Of a stretch of 64,000 nucleotides of DNA, positions 1 through 64,000 are shown piece by piece. The DNA lies in NCBI RefSeq assembly GCF_964204645.1, contig NC_134029.1:12550850-12614849 (forward strand). The letters are read 5' to 3'. A program made the translations under genes and the position numbers. This stretch comes from Tubulanus polymorphus (Eukaryota > Animalia > Nemertea). The notes beneath the pieces are model-generated. The model was not told where the DNA came from and made no database searches. It saw only the letters and a program-made list of their open reading frames with translations. Numbering within the stretch: position 1 is the first letter of the stretch; every line of letters starts with the position of its first letter.

Positions 1-808
1 TAAATTAAGATCAGGAGCTAATGACGCAATAGTAACTCGTGCCACAGATAATTTGATTAAAAATATTTATGGAAGCAAATATAAAATTCCATTAGACTTT
101 GAATTGATAAATAATAATGCACCTTTATATAAATATGTAATTCAAGAAGATATTATATTTGAGATAACATTTGCTCCTGTAAATGAAATTGTATTATCCA
201 GCGTTGTTAAAGATATGGGATATAAATTATCGAATATATGCTTAGAATATGATACAGTAACTAATGAAAATATTGCTAACACAATTCAAACTCAATACAA
301 TCAAGGATTTTCATTATTATATGATTATATTGATAAATTTAAAACTGTAACTATTAATGCAAATGATGAAATAATTAATGAGAATATTAACTTCCCAAGA
401 AGATCTATTAAAGGTATATTAATATTTTTTACCATTGCAACATATACAAATGGCGCAATAAATGTTGATAATTATTATAATCCTGAAATAACAAAGGTAG
501 AAATAACTATCGAAGGAACAGCAAATAAAATATTTTGTCAAGGAATGAGAATAATAGATCAGTCAAATTGTAATATTAATCAAATTGATTATTATACCGG
601 TAATAGATATGCATTATGGTTAGATTTTAGAACAACAGAGGATAATTCATTACATGGTTCTGGAAAAAAACTACAAAACACTAAAGATGGAATACAATTA
701 TTCATGACAAGGAATAAAGGAATCAAAAATTTTAAAATGCACATTTATATTATATCTGACGCACAATTAAATATTGTAAATTCACAATTAGATAGTATTC
801 AATATTAG
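1..808 (+). CDS. Putative major capsid protein (double jelly-roll), C-terminal part, with an internal deletion relative to the 19965-21211 copy
   Basis: Near-identical to 20360-21211. Motifs IPLDFEL, YNPEITKVEITIEG and YALWLDFRT..D..LHGSG resemble the MCP-like gene of invertebrate Polintons. The fold is inferred. Confidence 0.65.
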   Translation, partial: KLRSGANDAIVTRATDNLIKNIYGSKYKIPLDFELINNNAPLYKYVIQEDIIFEITFAPVNEIVLSSVVKDMGYKLSNICLEYDTVTNENIANTIQTQYNQGFSLLYDYIDKFKTVTINANDEIINENINFPRRSIKGILIFFTIATYTNGAINVDNYYNPEITKVEITIEGTANKIFCQGMRIIDQSNCNINQIDYYTGNRYALWLDFRTTEDNSLHGSGKKLQNTKDGIQLFMTRNKGIKNFKMHIYIISDAQLNIVNSQLDSIQY

Positions 809-838
809 AAATATAAAGTTGAAATTAAGGATATATAA

Positions 839-1844
839 ATGGGTGGTTAAAAAACTCCTAATACTAAAGAACAATATTTAAGAAATTTATATTACAACCC
901 TGAGAGTTCGGTTGCTTATTCCACTACCAAAAATATATGGCGTCAAGTAAAACAAGATAAATTAGATAAGATAATCTCACAAAATTTAGTTAAATATAAA
1001 GATATAAATGAATTTATGTTAGAACAACCAACATACACAACACATAAAAAAATTGTTAGAAAATATAAAACTCGTAAAAGTATGGTAAGTTATGTAGATC
1101 AACAGCTGTACAAACATCAAATGTTTTAAGAAAATTTCTTTCGGATGATAAACTAAAACCAGAAAAAATACAATTTGATGATGGAAAAGAGTTTGATAAT
1201 TCACTTGTTCATGAACTCTTAGATAATCATAATATTAAATATTTTTCAACAAAATCGGATAAAAAAGCAGCAGTTGTTGAACGATTTAATAGAACTTTAA
1301 GAACAAGAATGTGGAAATATTTTACAGCAAATAATACTTTTAAATGGATTGATGTTTTACCATAATTGATAGAAGGATATAATAATTCTTATCATTCTCC
1401 TATTGGAATGAAACCTATTGATGCTAGAAAACCTGAAAATGCTGAAATTGTTTGGAATAATTTATATGGAGCATTTCTTGTAGATGATTTTGGTGAACCT
1501 AAATTTAAAGTTGGTCAAAATGTTAGAATTTCTAAGTATAAAAAGATATTTGATAAAGGATACGATCGAAATTTTACTAGGGAAATATATAAAATAAAAA
1601 AGGTAATAACAACAAAACCATATGTCTATAAATTAGAAGATTTAGATGGTGAAGAAGTTGATGGCTATTTTTACGAAGAAGAATTAAGTTTAACTACTGA
1701 AAATCTAGAACAAGAATATAAAATTGAAAAAGTATTAAAAACAAAAACTATTAAAAGAAAAAAAAATATTCTTTAGTAAAATGGGTTGGATGGCCAGATA
1801 AATTTAATGAATGGATATTGTCAAGTAAAATTAAAAATATATAA
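839..1844 (+). pseudogene. Retroviral-like (rve) integrase with C-terminal chromodomain, frameshifted and deleted
   Basis: Homologous to the intact 23402-24493 gene (QFDDGKEF, VVERFNRTL, YKIEKVLK). Contains stops and frameshifts. Confidence 0.9.
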
Positions 1845-2453
1845 ATGAATAAGGAATTATTTATATTTGAACCTCATAATATGTTAATTTCTGGCGTAAC
1901 AAATTGTGGAAAAACTTATTTTATATTAAATTTATTAGAAACTGTTTATGAAAACTATTTTGATAATATAGTATTATTTTGTCCAACATATGAATTTAAT
2001 CAAACTTATGACAGAAATATTACTAGAAATAATAAATTTATTATATTAGATCCTAAAACAGTAAAAGAAAATTTAGATAATTGTATAAAAATAGCAATTG
2101 ATATTCATAAAGGATCAAATACATTATTTATCATAGATGATTGCGCAAATTTACATGATTCAAAAGTTAGAGAAAGTGAGTAATGCTATTTAGAGTTTTC
2201 TGGCAGACATTTTGGGATAACAACTTGGGTTTTAAATCAAAAATATAATTCAATTGTTTAAGACTTTAGAGAAAACATTATATTTCTAGTTTTATTCTAC
2301 AATAAAGATAGAAAATCGATGAAAAATGCGCTTGAAGAAAATGATATTATTCCACATGATTTACATAATGAATATATGGATAAGTTGAAAAATATTAAAA
2401 GATCAAAATTACTATTTATATTACAACATCCATTTAAATATCAATTTATTTAA
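1845..2453 (+). pseudogene. A32/FtsK-like genome packaging ATPase with a premature stop at 2181-2183
   Basis: Walker A GVTNCGKT and Walker B FIIDD. The reading continues after the stop with SGRHFGITTWVLNQKY; the TAA replaces TTA of the 22797-23409 copy. Confidence 0.9.
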
Positions 2454-2454
2454 A

Positions 2455-2730
2455 TTCAACTAGCTTGTTAATCTATTACATATTTAGTTACATTCTAGTT
2501 GAATTCTAGTTATTAGTAGTTGGAACAAAAATCAACTAGATTTAACAACATTTTAACTAGCTTGTTAATCTAGTATATTTTAGTTACATTCTAGTTGAAT
2601 TCTAGTTATTAGTAGTTGGAACAAAAATCAACTAGATTTAACAAGAAATAAATAAAAACAACAATATTTCAACTAGCTTGTTAATCTAGTTGAATTCTAG
2701 TTGCATTCTAGTTGAATTCTAGTTGCAACA
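2455..2730. repeat. CTAG-rich ~98-bp tandem repeat (two copies plus partials) with self-complementary unit ends
   Basis: CTTGTTAATCTA...CTAGATTTAACAA units and reiterated TTCTAGTTG. Confidence 0.8.
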
Positions 2731-2756
2731 ACACAACTAATTTGTTTGTTATATAA

Positions 2757-3362
2757 ATGGGAGGTGAAAAGAAAATAAAATCTAAAAATGGTGATGTTCC
2801 AATTGAAAAAACTTTAGATGATTTAGGAATAACAGAAGCAAAATTAACTCCAGATGATGGTGCTTTAAATAATGTTACAACAAATAATAATTATGAATAT
2901 TATCTTTATTGTAAACATCAATTAGAAATATTAATAGCATCTGGAAAATTTAAAAATTTTGTCGGTAAAAATTTAACTTATAATGAATTAGATACAATGA
3001 AATCAGATGAAATTATTAGATTATTTAAGATTTATGAAGCCGCGAGAACAGCTAGAATTAATGACGCGATATCAGAAAATGTAGTAAAAGGTTATAGTAA
3101 ATTATGTAATTATATACTACCAATTGAAGATGAAAATAGATTATATTCCGATTTAAAAAATGATTATTTAGTTATGACTGAATTAAATAAATGGATTGGA
3201 TATTTATCATTTCAATTAGGTGGATTAATGACATTATTATCAACTGGAGTTATAACATTTTCAAATATTGAAAGTAAAAATATTTCTATAATAAATGAAC
3301 AAGGTGGAAGAAGTGAAGGAATTAAATGTGAAGAAAAAACCGAGATCACAGAAACAAATTGA
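2757..3362 (+). CDS. Conserved element protein (~200 aa), unknown function
   Basis: Intact ORF homologous to 24861-25463 and 36689-38572 (LYSDLKNDYLVMTEL). TAAATG start. Confidence 0.8.
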   Translation: MGGEKKIKSKNGDVPIEKTLDDLGITEAKLTPDDGALNNVTTNNNYEYYLYCKHQLEILIASGKFKNFVGKNLTYNELDTMKSDEIIRLFKIYEAARTARINDAISENVVKGYSKLCNYILPIEDENRLYSDLKNDYLVMTELNKWIGYLSFQLGGLMTLLSTGVITFSNIESKNISIINEQGGRSEGIKCEEKTEITETN

Positions 3363-3663
3363 ATGGTCTCGGCAATTAGGAATTAAATCACAAGAATATA
3401 AAAAAGCTGTAAAAGAAAAAATAAGTAATAAAAATGTTAATAAAAATAGTGAAAATATTGTTATTTCTACTCCTTCTAATGATAGAATATTTGATAAATG
3501 TCTATATTTTACAGTTGGATTTGTAATTGTATTCATTTTGATTGGGTGTAATTGGTATAAGAAATCAAATAAAATTCACGATATTAATAATTCTGAAACA
3601 ACTGCTATCAAAAATGAAAATACTTCTGAAATTCCAAAATTGATAATGAATAAAATGAATTAA
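3295..3663 (+). CDS. Small basic protein with one predicted TM helix
   Basis: RSQKQIEW motif shared with 24500-24868; hydrophobic LYFTVGFVIVFILIG segment; TAAATG start. Confidence 0.75.
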   Translation: MNKVEEVKELNVKKKPRSQKQIEWSRQLGIKSQEYKKAVKEKISNKNVNKNSENIVISTPSNDRIFDKCLYFTVGFVIVFILIGCNWYKKSNKIHDINNSETTAIKNENTSEIPKLIMNKMN

Positions 3664-4668
3664 TATTTTAGAAAAAAAACAAAAAAAATAATTGAATATC
3701 TCACTACTTTTGTCTATCTATGCGGAGCAATTAAATTGTCCAGATAAGTCATTTCGGATTCTAGATATTCATTATTTGTATTAATTTATCTTGTTTTTTT
3801 AATTTGAAGTTTTTACTTGAATATTGTATTACAGTCGTTTCTTATTATTAGTTTTTTCTTAAATTGAAAGATGGCAGCACTGGGTGTGATGCTAAAATGA
3901 ATATTTGAATTTGAATTTGTTAATCAATTAACATGGTAATTGATTACTAATTTGATTTAAAATTATATCATAATTAAGTTAAAAATCCATAATTCATTTA
4001 TCAGTTTTCATTCCTATATTCTTTTCATTCGGAATAATTTATAATTTCAAATTTCACATATTTCTTTAGTAAACACCAACAACATTTACTTAGGTGTTTT
4101 AGCTAAGTATATAAGGCAATTCATTCCAACGCTGGAGTAGCCAGCAGAGGCATTTTGAAAATGCACCTTCGTCCACTCTCCGGGTTTCTCATTCGGTTTC
4201 GAATTTCGAGATTGGTAGAAATTACATTAGGCGCCTTTAATATAATGTGATTTCTGCCAATCATTGAAGGAGATCCCGGTTGACGTGGGTCGCGGGGGTG
4301 TAAGTAGAAATGACGGGGGATAAGCGTCCCGTGGCGCCTTTCAATAATGGGATGCTTATCCCCTGAAAACTCTGTAGGTCGAGGATAGGGCAATTTTGCT
4401 AAAACTTACCTTAAAAACACTGAAATATTCCTTTTAATCACGAGAGAGAATGTATCCTGTGTGTGTTGTATGTACTGCGTGCTTATTATATAACTGCTAG
4501 CTATCCAATATAACAACAACGTTGAATTGCAACACCTGTTTGATCGATCAATATTCAAATGAAGCACTCTCTTATAATAACATGTAACAGATGTTTGACT
4601 GGTATGATTGTAGTTGTTCGTAAAACGACTAAGGTCATTTTTAGATATTCATTATTTTTATTTTTTAT

Positions 4669-4994
4669 TTAATCAACAATTTCTAAATCATGATGACCGT
4701 CTTCATTTTTCCCATGATAGATTATTTTAAATCCTTCTAAATCTTTTAATTCCTCTGTACTCAATGAAACCCATTTATCAGGTAAAAACACTTTAAATTC
4801 TCGCGATGTACTAACATTACAGTAGCTTAAATGCGCTGATACTTTCTCTCCACATTTAGTTTTTATCTTTCCTAATTTCAATATTTTATGTTCAATTTCT
4901 TTTGTAACATCAATTAACATTCTTATTTCAAATTGTTTTTTGCTGGTTTTATTCTGTTATTTATTGTTGCTAAGAATGCTTTTCTATCTCCCAT
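4669..4994 (-). pseudogene. Small OB-fold/SSB-like protein, homolog of 13400-13753, frameshifted near the 5' end
   Basis: Shares FKVFLPD and Y.GKNE.GHH with 13400-13753. The TAAATG start at 4994 is out of frame with the 4669-4920 ORF. Confidence 0.6.
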
Positions 4995-5734
4995 TTATTA
5001 GGAAAAAAAATACTTGTGGTGATGAGTGGTGTCTCGTCCTCTCGTCCTCTGGTATGAAACCCACATCTTCCTATTACTAATATGTAAAAAAATGCAGGGA
5101 AACCTATCTCAATTTGTTTTTAGCGATGCAGCGGAACTAATAAGGAACATTTTGATATATAATATGACTATAGTACACTATCCCTGATGGAATAATAAGC
5201 TCCACTCGACAAACTCGTTCCCGTGCATTTTTATCTCTGTTTCACACACACAGCCCCTCTACCATCAATGCCTAACCCCTGTTCGACCAACTGTGGGCGT
5301 TTTCCTTTGAAACATAAGCCTAATTGTAAAAGATAAGCATTAATCTATGTTAATGCTGCATCTTTATCATGAAACCTAAGAAAGATTATTCTATTATTTA
5401 GGCCTATTCAAATTTTCTGTCCACTACCACGTGGAAATAAGACCCAGTCAAAATTGTGCATCACGCTTTGACGAAGAAATTGGTTCTAGGCTATAAATTT
5501 TACGACTCAAACGAATCTTTTCCTCAACAAAGCCGCTTTTAGTTTGATGCAAAATGAAATTTGCTTTTAAAATGTGTAACTAGGCCTAATCAAAAGGATA
5601 TTTCAAAAGCAAAATTTGCCGGGCCAAGAGCCATATTGAATTCAATTTTTCCGAACCATTATGCCTCTTTCATCATAACATTATTTATCCTATTTCAAGA
5701 TCTTAGGCCTACAAGTAGAGAAAGGGCCTACGTT

Positions 5735-6372
5735 GGGTTCAAATCGGAATTTTAAGATTTATTTCATTTAATTCCAGGTTTTCACTGTAGATTATCAAAG
5801 ACATGTGGCGTTGTGGGAGTTCATAGTTGTTTGATAATCCATCATTTGTAAGTGTAAGGCTATTTGAGGGATTCGAAACCGACATTTTGTAAATTTTGTA
5901 GCTTTATTACGTTTAATTCCAGATGTTTATCATGACACGTTTCATTTTGGGGGTTTGTCAGCGAGTTGGTATGCTGTCGGCAGAAGTAGTTTGATAATTT
6001 GTTTCATGTAAGTAAACAGCTATTTGAAGGATTCGAAACCGAAATCTGTATTGTGAATTTTTTAGTTGTATTTTGTTTGATTCTAGGTGAATAGGATATG
6101 ATTCATTTTGGGAGTTTGTCTGCGAGTTTGTATACTGTCAAATGAAGTTTCTTCGTCAATTTGTCGTATGTAAGTATCAATCTATAGGTTATATAGGCCC
6201 TATTAGGGGTTCGATACAGAGATTTGGTGAATTCCTCAGATTTATTTTAATTTATTCCAGGTTGTTATCAGAAAAATATGTACTTTATTACATAGGTTGG
6301 TCTTTGATTGAAAACTAAAAATGGATGATAGTTCTAAATTTGATGTTGATTCACATGACCAATCTAGTAAGT
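5735..6372 (+). repeat. Four degenerate ~160-bp units, each with acceptor-exon-GTAAGT donor architecture
   Basis: (C/T)AG acceptors end at 5777, 5922, 6086 and 6260; GTAAGT starts at 5848, 6008, 6170 and 6367. Shared GG(A/G)TTCGA(A/T)AC and TTCATTTTGGG segments. Confidence 0.5.
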
Positions 6373-9164
6373 ATGGCTCACTTGTCTTTTAGAATAAGAA
6401 ACCTATTGCATTAATCCTTCAATTCAAGTTGCTATGCAACCTTTTATACAGATATTTACCTTATCAATATAAACATGTATTTGCCATTAGCCATACAATT
6501 CAGTAAAACTTTTCCCGTCCAGATTTTGAAACATCATTTGACTCAATTTTTCCTCCTAGAAAATTACTTTAGCTCATTCCAATGTTCGCAGTAAAAGTGA
6601 ATGTAGCATGTATGATTCCCATCCATCAATTTTGTCTTGTTTCGTATTTTGAGCGAAAATCTCGAAAAAGTCTGACGTCGAGGCAGGTGGTGGCCAGACA
6701 AAGACATATTCTTGGGAAATATTTAAAGACGCATGGCAAACACACTTATTGTTCAATTTTTTCCTATCCTTATTTTGAAATTGAAGTATTGTAATAAACT
6801 ATTGATTTGTTTTTGTTGATCAACGCAACTAGTTTTGTTGTTTTCTTTCTTAATTTACATTTGAATTGGATGGTCATCTTGCGTAGGAGTCAGTTTGTCA
6901 TCGAAGCAATACAGTCTAACTTGTTGACGTCACAGATGCAGCGGGGCAGGGCGGTCATTATATTGTGGACTTATCCAAATTACACTTACACAGCCCAACG
7001 TGTTTCAGTGTGTAAACTCCGTCGTACTCGGCATTATAAGACAGTGAGGAATTGAGTTTTAGTCACCTGAGCCCTCGGCTTGATTCGACCAAAAAGACCT
7101 TAACTGACCTCACAGAATTTGATTATGAGTCAAGGATTTTCTAAATTTCTGAATGCTTTCTCTGGTTTTAAGATCAATTCAAATTCAAGCTTCAAAATAT
7201 TTTATTGAAAGAAATTCTACTGAAGACAGATTTTGAAATGAAGGATATATCCAGGCAAATAATTATAGCAAAATCAACTGATGATCATCAAGGTGAAGTT
7301 TTCATTCATCTTCGGCTAATTTGTCTACCCCTGATGATTGAAGCATTTTGGTTACTTGCGCCAATTAGTCAGCCACAGTCGATTTTCATGCCATCTGACC
7401 CCTTTCCATCTGTAATTAAGCAATCAAATGTTTCACCAAGAACCTTACTGTCTGATGTACCACAGACACTAAGACACGAACGACATTTTCTCGATACTCT
7501 TAAATCACTGTGACTTTAAACCACCAGAAATCCAGTTTCACCAAACCGATTGCGAAAAATAAACTCTCTTTACAAACCTCATACATTCAGTTTTCTTATT
7601 ATTATATTCATTCGGAGGTTCCTTCATCATAGTCCGTGCTTGATGCGATATAAATACAGAAATAGCAAAAATGACACCATTTTTTCACTTTGAAACTAGG
7701 CATTGTAACACTGTAGTTCGTTAGCAATAAGACAACTTGAGCGATGCGTGTTTGATCGCTAAACAGCGCATCATTTTTGTATCTTACATTTAATCGTATT
7801 AAAATCGGCTTTATCCTCAAACAAATATAATGAACAAACACAAAACGTCATAAGGTTAGTGTAGATAGTTTATTTATCAAAATCGGTTTTTTATTTGCTG
7901 AGATATCGCAGTTTGAACACAGGTAAAAATGCCGACAGTAGTTCTGTCGGCATAAGTCACGCGAATTTGAATGAACGTGTCTGGGTGGGTGGTTACACAG
8001 GATCGTAGAGCAACGTAGATACACTGTGGAGACAGCCACACTGCCAGGACTGGGTGAATCAAATGTAAGAATTACTTAGGTAAGGAGCGAAATAATATAT
8101 AGATATCTTAGGAGACTATTTGAAATCATGAATTTGTTGTGAAAATCTATTACTACAGTCTCGTAGAGCATAGACACCAAGCCACGTGGCATTGGTATTT
8201 TAAGGGCTATTCAGTTTACTCCAAAACAAGTCAATGATTAACATTAAAAAAGCTTCATATCAAGGGTATGTCGCAGGACTCGTGACGCCCATGAATTATC
8301 ATCCCATAATTACAATGAATCCAATTCTGCATGTACGTTAGCACGACTGATTACTAATCCAAATATTGCATTACAAAAAAAAAATACGCAAAACGTCAAG
8401 TACTTACAGCATCTGAGACAGTTGCGCTTAAGTTAGCGTGTTAAGTTACGTCTTTGGCTGTCAATGTCGAAAAAGCCTAATTTGAAACATACATTTGCGC
8501 ACTGTGGTTTAATATTCCTGCAAGAATCCGCAAAGGAATTGAAGACCGTAGTGCCCAGTTCATTCCACGAATAATAGCTGGAAAGAAAGTAATCAAAATA
8601 AATTGTCATGCACATTCAGTGTAAACCAGGCCATAACTAGCTGCTATTAAGGCATTCCACTGACTGGCTCTACCCATTATATTTAGGGCCTAAATCTATT
8701 CTAGGCGCATCCCCCCAAAAAGCTAGGCATTAAGAAGTAGCCAACAATGATCATTGCTTCACCTAGTAGGCCTACTCATTTGCTTCCATACTCATATTAT
8801 TAAAGAAATCATTTAATACATTCCCTGGTTAACGGATTCTCACCTTAAAATATATAAACTCCGCTGTCGTTGACATCGATACGAGTCGTCAACTGAACGC
8901 GGAAGTAAAATTCCGTGTGAAAATTCCTACAATTTCTGTCCATATCACGTTGATTTGACCCCGAAATCTTCAGGAAATGTAGCCAACGTAAATTGATTTA
9001 CGAATAGAATTAATCAATTGACTCATTTTAGAAATCATGGTTTCGTGAAATTCATTAAAGTCCTAAAACTCGCGATAAATTTAAGCCGAAAATGATTTCA
9101 ACCATCCACCATGTTGTTTCATTAATAAAACAATTGTTGCGCGCCGGCGCTGTACTGTGATAAT

Positions 9165-9231
9165 GCACTAAGGTTCGAACCCTCGACCTCTCAGTTGGGA
9201 GTCAAACACCTTATCCACCATGCCACAGGAC
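9165..9231 (-). mobile_element. tRNA-derived SINE head or tRNA pseudogene
   Basis: Minus strand reads TGGCATGGTGG (A box), GACTCCCAA (anticodon-loop-like) and GGTTCGAACC (B box). No clean acceptor stem. Confidence 0.6.
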
Positions 9232-9499
9232 AGGTCGCTGTTTTTATCGTTAGTGGGAGTACCGGACAGGGTGAGTCGAGATTGCTACTATCATCCGGTG
9301 TTATCTTTCAGTAAGTAATTTTAAGTTTAAAATAGGACGGAGAGTGCATAGGTATAATCTACGCGGAGCGAATGCGTGTTATATTACTATCAGAATTCTA
9401 CATTTCAATTAGAAGCAGTTAGTTGTCGAATCTGATAGAAGATGAATTTCATGTGCGAAAAAAAGTGGAAAATATGTAAATAATAATAATAACAATCAA

Positions 9500-9660
9500 C
9501 AGAATTACAAAAGGGTTTTCGACGAAAGTCAGAAAACCCTAATAAGAAACACGCGAATCTCAATAGGGTTTTCTGTGATGTAACAGAAAACCCTAATAAT
9601 AAGAAACACGCGAATCTCAATAGGGTTTTTCTGTGATGTAACAGAAAACCCTAAATATAG
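9500..9660. repeat. Palindromic AGGGTTTTCTGT-N-ACAGAAAACCCT repeats, orphan fragment of the Maverick internal repeat region
   Basis: Three imperfect palindromes; reverse-complement homology to 26890-27000. Confidence 0.7.
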
Positions 9661-9864
9661 CTGTGTGATAGGGTGGCTCCGCTGGATGTTAACACTGTAT
9701 TGTGGCGCCCTCTTCTTTTGTAATTTTTGTGAAAACGCTTCTGTTTTGGAAAGAAACCGGAATGGAAAGGTAGCTTTTCGTAAAATAAAGCGATATCATC
9801 ATATACTTTATTCGGTTTTCATTGTTTAATTTGGGTGCTGTTACTCGTCAATTGAGGACACCCA

Positions 9865-10285
9865 AGTAATAGGGGTAATGGGCTTTCAGGCCAAAGGTCG
9901 AAGGGTCGAGCTCATTAAAAAACAAAACATTAAAAGTAATTTAAAACTATAATATATTTTCATAACCGTGTGTATTTTATATTATAACTAAATATTTATT
10001 CTAAGATATCAATAATTTAAATTTTAAATGCATATTGTATTAAATCAATTGGTCGCTCCGCTCCGCGAATGCTCCGCGACCGCTCCGCTCCGCGACCAAT
10101 TGATTTATTTACAGTACCCAAATTCATATAATCAAATATATTTTAATAATAATAATTATTCTATTATTCAACTGAAATACACACGGTTATGAAAATATAT
10201 TATAGTTTTAAATAACTTTTAATATTTGTTTTTAATGAACTCGACCATTCGACCTTTAACCTGAAAGCCCATTACCCCTATTACT
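9865..10285. repeat. Terminal fold-back hairpin (~110-bp arms plus inner 16-bp IR around a GCTCC-repeat core)
   Basis: AGTAATAGGGGTAATGGGCTTTCAGG... is mirrored by ...CCTGAAAGCCCATTACCCCTATTACT. Inner IR TAAATCAATTGGTCGC (10041-10056) pairs with GCGACCAATTGATTTA (10092-10107). Confidence 0.9.
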
Positions 10286-10289
10286 CTTA

Positions 10290-13200
10290 AAATAAGAAGA
10301 GAAATATTTTGAAGGATCTGGTTTAATATTTGATGAAATAACATTTATGACTTTACATGTTTATAACACAAAATATAATAAGTTAACTAAATCAAAACCA
10401 ATTGATGAAAATAATGTATCATATTATAAAGAACCAGATATTGAAGCATCGAGTTATATTAAACTACCATTTAAAACTAATGCTGTAATAAATGTACAAA
10501 ATGAAGATGATAAATGTTTTCTATGGACAATTATAAGTTGTTTACACCCAGTTGAAGATTATAATAAACAAACTTATAGATTAACAAATTATAAACAATT
10601 TGAAAATAATTATAAGATAGATAAGTATCCTGTTATAATTAAAAACATCCCAAAAATAGAAAGAGATAATAATATAAAGATAAATGTATTTGATTTAATC
10701 AAATTACCAAATACAAAAGGTAACAATATAAAACATTATACATTAGAACCTTTATATCTATCAAAAGATTATGATTCAAACGATGTTATAGATATACTAT
10801 ATTATGAGAATCATTATATGTGGATTAAACAAATCGATTTATTTTTCAAATCAGAAAGTGATCACCATAAAATATATCTTTGTAGAAAATGTTTACATAG
10901 ATTCAGTAATGAAAGTACATTATTAAATCATAAACAATTATGTGAAAATCATGATTATTGTAAATTAGTTTTACCAAATGAAAAGGATAAAATATTAGAA
11001 TTCAAAAAATATGATTACAAAAATAAAGTACCATTTGTTATATATGGAGATTTTGAATCATTAAATAAAGAATTAACTGATCAAGATAGAAAAGAAATAT
11101 ATTATAAAAGAAAGAAATTAAATTCTAATGAAAATGATTTTTCAGATGAACCACCAAAAACAAATACTATTAAAAAGATTCATCAATCAGCTGCTGCTTT
11201 CGGGTTATATATTAATTCTGATTATCCAGAACTAATTGAAAGTGAATATTATAATTACAGAAATGAAAATGTTATCAATCATTTTTGTGACTTTTTAATT
11301 GAATATGAAATAAGATTTAGTAAATTATTGAATACAAATATAGAAATTATAATGACAGAAGATGATAAATATTATCTTAATAGTTATATTTCATAATCTA
11401 TCAGGATATGATGCACATTTATTCATCAAACAGTTATGCCATAAAATAGAAGAAATCAATAATGAAATAGAAAGATTAAATTCAAATAGATCAAAAGATA
11501 AAATACGAACTTATAAATTTAGAATGTTAGCTAAAACATGTGAGAATTATATATCATTCCAATTTGGTTGCCTAAGATTTATAGATTCATATAGATTTTT
11601 AAATAGTTCATTAGATAACTTATCAAAATCATTAGTTGATGATGAATTAAAAATATTAAAGCAACACTACCCAAATAATGATGATTTTCAATTAATGAGA
11701 TATAAAGGCGCAATTCCATATTCATTTTATAAATCACATAATGATTTTAATATAACTGAATTATTAAAAGAACAATTCTATGATGAATTAAAAAATGAAT
11801 ATGTTAAAGAGATGTAAACCTAAAATATTTTAATATTGATCCTTGTCATTGTTATTCTAGCCCAGGTTTAACACGGGATTGTGGATTAAAATTTACAGAT
11901 ATAAAAATGGATTTGTTAACAAATATAGATCAATTACTATTATTTGAAAAATCTATAAGAGGAGGAGTTTCAGGTGTATTAGGTGATAGATATTTCAATG
12001 TAAATGATAACCCCGGATATAAGTTATTATATATAGATGCAAATAATTTGTATGGTTGGGCAATGATGGAACCACAACCTTATGGAGTATTTGAATTAAC
12101 TGAAGTTTTACAAAATGAAAATAATGATAAATATTATTGGAAGAAAAGAATTCTAGATATTGCAGATGATTCAGATACTGGTTACTTCTTTGTTGTAGAT
12201 TTAGAATATCCTGAACATATTAAATTTAAATCTAGAAATCTAGCATACTGTCCAGAACATAAAACTGTAACTCATGAAGAATTATCAAATTACCAAAAAA
12301 GAATTAAACCCGAAAATCATATTCATACAGAAAAGTTAATGGTAACTCAAGAAGATAAATATAATTATGTAGTACATTATAGAATGTTAAAGTGTTATTT
12401 GAATCAAGGAATGGTTCTAAAAAAAGTACATAGATATATTTCATTTAGTCAATCTAAGTGGTTACAAAAATATATAGATTTTAACACCAAACAGAGAACT
12501 GAAGCTAAAACTGATTTCGAGAAAGATATCTTCAAGTTAATGAATAATGCATTCTATGGTAAGACTTGTGAAAATATTAGAAATAGAAATTATATTGAGT
12601 TAGTTAGTAATGGTAAAAGGATAAGGCATTTACAATCATATCCTAAGTTCATTGGTAACAGAATATTTGATGAAAATTTAGCTGCAGTTAAGATGAGAAG
12701 AACATCAATGAAATTTAATAAACCAATCTATGTTGGCGCTTCAGTTTTAAAATTATCAAAATTACTAATGTATGAATTCTATCATAATGTATTACAACCA
12801 CTTTTTGGAGAAAAACATATAGAAATAATATATTTTGATACAGATTCTTACATATTAAAGATAAAAACTGATAACATAACTGATGATTTAAAAACATTAA
12901 AACATCATTTTGATTACAGTAACTATCCTAAAAATCATGAATTGTTTAGCAATGATAATAAAAAAGTTCCAGGGAAGTTTAAGGATGAATTAGGTGGTGA
13001 AGAAATGATAGAGTTCATCGGTATTAGATCTAAAATGTATTCATATAAAACTAAAGAACATGAAGCTAAAAAGTTAAAAGGAATAACCAAAAGTGTAGTA
13101 GAAAAGAATATTCATTTCAAAGATTACATCAATTGTATATTCAATAAAGAAGTTAGAAAACATAAGATGAGATGTTTAAGATCTGAAGATGATGAAATGT

Positions 13201-13370
13201 TTATTGAAGAAATTGAAAAGATAAGTCTAAACCCATTTGATGATAAAAGATATATTTTAGATGATGGAATTCATACAGTTGCTTATGGTTGTAATTTAGA
13301 TGAATACTTAAAATTTAAAAGAGAAGAAACAAAAGAGAACGAGATAATGAAAAGAATTCTAACGTGTTAA
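10290..13370 (+). pseudogene. Protein-primed family B DNA polymerase (pPolB), 5'-truncated with internal deletions and frameshifts
   Basis: EGSG, DDKCFLW, YGDFE (Exo I), FHNLSGYD (Exo II), FIDS, YIDANNLYG (motif A), KLMNNAFYGK (motif B), YFDTDS (motif C), PFDDKR. Confidence 0.95.
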
Positions 13371-13399
13371 TCAAATTTTAATAAAAATATGTATTATAA

Positions 13400-13753
13400 A
13401 TGGAGAGTAAACAAACGCACAGTGAGAACAACAAATTATTTCTAGATAGAATAAAAGATACTACAAATGTAAAATCTGTAGATTATAAATTTAAGAAGTT
13501 AAAAGAATTAACAATCCATAAGAAATATCTAATTACAAATATTGATACAGTTACTAATAACTATGGAGATAAATTAGTTATACACTTAGAATATGAAGGA
13601 TTAAAAGGAAATACATATAAATTCAGAACATATTTACCGGATAGATTTCATAGATTATCAAGTGAAGATTTTGAAGAATTATGTTCTGGTGATTTCTATT
13701 TCGTATACAAAGGTAAGAATGAAAAAGGGCACCATGAAATAGATTTCGAATAA
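13400..13753 (+). CDS. Small beta-rich protein, possible OB-fold ssDNA-binding protein
   Basis: Intact ORF directly after pPolB with a KKLKEL...YLIT...YG..L...YLP.RF pattern. Function is inferred. Confidence 0.55.
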   Translation: MESKQTHSENNKLFLDRIKDTTNVKSVDYKFKKLKELTIHKKYLITNIDTVTNNYGDKLVIHLEYEGLKGNTYKFRTYLPDRFHRLSSEDFEELCSGDFYFVYKGKNEKGHHEIDFE

Positions 13754-13770
13754 GAAAATATGTAAAATAA

Positions 13771-14528
13771 ATGGCGGAATTAAAAGAATACAGAATATTT
13801 GTTGATTCTAGAAAACTTACAAATTATAAATCTCATAATTTACTAGTACAATTAGATAGAGATTCAAGAATTGTGTAGATCTAAAATTAGTAAATATAAG
13901 TTTATGTAATTCTTTTTATAATATATCGGATAAAACTATTGAAGATAATACTGTTTTAATTCATATTAGAAATGTAGATAAATGGTTTCATCTAATTTTA
14001 AAACCAGGATTATATAATTTAGAAACATTAGCTCAAGAAATTAATCGTAGAGCACGGCTGAAAATTAGAAGAGATGATAAATTTTTAATTAGATTTATAA
14101 AAAGTGATAGCACAAATAAAATTAAAATAAAGGTTTAAGATGAAAGTCAACATGCATTTATGGTAAAAAAACCTATAGCTAAACTGTTAGGAAATGTACC
14201 AGATACCGTTACAGGAGACGTAGATGGTAATTCAAATATAATACCTTTTACACACTTTTATATTTATTGCAATTTAATCGAGCCTACAAAAACTTTCGAA
14301 GCAACTAAAGAAACAATTTGTAGTTCTAGTATACTAAATATTTTACCGCTAAAAAATGTTAAACAATTTGGAACTCAAATAAATTATAATTTAACAGAAT
14401 GTGATTTTAAACCTTGTATTGCTCAATTTAATAATTTTAAATTAGAAATAAGAAATCACAATGGATATTCAATTGATTTGAATAACTTTCCTGTAATTTA
14501 TGTATTAGTTATAAGATGTAGAGAGTAA
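13771..14528 (+). pseudogene. Putative minor capsid (penton-like) protein, frameshifted
   Basis: IFVDS, CNSFYNI, LKPGLYN, FYIYCNLI and FKLEIRN..G..IDLNN..V.YVL pattern typical of Polinton minor capsid proteins. Confidence 0.7.
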
Positions 14529-14544
14529 TTTTTTCATTATATAA

Positions 14545-14904
14545 ATGAATATAACTGTTGGGCCGAGCATATGTTTTGGATTTGATTTTAAACGTGAGAA
14601 AGAAATGAAATTTAACGTTAATGATGTAATTACACATATCAAAAATATGACATTTTCTAATGAAACAACATTTGAGTATGAAACAACAATAGATAAAGAA
14701 ACTTTAAATGTAGAAAAGATTACTAATTTAATTAGAGAATCTTTAAGATTTTATGAATTAGATGAAGATTTTATCGTCGGTGATATTAAAAAAATAATAA
14801 TTGAAATATATACAAATGAAACTAGTAATGAAATAAATGTTGAATTAATCATAAATAAGATAACTAAATATTTTGATGATAGTGATTTTTTGATAAATAA
14901 ATGA
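14545..14904 (+). CDS. Hypothetical acidic protein (119 aa)
   Basis: Intact ORF with T-tract-TAAATG start inside the gene cluster. Confidence 0.6.
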   Translation: MNITVGPSICFGFDFKREKEMKFNVNDVITHIKNMTFSNETTFEYETTIDKETLNVEKITNLIRESLRFYELDEDFIVGDIKKIIIEIYTNETSNEINVELIINKITKYFDDSDFLINK

Positions 14905-15122
14905 GTGATAATAAGTGGATAATAACTGGATTATATAATGGAGCATTACTATCAGTTGGAACTGTTGGTTATTCAATAGTATTAAAAAAAGTATTTAAAA
15001 TGGGAAGTGTTAATGTTGATAGATTTGATATAAATGATATTTTAAAATTAACATTAGCAGTTACTTTATCTAATTTAACTATTGATTATTTAGAAAAACA
15101 AAAATATATTCCTCCCATATAA
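14901..15122 (+). CDS. Small hydrophobic protein (73 aa)
   Basis: Intact ORF; a second copy of its 3' half lies at 28850-28965. Confidence 0.7.
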   Translation: MSDNKWIITGLYNGALLSVGTVGYSIVLKKVFKMGSVNVDRFDINDILKLTLAVTLSNLTIDYLEKQKYIPPI

Positions 15123-15146
15123 ATGCATAATTATTTTACTAAATAA

Positions 15147-15569
15147 ATGGCTTCTGCAGTTATAACTATTATAGGATCGGCAATTGTTAACGCTTTAGCA
15201 TTTACTGGTGGCGGTTATTTATTTAAGCATATTGATAAAAATGGATCATTAACAGAACAAAAAAGACATAACTTAGCATTAGAGAAATACAATAAAGCAG
15301 CGGAAGAATATAGAGAAAAGAGACAATACTATATGGATTATATTAACAAGGAATTATATGATCAGAAGATTTCACACGGAGATTTCCAATCAGTTGATGA
15401 TGCAATGAGTTTATATAACGCGGTAACCAATAAAGAAAAATTACATCTATACAAACCTAAATTATCAGATTATTATACCCCAAGTAATGAACAGAAGAAA
15501 TATGAAATAATATGAATTTTAGGCGGAACTGTTATTGTTATGTTTGTTGCTTATAAGTTTACTAATTAG
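15147..15569 (+). pseudogene. Conserved protein with N-terminal hydrophobic segment and C-terminal TM; premature stop at 15513-15515
   Basis: Homolog at 28986-29412 reads TGG (W) where this copy has TGA. Confidence 0.75.
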
Positions 15570-15588
15570 TAATTTTTTTGCTAAATAA

Positions 15589-16018
15589 ATGGAAGATAAA
15601 GTTGATAATATTGAAATTATTCCTCATGATATCAGTAAAACTAAATTAAAAATATATTTAGAAAAACAAATATTAGAATTTGAAAATGACTTAAAAATAA
15701 AAAAAATATTTAAAAAGTAAAATTATATATTATTTGATTATAAGTGGTTCGGTTACAATTAGTTCTGTAATAACATTTCTAGCAATATTCAGTCCATTAA
15801 CACCTTTAGCTATATCAATTGGTGTATTAGGATTAAGTTCATGTGTATTAACTGGTATAAGTTCAAAATTAAATATAAAAAGTAATAAAGAAAAAATTAA
15901 AACTAATATAAAAGAAATTAATAAATTAAAGAATACACTAGATTATATAATAAGTTTAAATGGCCATATAACAGTTGAAGAACAAGATAAATTATTAAAA
16001 GAATTAATAAATTATTAA
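15589..16018 (+). pseudogene. Two-TM membrane protein, frameshifted
   Basis: TAAATG at 15589; two hydrophobic segments; homolog at 29430-29864. Confidence 0.7.
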
Positions 16019-16034
16019 TTTTTTAGTTATATAA

Positions 16035-17356
16035 ATGGCAGATAGTTTTCCAAAAGCTTTCCAATATAATAAATCAATTAAATATAATATTCCTGCAATA
16101 GATTTTAATAAAGATATTACATAAAGAAATGAAGTTTTAAATTCATTAATTGATTTATATATTTATGTTACTGAAAGTAATAATTTTCATGTAAAGATGG
16201 AAAATATATTTCATGTGTATACAATTAATTTCAAAAATTTAAATGAGGCAAAACAATGGTTATTAAAATCTAATATGAAGTATTGGCAGAACCAATTAAA
16301 TTTTGCTGTTTATTGTGCAACAACAGGATCTGGAATAAGTTGGAATGATCATTTAAACAAACCAAGTTTACCATTGATGTTATCACTTTTGAGATTTCAT
16401 ACATATTTTCAAATAAAATTGATATTAGATGAATTAGAATGTCCTTTACCAGGTTCAAAATATTTTAAAGAATTGAATAATAATATTAATTTTTCTAAGT
16501 TTTATAAAATATGTAATGAATATAATATTAATTCAAATAAAGATTTTAGAGCAATAATTGGAACAATGGGTGGATTAGGAATATTATATACTAAAGAATT
16601 TGGAAAAATAATGACAAATTCAGATATAAGAAAACTAAATTGGAATGAATTACCAAAATATTATAATAATATACAACAACAAAACAATAATGGTTGGGTT
16701 AATATCATTTTAGAAAATAGTGAAGGTTTTACTAAAGCTGGAATACAAAGAATAAATCAATCTATTAGAACTTATTTGATATGTATTTTAGGTGCGCAAG
16801 TTGAAACAAGATCCCCAATAATTGGAAATGATAACACTTCATTCGCAGAAACAGTTTAAAGTATTATTTGAAGATTCAATTCATAATGATAAAAATAGAT
16901 CGATTCCAAGAAAACATTGTCAGATATCAAAATTATTTAGATAAATCACATATTAGATTAAATTATTGTATAGGCCCTAATCTATTTATTATTTCTAATG
17001 ATTTAGTATTAAAGATGGGAAACATAATTGGTTATAATAATCTAATTAAAACTGCAACAATAAATAATTCATTTGGATTAAATGATATAAATAAAAAGAT
17101 TATTACTGCTCCAAAATTGATAGAAGGTGAAAAAAATAAAAAACACATTCAATCAACAGAAACTAAAACTAAGAATATTAAATTAAATAATGATTCTACA
17201 ATAAAAGATTACAATACATCAGAAGATATAAAAACTGATATTATTCAACATGATATAATTAAACTAAATGATGATAATAAATCCCATGAAAATGCTAAAT
17301 TAGCTTTAACTTGTATAGGAATTGTAGTCGGAGGAATATTATATTTTAAATTTTAA
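16035..17356 (+). pseudogene. Conserved element protein (YWQNQLNFAVYCATTG family) with C-terminal TM, disrupted
   Basis: ORF pieces 16197-16859 and 16868-17356 are collinear with 29881-31184. Confidence 0.75.
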
Positions 17357-17371
17357 TTTTTTATTATGTAA

Positions 17372-19944
17372 ATGGAAGAAGGTGGAGAAGATTTTCCATT
17401 GGGTCCTTTAGATGAACCTGGTATAAGTGATGAACAACCACCTGATTTTAGTGAAACAAGTCTTAATGACGGTAATGAGCCAGGACGTAATTCTAATTTA
17501 ACTACACCTGAATTTATTGATAAAACACGTTCAAAGATAAGTATTGAAAATGAAGTACCAGAATAAACAGAAACAAGAAAATTAACTTTAATAAATTATT
17601 TGACGCCTGCGAAAAAATGTAGAATTTCTGGGATAAGCTAATGTGGAATTGCAAATTTGAAAATCGAAGTTTTAAGAAATTTGGGGAATTATGAGATTTG
17701 GCGATTGGGTAGATGATACAGTCTTCGACTGGTCTAATTTTTAAAAAAATTGTCAACTTGTGACCGACTTCGATTCACTTTTGCCTCTAAGCTGGTCTGC
17801 AACTTCATTGCCTCCATGGTTGAAGAAAGAGCTCTTCTGATGTCTGCTTCATCATGACTTCGAGCATATCGTGTAGCCAGCCGGCCCGGTCCCGGGGCCC
17901 GGTTTGGCTGTCACTCGATATCCTAGACTTGAGTCTGGGTTGAAGTAGACATTGTCATTTAAATAACTTATTCATGTTATTCTGTATGAATTACCCGTGT
18001 GTCTTGTATTTTGTATTTTCTTAGTTTAAAATTTGTAACTTTATTGAATTTGGGAATTTTATCCCGGAATTTCAATGTAATAAGGATCAATAAAGTATTG
18101 AATTGAATTGTCACCTTATACACATGCCATCAGTGGACGCGGAGCCGTATATGACAGCTATGCTATTATAAATTGCTAATCTCATGAAACCTGCATCCCC
18201 TAATATCGAACATATTTTCTAAAACATTTGAATATTAAAATTATATGTTTACACGTTTTTATATAGACCGCTTGTAGCCGCCGATGAAATTCACGCCGGC
18301 CCTACTCAGATCGTAGATAGCTTCGTCATTCCACTAGCATCCCCATGACAGGGTCTGACTTTTATATCAGACTTCCAAATCGTGTATACATCCGCCATTT
18401 AACCGAATAATCCGATTTACTTATCATTTCTATTTATGCCTGCCGCTCCTGATATAATCATACATCATTTACTATTACAATACGTCTTCTCATGATATTC
18501 AATGCAATATAACATTCCGACGTTCAAATAGAGGTCATTATATAATCACAGGGAGCCATTCTACATCTTTATCAATAATATTTTGCCAAATAGCTTGTAT
18601 GTGTACACATAAACCTGTGACGTTTTGCACATCGATTTACGGTTGTCGTTTGTAAAATGACGCTGAATGGTTAGCATTGTTAAGGTTTCATAATGGTAAC
18701 GTTTTATAAGGCGTCAAAAAAAATTTAAATATAATGAAATTGCTAGTGATTTTAAACCAATGTTAAAAAGATCTGGTTTCAATATAACAAATAAAGGTAA
18801 GGATTATTTAGTAGAAGATTTGAAATATTTAAATGGCGATTATTATTGGAAATTGAAAGGCAACTATTATTTTAAGATTTCAAATCTTAAAAGTACCGAT
18901 AAAATAATAGCACAATCAACTTTTAATTTATTAAAACCAGATAGAATTAAGAAAATCATTAATGATGTTATAACTGATGTTACACAAGAAGAAAGAGATG
19001 ATAATATAAAAGAATTTAAAAAAAGAAATGATTATTTTTTGAAGATAATTAATGAAAATTTAAGACAAAAAAAAATTCCTAAAGAAGCTGATAATTCCAA
19101 AACTAGTAAACCTAATTCAAGAGAAGTTCAAACTGAAAAACTTTTACCAAATGGATTACTTGATGCAACAGATCAAGAATTAGAAGATTTAAATGATATA
19201 TTTTCTGTTGATGTAATTAGAGAAATTGAAAGTATAAGACTTGCGTCTGATAAAATTGCGCATGATAAAAGTATAAGAGATATTGAAATTAGAAATTTAG
19301 AAAAAGAATTAACTGATAAAAATAAAGAAATAGAACAATTAAAGTCTGATCTTGATCGTCAAGTAATTGATGAAATGGAATATAGGAAAAAAGAATTCCG
19401 TTTAGAAAAAGAAATTGATAATTTAAAAGATAATTTAGAAGTACTGAAAGGTGAAAGAGATATATTATTAAAAGAATTTGGTAATAATTTTAAAAGTTTA
19501 AAGGATGTTTTTAAAGATTTGTTGATAAAACCAGATTCTAAAATATCATTGAAAGATAGAATAAGATTATTATTTAAATTAGAAGGAATAACAATTCTTT
19601 CAATTCTAACAGCTGTAACTATGTTATTTACAACAATTGGTTTAGCAATATCAAATGCTTTGAAATCTACTCCTACTCCCAATAAACCGGATAAACCCCC
19701 AGATAATAATAATTCTATACAAGATAAAGTTAAGGATGGTTTAAAGAAATTAGCAAAATATTTATGGGAACTATCTAAAAAATCTGCTGCAGCATTACCA
19801 GGAATTATTGCATCAATTGTTGGTTTTATATTGAAATCTGCAGGGAACATTATTAACTTTGCTGCTGAACATATTATTTTATTTTTAATTACAGTTGTAA
19901 GTGCAATTATTTTTGGGCTAGTTAACATGATAAAAAATAAATAA
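17372..19944 (+). pseudogene. Long coiled-coil protein with C-terminal multi-TM/amphipathic domain, split by an insertion
   Basis: Acidic N-terminus at 17372; coiled coil and hydrophobic C-terminus at 18760-19944. The C-terminus is near-identical to 32482-32900. Confidence 0.75.
17599..18718. mobile_element. ~1.1-kb insertion with 10-bp terminal inverted repeats (TTTGACGCCT/AGGCGTCAAA), no clear TSD
   Basis: Abrupt rise in GC inside an AT-rich gene; terminal IR visible. Confidence 0.65.
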
Positions 19945-19964
19945 TTAATGTTTTTGTAAAATAA

Positions 19965-21211
19965 ATGAGTGGGAGTTATATCAATCCTTCTAAGAATCAT
20001 AGAATATCTAATGCTATTAAAGCAGAAAGATCACATCATATAATTACTCATAACCCTTCAAATATTAATCCCGATGAAACTTTATATGTTAGAATTCCGA
20101 GATTAACACAAAATACTTTTTACGTTCCAAATAGTATTTATTTATCAGCCGATATAAAAGTAATCGGTAATAATAATAATTATGTTGTTGATAATGTTGG
20201 AAGATATTTGATTAAAAAATTAACTATAAAGATTGGTCCAGAAACAGTTTTCTCATTAGATGATTATAATTTATTTATGCATTATAAAGATTTATGGTTA
20301 ACTAAAGAAAATAGAAATAATATGATATTTCAAGGCATCCAATCAGAAAACCAAAAATAAAAACAGATCAGGAGCTAATGACGCAATAGTAACTCGTACC
20401 GCAGATAATTTGATAAAAAAGATTTATGGAAGCAAATATAAAATTCCATTAGACTTTGAATTGATAAATAATAATGCGCCTTTATATAAATACGCAATTC
20501 AAGAAGATGTTATATTCGAAATAACATTTGCTCCTGTAAATGAAATTGTATTGTCTAGCGTTGTTAAAGATATGGGTTATAAATTATCGAATATATGTTT
20601 AGAATATGATACAGTAACTGATGAAAATATTTCAAGTATAATTCAAACTAAATACAATCAAGGATTTTCATTATTATATGATTATATTGATAAATTTAAA
20701 ACTAACTATTAATGCAAATGATGAAATTATTAATGAGAATATTAACTTACCAAGAAGATCTATTAAAGGTATATTAATATTTTTTACCATTGCAACATAT
20801 TCTAATGGTGCAATAAATGTTGATAATTATTATAATCCTGAAATAACAAAAGTAGAAATAACTATCGAAGGAATAGCAAATAAGATATTTTGTCAAGGAA
20901 TGAGAATGATTGATCAATGGCCAGAAATTAGAAAACATTTTATGAATGAAAAAGTAAAATCATTTGAAAATTGTAATATTAATCAAATTGATTATTATAC
21001 CGGTAATAAATATGCATTATGGTTAGATTTTAGAACAACAGAGGATAATTCATTACATGGTTCTGGGAAAAAATTACAAAACACTAAAGATGGAATACAA
21101 TTATTCATGACAATGAAAAAAGGAAGCCTAAATTTTAAAATGCACATTTATATTATATCTGACTCGCAATTAAATATTGTAAATTCTCAATTAAATAGTG
21201 TTATGTATTAA
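19965..21211 (+). pseudogene. Putative major capsid protein, full length but with two frameshifts
   Basis: Three consecutive ORFs (19965-20360, 20410-20712, 20678-21211) form one ~415-aa beta-rich protein; duplicate of 1-808. Confidence 0.7.
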
Positions 21212-21243
21212 AATTTTAACTTTAATAAAAATTTATATAATAA

Positions 21244-22134
21244 ATGGAAGGTGGAATATATGAAATACAAACTCCAAGTGAAATGATAACAGATATATAT
21301 TATATATTACCTTATGATGAATACATAAAGTATTTTGGAGATTACTTTAATCAGTTCAAATATGGAATAAGTAAAATAAAAGATAATATTGAAACTAAAA
21401 TAGAAAATAATATTGAAACTAAAATAGAAGATAAGAATGATATTGAATATAAAATAGAAGATAATATTGAAACTAAAATAGAAAATAGTAATAATATTGA
21501 AACTAAAATAGAAGATGTAACAGCATCTACATCTTATAATATACCCTCTACATCTGATATTGAATCAAAAAAAGATTATTATAATCCAAAATATTGTGAT
21601 GTATGTAAGAAATATATATCATATAAAAATTGGGCATCACATAAGAAATCAAAGAAACATATAGAAAAAGAAAAGAATAATAATGATAATAATATATCAG
21701 TTAGTAATATAAAAGACAATGTTAACCCAATTGGAACTAATGATACCATAGATAATATAACAGATAATGTAATAAATAACGTTAACCCAATTGAAACTAA
21801 TGATAATGATATAACAGATAATGAAATAATTGATGATTCTAAAAAACATTGTAACATTTGTAATTTAGATATTTCTAAAAGTAATTTTTCTAAACATAAA
21901 AAATCTAAGGGGCACATAGAAAATGAAAAAGAATTAATATGTGATTATTGTAATAAAGAAATTGAACCTGTTGATAAAATTACTCATTATAAATCAAAAT
22001 TACATCTAATTAATGTTTATAAAAAAGTGGGTATGTTACCATTGTTAGATGAACCAAAGAAATATATCAAATATTTTAATCCTGAAACTAAACAATATTA
22101 TATATTCTTTAAGTTGTTATTTGATAAATTATGA
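21244..22134 (+). CDS. Protein with three C2H2 (matrin/U1-like) zinc fingers and NIETKIE repeats
   Basis: CDVC..H.KSKKH, CNIC..H.KSKGH and CDYC..H.KSKLH motifs; 21-24-bp coding repeats. Confidence 0.8.
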   Translation: MEGGIYEIQTPSEMITDIYYILPYDEYIKYFGDYFNQFKYGISKIKDNIETKIENNIETKIEDKNDIEYKIEDNIETKIENSNNIETKIEDVTASTSYNIPSTSDIESKKDYYNPKYCDVCKKYISYKNWASHKKSKKHIEKEKNNNDNNISVSNIKDNVNPIGTNDTIDNITDNVINNVNPIETNDNDITDNEIIDDSKKHCNICNLDISKSNFSKHKKSKGHIENEKELICDYCNKEIEPVDKITHYKSKLHLINVYKKVGMLPLLDEPKKYIKYFNPETKQYYIFFKLLFDKL

Positions 22135-22437
22135 GCTTATGCAGATAATCCTTACCAAATATATAAATTAGCGTATAATGGATACCTAGATTTATTTAAT
22201 TTAATATATGATTTTAAGTTTGATTTTGATGGTGATAATTCTCATGATTACTTTGAAAAATTAAGAATAAAAGCTGGATTAAGTGATGATGAATGTAGAA
22301 TGAAGGCTGAAATAGAATAAATAAATATGCCAAAGACTTCTGATGAATTTGATATAAACAAAGATGATTTTATAAATGTATTAGAAACAAAATTAGAATA
22401 ATTATTATAAAACTATTTATATATCTATAAAAATATT

Positions 22438-22765
22438 TATATATCTATGCACTAGACGTATGAGTAAGAAAGTAAGAATCCAAGAATCCTTGCTAAGAAA
22501 TATAAATTATAAACATAAATTATAAACATAAATTATAAACATAAATTATGAACATAAATTATGAACATAAATTATAAATATAAATTATAAACATAAATTA
22601 TAAACATAGTTTTAATATATGATTTATTCATTATTATATATTTCATTTAATAATTCATATTTCTATGGACTAGACGTACGTAAGAATCCAAGATTCTTGC
22701 CAAGAAAGTAAAAAGGTAAGAATCTTACTTTCTTACTCGTACGTCTAGTACATAGATATATAAAT
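22438..22765. repeat. ~40-bp inverted repeat enclosing a 13-bp tandem array (ATAAATTATAAAC x ~8), between convergent genes
   Basis: TATATCTATGCACTAGACGTATGAGTAAGAAAGTAAGA mirrored by TCTTACTTTCTTACTCGTACGTCTAGTACATAGATATA. Confidence 0.8.
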
Positions 22766-22796
22766 TAGTTTCTATAATATTCCAAATTATAAATAG

Positions 22797-23409
22797 TTAT
22801 TTTATAAATTTATATTCATAGGGAAATTGTAATCTCAGTAATAATTTTGAACCTTTATTATTCTTTAATTTATTCATATATTCATCATGTAACTCAGTAG
22901 GTATAATTTGATTTTCTTCCAATGATTGTTGCATAGATTTTTTATCTTTGTTATAAAATAAAACTAGAAATCTTATATTCTCCTTAAAGTCTTTAACAAT
23001 TGAATTATATTTTTGATTTAAAACCCGTGTTGTTATCCCAAAATGTCTCCCAGAGAAAGCTAGATAACATAACTCACTTTCTCTAACTTTTGAATCATTG
23101 TAAATTTGCGCAATCATCTACAATGAATAATGTATTTGATCCTTTATAAGTATCAATTGCTATTTTTATACAAATATCTAAATTTTCTTTTACTGTTTTA
23201 GGATTTAATATAATAAACTTTTTCATCTTAACTATATCTCTATTATATGTTTTATTCATTTCATAAGTAGGACAGAATAATATTATATTATCAAAATGAT
23301 TCTTATAAATAGTTTCTAACAAATCTAATATGAAATGTGTTTTACCACAATTGGTTACTCCAGTTATTAACATATTATGCGGTTCAAATATAAATAAATC
23401 TTTATTCAT
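22797..23409 (-). pseudogene. A32-like packaging ATPase, one frameshift near 23100
   Basis: GVTNCGKT, FIVDD, SGRHFGIT. Confidence 0.9.
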
Positions 23410-24493
23410 TTATTCTTTTAATTTTACTAGATAAAATCCATTCATTAAATTTATCATCGTATCCTTTATATTTCACCAAAGAATACTTTTTTCCTTTAAG
23501 AGTTTTTGTTTTCAATACTTTTTCTATTTTGTATTCTATTTCATCTGGATTTGGTACAAGTGATAATTCTTGTTCATAGAAATAACCTAATATTTCTTCA
23601 TCTTTTAAATCTTCTAATTTATAAACAAATGGTTTAGTTAATATTATCTTTTTAATCTTGAATATTTCTTCTGTAGAATTAGGGGTATAACCTTTATAAA
23701 ATGTTTTTCTATATTTAGATATTCTAACGTGTTGTCCTATTTTGAATTTAGGTTCACCGAAATCATGTGTAACAAATGCGCCATATAAATTATTCCAAAC
23801 TATTTCGGAATTATCTTCTTTTCTAGCTTGTATAGGTTTCATATTTATAGAACTATGTTTAGAATTATTATAACCTTTCACTAAATCATCTAATACATCG
23901 ATATATTTATATGTTTCATTAGCAGTAAAATATTTCCACATTCTAGTTTTCAATGTTTTATTAAATCTTTCTATAATAGATGCTTTTTTATCTGAGTGTG
24001 TTGAAAAATAATCTACATCGTTATCAGATAATAGTTTTTTAAAATGTTTGTTATAGAATTCCTTACCTTCATCAAATTGTATCTTATCTGGAATAGCTTC
24101 TTTAAATATTGATTTAAAAGAATTTGTCACTTCTATACCAGTTTTATTTTCGATTGGAATTGACCATGCGTATCTACTGAATATGTCTATAACATTTAAT
24201 ATCCAGAAATATCCTTTGTTGTATTCCTCTAAGTTCTTCATGTCAATTAAATCTGCTTGCCATTGTTGATCGATATATGAAACCATAACTTTTCTTGTTA
24301 AATAAGTTTTATCCATTTTCTTTTGGATTTGATATGTTGGTTGATTTTGTAACCATGATTTTAATTCGCTATATTTTATACCACCATTTTCATTATCAGA
24401 TTTAATTTTATTCCATAATTCTGAAACGTTAGAATATGATACTTCACTTTCTGGGTTATAATATAAATCTCTTAAATATTGTTCTTTTTTCAT
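23402..24493 (-). CDS. Intact DDE integrase with C-terminal chromodomain
   Basis: WQADLIDM, QFDEGKEF and IIERFNKTLK form the catalytic triad; YKIEKVLK...LVKYKGYDDKFNEWI is the chromodomain. Confidence 0.95.
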   Translation of the reverse strand: MKKEQYLRDLYYNPESEVSYSNVSELWNKIKSDNENGGIKYSELKSWLQNQPTYQIQKKMDKTYLTRKVMVSYIDQQWQADLIDMKNLEEYNKGYFWILNVIDIFSRYAWSIPIENKTGIEVTNSFKSIFKEAIPDKIQFDEGKEFYNKHFKKLLSDNDVDYFSTHSDKKASIIERFNKTLKTRMWKYFTANETYKYIDVLDDLVKGYNNSKHSSINMKPIQARKEDNSEIVWNNLYGAFVTHDFGEPKFKIGQHVRISKYRKTFYKGYTPNSTEEIFKIKKIILTKPFVYKLEDLKDEEILGYFYEQELSLVPNPDEIEYKIEKVLKTKTLKGKKYSLVKYKGYDDKFNEWILSSKIKRINE

Positions 24494-24499
24494 CTTATT

Positions 24500-24868
24500 T
24501 TAATCCATTAATAATAATTTAGATTTAGTTTCAATGGCTTTATGATTTGACTTATTTTCTGGTATAATAGGTTTATTGTCATTGGAATCATCTTTATCAT
24601 TAGATTTGAATTTTGATTTATATATTACACCGGATAATATAATAACTGTTACTAATCCAATTGTAATATATAATTTATAATTACTTCCAGCATTAGAAGA
24701 ATCAGATGAATTATTATTTGAATCAATATCAGATAAAGTCTGTGATTCATTTATATCAGTTAATTTCTTTTTCTTAGCTTTTTTTAACTCTGAAGATCTT
24801 TTACCTAATTCTCTTGCCCATTTAATTTGTTTCTCGGATCTAGCCTTTTTCTTAACGCTATCACTCAT
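24500..24868 (-). CDS. Small basic protein with one TM helix
   Basis: Homolog of 3295-3663. Confidence 0.75.
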   Translation of the reverse strand: MSDSVKKKARSEKQIKWARELGKRSSELKKAKKKKLTDINESQTLSDIDSNNNSSDSSNAGSNYKLYITIGLVTVIILSGVIYKSKFKSNDKDDSNDNKPIIPENKSNHKAIETKSKLLLMD

Positions 24869-25463
24869 TTATTTTAGTTAATTTTTGTTCTGATTCATTT
24901 TCTGTTTCGCTGTTTGGTTGTAGTACATCTGTTTCGTTCTTACCTGATTTATATTCCATAGGCTTGATGTTCGAAAATGTTATGACACCAGTAGAAATTA
25001 ATGTCATAACCGATCCTAATTGAAATGAATAATAACCAACCCATTTTTGTAATTCAGTCATAACTAAATAGTCATTTTTCAAATCACTATATAATTTATT
25101 TTCATCATTAATTGGTATTAACTGGTTACATAACTTAGAATAACATTTGACAATACCATCTGAAATAGAATCATTTATTCGGGCTAATCTTGCCTCTTCA
25201 TAAATCTTAAAATATTTTATTACTTTATCGGGTTTCATAGCATTTAATTCTTGAAAAGTAATAATTCTATTTAAAAACTCTTTAGTTTTTCCACCGGCAA
25301 TCAATAGTTCTAGATGATGCTTACAATATGAATAGTATTCATAATCTATATTACAATTAACTTGAGCACAATTAGTTACAACTGTATCTTTATTATCACT
25401 TATACCCAAATCATCTAATGTTTTTTCAATATCAATACTATTCTTATTAGATTTCTTTGACAT
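24861..25463 (-). CDS. Conserved element protein (~200 aa)
   Basis: Homolog of 2757-3362. Confidence 0.8.
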   Translation of the reverse strand: MSKKSNKNSIDIEKTLDDLGISDNKDTVVTNCAQVNCNIDYEYYSYCKHHLELLIAGGKTKEFLNRIITFQELNAMKPDKVIKYFKIYEEARLARINDSISDGIVKCYSKLCNQLIPINDENKLYSDLKNDYLVMTELQKWVGYYSFQLGSVMTLISTGVITFSNIKPMEYKSGKNETDVLQPNSETENESEQKLTKINE

Positions 25464-25672
25464 TTATATTAGAGAAAAAAAGCAAAATAGAAAATATTAT
25501 AAGTATTCTTCAAATGATACTAGCTAGTTAAAGCTAAAGAATTTCTATTCGGATCTATTCAAAATATAAAGTATTCTCTTTTTGAAAAGAAAATATTAGA
25601 AATATAATAGAATTCACTGGTTAGTTGAAGTTGTGTAATTGTTAATATTTTTTATTTGAGATATATTAATCT

Positions 25673-26344
25673 TTAACCACTCATTAAAGACTCAACGTAT
25701 TGTTCATTATTTGGATCATTGTTCCATTGATCAATAAATTTCTTTGCCTTTGTTAACTGTTCTAAATATAACTGTAAATCTAGTTTATTAGATTTAATTA
25801 TGTTTTCCTTCTTTTCTAAAGGTCTTAAATTCTTCCAATTCCAAATAAGTTTTTTATTGTATTCATCATTCATGTTAAATTTAGATATTGGTAACGTATG
25901 ATCAATATGAAAGTATTCACCATAATTATCTATATTCATTTTATCGTCGAATTGATATACAATCCATGATTTAAAAAATTTATCTGAACAACCCAATAAA
26001 TTAGATAGTGTTTCTGAATGTGTTTCTTTGTTGAATAATTGTGTTAATCTAGATCTTAAGCATTGTTTCAATCTAAAATTAAGATCTGTTTGATATCTTT
26101 CTCTCATATATTCTGCGATATAATAATTATAATGTTCTATATTATCTTCTCGGTATTGTTTGGTATATAGTTTAAAACAAGTTTTATAGCAATATTGAAA
26201 ACCATCTTTGCTTATCTTACGCTTACTAAATTCTGTTAAAGCTAATTTATCTAATTCACATTTAGAACACTTCTTGTAATATATATTTATAACACCAGCA
26301 GTGTTATTTGTAATATTGATAATTTGTGGTTGTTCTGGTTCCAT
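25673..26344 (-). CDS. HNH-family endonuclease with N-terminal zinc ribbon
   Basis: CSKC...C..C zinc ribbon, LLGCS, and HIDHTLP...NLRPL...N..K nuclease motif. Confidence 0.75.
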   Translation of the reverse strand: MEPEQPQIINITNNTAGVINIYYKKCSKCELDKLALTEFSKRKISKDGFQYCYKTCFKLYTKQYREDNIEHYNYYIAEYMRERYQTDLNFRLKQCLRSRLTQLFNKETHSETLSNLLGCSDKFFKSWIVYQFDDKMNIDNYGEYFHIDHTLPISKFNMNDEYNKKLIWNWKNLRPLEKKENIIKSNKLDLQLYLEQLTKAKKFIDQWNNDPNNEQYVESLMSG

Positions 26345-26479
26345 TTATTATATGTATTTTTTACTAAATTGGTTAATATTTTAGAATCCTCTTCCATTTC
26401 TTCGACCAACGTCATCCTTTTTCATTCCTCGCTGCTTTTGATAAGTTTTTTCGATTCCTTGATATCTAAATAATACCAC

Positions 26480-27005
26480 TGGGCAAAAGCGCGCATTCAT
26501 GCGCGCTTTTGCTTAATGCGCATGCGCTAATCATAATTATATATTCATTATGTAAATTCTGTAAAATAGAAACAACCGAACACAGAAAATATCAAAACGT
26601 GTTCGCATTAAGCAAAAGCGCGCATACAGGCGCGCTTTTGCTTAATGCGCATGCGCTAATCATAATTATATATTCATTATGTAAATTATGTAAAATAGAA
26701 ACAACCGAACACAGAAAATATCAAAACGTGTTCGCATACAGGCGCGCTTTTGCTTAATGCGCATGCGCTAATCATAATTATATATAATTATGTAAATAGA
26801 AACAACCGACATGAAATATCTAAATCATACCACTGAGCAAAACCGCGCATTCGTGCGCGCTTTTGATCAATGCGCATGCGCTAATCATAATTAGGGTTTT
26901 CTGTTATTTCACAGAAAACCCTATTGATATCCGCGTGATTATTATTGGAGTTTTCTGTTATTTCACAGAAAACCCTATTGATATCCGCGTGATTATTACT
27001 ATTAT
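26480..27005. repeat. Array of four ~112-129-bp units with GC-rich palindromes, followed by two AGGGTTTTCTGT/ACAGAAAACCCT-type palindromes
   Basis: GCAAAAGCGCGC...GCGCGCTTTTGC hairpins. TAATGCGCATGCGCTAATCATAATT-type units start near 26511, 26640, 26752 and 26865. Confidence 0.85.
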
Positions 27006-27029
27006 TATTTTCTTCCACACTATTTTTAC

Positions 27030-28852
27030 CAAAAGAACATAGGCTTTGTTACTTTACCGCTGTTTCATATACAATCCATATAATATCGTTCAGCTCACTG
27101 AGATCTACAAATAGCCCGCGTGTTTTTTCACGAATCATCGTTACAAAAGCACTGTCGGGCTGTAAACATCGAAAATTTAGCCCCATTCAATGGGGCGACA
27201 TGTTTTTCGAGTCGTCATCCCGAAATCAACCCGCAGGCCGACTGTCACTTCGATTATCAATTCAAGTATAAATGAACTAATTTATTGCCGCAGACTTCAC
27301 ATTCAGTCGCGGTCTTCAAACAGTGATTTTAACAATAGCCCATTTTCCTCATCAAATCATATTACCGATACACTGGAAATTTACTACTTTAGATTTTAAA
27401 AGCACTGTCGAGCCGTAAACATCGACGAATCGACGTGTGTTACTACATCGACGTTCCGGGGATGAGCTGCGAGTTTCTCCTCATCATGAGAATCAAATCG
27501 AGTACAAATTAATTTATTACTACCAGTGATTTGGCTGCGGGTTTCAAGGAGTTAGTTTAACAATACCTATTTTTCTTTACCGAATTAACCGTGTATTTAC
27601 TAAGATAAATCTTTAGTGTACCGGGGAATCGTAGGCATAAACTAAACAGGCCGAAGAGATATGGCGGAGAAAAGCTGTTATGTTGACGAGGTATCAAAAT
27701 AAAATAATATATTACTTTATTCGGCCGCGGGCTTCAACCATTTATCAATACTCTATATTTCCTACAGTACATACCGATCATTGTCAAATCCACAAGGTAT
27801 TTACTAAATACAAGTATATAACACACTCCTATCCGTATGTTGGACTCACACTTGACATTCGGAGTAAGCGTTCGCTGTGGGGGAAAGGAGATCGTTCGCT
27901 GTGTCGCTTGAAGTGTTTATCGAGCTTTACGCGACCTTAAGGCTTTAGTATGGTGGCTGATAAGATAAAAAAATACGAATATGCAAATGAGGGCGACATT
28001 ACGACAAAACGACAAAACTAAAATAATGCGAGAAAACAATGATTTTGATTTTGTCGCGACAATTCATTATTTTGGTTTTGACACACGCGACAATTCAATA
28101 TTTTGGTTTTATCGCCCGCGACAATTCATTATTTTGGTTTTATCGCCCGCGACAATTCATTATTTTGGTTTTATCGCCCGCGACAATTCATTATTTTGGT
28201 TTTGTCGCCCGCGAAAATTCAATATTTTGGTTTTATCGCCCACGACAATTCACTACTTTGGTTTTATCGCCAGCGACAATTCATTATTTTGGTTTTGTCG
28301 CCCGCGACAATTCTTCTTTTTGGTTTTGCCGGCCGCGACAATTCATTATTTTGGTTTTATATTTTGTTTTTGTCGCCCGCGACAATTTTTTTTTTTTGGT
28401 TTTCTCGCCCGCGACAATTCAATATTTTGGTTTTATCGCCTGCGACAATTCAATATTTTGGTTTAATCGCCTGCGATAATTCATTATTTTGGTTTTGTCG
28501 CCCGAGACAATTCATTATTTTGGTTTTGTCGCCGGCGACAATTCATTATTACGGTTTTATCGCCCGCGACAATTCATTATTTTGGTTTTGTCACCCGCGA
28601 CAATTCACCATTTTGGTTTTGTCACCTGCGACAATTCATTATTTTGGTTTTATCGCCCGCGACAATTCATTATTTTGATTTTATCGCCCGCGACAATTCT
28701 TTTTTTGGTTTTGTCGCCCGCCACAATTTTTTTTTTTGGTTTTGTCGCCCGCGACAATTCAATATTTTGGTTTTATCGCCTGCGACAATTCAATATTTTG
28801 ATTTTATCGCCCGCGATAATTCATTATTTTGGTTTTGTCGCCCGAGACAAAA
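27030..28852. mobile_element. Non-Maverick repeat element ending in a 31-bp satellite; ~27442-28066 is repeated at ~63381-64000
   Basis: Near-identical ~620-bp segment at the window end. The element joins directly to a Maverick gene at 28850. Confidence 0.7.
28057..28852. repeat. 31-bp tandem repeat (~25 copies) CGACAATTCATTATTTTGGTTTTATCGCCCG
   Basis: CGACAA recurs at 28088, 28119, 28150 and onward. Confidence 0.95.
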
Positions 28853-28985
28853 TGTTGATAGATTTGATATAAATGATATTTTAAAATTAACATTAGCAGT
28901 TACTTTATCTAATTTAACTATTGATTATTTGGAAAAACAAAAATATATTCTTCCTATATACATGCATAATTGTTTTGCTAAATAA

Positions 28986-29412
28986 ATGGCTTCTGCAATT
29001 ATAACTATTATAGGATCGGCAATTGTTTACGCTTTAGCATTTACAGGTGGTGGTTATTTATTCAAGCATATTGATAAAAATGGATTATTATCAGAACAAA
29101 AAAGACATAACTTAGCATTAGAGAAATACAATAAAGCAGCAGAAGAATACAGAAAAAAAGAGGCAAAACTACATGGATTATATCAATAAAGAATTATATG
29201 ATCAGAAGATTTCGCATAGAGATTTTCAATCAGTCGATGATGATGCAATAAGTTTATATAACGCGGTAACAAATAAAGAAAAATTACATCTACATAAACC
29301 TAAATTATCAGATTATTATACCCGAAGTAAAGAACAACAGAAATATGAAATAATTTGGATTTTAGGCGGAACAGTTATTGTTATATTTGTAGCATATAAA
29401 TTTACTAAGTAA
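28986..29412 (+). pseudogene. Copy of the 15147 gene, frameshifted
   Basis: Near-identical protein pieces. Confidence 0.75.
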
Positions 29413-29429
29413 TTTTTTTTGCTAAATAA

Positions 29430-29864
29430 ATGGATGATAAAGTTGATAATATTGATATTATTCCTCATGATATAAATGAAACTAAATTAGAATTATATTT
29501 AGAAAAACAAATATTAGAATTTGGAAGTGACTTAAAGATAAAAAAGAAAAAATATTTAAAAAGTAAAATTATATATTATTTTATTATCAGTCGTTCAGTT
29601 ACAATTAGTTCTGTAATAACATTTCTAGCAATATTCAGTCCATTAACACCTTAAGCTATATCAATTGGTGTGTTAGGTTTTAGTTCAAGTGTTTTAACTG
29701 GTATAAGTTCAAAATTAAATATAAAAAGTAATAAAGAAAAAATTAAAACTAATATGAAAGAAATTAATAAATTAAAAAATACACTAGATTATATAATAAG
29801 TTTAAATGGTTATATCACAGTTGAAGAACAAGATAAATTATTAAAAGAATTAATTAATTATTAA
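29430..29864 (+). pseudogene. Copy of the two-TM gene, premature stop
   Basis: TAA at 29652-29654 where the paralog has TTA. Confidence 0.7.
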
Positions 29865-29880
29865 TTTTTTAATTATATAA

Positions 29881-31184
29881 ATGGGGTTTCCAAAAGCTTT
29901 CCAATATAATAGATCAATTAAATATAATATTCCTGCAATAGATTTTAACAAAAATATTACATATAAAAATTAAGTTTTAAATTCATTAACTAATTTAGAA
30001 ATTTATGTTACTGAAACACAGTTCTTTATTTCTAAAATGGAAAATATATTTAATACATATGAAGTCACTTTTACTCGAGATGAATATCATATGTATAAAG
30101 TAAAATCTAATATGAAATATTGGCAGAATCAATTAAATTTTGCTGTTTATTGTGCAACAACTGGTTGTGGTATAAGTTGGAATGATCATTTAAATAACTT
30201 AGATAAAAATTTGAATTATTCTGATTTAAAATTAATTCGCACAATATTTAGATTTCACACGTATTTTCAAATCAGAATAATATTAAATGAATTAGAATGT
30301 CCTTTGCCCGGATCTAAATATTTTAAAGAATTGGACAATAATATTAATCTATCTAAGTTCTATAAAATATGTAATGAATTTAATATAAATATTAATTCCG
30401 ATTTTAGAGCGCATGGTAAATTGCAAGGTATTGGTGAACAGTATGAAATAAAAAGAATTGATTATATGCATAGAATTGGAGCTTATCATAATTATAAAAT
30501 TGATAATAATAATGGTTGGATTAATTTCATTTTAGAAAATAGTGAAGGTTTTACAAAATCAGACATACAAAGAATAAATCATTCAATTAGAACTTATTTA
30601 ATTTGTATTCTAGGTGCACAGGATGAAACAAGATCACCAATAGTTGGAAATGATAACACTTCATTCGATGCGCAGAAACAGTTCAAAGTATTATTTGAAG
30701 ATTCCATTCATAATGATAAAAATAGATCGATTCCAGAAAACATTGTAAGATATCAAAATTATTTAGATAAATCACATATTAGATTAAATTATTGTATAGG
30801 CCCTAATCTATTAATTATTTCTAATGATTTAGTATAAAAGATGGGAAATATAATTGGTTATAATAATCTAATTAAGACTGCAACAATAAATAATTTATTT
30901 GGATTGAATGATATAAATAAAAAGATTATTACTGCTCCAAATTAATGGAAGGTGAAAAAAAATAAAAAACACATTCAATCAACAGAAACTAAAACTAAGA
31001 ATATAATATTAAATAATGATTCTAAAATAAAAGATTACAATACTACAGCAGATATAAAAAACTGATAATATTCAACATGACATAATTAAACTAAATGATG
31101 ATAATAAATCCTAATGAAAATGCTAAATAAGCTATAACTTGTATAGGAATTGTAATCGGAGGAATATTATATTTTAAATTTTAA
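29881..31184 (+). pseudogene. Copy of the YWQNQLNFAVYCATTG gene, disrupted
   Basis: Collinear with 16035-17356. Confidence 0.75.
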
Positions 31185-31199
31185 TTTTTTATTATATAA

Positions 31200-32904
31200 A
31201 TGGAAGAAGATATTCCAATGGATACTTTTGGTGACGCCCCCGGTATAAGTGATGAACCACAACCTGATTTTAATGAAACTAATATTGATAATGATGATGG
31301 ATCAGAATATAATACTTATTTTGGTGAAGATGATTCTAGTGGGCCTATATTATATGATTATGATGAATTTAAATATGATACTGTAACAAGTGAAAAATTA
31401 ATAGATTAATTAAGAACCCGCGATGAGATAATAATTAAAACTAGACCAGAAAGAAAAGATTTAATTAATAGATTAGAAAGAAAAGAAAACCCTGTATTGA
31501 AAAAAGAATTATTATACATAAAACATGGTGTAACAAATACAGTTATTGAAGAACTATTACCAAAAAATGTAACATATAACATTGAACCAGAAGATATTTC
31601 AGAACAAATTAGAAAAGATGATCCACATTTCATGAATAACTTAGAATTTAAAAATGATTCATTGTTTTATAAAGTTGAATTAAATAACGAAACTGTATCA
31701 ATTCAATTATCTAAAATGGGACAAGAAGATCTGTACCATCCTGAAATGCGAGCAAGATCTACAATTGAAGGTTCAAAAGGCGGTAGAGAATTTCTCAGAA
31801 TTATATGGAATGCACTCGATAGAATAAATGAAGAAGAACCAATTCCTAATATTGATATTAACAAATAAATCCAAATCCAAATCCTACTGATGTTGATCCA
31901 GAAATGGAAGAGTATGCAGATCGATTAGATAGATTAAGATCTTCAACACCCGAAACATCGAGAAGAGATATTCAACCAATTGATAATGATTCAAGGCAAT
32001 TACAATTAGTAAAACATTTTGATAGCATGTTAGATACAGTTCATTCATTTGAAGAAGAGATCAATAGTGTTTTAGATACACCCGGTACTGAAACTGGAAT
32101 AAATCGAATACAATCTTTACTAGAAAAAGGATTATTTGATTTAACCGATGATGAATTAGAAGCATTTCCTAAACAAGCACGTAGAGAAATTAAAGGTATG
32201 CAGGAATCAGCTGATAAAATTGCGCATGAAAAAAGTAAAAGAGATATTAAAATTAGATTTTTAGAAAAAGAATTAACTGATAAAAATAAAGAAATAGAAC
32301 AATTAAAGTCTGATTTAGATCATCAAGTAATTGATGAAATAGAATATAGGCAAAAAGAATTACGTTTAGAAAAATAAAAAAGATGATTTAAAATATAACA
32401 GAATTACAAAAAGAAGAAATTAAATTATTATTAAAATCATATGATTATAATATTAATAGATTAAAAATTATTTTCAAAGATTTGTTGATTAAACCAAATT
32501 CTGAAATATCGTTAAAAGATAGAATAAAATTATTATTTACGTTAGAAGGTATAACAATTCTTTCAATTCTAACAGCTGTAACTATCGTGTTTACAACAAT
32601 TGGTTTAGCTATATCAAATTCACTGAAATCTACTCCTACTCCCAATAAACCGGATAAACCTCCGAGTAATAATTCTATACAAGATAAAGTTAAGGATGGT
32701 TTAAAAAAATTAGCAAAATATTTATGGGAACTATCTAAAAAATCTGCTGCAGCTTCACCCGGAGTCATTGCATCAATTGTTAGTTTTATATTGAAATCTG
32801 CAGGAAACATTATTAACTTTGCTGCTGAACATATTATTTTATTTTTAATTACAGTTGGAAGTGCAATTATTTTTGGGTGAGTGAATATGAAAAAAAAAAA
32901 ATAA
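31200..32904 (+). pseudogene. Copy of the long coiled-coil/membrane gene with a divergent central region, disrupted
   Basis: PGISDE N-terminus and hydrophobic C-terminus shared with 17372-19944. Confidence 0.7.
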
Positions 32905-33091
32905 TTTATCTAATACTAAGTTAGTATTAGATAAAACAACTGTTTTATAGTATAAACTGAGAATGAAAATAAACCTGTAAGCATAATAATTGATTTAATA
33001 TTCTGTTGATTTTTATATATTAGATGTAATAAGTTTAATATATTTTCACTCATTTTTATAGTCAAAATATATGAAATTAAAAGATGCTGTT

Positions 33092-33310
33092 TTAATCCTC
33101 TAAATCATTTTCTAAATTAACTTTTTTATTCTTTTTATTTCTGTGATTGTTTCCATTTAACTTCTTTAATTTTTTACTCAATTTATTATTTTCATTCATC
33201 AAATCCTTACTAATATTCTCATAGTATAAATAAAGCGCAGCCAATATTAATCCTCCTGCTACAAGATAATGTTTCAAATCACTTTTCCCAGTTGGAATGA
33301 AACCATCCAT
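33092..33310 (-). CDS. Small TM protein (72 aa)
   Basis: YLVAGGLILAALYLYY TM segment; T-tract-TAAATG start; NGNNHRNKKNKKV shared with 44316-44858. Confidence 0.65.
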   Translation of the reverse strand: MDGFIPTGKSDLKHYLVAGGLILAALYLYYENISKDLMNENNKLSKKLKKLNGNNHRNKKNKKVNLENDLED

Positions 33311-33367
33311 TTATTTAAGAGAAAAATTAAACAGTTTATAAAATGTTAAATATTTATATGTTTCAAT

Positions 33368-35644
33368 TCAAATAACAATTAAACTTACTACTAATTCTTT
33401 ATGCCGCTGAGAATTATATTTTTGCTTGTGCGTAATCAATTTTATCACCTGATATTCTGTTATATTATTCTTGATCATTTCTTTATCGAAAAATTCATTT
33501 GATATGTAAATATTTTCATCATTATGAATTAAAATTAGATGGCGCAATTTATTTCTAAAATATCTAGGATTAATGAAATCAATATTATATTCAGAATTAT
33601 CTTTCAATAGTTCTAAACGCTCGCATTGCTTAATTCTCATATTGTTAAGTTTCATTTTTCTTAAATAATCAGATTCTTTACGTATATCACATACATTTAT
33701 GAAATCATTAGAATTTATCTTTAAATATTCAGTATATTTTTTCATCAATTCAAAATCCATTTTATCAATTATTTCAAAATGATCGTGTGTTATCTTCTTT
33801 ACTTGGAAAATAGGTTTTTCTAATTTTGATAAAATAAAGTGTCTATCAGGGCTATGAACGCCTATTTTTAACTTTTTGATGATTTTTTCTATCAAAGACA
33901 ATTCAAAATAATTATTATTTAATACGTCTAATTGTAATGTTTTTATCAATAATTCTCTTAAATCAGTAGTAGTTTCATAAAAACCTTGATCTGTTAAAAG
34001 ATAACTGAAATAAAGATCTGTTATACATTTACATTGAGTTGAAAAACCTCTAATTTCAAAAATTGTATTATTGTCAATTCCAGATATTTTAGGAGTATAA
34101 TCATTTAATTTTACTTCAGGAATTATTTCAAGTTTTTTAAATTCTGTCTCAAACAATTCATTATCAATATCTAATTGTTGCTTTAATTCATTACAAATTT
34201 TATTTCTATTTTCATCTATATCTTCTTGTAATTGTTTAAGTTCTTTCATTTCTTCTAACTTTTTAAATTCACTTTTAGATAATAATTTTAAATCAAAATC
34301 TTCTTCAATATCAAGTGCATCTAATTTATAAAAAGCTTTAGATTTTATATTGTATCTCTTTTTTAAAGTTGTAAAACTAATTCCTGTTTCACGTAATTTA
34401 AATCTAAATATAAATTTATTCAATACTGTAAACATTGAATTAGTTGAAGATATAACAGTTGCTCCTTCAGTTTTAATATATTTTTTTGCTTCAATAATGA
34501 ATTCTGATTTATCATCATTTTGATTAATTGTTAGGTATAAACATGGGATATTCTTAATTGTAAACATTGATAAAATAAGTAAAAAGGAGGACTCTTCAAT
34601 ATTTTTACTTATCCTAGATTTATATCCTATAAATTTCCTTGCTAATAAATCACCATAATAACAGAAATAAAAGCATTTTTCAATCAAATCATAAATACAT
34701 ACAGTCTGTTGAACCTCATCAAATAATGATTTAAGTTGTAAATATGTAGGTGAATAGTAAATATTTTCTTTTTTTAAGTATTGTTTTATTTTTTCCATCA
34801 CTTTTAATCCTCTTTTAAATGAAATACTTGTTATTTCAATTCTAATCAATCCTGTTTCAATTGATTTTTCAAATGATTCTTTTAACCTCTCTTGATAGCA
34901 ATTTATGTAACTCATTAAATTTGAACCGAAATTTATATTTACACCAGGAGATTTGAATTGACATGCTGTTTTATTATAGATCTTTATTTTATCATCCTTA
35001 TGTAATGCTGAAACACAACTATTGGAAAATTCTTTTAGAACTTTATATTTTCTATTTTCGAACATTGATTTTATTTCATCTGAATTAAATGATCCTTTAA
35101 AATCTTGTGTCACATCTACATCTAATATATTGTAATTTTTTTCATTTAATAATTTTTCAATATTATCCATTTTCTGTATTAATTCATTTAAATTTTGATT
35201 GCATAATGAAATTTTAAATACAGCAATATAATCTGTTAATTTTAATTCTTGATTAATTCTACTTAATATATATGATTTTGAATTATCATCATGAATTGTT
35301 AAAACACGTGTAATTTTTATAGCTAAGTTATCCAATATAATATCTCCTTGATTAAAACATTCTTTAATTTCATAATGTGTTATCTTTCTCTGATTAATGT
35401 TTAGAAAAGTTGTTCTATTTTCTTTTATAATTTCTTTTTCTAACATGATTTTATATAGCATTATATTATCGCAAAATATATCTGATGTTTCAATTAATTC
35501 ATTATTTTCAGATTTATAATACTTATTTATATTTACTCTTGAAATATCTGCTAAATTATTGTTAACAGTTAAATAATATAATATTGAATTTATATATTTA
35601 TTACTCATGTCTTTCGCGGGAACTTTAATTAATCTTGTGCACAT
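33368..35644 (-). CDS. Intact 758-aa protein with a Rep_trans-like (rolling-circle initiator) motif set and a possible C-terminal OB-like domain
   Basis: Long intact ORF with TAAATG start. ILDVDVTQDF, IKIYNK and LIRIEIT occur in the order of the Rep_trans catalytic motifs. The ORF is solid; the function is inferred. Confidence 0.55.
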   Translation of the reverse strand: MCTRLIKVPAKDMSNKYINSILYYLTVNNNLADISRVNINKYYKSENNELIETSDIFCDNIMLYKIMLEKEIIKENRTTFLNINQRKITHYEIKECFNQGDIILDNLAIKITRVLTIHDDNSKSYILSRINQELKLTDYIAVFKISLCNQNLNELIQKMDNIEKLLNEKNYNILDVDVTQDFKGSFNSDEIKSMFENRKYKVLKEFSNSCVSALHKDDKIKIYNKTACQFKSPGVNINFGSNLMSYINCYQERLKESFEKSIETGLIRIEITSISFKRGLKVMEKIKQYLKKENIYYSPTYLQLKSLFDEVQQTVCIYDLIEKCFYFCYYGDLLARKFIGYKSRISKNIEESSFLLILSMFTIKNIPCLYLTINQNDDKSEFIIEAKKYIKTEGATVISSTNSMFTVLNKFIFRFKLRETGISFTTLKKRYNIKSKAFYKLDALDIEEDFDLKLLSKSEFKKLEEMKELKQLQEDIDENRNKICNELKQQLDIDNELFETEFKKLEIIPEVKLNDYTPKISGIDNNTIFEIRGFSTQCKCITDLYFSYLLTDQGFYETTTDLRELLIKTLQLDVLNNNYFELSLIEKIIKKLKIGVHSPDRHFILSKLEKPIFQVKKITHDHFEIIDKMDFELMKKYTEYLKINSNDFINVCDIRKESDYLRKMKLNNMRIKQCERLELLKDNSEYNIDFINPRYFRNKLRHLILIHNDENIYISNEFFDKEMIKNNITEYQVIKLITHKQKYNSQRHKELVVSLIVI

Positions 35645-35874
35645 TTATATATCAAATTTTTATCAAAATAGGTTAAAATTCAAAAAGAGTTAGAGTTCGC
35701 TGAAACCTTACGCTTTAAAATATTTTTTTACCCTTATTGGGGATTTATCTATATCGATATTACATGTTGGGCAGTAGTACTTATTTGCTTCCATTTTAAT
35801 ACTATATTTTTTATTAAAATTGATTTTAAAAGTTCAATGATTTAAATGTTATTCATATATATGAATATTTTAAG

Positions 35875-36142
35875 AGTAATAGGGGTAATAGGCTTTCGGG
35901 TTAAAGGTTGAACGGGCGGGTGAGTAAAAAATGAAAAACATAAAAATAATAACAATTTCTACTTGAATTAGGAGTGAAACTCATAAAAATGAAAAATAAA
36001 TTCGAGCGTGTGAGAATTTATTTTTCATTTTTATGAGTTTCGCGAGTAATTCAAGTAGAAATTGTTATTATTTTTATGTTTTTCATTTTTTACGAGCTCG
36101 ACCGTTCGACCTTTGATCTGAAAGCCTATTACCCCTATTACT
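35875..36142. repeat. Terminal fold-back hairpin (268 bp, near-perfect palindrome)
   Basis: Arms pair from AGTAATAGGGGTAATAGGC to GCCTATTACCCCTATTACT; loop GAGCGTGTGA. Confidence 0.9.
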
Positions 36143-36316
36143 CTTGTGGATTTGATATGTTGGTTGATTTTGTAACCATAATTTTAACTCACTATATTTT
36201 ATATCACCATTTTCTTTATCAGATTTAATTTCATCCCATAATTCTGAAACACTAGGATATGATACTTCACTTTCTGAGTTGTAATATAAATCTCTTAAAT
36301 AGTGTTCTTTTTTCAT
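36143..36316 (-). pseudogene. Integrase N-terminal stub truncated by the M4 terminus
   Basis: MKKEHYLRDLYYN...QPTYQIHK, then reads directly into AGTAATAGGGG. Confidence 0.85.
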
Positions 36317-36322
36317 CTTATT

Positions 36323-36696
36323 TTAATCCATTAATAATAATTTAGATTTAGTTTCAATGACTTTATGATTTGACTTATTTTCTGGTATAATAGGTTTATT
36401 ATCATTGGAATCATCTTTATCATCAGATTTGAATTTTGATTTATATATTACACCAGAGAATATAATAATTGTGATTAACCCAATTGTAATATATAAGTAA
36501 TTATGAGATTCAGCACAGCTGAATCTATCAGATGAATTATTATTTGAATTAATATCAGATAAAGTCTGTGACTCATGTATATCAGTTAATTTCTTTTTCT
36601 TAGCTTTTTTTAATTCTGCAGATCTTTTACCTAATTCTCTTGCCCATTTAATTTGTTTCTCGGATCTCGGATCTTCTTCTTAACGCCATCACTCAT
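36323..36696 (-). pseudogene. Third copy of the small basic TM protein, frameshifted
   Basis: Nucleotide homology to 24500-24868. Confidence 0.75.
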
Positions 36697-38572
36697 TTAT
36701 TTTAGTTAATTTTTGTTCTGATTCATTTTCTGTTTCACCGTTTGGGTGTCGTACGGCGCCATCTGTTTCATTCTTACCTGATTTATATTCCATAGGCTTG
36801 ATATTCGAAAATGTTATGACACCAGTAGAAATTAATGTCATAACCGATCCTAATTGGAATGAAGCATAACCAACCCATTTTTGTAATTCAGTCATAACTA
36901 AGTAGTCATTTTTCAAATCACTATATAATTTATTTTCATCATCAATTGACATTAACCGGTTACATAATTTAGAATAACATTTGACAATACCATCTGAAAT
37001 AGAATCATTTATTCTAGCTAATCTTGACTCATCATAAATCTTAAAATATTTTATTACTTTATCTGGTTTCATAGAGTCTAATTCTTGAAAAGTAATGATC
37101 TTAGTTAAAAATTGTTTACACTTTCCGCTAGCAATTAATAATTCAAGATGGTGATTACAATATAAGTAGTATTCATAATCAATATTACAATTAATATTAT
37201 TTTCAATTTTGGTCGGAATATCCTTATTGATCCGCAGCAAGATTTCGTAGTAGCTAAAAAAATGTTTGTAATGTTGATTTCCTGAATGCGTTGGTGGTTA
37301 TTAATGGTTTCAGACAACAAACGAAGTAAGATGTAGTAAGCAGGTTGTTGTTTGATGCTTTGATCTATCAGCGCTGACCATAAATCAGCCTGGTGTAAAA
37401 ATAATTCTTTCTCGGTTCTTCTGCTGCGTTATCTGGCAAACATTCAGAAATCTTTTTATAAACTTAAGAATAGACGGAACCGTATTTGGTCGGAACAATG
37501 GGTTGCATTAGTTATGCGGCTGGTGGAAGAATCACGCTGTTACTTCATGATACTCCCGACTACTTTCTATAAAAAGAAAAACGGAAGTATGGGGAGACAT
37601 TTTTGCTTTATCCCGTATCGTAATCAAATTTATTTAGTATAATAGTTATAGTATGATTTTAAGAAAGATAATGGATCATAATGAAGTTCCGAATCAAAAG
37701 TATTTATAATGATTCAAAAAGAAATAATCAGTGGTACCGTAATTTGAGATAAATACTAAGTTTCGAAAATATATTTAATTTGAATATCCCAGATGTTAAT
37801 TGAGAACAAAGTCTCTATAATCGCTAAAGTTTTAAGAAAATTAATTTGTGTTAAATGATAATACTAGCTCTCTAAAGTTTCTCTTGTTGTATACGTCTGT
37901 TGATAACTCGCAGAGAATAGCTGTTTTCTCAACGATGATAAGCAAGGAGTGAGTAAATCATTCCGCGTCATGACAGGAGGGTTGGAAGGAAAAAGTTAGT
38001 TCAGCAAATCAGTTTTGAAAATAATTTTAGATCAGCGAATCATTACAGCTAAATTCTATATGACAAAAAACAGTCATGACCGTTACGTTGCTGCTCCTTG
38101 CCAAAAGTCGAGTGGGAGAGTCGGTATTTTAAGAATGCCGATTCTTTCTATAAAAGGGACCCGCATCTTGAGAGAGCAGACACTCGGTAGACACTCGGGA
38201 GACACTCAAAAGACACTCGTAGATACTTGTTAAAAGCTGGTCTTGGACTTGATTCAGGATGGGTTACCAACAGTAGATTGCAATAGGAGGTTAGAGCTAG
38301 GATCTGGATTGTGTTAAACTGGAGAGCTGTGTTTAAAAATATTAAGGTAAATAAATTCATCTTGTATTGTTATATCCATTCAAAATTTCCGGTATTCTAG
38401 TTTTACTTGGGTTTGTGCGCGGACACGTTCTCTCGCCAGGGACCGATTATTGCTTTTATTAATTAACGACTAAGGAGAGGATTGTGACCGGCGTATCATT
38501 ATTATCACTAATGCCAAAATCATCTAATGTTTTTTCAATGTCGGTATTATTCTTATTCGATTTCTTTGACAT
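36689..38572 (-). pseudogene. Third copy of the ~200-aa conserved gene, split by a solo LTR
   Basis: 5' piece 38499-38572 and 3' piece 36689-37227 match 24861-25463. Confidence 0.8.
37228..38498. mobile_element. Solo LTR (1271 bp), probably Ty3/Gypsy
   Basis: TGATCCGC...GCGTATCA ends; 4-bp TSD TTAT (37224-37227 and 38499-38502); TATAAAA and AATAAA on the + strand. Confidence 0.75.
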
Positions 38573-38816
38573 TTATATTAGAGAAAAAAGCGAGAAAAAA
38601 AATATTATAAGTATTATAAAATGATACTAGATAGTTAAGGTTAAAGAATTCTAGTATTAGTTATTGTTTTTTTAGTATTTTTTATTTGTGATATAAAGTA
38701 TTCTCCTTTTGAAAAGAAATGCAAAAGAAAATATTAGAAATTAAAATACATGTAGAAATAATGGATAGTTGAAGGTATGTAATTTTTATTATATTTTATT
38801 TGAGATATATTAATCT

Positions 38817-39494
38817 TTAACCACTTCTTAAAGACTCAACGTATTGTTCATTATTTGGATCATTATTCCATTGATTAATAAATTTCTTTGCCTTTGTTAA
38901 CTGGTCTAAATATAACTGTAAATCTAGTTTGTCATGTTTGATTTTATTTTCTTTCTTTTCAAGAGGTCTTAGATTCTTCCAATTCCAAATTAGTTTTTTA
39001 TTGTATTCATCCTTCATGTTAAATTTAGATAAAGGCAGCACATGATCAATATGAAAATAACTGCCATAATTATTTATATTCATTTTATCATCGAATTGAA
39101 ATATTATCCATGATTTTAGAAATTCATCTGAACAACCCAATAAACTAGATAGTGTTTCTGAGTGTTTGCCTTTACTAAATAAATTTGATAATCTAATTCT
39201 CAAACATTTTTTCAATTTAAAATTAAAATCTGTTTGATATCTGTCTTTATGATATTTATTTTGATACTCATTATAATGTTTTCTATTATTTTCTCGATAT
39301 TGTTTATCTTTTTCTTTACATTTTTCAGTATTATTTATATAATATTTTTTACTATGTTGCTTTTGACAGCTTTTACAACTAACTTGCTTACCATCTTTAG
39401 AATATTTATCTTTATAATATTCTGATAATGATTTATTTATTTTACACTTCAAACATTTCTTATTGTTTATATTGATAGTTTGTGTACTTTTCAT
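38817..39494 (-). CDS. HNH-family endonuclease with zinc ribbon (intact)
   Basis: CLKC, CKSC and HIDHVLP...NLRPL...N..K motifs; paralog of 25673-26344. Confidence 0.75.
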   Translation of the reverse strand: MKSTQTININNKKCLKCKINKSLSEYYKDKYSKDGKQVSCKSCQKQHSKKYYINNTEKCKEKDKQYRENNRKHYNEYQNKYHKDRYQTDFNFKLKKCLRIRLSNLFSKGKHSETLSSLLGCSDEFLKSWIIFQFDDKMNINNYGSYFHIDHVLPLSKFNMKDEYNKKLIWNWKNLRPLEKKENKIKHDKLDLQLYLDQLTKAKKFINQWNNDPNNEQYVESLRSG

Positions 39495-39629
39495 TTATAT
39501 ATCAAATTTTTATTAAAATTGATTAACATTTTAGAATCCTCTTCCATTTCTTCGACTAACGTCATCCTTTTTCATTCCTCGCTGCTTTGATAAGTCGTTT
39601 CGATTCCTTGATATCTAAATCATACCAGT

Positions 39630-39860
39630 TACAATATCCGTGTCGCATGCGGATATCAATGTCCGATTTTGCTTAATACGCATGCGCTAATCATAATTAT
39701 ATATTTATTATGCAAATAGAAACAACCGAACACAGAAAATTCAAACGCATTCGTATTAAGCAAATGCAGACATCAATGTCCGGTTTTGCTTAATACGCAT
39801 GCGCAATTCATAATTATATATTTATTATGCAAATAGAAACAACCGAACACAGAAAATTCA
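39630..39860. repeat. Two ~118-bp units homologous to the 26480 palindromic array
   Basis: TTTTGCTTAATACGCATGCGC...AATAGAAACAACCGAACACAGAAAAT occurs twice. Confidence 0.8.
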
Positions 39861-40645
39861 CCAAGCAGATTTACAAAATACATTTACAAGTATGTTCGGT
39901 CGTTTCATCCAATACATCATTTGATTTCTATATATAAAATCTATAATTACAAACATTTTTTCAATTTCCGGTAAATATTTAACTACATCAACAAATTTTA
40001 AACTTAATCATTGGAATTTTTGGAGTAAGTCTAAATGTTTTTGAAATTCTTATATAGTTTCTTCGTCGATCTTTTGTTATTCTTGTGGTTCTACGCCAAT
40101 TTCTATTGGTTCGATATCCATTGCTGTCGATTCCTCAGAAAGAGTATCTTGAGTTTCTCTATCGCTTCTTGATGCGTGTGACATTTTATTAATCTAAAAG
40201 ATATTAGTGGTAACTCTAATTATCTAAAAGATATACTAAATACACTTAAATATATTTAAAGGTTTCATATTTAGTAGCCCCAATAACAACAAAAACAGTA
40301 CTTACATTTAGATTTAGAACTGTAAACCTTAACTCCGAATTGTGTTTCGATAGATAAATCCTAAACGTTCTGTATACACCATCTATTCAGTCCGGGCGCG
40401 CCTTCCAGAATGATCTTATGCGTCTGCGGTTTTATATACTCAACAGGCGCCGTGTGTCACTATGGCAACTATAGCAACAGGTGTTTTTGTAAAAATAAGA
40501 GACATGTATTAGGCCTATATTATATTTATTTTACATGTTGAACAGTAGTACTTCTTATTTGCTTACATTTTAATATCAAATTTTTTATTAAAATTGATTT
40601 TAGAAGTTATTCATATATTTTATTCATATATATGAATATTTTAAG

Positions 40646-40797
40646 AGTAATAGGGATAATGGGGTTTCAGGTTAAAGGTTGACGGGGCGAATGAGTAAAA
40701 AATGAAAAATAAATTCGAGCGTGCGAGAATTTATTTTTCATTTTTTATGAGCTCGACCGTTCGACCTTTGGCCTGAACCCCCATTATCCCTATTACT
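40646..40797. repeat. Terminal fold-back hairpin (152 bp)
   Basis: AGTAATAGGGATAATGGGG pairs with CCCCATTATCCCTATTACT; loop GAGCGTGCGA. Confidence 0.9.
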
Positions 40798-41820
40798 ACT
40801 ACAAACACGCAGGAAATGGTTCGATGTTAAAGATAATATTTCTGTAGGCGACTTGGTGATAATCCTGGATGATAAGAGTCCATCGCTGTGAATGGCCAAT
40901 GGCGCGTATCCTGGCAGTGTTCCCCGGAGCTGATGGGTTAGTCCGTCGCGTCAAAGTGAAAACTGGGAAAGGTGAATATGACCGAGCAATTAGTAAATAC
41001 GTTCGCCTCGAATCAACTTAAAGCGTTCGTGCAATGGAAGTACGATTTAATCCGTAGGACATACCCCTAAATTTGTCCGCGTTTTAGTAGTTACCTTTCG
41101 TTTTCGTAGGATTTATAATTAAAATAATTCATTTGATTAAACGATATAGTTCTGTTTAAATTGGTGGGTAATGTAATGTGTGTATGTATAGTTTAGTTAT
41201 TTCAGTTCTGATCTGAATTTTAAGTCGACTCGCCTTGTATACAGATTTAGAAATTCTGACGTATGTATTTTCACGCTTTGTGAGTTTAAAGCTTAGTTGA
41301 GGTACAAAAGTCGAAATGTGCGCTTTTTGGGTGTCAGTCCATTCTGTAAGTCGGCAGGACGAGTGTCGTTCGCTCTGGAATAAATCTTTGCAGGAATAAT
41401 GTGTTGTTAATTTTGTAATGTATCTAGGCGTTTGTCGACTTTTTGTGTAAATTTCTGTCAAGATTCAAGGATTTGAAAGCTCGTAGTTTACATTTTTGCA
41501 GCCAATTTCAGGATAAGTTTCGACTTATTTCTCTTTATAATTTGTCAACATTTATTTGCTGTAAGAGCGCTTAAATTTATCGTCTTTTCCGCATACTTCA
41601 TAAACTTGAAACTTGTTCATTTATATATGAATTTCGTAGCTAGTTTGCATATTAATTAAGCATGTTGATTATGGCTTGTAAGCCCTGGAGTATTTGCGTA
41701 AACTTAGTATGTTTACAATTTGTATTTTGTAGAAACCGTGTATCATCGTCGAATTAAAACTGAATATATCTAAACACGCGTTTACTCTGTTCCTTACGTC
41801 TCGTTTCGACCATCCAATAT
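40798..41820 (+). mobile_element. 3' fragment of a BEL/Pao LTR retrotransposon
   Basis: Reads LQTRRKWFDVKDNISVGDLVIILDD...WPMARILAVFPGADGLVRRVKVKT (BEL integrase C-terminal domain), followed by non-coding LTR-like DNA. Confidence 0.8.
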
Positions 41821-43140
41821 AGAGATAGTGATTTAATACTTTCTAAAAGTTACAATGATTTGATTAACTTAAGAATTGAAAACAGACAATTATATTATTT
41901 AAATTTTGATAATAAACAAATTATCTATAATGAAAATTCATCAAATATTGGTATTCAATGTGATTTAGATAGTGAAAAATCATTTAAAGATATTGCAGTT
42001 CAATGTAATTTAGATGGTGAATTTAGAAAATTCAATCCTAATGAAAATGTATTGTTATTGCGGGGGCAAATATTTAAAATCACATAAATCAAAGCATTAT
42101 CAGACAATTAAACATACCAATTATGAAAGGAATAATAATTCTATATTGAAATAAGATTAAGCTGTATGAGTAATTCAATATAAGATATTTCAAATTACTT
42201 ATTGGAATGGTTATACATACATTTATATCAACTGCTCACTAGAGCAGTAACATGTTCAGCAGTAACGTGTATTCAACTGTGTTTAACTGTATTAAACTGT
42301 ATTTAATTGCATTACATCTGTACGTCATGCTCAGTACACATCATGTGATATTTCACTATACATATCGATATGTAAAGGGTAGAGGGGAGTCACTTTGAGA
42401 ACTACTTAAATGTCAACACCGAGTCCTACTGCTAGTCACTTCTTTCTGGAGAAAAGGTATTGACATAATGGTCCCTCGAGCCGAGAAAGAGATCAAAACT
42501 TCTTAGAAGAAGCCAGAGAATCAGAGAACAATGGCGGAGAATTCAGCTACCGAAAAATCAGGAGCTGGTGTACAACTTTCGACGTTCAGCAAACAGAAGA
42601 GTTGTGAACGCTCTTACCTCTGCATGTGATACAGCTATCAGGGAACACGACTTACTAAAGGCTAGTATTAATTTGAACAATCTCAAACGCAAATTCAGCC
42701 AGTTAGAGATAATTGATGCCCATTTATTAGACGAGATCCATTCTGATAATGAAATAGAACAATTTATTTTGGAAGCTGAAGATTATTTGAACAATTTGAA
42801 TCCTCAGTGAATATAAAAGGCGCTGGAAAGGTGAATACTCGTTAAATTTGCGCGAATATCAGAAATGTAAGGGAGTACGGAATTAGTCAAAAAGGCTTTG
42901 GTTTCAGGTTTATTTTCATTTTCAGTTTACTCATTAAAACAGACGTTAGAATTCTATGATAACTGCAAAATTAGATACGCCGAATTAAAAGATAATATCA
43001 ATTATATTTCAGATAGATTGAATAATATTAAATACTGTGAAATATGTAATAAGAAGTATAAAGATAAAAAATCATTAAGGAATCATTGGTATATTCACGA
43101 GCTAAATGAAAAATTATATAATTCAAATGAAGCAATAAGT
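41821..43140 (+). pseudogene. Inverted copy of the 44316-44897 gene region, interrupted by an LTR-element fragment
   Basis: 41860-42040 and 42900-43137 match the two ends of the 180-aa ORF. Confidence 0.8.
42050..42899 (+). mobile_element. 5' fragment of a BEL/Pao element (LTR remnant, PBS, gag start)
   Basis: TGGTCCCTCGAGCCG near 42469 resembles a tRNA-Tyr PBS and is followed by a helical gag-like frame (LEIIDAHLLD...IEQFILEAEDY). Confidence 0.6.
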
Positions 43141-43528
43141 TAAATAAGTAAGTATTAGATAAAGTAACTTATTGTTTTTTTATTTAAATCTTTTTGATTT
43201 CTATTCACGCTATTGGTTAAAAAGAATTGACTAGATTTAAAAAGAAATTAAATAAATTTAACTGCTAATATTATTCTTGTATTATCCTAGTCAAATGTAA
43301 AGAATTACAATATCATATTCGAATAAATTAAAAAAGGTTCTTAATTACTTCTGTGACTTAAATTTCAGAAATAAAGCATAATTTGTATTTAATACGTATC
43401 TTATACGTATTTGATACGTATTTAATACATTAATACCTAAAACCCTCCTTTTTAGTTAACTAATATTTTATATTTTCAGCCAATTTAATTCAATTCAGTC
43501 TATTGCTTAATTTGAATTATATAATTTA

Positions 43529-44277
43529 TCAACCACTTAATGAAGATTCAATGTATTGTTCATTTTTTGGATCATTGTTAATGTTCCATAATTCAATAAA
43601 TTTCTTTGCTTTATCCAGTTGATCCAAATACAGCTGTAAATCTAGTTTATTAAATCAAATATAATTTTCTACTTTTTCTAAAGGCCTTAGATTCTTCCAA
43701 TTCCATATCAATTTATGGTTGTATTCATCATTCATGTTAAATTTAGATACCGGTAAAACATGATCTATTTGAAAATAATCTCCATAATTATCTATATTCA
43801 TTTCATCATCGAATTGATAAACAATCCGGGATTTTAGAAATTCATCTGAACAACCCAACAAATTAGATAGTGTTTCCGAGTGTTTATCTTTACCGAACTT
43901 TTTTGATAATCTAGATCTTAAACGTTGTTTCAATTTGAAATAAAGATCTGTTCTACACCTTTCTTTATGATAATTATTTTGATACTCATTATAATGTTCT
44001 CTATTATTATCCCTCCATTCTGTCTTATATTCTGCTATATAATCTGGGTGATTTTCTCTCCATTGTTTATTCAATTCTTTACATTTTCTGGATTATTTGC
44101 TTGATATTGTTTAGTATTTAGTTTACTACAAGTTTTGCAATTATGTTGTAAACCATCTTTGCTAATATTACGTTTAAAATAATCTGTAAATGGCTTATTT
44201 ATTTTATAATTAGAACATGTCTTCTGATATATATTAACAACAATATGCGTAATATTTATAGTTTGTGGCTGTTCCAT
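43529..44277 (-). pseudogene. HNH endonuclease, frameshifted, flanked by 22-bp direct repeats
   Basis: ORFs 44071-44277 and 43655-44074 plus a tail QYIESSLSG* ending at 43529. CTTAATTTGAATTATATAATTT at 43506-43527 and 44315-44336. Confidence 0.8.
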
Positions 44278-44315
44278 TTATTATAGATATTTCTATTAAA
44301 ATATCATTAAAAAAC

Positions 44316-44858
44316 TTAATTTGAATTATATAATTTTTCATTTAGCTCGTGAATATATCTGTGATTCCATAATGATTTTTTATTTTTATACTTCTTATTG
44401 CATATTTCACAGCATTTAATATTATTCAATCTATCTGAAATATAATTGATATTATCTTTTAATTCGGCGTATCTAATTTTGCAGTTATCATAGAATTCTA
44501 ACGTCTGTTTTAATGAGTAAACTGAAAATGAAAATAAACCTGAAACCATAATTATTAATTTCAGTTGCTCTTGATTTCTGTAAATAAGATGTAATAAATT
44601 TAATATATTTTCACTCATTTTTATAGTTTTAACTTTTTTATTCTTTTTATTTCTGTGATTGTTTCCATTGAATTGAATTGGATTGAATTTTCTAAATTCA
44701 TCATCTAAATTACATTGAACTGCAATATCTTTAAATGATTTTTCATTATCTAAATCACATTGAATACCAATATTTGATGAATTTTCATTATGGATGATTT
44801 GTTTATTGTCAAAATTTAAATAATATAATTGTCTTTTTTCAATTCTTAAGTTAATCAA
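44316..44858 (-). CDS. Hypothetical protein with hydrophobic segment and C-terminal C2H2 zinc finger (possibly two fused genes)
   Basis: CEICNKKY...H.YIH finger. The internal MSENILNL start is also present near 33050. Confidence 0.55.
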   Translation of the reverse strand: MINLRIEKRQLYYLNFDNKQIIHNENSSNIGIQCDLDNEKSFKDIAVQCNLDDEFRKFNPIQFNGNNHRNKKNKKVKTIKMSENILNLLHLIYRNQEQLKLIIMVSGLFSFSVYSLKQTLEFYDNCKIRYAELKDNINYISDRLNNIKCCEICNKKYKNKKSLWNHRYIHELNEKLYNSN

Positions 44859-44902
44859 ATCATTGTAACTTTTAGAAAGTATTAAATCACTATCTCTTTC
44901 AT

Positions 44903-45208
44903 TTAAAGGAGTTTCAAGAATGTCAAGAAGAGTTTCATGTTTTCATCTAAATTACCTTTACAATTTAAAACTGTATTGAATATTTTAGGATTTTTAGCAC
45001 CATTATCAAAAGTATCAATTAGTTCAGTAATTAAATATGTTTCATTTAATAATATTTGATCAATTATAGTAATATCATCAATTTTATATTGTCTTGCATA
45101 CACCAAATTTGTTGCTGGGATATAATTTTTAATGTTAAACTGTGAAAAAAAGTTATTGGTTTCATTGATTTCGATTTTGAATTTGGGTTCTTCTTCTTCT
45201 TTCTTCAT
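44903..45208 (-). CDS. Hypothetical protein next to the terminus
   Basis: 101-aa ORF with AATAAAAA-N-AAAATG upstream. Confidence 0.45.
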   Translation of the reverse strand: MKKEEEEPKFKIEINETNNFFSQFNIKNYIPATNLVYARQYKIDDITIIDQILLNETYLITELIDTFDNGAKNPKIFNTVLNCKGNLDENMKLFLTFLKLL

Positions 45209-45432
45209 TTTTATAACAAGATTTTTATTAAAATGAATCTAACTCATTCAAATATAAATATTCAATGTTAAAATATGAATTATTTCTCACACTTTTATGT
45301 TTAAAAATTAAGAATCGTTAATTACTCGTTACTTTTAATATTTTTTTTAACTGTCCATTTATTTTACCTATTTTTTTATTCGAAATCAATGAAATTCATG
45401 TAAATAATATTCATTTATATGAAATTATTAGA

Positions 45433-45528
45433 AGTAATAGGGAATATGGGGGTTCAGGTCAAAGGTTGAAGGGGAGAGTAAGCTCGACCCTTCGACCTTT
45501 GGTATGAACCCCCATATTCCCTATTACT
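45433..45528. repeat. Terminal fold-back hairpin (96 bp)
   Basis: AGTAATAGGGAATATGGGGGTTCA pairs with TGAACCCCCATATTCCCTATTACT. Confidence 0.9.
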
Positions 45529-45542
45529 ATTGTGGTTTGATG

Positions 45543-45848
45543 CCTTAGTGCAATTTAGGTAATGTTGAAACCATCCAGAAAAAGGAAGTGATATTGGAAA
45601 GATACAAAATGGCGACTTTTTGAATCGCAGAAGGGAGGGTTAGGGTTTAGGGTCTAGAGGGTCCAGGGGGTTAGGGGTAGGGTTAGGATGAGGCTATAAG
45701 TAGTTAGAAGTTGCGATTCCAGGCAACTTCAGCGATAGCGTTGGGGGTAAACGTTAAGCTAGCACTCTTGTGCTTGCGTGGTCGAATCCCAATTTTCGTA
45801 GATCTTAATTAATTTGTGGATGGTTTCAACATTACACAAATTACTAGG
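45543..45848. mobile_element. MITE-like element with ~30-bp TIRs and internal degenerate TTAGGG repeats
   Basis: GTAATGTTGAAACCATCCA pairs with TGGATGGTTTCAACATTAC; GGGTTAGGGTTTAGGG...GGGTTAGG inside. Confidence 0.65.
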
Positions 45849-47384
45849 TTTGTAGTTCGAAGATGCGTCGTGCCGGACGGGACCCCAAAATAGCAAAGGG
45901 AACTTAAAGACCGAAGGAAAGGCATTAATTGTTGTAAGTATCGAATTAATCCGCTGATATTTACTCGGAATTCAAACAGCCTCTACGGAGTTGATACGGT
46001 ACTTATCGACTTTTTAGGTAATTAGGGCTCAGCTTAGTCTGAATACCAGTCGTTGTTACCGGTTCCCTACAAACCAGTTGTTTGTTCAACGACGGCAAGG
46101 TACTAAACTAGGCTCGGCTGTTATAGTCATCCTGAAAGAACTTGGCCGAAGGGGGACATGCTTTCTTTATCAACCGTATGTGAAATATATTCAGTGAATT
46201 GTTGTGTTTATGATGATGTGAAAATGACTTAAGTCTGAATAAAGTTTATAAACTCCTTGTCAGTGTTTTGTGATATCAGATATTTGGATCCACCGCAGCA
46301 TCTCTACTTATATTATCAATACAGATAGCAAGTTGAGACAAACTTGGGTAAGACCAGTAATTCAGATCAACTGGATATTCGCAATATTTTCCTCTCCTCA
46401 TGAACCAGACATGATTTTTGCTTTTATTATACTAACAATAGAACCTGGATTGACTTTTCAATTCAAATCTCATCCGTTTTTCAAACTAACCATGATACAA
46501 CAAATCATTCTGAGCATGTTGTGCTCATTCATTTTAATACGCATAACTTCTAATTCTTAAGAAATCCTCTGAGTTGTATCTCAGAAGAAAATCATCATCA
46601 GAACACACAAAATGACCTACAGTAGACAATCAACAGAATATTCGTAAATAGATAAGTATTTACTGTTCACAAGTTTTAAAAGACATTGAAGTGAAGTATT
46701 AGTGAAGTTACCTGTCGTATATTTTCACCACACTGAATTGACTGCTTATGTCCAGTATCACATTCACAATCATCAATCTTCTTAAGTGAACAAACAAATT
46801 GCCGTTGTCGTAGCCTCTGCAGGATGGATGGTGCTTGGTTTTTCCATCCCAGGTTCGTTGTTGTTGTTGTTGTCGATTGACGACAGTTCCTTTTGAGCAG
46901 GGTTGGTTTTGACGGGGTATGACTGCAGTTTAGGTGTCCCTAATAGTTGTACCTAAACTTACCATAACACTATTCTTTAATAACACTAGTGCCACCCAGT
47001 GGATAGGTGACCCAAACTGTAGTTAGACCCGGCATTCCTTTGCTTTAGAAGCGTTACTGGTAGTTTTAGTCGAGTTTCTTTCTTCATTGGTGTAAAAATC
47101 TACTTTAAAGAGGTCCACCATGGAAAGTAAATTGAGACACTCTAGAGGCGTCCATGTTACACGTTACGCGGAAGATGGCGAACGGGTTAAACCTGCTGAT
47201 CTAATCTGACTGCGATTGCAGGTGGCGCACAATTGGACCTACGACAGTCTATCGCAGTCGTAGAGGCGTCGTAGAGACCGGCAACCAGTCTAATATGTTG
47301 GCGGTCTAATATGCTGTTTTGGAACTGACTATATCAGATGACTCAAAACCAGACCGTTCCGTCTACAGATAGTATAACGGATTA

Positions 47385-48822
47385 GCATTTTACATTAATA
47401 TGTTGAATGACATATATATGGCACCCAGGATACAATTAAAGAGTATAGCATTAGGTATTGCAATAATTTGTTACCTGCAATATGTGGTTACATACTAGCG
47501 CCGTTCGTAAAAAATGTTTTTAGGACTGAATGTGTCTTAACATGTAGGCTTAATTGTCTCTGGTATTGATGCTTGAAAGTACCCTCTATATTAGTAATGT
47601 GACTATTGAATTCTGTTTATTATAATTACCGGTAAACAGTATATTTTAACTCACATTCAGACTGTAGAAATTATGATTCTAAGTAGTATTTTTTATTTAA
47701 ACTTTTTGGTACGGTAGGGCCTACCCAGTGACTGTTGTTTGTCTGTTGTGCAAATCTATTTCACTGAAGCAAAAATAAATATATAAATAAATATATGCCA
47801 ATATAGTTTTTCTTTTCTGTTTTCTCTTGTTTTTTCTTTCCCTAATTTACAAAGGCTTGCGTGGAATTTTGGGATTTGTAAGTCGCCTCCCTTCCCTCCA
47901 GGGAATGCCCTTTAAAAATCGGACCTTGTGTTCTATTGCCTCATTTTTTTGCAGTTGTTAGAAGATTGTCCCATTTCTTTTTTAACACTTTCTACATCTC
48001 TTTTTATATTGGGACTATGGTTGTTGATTGCAGCTGTTATTTTACACCATGCTTCCTTTTTATTTTGACTCGTCAGAATTGGTGACAACTTCCCTCTGAT
48101 TATGCTTTTCACCTTTAAATACTCCTCCACAAGGATTTATTTCTCCTCATAGCTCCAATTAGGTAACCGTTTTTTCTGTGCCATGATTGCAACCCGTGCA
48201 CTACAGCCGGTTTTTTTCTGGAATGATGGATATTTCTAACCCGGGTTTTTCCGAAACTAAGTCTGCAACAGTGTGTTTCATTGGCTATAACATTTTGCCA
48301 CAAGTAGGCCAAGGATAAGAGTTATCCAAGAAGTTAGGATATCCTTAGCAAAGGAAATGCTTAAGATACTTTATGCATCATACTTAAAAGTCATCCTTAG
48401 GTAAGGAATTCCTTATCTATTTAAGGAAAGAATTTTCCTTAAGTTAAGGAAGTTTTATGCATACCGGGCCTGGTTTTCAGTCATCTGAAATAGCCAATTC
48501 CTTTTACATTAGCATGTTGAATGACATATGTATGGCGGACAATTCGACATTGTCTGCGCTGTCATCTACTGACTGTAGTGATTTTAAGGCCGCCGAGGAT
48601 GCAATTAAAGAGTACAGCATTAGGTGTTGCAATAATTTGTTACCTGCAATATGTGGTGGTACATACTAGCGCCGTGCTTATCTCTAACAAATTGTTTTGA
48701 GGACTGAATGTCTCTTAACATGTAGGCCTAATTGTCTCTGGTATTGATGCTTGACTGTAGTAATTATGATTCTAAGTAGTATTTTTATTTAAACTTTTTG
48801 GTACGGTAGGGCCTACCCAGTG
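47385..48822. repeat. Local direct duplication (~47385-47730 vs ~48500-48822); 47725-47927 also recurs at 58203-58410
   Basis: Shared blocks GCAATAATTTGTTACCTGCAATATGTGG, GGTACGGTAGGGCCTACCCAGTGA and CAGTGACTGTTGTTTG...AAATCGGACCT. Confidence 0.75.
47930..48471 (-). mobile_element. PIF/Harbinger-like 5' fragment with Myb/SANT DNA-binding gene remnant
   Basis: KKEAWCKITAAIN...RDVESVKK is Myb/SANT-like. The end GGCCCGGTATGCATAAAAC (minus strand) resembles Harbinger TIRs. Confidence 0.6.
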
Positions 48823-50230
48823 AAGCGGAATACCGGGATTCGGGGTAGCGTGCTCTGGCAAGTGACTACAAGAAATCTACTTCCGTTTCCGTAAAAATTC
48901 ATAATGTCAAGTCTCAGGTCTCAACTCTCGGAATTTCCTCGACCAAGAGGGAATACAGGTAACTCTCGCTCTCTCTCTTCCCATAATCCTATACATTTAA
49001 AGAAAAAGTTGCATATAGGCGTCGCTTCTAGGGTTCGCTCACGTCACTAGCATCTGGGAGGTAGAGAAGCTAGAAGGGGAAAATTCTCTTGTTTCCTCCA
49101 TGAGATTTAACGCGCAAAAATATATCAAGTCTTCCTCTGGTGAGTGAGAATACTTTATGGAGTCCCAATTCTCAATGATAAGACATAATGATAACACGGG
49201 TGACTGAATGTCTTCACAAATCACCCATGAAAAAGCGTTTGCATGAATGAAAAACTGTGACCAAAAGAATTAATAGGAGAATCATGAATAAGTCAAATAA
49301 AATAAAAATCCCCTAGCTTTCTCTCCGACTGAGGAGGAAATACAGGACTGCGTCCAGCGCTACAAGTATTTCCGGCCTCCTGTGGGCTGCACTGCCACTT
49401 ATGAGGACCAGGTCCGTAAGAGAAGAAGAGAGTAAACCGGGAGAACACGTCTTTACTGTATCAGCATCATAAGACAACTAACTTTATTTCCTATAATGTA
49501 AACTAAACTAAAAAGAGTACATGTGGTCAAGTAATTACATAGATCCATCATCTTGACAGCTGCGGTTCAAAGACTACTTCAAAGAATACTTCGGCTGTTG
49601 CCGACACTGCCGGGGGGCAAAGGTGTGGTTTAGCATGTCAAGTCTGGTAGTAAAGTAAACAAAGTACATAAGTAAATCTAGCAAATACGAGGAAAATTAA
49701 AAAATTAAAAGTAATTAAAACGTTATACATGAATTCGAAGAAGGCAAATTTAAGTACAGTGAGTATAATGATAAGCGATCGTCTAATTTGAATTTCTAAC
49801 AGGCATTGCGTTGTGTTTGTAACATATTTGATATAATTATGAATTCTAAAATCATATTAGTTTAATGTAATCATCATTTAAACATTAATCTACATTTCCT
49901 ACATTTCCTACATTCATTGATAAACATAGTTCATAGAAATGTAATTTATGAAAGCATATTGAAGAAATTGATAAGCATTTAGATGTATGTAGCGGTATAT
50001 ATAATCATACGTAATTGAGAATTTCAGCAAATTAAGGTAACAGGCGTAAACAGTAAACATTTTAACGAGTCATTAATTACAGTCATTAGTTTCATAGATA
50101 AAATACCATTCTTCGTTAGATGATCCTCCAGCCGCGAAGGATGTAAAAATAAACACGCAGAAAGTTTTGTAACGGGAAATAGTTGTATATACGTACGCAA
50201 ATAGTTTGTAACACGATAAAACGATAAAGT

Positions 50231-53200
50231 TCAGTTCAAAATATCGGCGGTCCATCGTTTCAAATTTTCTCTCGCAGCGACCGCGGAACGTCTTTTCGGG
50301 AGAGTGTCTTTATTTTGATCAGTAACTGGGTCGAAATCAGTTTCGGGTTGATCATCGGGTTGATGGTTTACTTCCAACGGATACAATTTGGTAATAGGCC
50401 GGTTCGTACGACCGTTTGCTGTTTTTATATCCGCAGCACGAATCAGTCCATCTTTTCCACGCAATAGTCTCTCGACGAGAGCCATTTTCCATTTAACGCG
50501 TTTGACATTATCCTCGTGAACTAGGACAATTTCACCGACTTTTATCTGGTTCGAGAGTTTCCCGGTGCCAGTGTGTCTTTCGCGTAATTGAACTAAATAT
50601 TCATCGGACCATCTCTTCCGGAATCGTTCCAAAAGTGATGACAGGTATTTCGCGCGTTTTTGATGTTCAGACACCGCGGAAAGGTAGGTTGGATCATCGA
50701 GATCCACGGAAGTCCAAGTCGGCAATGTGGTAATCATGCGGCCATGTAGTAAATGAGCCGGCGTAAGAGGGGTCGGATCTAGCGGATTTTCGGTGCTATA
50801 GACATAGGTAATGGGTCTATCGTTGAGGCTAGCTTCGATTTCGACCACTGCGGTGCGGAGTTCATCTTCAGTGATGAACGCACGGCGTAGAACCTTCCTG
50901 AGGCACATTTTCGTGATGCCAACAAGACGTTCCCAAAATCCCCCGTACCAGGGAGCACGTTTCGGGGTGAAATCCCACTGGATACGGTTACCCGCGAAGT
51001 AACGTTGTACATCGGGAGAATTGAAGAGTTGCCGGATCTCCTTTGCGGCACATTCGAATGTACTTTGGTTGTCCGAAACGACTTGTTTAGGTGTCGAACG
51101 ACGCGATACAAAGCGACGGAACGCGCGTAGAAAGGTTGCGGTGCCCATGTCCGTTACGATGTCCAGATGCACCGCACGAGTCGAAGCACACGTAAACAGA
51201 ACGATGTAACACTTCGACTCGTTGTTTGAATGGCGATTTCTTACGAGAAGTTCACCGGTGAAGTCGATACCTGTCACCGTGAACGGCGGTGCATCTCGAA
51301 CTCGTATTTCCCGTAACGGCGGCGCAACAGGTGATTGATAGGCTCGACCTTGCGCAAATTTGCACGTTGTGCATTTCCTAAGAATGCAATAAACATTTCT
51401 TCGAATGTTTAGTATCCAATAAACTTGACGAATTTGAGTCACGGTCACTGGTGTTCCGCAATGTTTCGCGCGACGGTGATAAAATTGGACAACCAGTCTG
51501 GTGAACCAATGATTTTTCGGTAACAGTACCGGAAACTTAGTACTGTCCGGAAGCAGAGCATTGTGGAGTCGGCCCCCACAGCGAATAATGCCAGACTCGT
51601 CAATAAACAATCGCAGTTGTTTTACTAGTGGCTCGTGCCTTTTGTTATTGTTTATTAGCTGATCCATTTCGATATGGAAACATTCGGACTGGATACTCTT
51701 GACCCATAGTATCTCTGCAGTATTAATCTCAGACGCGCTAATTTCTTCCGTTAGTCTAGACTGTTTATCAATTCTGAGATTGTTTACGTATCGACGTACG
51801 AGCGCAGTTTTCCGTAAGAGGCGTGTCAGCGAGCTGTGTTTCTCTATATCGATAACAGATCCAACGCCGTGTTTTTGCGCGCGTAGAATTTCCGGTTGTA
51901 CGAGCACTTCCGCGCAAATTTCATCAGGCGCAGCGTTTAAGCGGGAAATTGGCCAGTCCCCATTTACCAACCACGACGGTCCACGCCACCAAATATCGGA
52001 GGTCTTCAGCTTATCGGTGGTGGTTCCCCTGGTTAGTAAATCAGCCGGGTTGTCCTGAGTAGGACAGTACTTGAATTTACTCACGGGCAGTGACAATATT
52101 TCACTGACTCGATTCGCAACAAAACACTGTAGTTTTTTGTCACTTTTCAACCACGAAAGAACTATTTCGCTATCGGACCAAAGTATCGCGTCGGTTATTT
52201 TGTAAGTGTTTCCCAGTGAATTAATTACGAACTTACACAGACGAGCACCGACAAGTGCCCCCATCAGTTCTAGGCGTGGTAGTGTTAACTGGCTGAGCGG
52301 CGCTACGCGAGACTTTGCCATGACTATAGACGATTTTCCGTGATGTAAATAAACGACGGCGCCATTGGCTTTCATACTAGCATCGGAAAAACAATTAATT
52401 TCATACGGTTCGGAACAATTACCTACGCATCCGGGAAAGAATTGACGGTCTATTTCGATTTCGCGCCTTACGCGATGTAAATCGGTTTCGAGGACTCTCC
52501 ATTGTATTTCAAGTTCATCATTAAGCAGTTCGTCCCATTTAAGATCATTAAGCCACAATTGTTGAATAAATATTTTAGAACTTACATGAACGGGCGACAG
52601 ATATCCTAGCGGATCGTATAAATTCGATACAGATTTAACCACTTCACGCTTTGTGGCGATATTCGCGGGTTTCTGGCCTTGTTTATATTTCAGAGTATCA
52701 TCTGTTATGTTCCAAATCATACCGAGATTAACTTCTTCATTTCGATTTAGGGTATTGTTATTTTCCGCTAATTCGCGTAGAGCGGTGCTGTTGCTTGTCC
52801 ATTCACATAAATTAAATCCACCATCGGACATAATTTTAACTGATTCGCGATAATAATCAAGAGCTTCGGATTCATTTTCAACGGAGGTTATAACATTATC
52901 CACATAGATTTTGGCCTTTAAATCTGAGGCGACGGGTGAATCATACTGTTCGAGGTGTGATTTCACAACGGCATTGAGAATAAAAGGAGAACACGCGGCT
53001 CCAAACAAAACAGATTTAAAACGGTATACGATGAAATCACTGTCGGGGTCGCTTGGATCACATAGCCAGAAAAACTTTGTGTAGTCGCGATCACGTGTAT
53101 CAAGTTTGACCATCAGGAACGCCTTCTCGATATCGGACGATAAGGCCACGTGACCTGTACGTTGATGTAGTAGGATGGCCGCTAGATCATTCAGGAGGCG

Positions 53201-53437
53201 GGGTCCTGTTTCTATGCAGTCGTTGATGCTCGGATCAACGCTGGATTGGCGGCAACTACAATCGTAGACTATTCTAATCGGCGTGGTCTTCGAATCCTTT
53301 TTCACGGAATGATGGGGCAGATAGTGACCACGTGTTTCATCGTCGTCGTGTACGCGCTCTATGAAGTCGCGGGAAAGTTGATCCTCGATTATTCGGTTAT
53401 AAACGTATCTGGTTTCGCTGTCTAGTCGTTTAACCAT
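50231..53437 (-). CDS. BEL pol (RT, RNase H, integrase)
   Basis: YLPHH, DIEKAF, YVDN, FSDAS, NPADLLTRG, GIDFTG, SDN, GGFWER. Confidence 0.95.
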   Translation of the reverse strand: MVKRLDSETRYVYNRIIEDQLSRDFIERVHDDDETRGHYLPHHSVKKDSKTTPIRIVYDCSCRQSSVDPSINDCIETGPRLLNDLAAILLHQRTGHVALSSDIEKAFLMVKLDTRDRDYTKFFWLCDPSDPDSDFIVYRFKSVLFGAACSPFILNAVVKSHLEQYDSPVASDLKAKIYVDNVITSVENESEALDYYRESVKIMSDGGFNLCEWTSNSTALRELAENNNTLNRNEEVNLGMIWNITDDTLKYKQGQKPANIATKREVVKSVSNLYDPLGYLSPVHVSSKIFIQQLWLNDLKWDELLNDELEIQWRVLETDLHRVRREIEIDRQFFPGCVGNCSEPYEINCFSDASMKANGAVVYLHHGKSSIVMAKSRVAPLSQLTLPRLELMGALVGARLCKFVINSLGNTYKITDAILWSDSEIVLSWLKSDKKLQCFVANRVSEILSLPVSKFKYCPTQDNPADLLTRGTTTDKLKTSDIWWRGPSWLVNGDWPISRLNAAPDEICAEVLVQPEILRAQKHGVGSVIDIEKHSSLTRLLRKTALVRRYVNNLRIDKQSRLTEEISASEINTAEILWVKSIQSECFHIEMDQLINNNKRHEPLVKQLRLFIDESGIIRCGGRLHNALLPDSTKFPVLLPKNHWFTRLVVQFYHRRAKHCGTPVTVTQIRQVYWILNIRRNVYCILRKCTTCKFAQGRAYQSPVAPPLREIRVRDAPPFTVTGIDFTGELLVRNRHSNNESKCYIVLFTCASTRAVHLDIVTDMGTATFLRAFRRFVSRRSTPKQVVSDNQSTFECAAKEIRQLFNSPDVQRYFAGNRIQWDFTPKRAPWYGGFWERLVGITKMCLRKVLRRAFITEDELRTAVVEIEASLNDRPITYVYSTENPLDPTPLTPAHLLHGRMITTLPTWTSVDLDDPTYLSAVSEHQKRAKYLSSLLERFRKRWSDEYLVQLRERHTGTGKLSNQIKVGEIVLVHEDNVKRVKWKMALVERLLRGKDGLIRAADIKTANGRTNRPITKLYPLEVNHQPDDQPETDFDPVTDQNKDTLPKRRSAVAARENLKRWTADILN

Positions 53438-53535
53438 CGATCTGGTTCGCCTTTTAACAATGTTCAGATTCGTTGGGAGAGGATCGTGTTGAGATTTCCA
53501 TGGTAGTTTAGCGATATAACTATTCTCTGATTTCG

Positions 53536-55608
53536 TCAGGTAGTTTTCACGGTAGTCGTCGAACGTGATTGTTTTTTCGGTGTTGTTTTCCGACGATTTA
53601 ATACCCAGAGTCTCGATATCCCAGAACTTATTGAGTCCGCGCTTTCGCGTCGATAATCAGTTTTAACGAACATAGCTCGTTGCAAATTGTGTTTCGTTTG
53701 TCCGACGATCGGGCCAGATAACAGGTAGCCCAATTTCGAAGCAACGGCAGTCGGACCATTTCCGCGAACAGTTTCGTTTTCAACCAATTGCCAATAGTAA
53801 TCAGCGCCAATCAAAATTGATAAATCGTAGGAGTAATCGGTGTAAGTGAGCGGGTTCGCTAATTGTAATCCACTCAAGTAATCGAGATTCTTCAGATTGT
53901 AACTATATGTTTGCATCGGAGACGAAATCGTATCGGTGACAAGAGCTTTTAAGTCCAGAATTGAGCCATTTTTTGTTTTCAATTTTACAGTGACCTGATC
54001 AAACAGTCTGCTACAAGGCGCGGTATCACCAAAGACGACGAGATTGATGTCTTCTGATGAGTCGATTTTCAGACATAGTTTATCAGCCATGTCACGGGTA
54101 ATGAAAGTCTTGGTGGAACCTTCATCAAACAAGATGAACGCCTGTTCGAAATGGTCATCGTTACCATGGGCGACATCTGCTACTGCAGTTTTTAACAGTA
54201 CAGGTCCAGCTGTTCGTATATTGGTGTTTCTTTCGGTCGGAATTGATTGATGACTCTCGGTTTTTCGGTCGGTTTCTCTCGGGTTGTTGAAAACCTCATG
54301 TAGAAGAGTATGATGTTTTTTACTTTGGCACTTCCTGCATGAGAAATTCGATCTGCACTCATTTAACTTGTGCATCCCAAAGCAATTAAAACATCTTCGC
54401 GCGGTTTTTATGATTTCGAGTCGTTTTGTAGGATCGGTAACGACGGTACAATCCCTGGCTTCGTGTGGTCTTCCGCAAAATAAGCATTTCCTTTCGCGCC
54501 GAAATTGTTGCCTGTTTCTAGGTTCGGTGCGATTTCGTTGATGACCACGGGTGAAGAGTGAAGTTTGATACGGTTGTAAATCGTGTGTTGCGTGGTCACC
54601 CATTCCAATTTCAAGTGCTTCAATTTCTCGACGGATAGAATTTCGTAGAGAAGTAAATTTCCAATCCTCTGACGGTGGTTGGTTTCGAGCGATTTGAGTT
54701 CGCACTTCGAGCGGAAGTTTGTTCATTATCATCGGTATGAGTAGCGAGCCGTACGATTCCTCGCTTGTCCCTAAAGCCTGAAGCCCGCGCACGTGACTTT
54801 CGATGGTATCGTAGAAGTTTCTCAAACTATCCACCTCGTAACGCGGTTGTTTCAATTCTAATAGTGCGGACATATAAGCATTCGTGATTTTTTGTTTTTG
54901 TCCGTACCTTTCCTTTAGTAAGTCCATAGCGTGTCCGTAGTTGTTGTTCGTGAGACTTAATCCTTCGATGGTTTTCAGAGCTCCGCCGTGCAATTGACAC
55001 TGTAGATACTGGAACTTTTGGATCGGTGAAATGCTGTTATTTTGATCGACAGCGGAATTAAATGCATCAATGAAAGTTATCCAATTTAGTACATTCCCAT
55101 TGAAATTCGGTAGTACTAATTTCGGTAAATTAGTACCTCTCATGTTCGTAGTTTGCGGCGGTGCGGGTGGCGCGTGATTTTCGTTCGTGTTGTCGTCTGA
55201 ATCAGTCGGCGGAAGATTCTGAGTGACTGAAGCGCTGATCGGTTGAGCTACGGCTGAGATTGTCTCTTCTTTCGGATGTTTTGTGAGTTTTTTTGCGCCA
55301 GCATTCCATGATAAGTAATCTCTCTTCAGCTTGTTCCACGAAATCTTCAGCTTCCGCCATGGCAATTTCGAGTTCGTTTTCATCGGTCGAATCGATGATA
55401 GTTTGATCGAGTTCAATGATCGTTTGAATCTTAGTTTTTATTTTCGCTGTTTTCCGTTCGGCCAATGCCTGAAGTTCGTCACCTTGTAGTTTGGTTTCGA
55501 TTTTGAGCTGTTCAAAACCGTTGAGTAATTTCACGAGTTGGCTCCGGTGCGAGCGTCTGCTTCTAATTGACCGATTCAGGTCTGGTCCAACCGAGTTATC
55601 TTGCGACA
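53536..55608 (-). CDS. BEL gag-protease region (DUF1759-like core, three Cys/His knuckles, LFDEGS protease), frameshifted
   Basis: LPKLVLPNFNG, C..C...H....C knuckles, ILFDEGST, ILIGAD. Frame switches near 55290 and 53625. Confidence 0.9.
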
Positions 55609-58600
55609 TGATGTGATCTGTAGAATCCTGGTCACGGCACCAAATGTGGGCTGCACTGCCACTTATGAGGACCAGGTCCGTAAGAGAAGAAGAGAGTAAA
55701 CCGGGAGAACACGTCTTTACTGTATCAGCATCATAAGACAACTAACTTTATTTCCTATAATGTAAACTAAACTAAAAAGAGTACATGTGGTCAAGTAATT
55801 ACATAGATCCATCATCTTGACAGCTGCGGTTCAAAGACTACTTCAAAGAATACTTCGGCTGTTGCCGACACCTCCACAGCCGACTTGATCAGGCGTTTAG
55901 CTTCAAAAAGAATAATAGATACCAACTAAATTAAACGAGGAGCATTCACCAATATTTGGCCACTCCCACTAGAGGGTGCCCTCAATGCTTCCCCTTTTGG
56001 AAGACTTACATGATGCCCAAAACACTTCAACCCACAAGAGTATTTTTATGGTGTCACAGAATCCCAAAAATGCACACGCCAAAAATCCTTTCCTCAAATG
56101 ATAGTAAATCCGACACCACAAATATAGTTTAGGGAAAAAGGCAAAGATTTAGAATTTTATGTATATGATAATATTCTCTTGAATACTATTTATTACTTCT
56201 TGGAAATATAATAACAATAAACAATATACACACAACCTCGAGGTTATCTCTTATTTACAACATTTTAAGTAGATAAGATGGCCAACCGGCCACCAAAGGA
56301 GGAGATTAACAGAGGCATATTGCCGCCCTTAATACAAGTGCACGACTCGCACCAGAAACCACTAGTATTAAGAATAAAGATTTCAGATAGTCTAACATTA
56401 CGACTCAACAATAGTTACTTAAACCCTGCGCTCGTTTTACGCTAAAGAAAATGTAACTCTAAGTGCTCTTAATAAAGATAAGAATTTTCGCTATATTTAA
56501 TCATAGTTCCAGTTAAGTATTTATTTAATTATCTTTCCTATTATGTTTATGTAAGAGATGGTCACTATTCCGAAAACTCAAAAGTTGAGGGAAAAATCAA
56601 GAGAGGAAATCGGAAAGAAGAATACTTTCGGGGAATAATTCAAAGGAGAAAGCCTCCTTGAACTCTGAAAGATTGTTTTCCGAAAACATCTTGGAAGAAA
56701 AACAACTTTGAGAATAAGGACCAAGAAATATTTTTACTAAAGAGAATCAGTGCTAAGTTAGTCAGTAACCTGTCTGTGGTTTAGTTTCACAATCGGATAT
56801 TTTCACAAACCACAGTCAGGAATGGGAAGGTCATTTTTGTATGAAATCTTCGTCAGCCAGTTTGACTGACGAGTAATTTGCCTGGCATTTCATTGTCACT
56901 TAAGATATCCGTCTAATTTTTGTTGTAATCGACGCACAACAGATTCGTAGTTTGTCTGATACCTATAACACCTCACCTGACGATCTTAATCCATGTGCAA
57001 ATCGGCCGTAAAGTGAGAGTAAATTTCCGTCGGGTCAACAGCTGCCATTTTGAAAATTACTGGCGGTGCTGGCACCTGTGGACTGAGGCCAGGACAACAG
57101 CACAAACTAAGGAACCAAAACGACGAAATTGAAAAAAATTAAGAAATCAACATTTATTCACATTTTTCTTTTACCAGAATTTATTATTTCATTATTTATT
57201 ATGGAAAACACGAAGATTTGAAATATAAGTTGGAAAACCATCAAAAATAAAAATTGTCGTTTCGTCTTGGAAGTTTTATATAAATCCTTGTAGGTCCCCT
57301 TGTCTTATCAATATCATGCCACATGTGCAATACAGAGAAATGGCGGCCAATGGCGAAATTGGTGGAGAAATTAATTAATTTCTCAAAATAATGTTGATTA
57401 ACCACTCGAAACATACATAAAATTGGATTATTTCGAAAGGTACCTGTGTTAGATTGTGAATTAAGCCATTAATTGTGGACTGAAGTGAATAGAAAGTATA
57501 TTTTTGAAGTGTTACTTTTTTCAACCGTGTTTTGGTCCTTGTCATCCCTAACGTTGGTATAAGCCCATCCGATTATAAAAAGCTTAACACCAACGATTAG
57601 GTAACTAACTAGTGCTAAGTATGACTTACTAAGAAAATTAGATTAATCCCTCCCCCATAGTTCGAAATCTTAGTAATACACACCTAAGAATGTGCACCGA
57701 GACTAATTCATAAAGCACATTTTTGCCTTTTATGGAGCCCAGATTATGACATAACCCCATCTAATTGGCTAAAACAAAGCACCCCGAGCACGCAATGAAC
57801 CGTATAGTGGCGCCATCTCAGGCACAGAGCACAGCATAGAAATATCGATTTAAGCACGGGAACATCGATTAAGGCATATTAACTTGAAAAATACAACCCG
57901 GGAGTGACCCGAACAGATAGATAAGGTCTTCAAGTACAGTTTTTGAATTCAAACTAAATCATACAATATTTCATTAAGATAGAAATAAAATAGTTTCTAA
58001 TATGCCAGACCGAAGTCCATAGCATTTAACATTCTTGTTTCAGAATTACAAATACGTTATAAGGTTTTATTTTACATCATACAAACTTTTAATATGAATT
58101 TAATATGAATTTAATATGAATTTTAGACTGAACTGGGGAGGACTCTGCAGCTGGAAAATAAAAAGAACAGAACTAAGTGAAACGAATTTCTTTCCGCTAC
58201 ACCAGTGACTGTTGTTTGTTTGTTGTGCAAATTTATTTCACTGAAGCAAAAAATAAATATATAAGTAAATATATGCCAATAGGCCTATAGCTTTCTTTTC
58301 TGTTGTCTCTTGTTTTTTCTTTCTCTAATTTTAAAAAGGCTTGTGTGGAATTTTGGGATTTGTAAGTCGCCTCCCTTCCCTCCAAGGAAAGCCCTTTAAA
58401 AATCGGACCTAAAAATCAATCCAGAGTACACTGAGGTAGGCTAAGTGGGACATCGAATCCAATGAGATCTTCCATTTGTATATTATATTGATCAATAAAA
58501 TTAAAGTTCAAGTTCATTTGTTGATGGTATAAAATCCGAACTACACGGACGAAACGAAAAATGGGAACCTAGTTTTGAGTCTCCTGAAAAAGCCAATTCC

Positions 58601-58674
58601 GATCCGGAGCCATCCAATATAGATAATTCCGCATTATAGCTGCTGTACAACAACGTTTTGCCAGCTTGGCACAA

Positions 58675-58773
58675 ATGGCGTCTCAAGGCGAAGTTGACGA
58701 ATTATTTGATGTGCGGAATGCATTTTACCTGGGAAACTTTCAGCAGTGTATCAACGAAGCCCAAAAACTAAAG
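58675..58773 (+). CDS. COPE: Coatomer subunit epsilon, first coding exon
   Basis: Translates [33 protein letters not shown], followed by a GTAAGA donor; matches the recognisable epsilon-COP N-terminus. Confidence 0.9.
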
Positions 58774-59081
58774 GTAAGAAGCTTTTTTAATATGTAATAT
58801 GTAATAGATGAAATGTAAGCAGTCAGGAACACTTTCCAAAAACGGCTTAATTCTGTTCTAGTTCTACTGTCTGTGAGACTGACAGTGTCAGTCTCACAGA
58901 GGGACTTGTCACGACTGATAATGGATGAGACCAATGATGGGGGTACCAGTATCCCTGCAACTGTATAATAAAATAACAAGGGTGGCAACAAATTTTCAAT
59001 CTAACAATGACTTCTCCACTTCAATCGACTGTAATTCCAAAAATTCTCAACCGATTCACATGAAATAAGCTTTAGTACAAC

Positions 59082-59587
59082 CTACTGTCTGTCACACCTA
59101 CTCTCCGTGCGACGTTTTGGTCCGTAATTTCGTTAATAATCGGTTTATCTACCTTTATTATGCATCAATTTGTTCAGTGAGGAATTTGCATTCAGAAATA
59201 AACAACAATTTTCACTTAAGTTGTTTTTGTTTTCATTTATGAGCGATAGTTTACTCAGCATACGCTCGCGTAATGCTGAAAAATCCGCTCCGCGGACGCT
59301 CGGAAACGTTACAGTGACGTCATCACCTGCTCATTAGCATATCAAAATACAGTAGGTGGCGCCACGTGACGGGCCATAAAAGCCGTTTTTCAGCATTACG
59401 CGAGCGTATGCTAGGTAAACTATCGCTGATAGAAGAAAACACAAACAAATTTCTGCCAGTTCATGATTTATTTCTGAATGCAAATTCCTTACTGAACAAA
59501 TTGATGCATAATATTTACAGATCAACCGATTATTAACGAAATTAAGGACAAAAACGTCGCACGAAGAGCATGTGTGACAGACAGTAG
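59082..59587. mobile_element. MITE with ~125-bp imperfect TIRs
   Basis: CTACTGTCTGTCACAC...TTCAGAAATAAA is mirrored at 59466-59587. TSD not evident. Confidence 0.8.
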
Positions 59588-59713
59588 AAGACTTTCTGCT
59601 TCGAACGAGCCTTCAACCACCCTTCTCCGACAATTATCTCACAACGAAATCACCTTTTTTTGACGAGAGATAGCTCAAAATGGAGGTCTACCGATTATAT
59701 GGTGGACAGCAAA

Positions 59714-60230
59714 ATTCAACATTGCCGATATCGCCGTCGTTCGCTTTTTAGTAAGCGGCGCTGTAAGAGCGGTCTTGGTGTGTCTTCAACATTGCCGATA
59801 TCGCCGTCGTTCGGTTTTTAGTACGCGGCGCTGTAAGAGCGGTCTCGGCGTGCCTTCAACATTGCCGATATCGCCGTCGTTCGCTTTTTTGTAGGCGGCG
59901 CTGTAAGAGCGGTCTCGGCGTGTCTTCAACATTGCCGATATCGCCGTTGTTCAGTTTTTAGTAGGCGGCGCTGTAAGAGTGGTCTCCGCGTGTCTTCAAC
60001 ATTGCCGATATCGCCGTTGTTCGGTTTTTAGTAGGCGGCGCTGTAAGAGTGGTCTCCGCGTGTCTTCAACATTGCCGATATCGCCGTCGTTCGGTTTTTA
60101 GTAGGCCGCGCTGTAAGAGCTGTTTCGGCGTGTCTTCAACATTGGCGATATCGCCGTCGTTCACTTTTTAGTAGGCGGCGCTGTAAGAGCGGTATCCGCG
60201 TGTCTTCTGTCGATATCGCCGTCGTTCGGG
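59714..60230. repeat. 70-bp tandem repeat, seven copies plus a partial
   Basis: CAACATTG at 59717, 59787, 59857, 59927, 59997, 60067 and 60137. Confidence 0.95.
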
Positions 60231-60515
60231 TAGCCAGTTGTAGCTTCGATGAACGTTGCTGAACATCACTGAATTTAAAACCATAAGTGAATCAACCGAA
60301 ATTTTTGAGGAATGCTATGCAAAGCAATATTTTATTTATTGTATTACCCGTATTTCGTTATTTTATTTTTTAAAATGCAAAACATTGTTTAGAAAAAGTA
60401 ATCAAGTTTCATTAAATGGAAAAAGATTAAGATATGTACAATGCGTGGTAAATAAATTAGAAAATTAAAAGATATTAACAAATATATCAACAGGAAGAGT
60501 TATACGAAGGTCGTT

Positions 60516-62763
60516 TTAATCTTCAGAGTCGTCGTGATCCTTTTTTCGGTGGTCGGCGGTCCTTTTTTCTCCTGCAGGGCCGAGATTGTCAACAAATGAT
60601 TTGGTGGTAATAGCCAACGATTGCAATAATTTATCGATGTTAGCGCGCATTTCGTCGTCGACGGAGCGGTAATTAACTTTTCGAAAGAGAACGCTCACTC
60701 GTCCGCCGCGAGCCGGTCTCCGGTGCTCCAATGAACCCAAACCTAGATCTTTTAATCGTGAAAATTCGGCTTGCACTGTTTCACTAGGCATCCTCGTGCG
60801 GTTGACGATGAAGGACGCAGTAACTACTTCGCCTGGGGTGAGTAGTATTTTGGTAGCCAGGCGTGACGGCAATACATTTAAATCTTCCGCGATATTGTCA
60901 ATCACTCCCGACAAAAACTGTTTATGCACAATGAAGTGATTCATCAACCGTAGTGCGCGTACAGCGGTTTCTTTAGTGATTACATGGATGAACGCCTGAC
61001 ATTTCTGTTCGGATTTTAAAACCGGGACGGCTTCATTATTTTAAATTTTCAGCAAATCCTGTACCTGTGCTACAAGAAGATCGTCCAAAGATTTGCCGGA
61101 ATTTACTTGAAACAGTAACGTTGCGGCGTCGTTAATTGCTTGCAATACCATTGCTAATTGGTGCAACTGTCCTTTGGCTTTGCTATAAACGGCTGCTAGA
61201 TACAGGTTTTTATAATGATTTTCTTCCAGGAATTCCTGCGTCTTTGCCCAATTATCTAACATAACTTCTTTGGCGCCGACGTCATATTCATATACGTGAA
61301 AACCATCAGCATGAGTGGCATGTACCGTATATGATAAGCTGAAAGGAAAAAGGCAATACCGTGGTTAAAGTATAATGGAACATTAGGCAGATACGTGAAT
61401 TAATGGAGGGGTCTCGTCCACGTTTTTTTTAGATATTTTCTTATTGGTCAACGTTAAAGAATATCTTTCCGTTGCAAAGATGGAGTCTGCATGTTAATTT
61501 CTGTTATTGAATTGGGATTCTTCGGGAAAACAGGTTTCGGCAGGACCATCACAAAGCGGCTATATAATCTGTCGTCCTTGGCTACGCGTTCCTGATCGAG
61601 TAACTTGCACGTGGCATCTGGATGTGACATTCCGCATATGTTAAGAGTGGGTTTCTCTACGAGTATGGTAACTGGAAAACAAACGAGGAAAAAATTGAAG
61701 CTTAATTAATGGAATCTAATAAAATGTTAACGTATTAAATATCATATGAAATGAACGAAATAATATGTTTGATTTCAATCGAAATAACCATCCAATACAA
61801 CCGTACGTACAACATGGTTCGAATTGTTTCATAAATTGCGATAATTTTGCTGAATGTGTAACAATGTTTGTGAATAGTTTTATAAGATATTTCGCAGTAG
61901 CGTCATATCTTTTTGCTTATAAATCATGATTTATATAAACTGTATTGCATCGAAAAAGAATCGTTATTGAAAAAACGGATATTTTCGGAATATTACTATC
62001 TTTGAACAAAAGAGTTTACCTTGGCAATTTTGTTTTTTCATCGAGGCCGGTCCATTGTACGCCGTACAATATATACTTCGGTCGTAATCGGCGGCCGCAT
62101 TAGGTTTAAACAACCCTAGAGTCCCCGTCCAAGTGGTCATCTCATCCCAAAGCTGGATCAAATTTGGAGTCGTCTGCATCACCTTGAGGAGGGATTCGAC
62201 TGTAGTTGCTTTAACGAAGGTTTCATCGATTAGTACGGAAATCTACCCAGAAATAGTGTGTTTATCTAAAAAGTACCCACCAAGATTGCTACATTGTAGG
62301 CAGTATATAAGTAAATTTCTTTTCATAATATTGCTATAAGTAATGCTTGTTCTATGTAGTAATTTAAATTCCCTATCGTTAATTGTTGTCTATGTTGGAA
62401 AAAACTGGTATTGAACTTACATTGGTTGATATGCGAATCTTCGAGTTTGATGTTTGTAACCGATTCAACTGCGATAACAGAATCTCGGACTAAATCCATA
62501 GCGCCGCTTTTATTTGTGCCGGACGATCCTATGGCCATGCAAAAGAGAATGTTGGGTTGCCAGTAAGATTTGAATGCATGGATCTCGGAACGATACATGA
62601 AGTGCGAAGCAGCAGTAATAGTCAGCATCAAAATGTATTCCAAAGGAAACGCGCGAGAGTTCGAATACTGTCTTAGGATATCCAGAGTCAAGTTGTCGGC
62701 TACATCATCGGGCAGCGGCAACTTGTAGCAGGCATCAACGCGGGCTGTGTACTTGGACTCCAT
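60516..62763 (-). pseudogene. Spliced DUF3987/YfjI-like AAA+ ATPase/helicase gene, apparently frameshifted
   Basis: PNILFCMAIGSSGTNKS (Walker A), LWDEM (Walker B), PTLNICGMSHP, YSRF and KAKGQL..LA. GTAAG/GTAAA donors near 62420 and 62019; CAG acceptors near 61672 and 61339. Confidence 0.7.
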
Positions 62764-63380
62764 GACTGGTTGGTATGATGATACCTTTGCGAGACTAAGT
62801 ATTTATACCTATGGGAAAACGATGAACGTGCTTCAACGAATCAGTCAACAATTTTACAGAAAAATTGACAAACTCTAGTGGTAGTTCTTTATTTCATACA
62901 TTTTTCGATTTGCCAGGGTCAAGATTGTAAACAGGCAACTTTGACAGGAAACGGTCATATCAAAATTGCGTAATAAGGAGAGTATTTTCGTGGTCGTTAG
63001 CATCCAGAGGAAGTTTTGACACTAATCTGAAGGTAGCCTTAATGGGTGCCAGATGACTGACACGAAAGTTGTGTTGATATAGTGCCAACAGGCAACCGCT
63101 GCGACCACTCATAACCTAATAATGGAAAAAGTTTCACAATGTGAACATTGTTCAGACAACGAATATCCACGAATAAAGAATATTTCAACGAATATAAAAC
63201 TGCTTTCCTACACAAGAATATTCGCTATAAAAGTTTCAATATTATCCGAACGGCCATTATGATAACAATCAAAATTATAAAAACAATAATGATATGAAAA
63301 CGATAACACGAGATATGAATATAAAAGAGGCGCTAAATGATATATGATATGTGATGAGATTGATACAATACATTTCTGTT

Positions 63381-64000
63381 CTACATCGCGTTCTGGGGAT
63401 CAGCTGCGAGTTTCTCCTCATGATGAGAATCAAATCGAGTGCAAATTAATTTGTTACTACCAGTGATTTGGCTGCGGGTTTCAAGGAGTTAGTTTAACAA
63501 TACCTATTTTTCTTTACCAAACTAACCGTGTATTTACTAAGATAAATCTTTAGTGTACCGGGGAGTCGTAGGCCTAAACGAAACACGCCGAAGAGATATA
63601 GCGGAGAAAAGCTGTTATGTCGACGAGGTATCAAAATAAAAAAATATATTACTTTATTCGGCTGCGGGCTTCAACCTCTATATCAATACCATCAATACTC
63701 TATATTTCCTACAGTACATACCGATCATTGTCAAATGCACAAGGTATTTACTAAATACAAGTATATAACACACTCCTATCCGTATGCTGGACTCACACTT
63801 GACATTCGGAGTAAGCGTTCGCTGTGGGGGAAAGGAGATCGTTCGCTGTGTCGCTTGAAGTGTTTATCGAGTTTTACGCGACCTTAAGGCTTTAGTATGG
63901 TGGCTGATAAGATAAAAAAACACGAATATGCAAATGAGGGCGACATTACGACAAAACGACAAAACAAATAACGCGAGAAAACAATGATTTTGATTTTGTC
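63381..64000. repeat. Second copy of the 27442-28066 repeat, running off the window at the point where the 31-bp satellite begins
   Basis: Direct sequence match. Confidence 0.9.

Follow-up and report, generated by a model that had tools for sequence, protein, structure and literature searches.

Rolling-circle endonucleases with a TBP fold are described in two papers of 2026, PMC13107129 among them, for bacteria (Rep_trans) and archaea (Rep-Arvir). According to the available sections of PMC13107129, Rep_trans is apparently restricted to bacteria, and the catalytic set of RepC consists of D46, D142, Y191 and E214. No eukaryotic Rep_trans-like element was found among the matches listed in a literature search that included the available part of PMC13595969 and had subscription papers and Repbase outside its scope.

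The locus compared here with these systems lies in a 64-kb window (the whole stretch of DNA that was analysed), an AT-rich cluster of decayed Mavericks with a Pao/BEL retrotransposon, a content from which an animal host is likely. An ORF of 758 aa on its minus strand has an ATG start and no internal stop, and its product is, on the strength of structure prediction and conservation, very probably a Rep_trans-like tyrosine nickase. The initial annotation had called this ORF the only long intact non-retroviral one in the cluster; it is intact and the longest of its kind, but there are other stop-free ORFs of 487, 394 and 363 aa, the last being an rve integrase with a chromodomain. The nickase gene is intact and most of the neighbouring genes are broken. 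Contigs nearly 100% and nearly 88% identical to it occur in runs X1 and X2, as does one with a 441-bp deletion. An assembly artefact was rejected, the ORF and the adjoining hairpin being covered by reads and contigs from other runs. The gene and its immediate surroundings comprise the following features.

33368..35644, minus strand: predicted Rep_trans-like (TBP-fold) tyrosine nickase ORF (ORF list, model and family searches)
34751..35494, minus strand: predicted TBP-like saddle, residues 51-298, with D59 (35468-35470), D177 (35114-35116), D181, Y223 (34976-34978), K225, R268 and E270 (34835-34837) (model and conservation)
33092..33310, minus strand: ORF of 72 aa that includes a hydrophobic stretch and lies downstream of the nickase gene, with an end also present in the element at 44630-44670 (sequence comparison)
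32916..33053, minus strand: 45-aa ORF with a hydrophobic stretch, a shortened homologue of the 100-aa C2H2-finger ORF at 44316-44618
32906..32934, no strand: perfect short palindrome (stem of 13-14 bp) where the segment meets Maverick DNA
35735..35874, no strand: inner flank, found again with another hairpin copy at 40507-40645 (84%) and, less well matched, at 45408-45432

The 72-aa ORF had no Pfam match. The left end of the nickase segment has likely been lost, since a small ORF, longer in the sister element (44316-44618), is truncated there; the palindrome at 32906-32934 may be a true end, a terminator or a break scar. Giant viruses and virophages have stem-type 3'-end signals, and the AT-rich, perfect or near-perfect stems lying directly at the end of the last gene in the window (32906-32934) and in one metagenome locus, L006 (2693-2751), may by analogy be signals of this type.

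The saddle domain was modelled with a pLDDT of 93.3 and a pTM of 0.90, and the model predicts the two-lobed, TBP-like fold of the Rep_trans type, in agreement with what had been proposed from the sequence. The motifs reported at that time are all present, namely ILDVDVTQDF (D175, D177, D181), KIKIYNK (Y223) and LIRIEIT (R268, E270), and exactly 46 residues separate D177 from Y223, as estimated; a fourth conserved acidic residue, D59, was absent from the initial annotation. A putative catalytic Tyr in YNK and three acidic residues (D59, D177, Y223, E270) occur in the order found in RepC, which has D46 in SFDAM, D142 and D146 in RLDLAFD, Y191 in IYNK and E214 in RVEIE, the residue equivalence being based on this order and on aligned ranges, not on residue-level superposition. 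The D-D, D-Y and Y-E spacings are 118, 46 and 47 in the window protein versus 96, 49 and 23 in RepC; the longer Y-to-E distance and the D that replaces R two residues before the second Asp are the two departures from Rep_trans that had been pointed out, and both are real.

The predicted TBP-like saddle is shared with Rep_trans (PF02486: pT181 RepC/RepD, PDB 4cwc and 4cwe; RepSTK1, 4cij; inovirus gene II/G2P), as is the residue order D...DxxxD...IYNK...RxE, and the gene adjoins a hairpin in both; however, RepC has 314 aa, whereas the 758-aa window protein has extra C-terminal domains and a eukaryotic context. Profile-profile alignment with RepC by hhalign gave a misregistered, non-significant match (probability 0.1-2%) against a shallow RepC profile (Neff 1.45). 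Of the proposal of a Rep_trans-like initiator, the TBP-like fold and the conserved D/Y/R/E residues have held, but neither a Pfam PF02486 match nor a profile-profile match was obtained; the protein is predicted to act like Rep_trans, probably as a non-member of PF02486. It likewise resembles Rep-Arvir (DUF7845, from archaeal viruses and plasmids), whose members are described in the available sections of PMC13107129 as divergent TBP-fold nickases recognised by structure only, with three acidic residues, a Tyr and a neighbouring hairpin, but with KHYYM and a MarR-like wHTH where the window family has YNK and beta-rich C-terminal domains. The ORF and 16 homologues had no match to DUF7845, and the family motif is IYNK/xYLK, not KHYYM. 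As regards HUH enzymes, no conserved His was found among the near-invariant columns, and the predicted fold is TBP-like, not of the RRM type.

Beyond the saddle, an alpha/beta middle domain (about 305-445) and a long helix (457-498) are predicted, and residues of about 520-758 are likely to form two beta-rich OB/SSB-like domains, a call made from weak Foldseek rows (SSB, E 1.2e-2; an RPA-related protein, E 1.8e-2). The link between these C-terminal domains and the Maverick ORF at 13400 comes from P0002; family HMMs of both domains did not detect this ORF.

Word-index searches yielded five and then eight homologues, and a nine-sequence profile reached 778 clusters (E up to 1e-3; the best 150 listed) among 1.84 billion representatives. 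The alignment contained the query and 133 of the 155 stored homologues (134 sequences); short fragments made up most of what was left out, together with four proteins of about 1,200 aa. Counted over the rows that have a residue at the position, D59 was conserved in 116/118, D177 in 131/132, T179 in 128/132, D181 in 132/132, Y223 in 133/134, K225 in 133/134, R268 in 127/132 and E270 in 127/131, so that the D/Y/R/E set in question is near-invariant, although these figures are partly circular because the profile itself selects such columns. The window ORF is an intact member of this family, which is large, has no name and consists of proteins predicted to be TBP-fold tyrosine nickases.

With an E threshold of 1 for the ORF and 16 homologues and of 1e-3 for 45 more, the family had no Pfam match, and no integrase or helicase fusion was seen in the 45 homologues scanned. 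PHROGs gave nothing convincing (best E 0.025; one member against a 'replication protein' family, E 0.052), and no match was found among PDB sequences, in Rfam, by tblastn against plasmids and phages, or when viral contigs were scanned with five patterns. Prokaryote genomes, scanned twice, yielded no locus and one locus, respectively, the latter being a 1,384-bp contig with 36% GC from an Alphaproteobacteria assembly and likely contamination; absence from the pattern scans weighs little, as they require short exact motifs. One of 30 clusters looked up was labelled as the ctenophore Pleurobrachia bachei and two others as 'hypothetical protein', and the match in metagenome locus L014 sits among Ig-domain sequence. 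On the ctenophore label, this Ig-domain context and the single small prokaryotic contig, the family looks eukaryotic, with a poorly documented host range.

Upstream of the gene lies the hairpin, four further copies or part-copies of which, absent from the initial annotation, bring the number of such ends in the window to five.

35875..36142, no strand: 268-bp imperfect palindrome, starting AGTAATAGG and ending CCTATTACT, with the outer end of the element at 36142
9865..10285, no strand: sister hairpin end of 421 bp, oriented the other way and fused, 9 bp inside, to the middle part of a broken pPolB-like gene
40646..40797, no strand: sister hairpin end of 152 bp
45433..45528, no strand: sister hairpin end of 96 bp, leading inward to an unknown ORF, counterparts of the two small ORFs above and an HNH-like gene that the Mavericks have as well
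5030..5078, no strand: outer arm of a fifth, decayed end, adjoining a remnant (4672-4956) of the Maverick 13400-13753 gene

The palindrome at 35875-36142 folds with -119.4 kcal/mol (z -29), a value equalled in none of 200 shuffles, and the ATG of the nickase gene is 230 bp from its inner arm, as had been stated. In raw reads of run X5, another sample with the same species label (about 12% of the run), 1,980 reads exit at 36142 and 476 at 36143 with an agreement of 0.34-0.35, inner-side exits agree at 0.96 and 0.79, and at the outer edge of the 9865 copy 1,905 reads exit with an agreement of 0.34 (best-supported rows, the best 18 of 1,236 and the best 6 of 474). The hairpin is thus a terminus, as first supposed, with a precise outer end at 36142 and the same pattern at the 9865 copy: the hairpin-ended element is abundant, and 36142 is a true element end. 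Depth in X5 is about 32 over the nickase gene versus 1,600-2,100 over the hairpin, so by read depth only about 1 in 50-65 hairpin ends has the gene behind it; the two commonest other interiors were not found within the window. A symmetric MITE was rejected as the source of the hairpin, mixed flanks occurring on the outer edge only among the rows listed.

In the first 26 bp of the hairpin copies, five columns vary with both arms changing together and four more have single mismatches; further in, inner arms have T where outer arms have C in all four copies. Rolling-hairpin replicons of the parvovirus type show flip and flop isomers of the terminal palindrome; here one arm polarity was found in four of four copies, which are few for a flip/flop test. 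The remnant at 4672-4956 is 28% identical to the Maverick 13400-13753 gene (E 1.5e-10). That the hairpin is the usual neighbour of the pPolB-like gene at 10347 was rejected, 718 reads leaving the window sequence at 10294 and continuing as the 35875 copy does on its inner flank.

The DNA on either side of the nickase segment belongs to a second Maverick copy (28851-32909 and 36142-39857), which is colinear with the first.

36143..37194, minus strand: target, comprising part of a Maverick rve-integrase gene together with the genes that follow it, with 91% identity to 24319-25360
32182..32909, plus strand: left neighbour, part of a Maverick gene with 88% identity to 19218-19949

The integrase gene is split by the hairpin end, and X1 contigs run on at 36142 into an uninterrupted integrase. 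The equivalent of 19950-24318 (capsid, ATPase and 3' part of the integrase) is missing beside 32182-32909, and the nickase segment (32906-36142) occupies the site where the second Maverick copy lacks the capsid-ATPase block. In the first copy, Pfam identified rve and a chromodomain (23402-24493), a Pox_A32 ATPase (23095-23409) and, weakly, a capsid protein (19965-20360); 10347-13370, which we take from its motifs to be pPolB, had no polymerase match in Pfam. Genes for pPolB, rve integrase, ATPase and capsid are absent within 32906-36142, the left side of which is cut, and from the 9.5-kb metagenome locus L005. The end hexamer AGTAAT agrees at 5 of 6 positions with the Maverick motif ((AGT)2//(ACT)2 or (AG)3//(CT)3). 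The window holds no complete copy for a TSD comparison, and the flank at 9865 matched none of the three right-facing outer flanks downstream.

Several other repeats were recorded in the cluster. The inverted ends of the first Maverick (9540-9655 and 26879-27030) are tandem units of ~58 bp, each with a small palindrome, at a depth of about 3,000 and with a unit number that varies in reads; its right end is probably near 27030. Between its converging halves, 55-bp inverted arms flank a 13-bp tandem array (22402-22807), and subterminal repeats of 112-129 bp with GC-rich palindromes occur in both Maverick copies (26462-26893 and 39622-39860). A Maverick of another subfamily, in which capsid, integrase and ATPase genes follow one another in this order on a single strand, occupies 1-3663 and may extend to the hairpin arm at 5078. 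Parts of the 44315-44897 element recur inverted (96-97%) at 41821-43132, where about 860 bp of other DNA lies in the middle. The Pao/BEL LTR retrotransposon (49381-55871; Pao domains by Pfam at 50231-55383) is a recent insertion, judging from its identical 227-bp direct repeats and long ORFs. A 31-bp tandem array of about 30 units (27931-28956) is partly repeated, with its left flank, at 63377-64000, and a 500-bp fold-back with 121-bp arms (59082-59587), unlike the AGTAATAGG ends, lies beside a 70-bp tandem array (59645-60277).

Among 14 metagenome loci with homologues, L001 and L002 terminate in perfect fold-backs of 22 and 23 bp, about 1.1 kb downstream of the gene, and L005 has inverted ends of 1,045 bp, both stopping in the inner arm of a hairpin of the L001/L002 type; the three count once, being one lineage, and their end sequence differs from that of the window. 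In L006 the stop codon coincides with a 27-bp stem, and in L014 an inverted repeat of 32 bp lies 350 bp away from the match; most of the other contigs are too short for their ends to be judged. None of the 14 loci matched other window genes, Maverick genes included. Additionally, L001 starts with a second, unrelated hairpin (1-288; perfect 77-bp stem), and L005 carries at 6028-8199 two inverted copies (80%) of a 209-aa ORF with no Pfam match.

We tentatively favour, with a probability of roughly 0.45, the reading of the element as a Maverick-related linear replicon, copied from fold-back ends, inserted by a Maverick integrase and using the nickase to resolve its hairpin, because the end hexamer is one letter off the Maverick motif, sister ends lead into Maverick accessory genes, and rve-integrated elements that end in palindromes and carry replication genes other than pPolB were reported in 2026. 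Off the chromosome, the palindrome would fold back and prime synthesis by a borrowed polymerase; Y223, with metal held by D59, D177 and E270, would nick beside the hairpin and stay joined to the 5' end, and the hairpin would then be copied out into a full palindrome, the terminal resolution that parvoviral Reps perform with an unrelated HUH fold. The C-terminal beta domains would bind displaced single strands, the AGT...ACT ends would be inserted by the rve integrase from Mavericks, and most hairpin ends would belong to relatives without a nickase gene that use the nickase in trans.

The fixed polarity of the arms (4/4 copies) and the pairing of one precise end with a ragged other end (5/5 window copies) would also suit a rolling-circle-type transposon, comparable to Helitrons, Replitrons and IS91 but non-HUH, with the protein as its transposase: the enzyme would recognise and nick the hairpin end, peel off one strand and join it to the target without a TSD; one-ended events would account for the varied interiors and the captured Maverick pieces. 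Such a transposase would also accord with integrase/helicase fusions in 0/45 homologues scanned, with Maverick genes in 0/14 metagenome loci and with the hairpins that Rep transposons generally have at one or both ends (PMC10288648, available sections). We nevertheless consider it somewhat less likely, though a close rival, since a decayed cluster would also give ragged inner ends, five of the six letters of the end hexamer fit the Maverick motif, L005 has symmetric 1-kb inverted ends, and the window hairpins (96-421 bp) are far above the 11-bp palindrome of Replitron-1 (PMC10288648, available sections). Hairpin ends exceed the gene about 50-65 to 1 at a depth of the same order as that of Maverick genes, and different genes lie behind the same end in other copies, which could mean that the hairpin terminates the members of an ordinary Maverick subfamily moved by an integrase, and that the nickase gene is cargo or a separate selfish gene that inserted near the end and has no role at the hairpin. 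This is improbable, however, in view of the intactness of the gene amid mostly broken neighbours, the pairing of hairpin ends with the gene in one distant lineage too (L001/L002/L005), and the local nature of the hairpin-pPolB join at 9865, past which reads continue from 10294 like the inner flank at 35875. Very improbable is a non-catalytic, viral-type TBP-like DNA-binding or transcription factor, against which stand the near-invariant D, D, Y-x-K and R-x-E in Rep_trans order, a set that, to our knowledge, is not expected of TBPs.

Whether moved as a hairpin-primed, Maverick-related replicon or by direct transposition, the locus rather probably represents widespread, undescribed eukaryotic hairpin-ended linear elements, parasites or derivatives of Mavericks, that would have a TBP-fold nickase fused to SSB domains of their own and, as replicons, would perform rolling-hairpin replication without an HUH enzyme or a protein-primed polymerase. 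If so, the 778-cluster family without a Pfam model would be the eukaryotic branch of the TBP-fold rolling-circle endonucleases, a type reported to date from plasmids and viruses of bacteria and archaea only, and would offer a candidate enzyme for resolving hairpin ends in palindrome-ended virophages/PLVs without pPolB; a transposase would instead mean new chemistry for eukaryotic transposition. With an intact gene beside a precisely mapped end, both the replicon and the transposase readings are testable in vitro.

Within the available parts of the sources, the palindrome-ended virophages/PLVs of Halocafeteria (bioRxiv 10.64898/2026.07.28.741278) likewise have terminal palindromes at the integration edge and a non-pPolB replication gene near one end, with hairpin priming proposed, but their palindromes are of about 52 nt (96-421 bp in the window), capsid genes are present, and the text names pPolB, D5 primase-helicase and PolA-S3H and no nickase, although more replication genes may be given elsewhere in the preprint, which counts five replication proteins. 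PMC11296320, in its available part, offers the general end-module idea only. Animal Mavericks/Polintons (PMC8097293, available sections) have an AGT...ACT-type end, which the window hexamer fits at 5 of 6 positions, and, within the window, accessory genes in common with these elements, but carry pPolB, capsid and integrase, whereas the nickase segment is without these and has a long terminal hairpin. Replitrons and Helitrons (PMC10288648, available sections) are likewise mobile elements of eukaryotes that combine a tyrosine nickase with palindromes at their ends, but they use HUH (RRM-fold) enzymes, in contrast to the window protein with its predicted TBP-like fold and no HUH motif.
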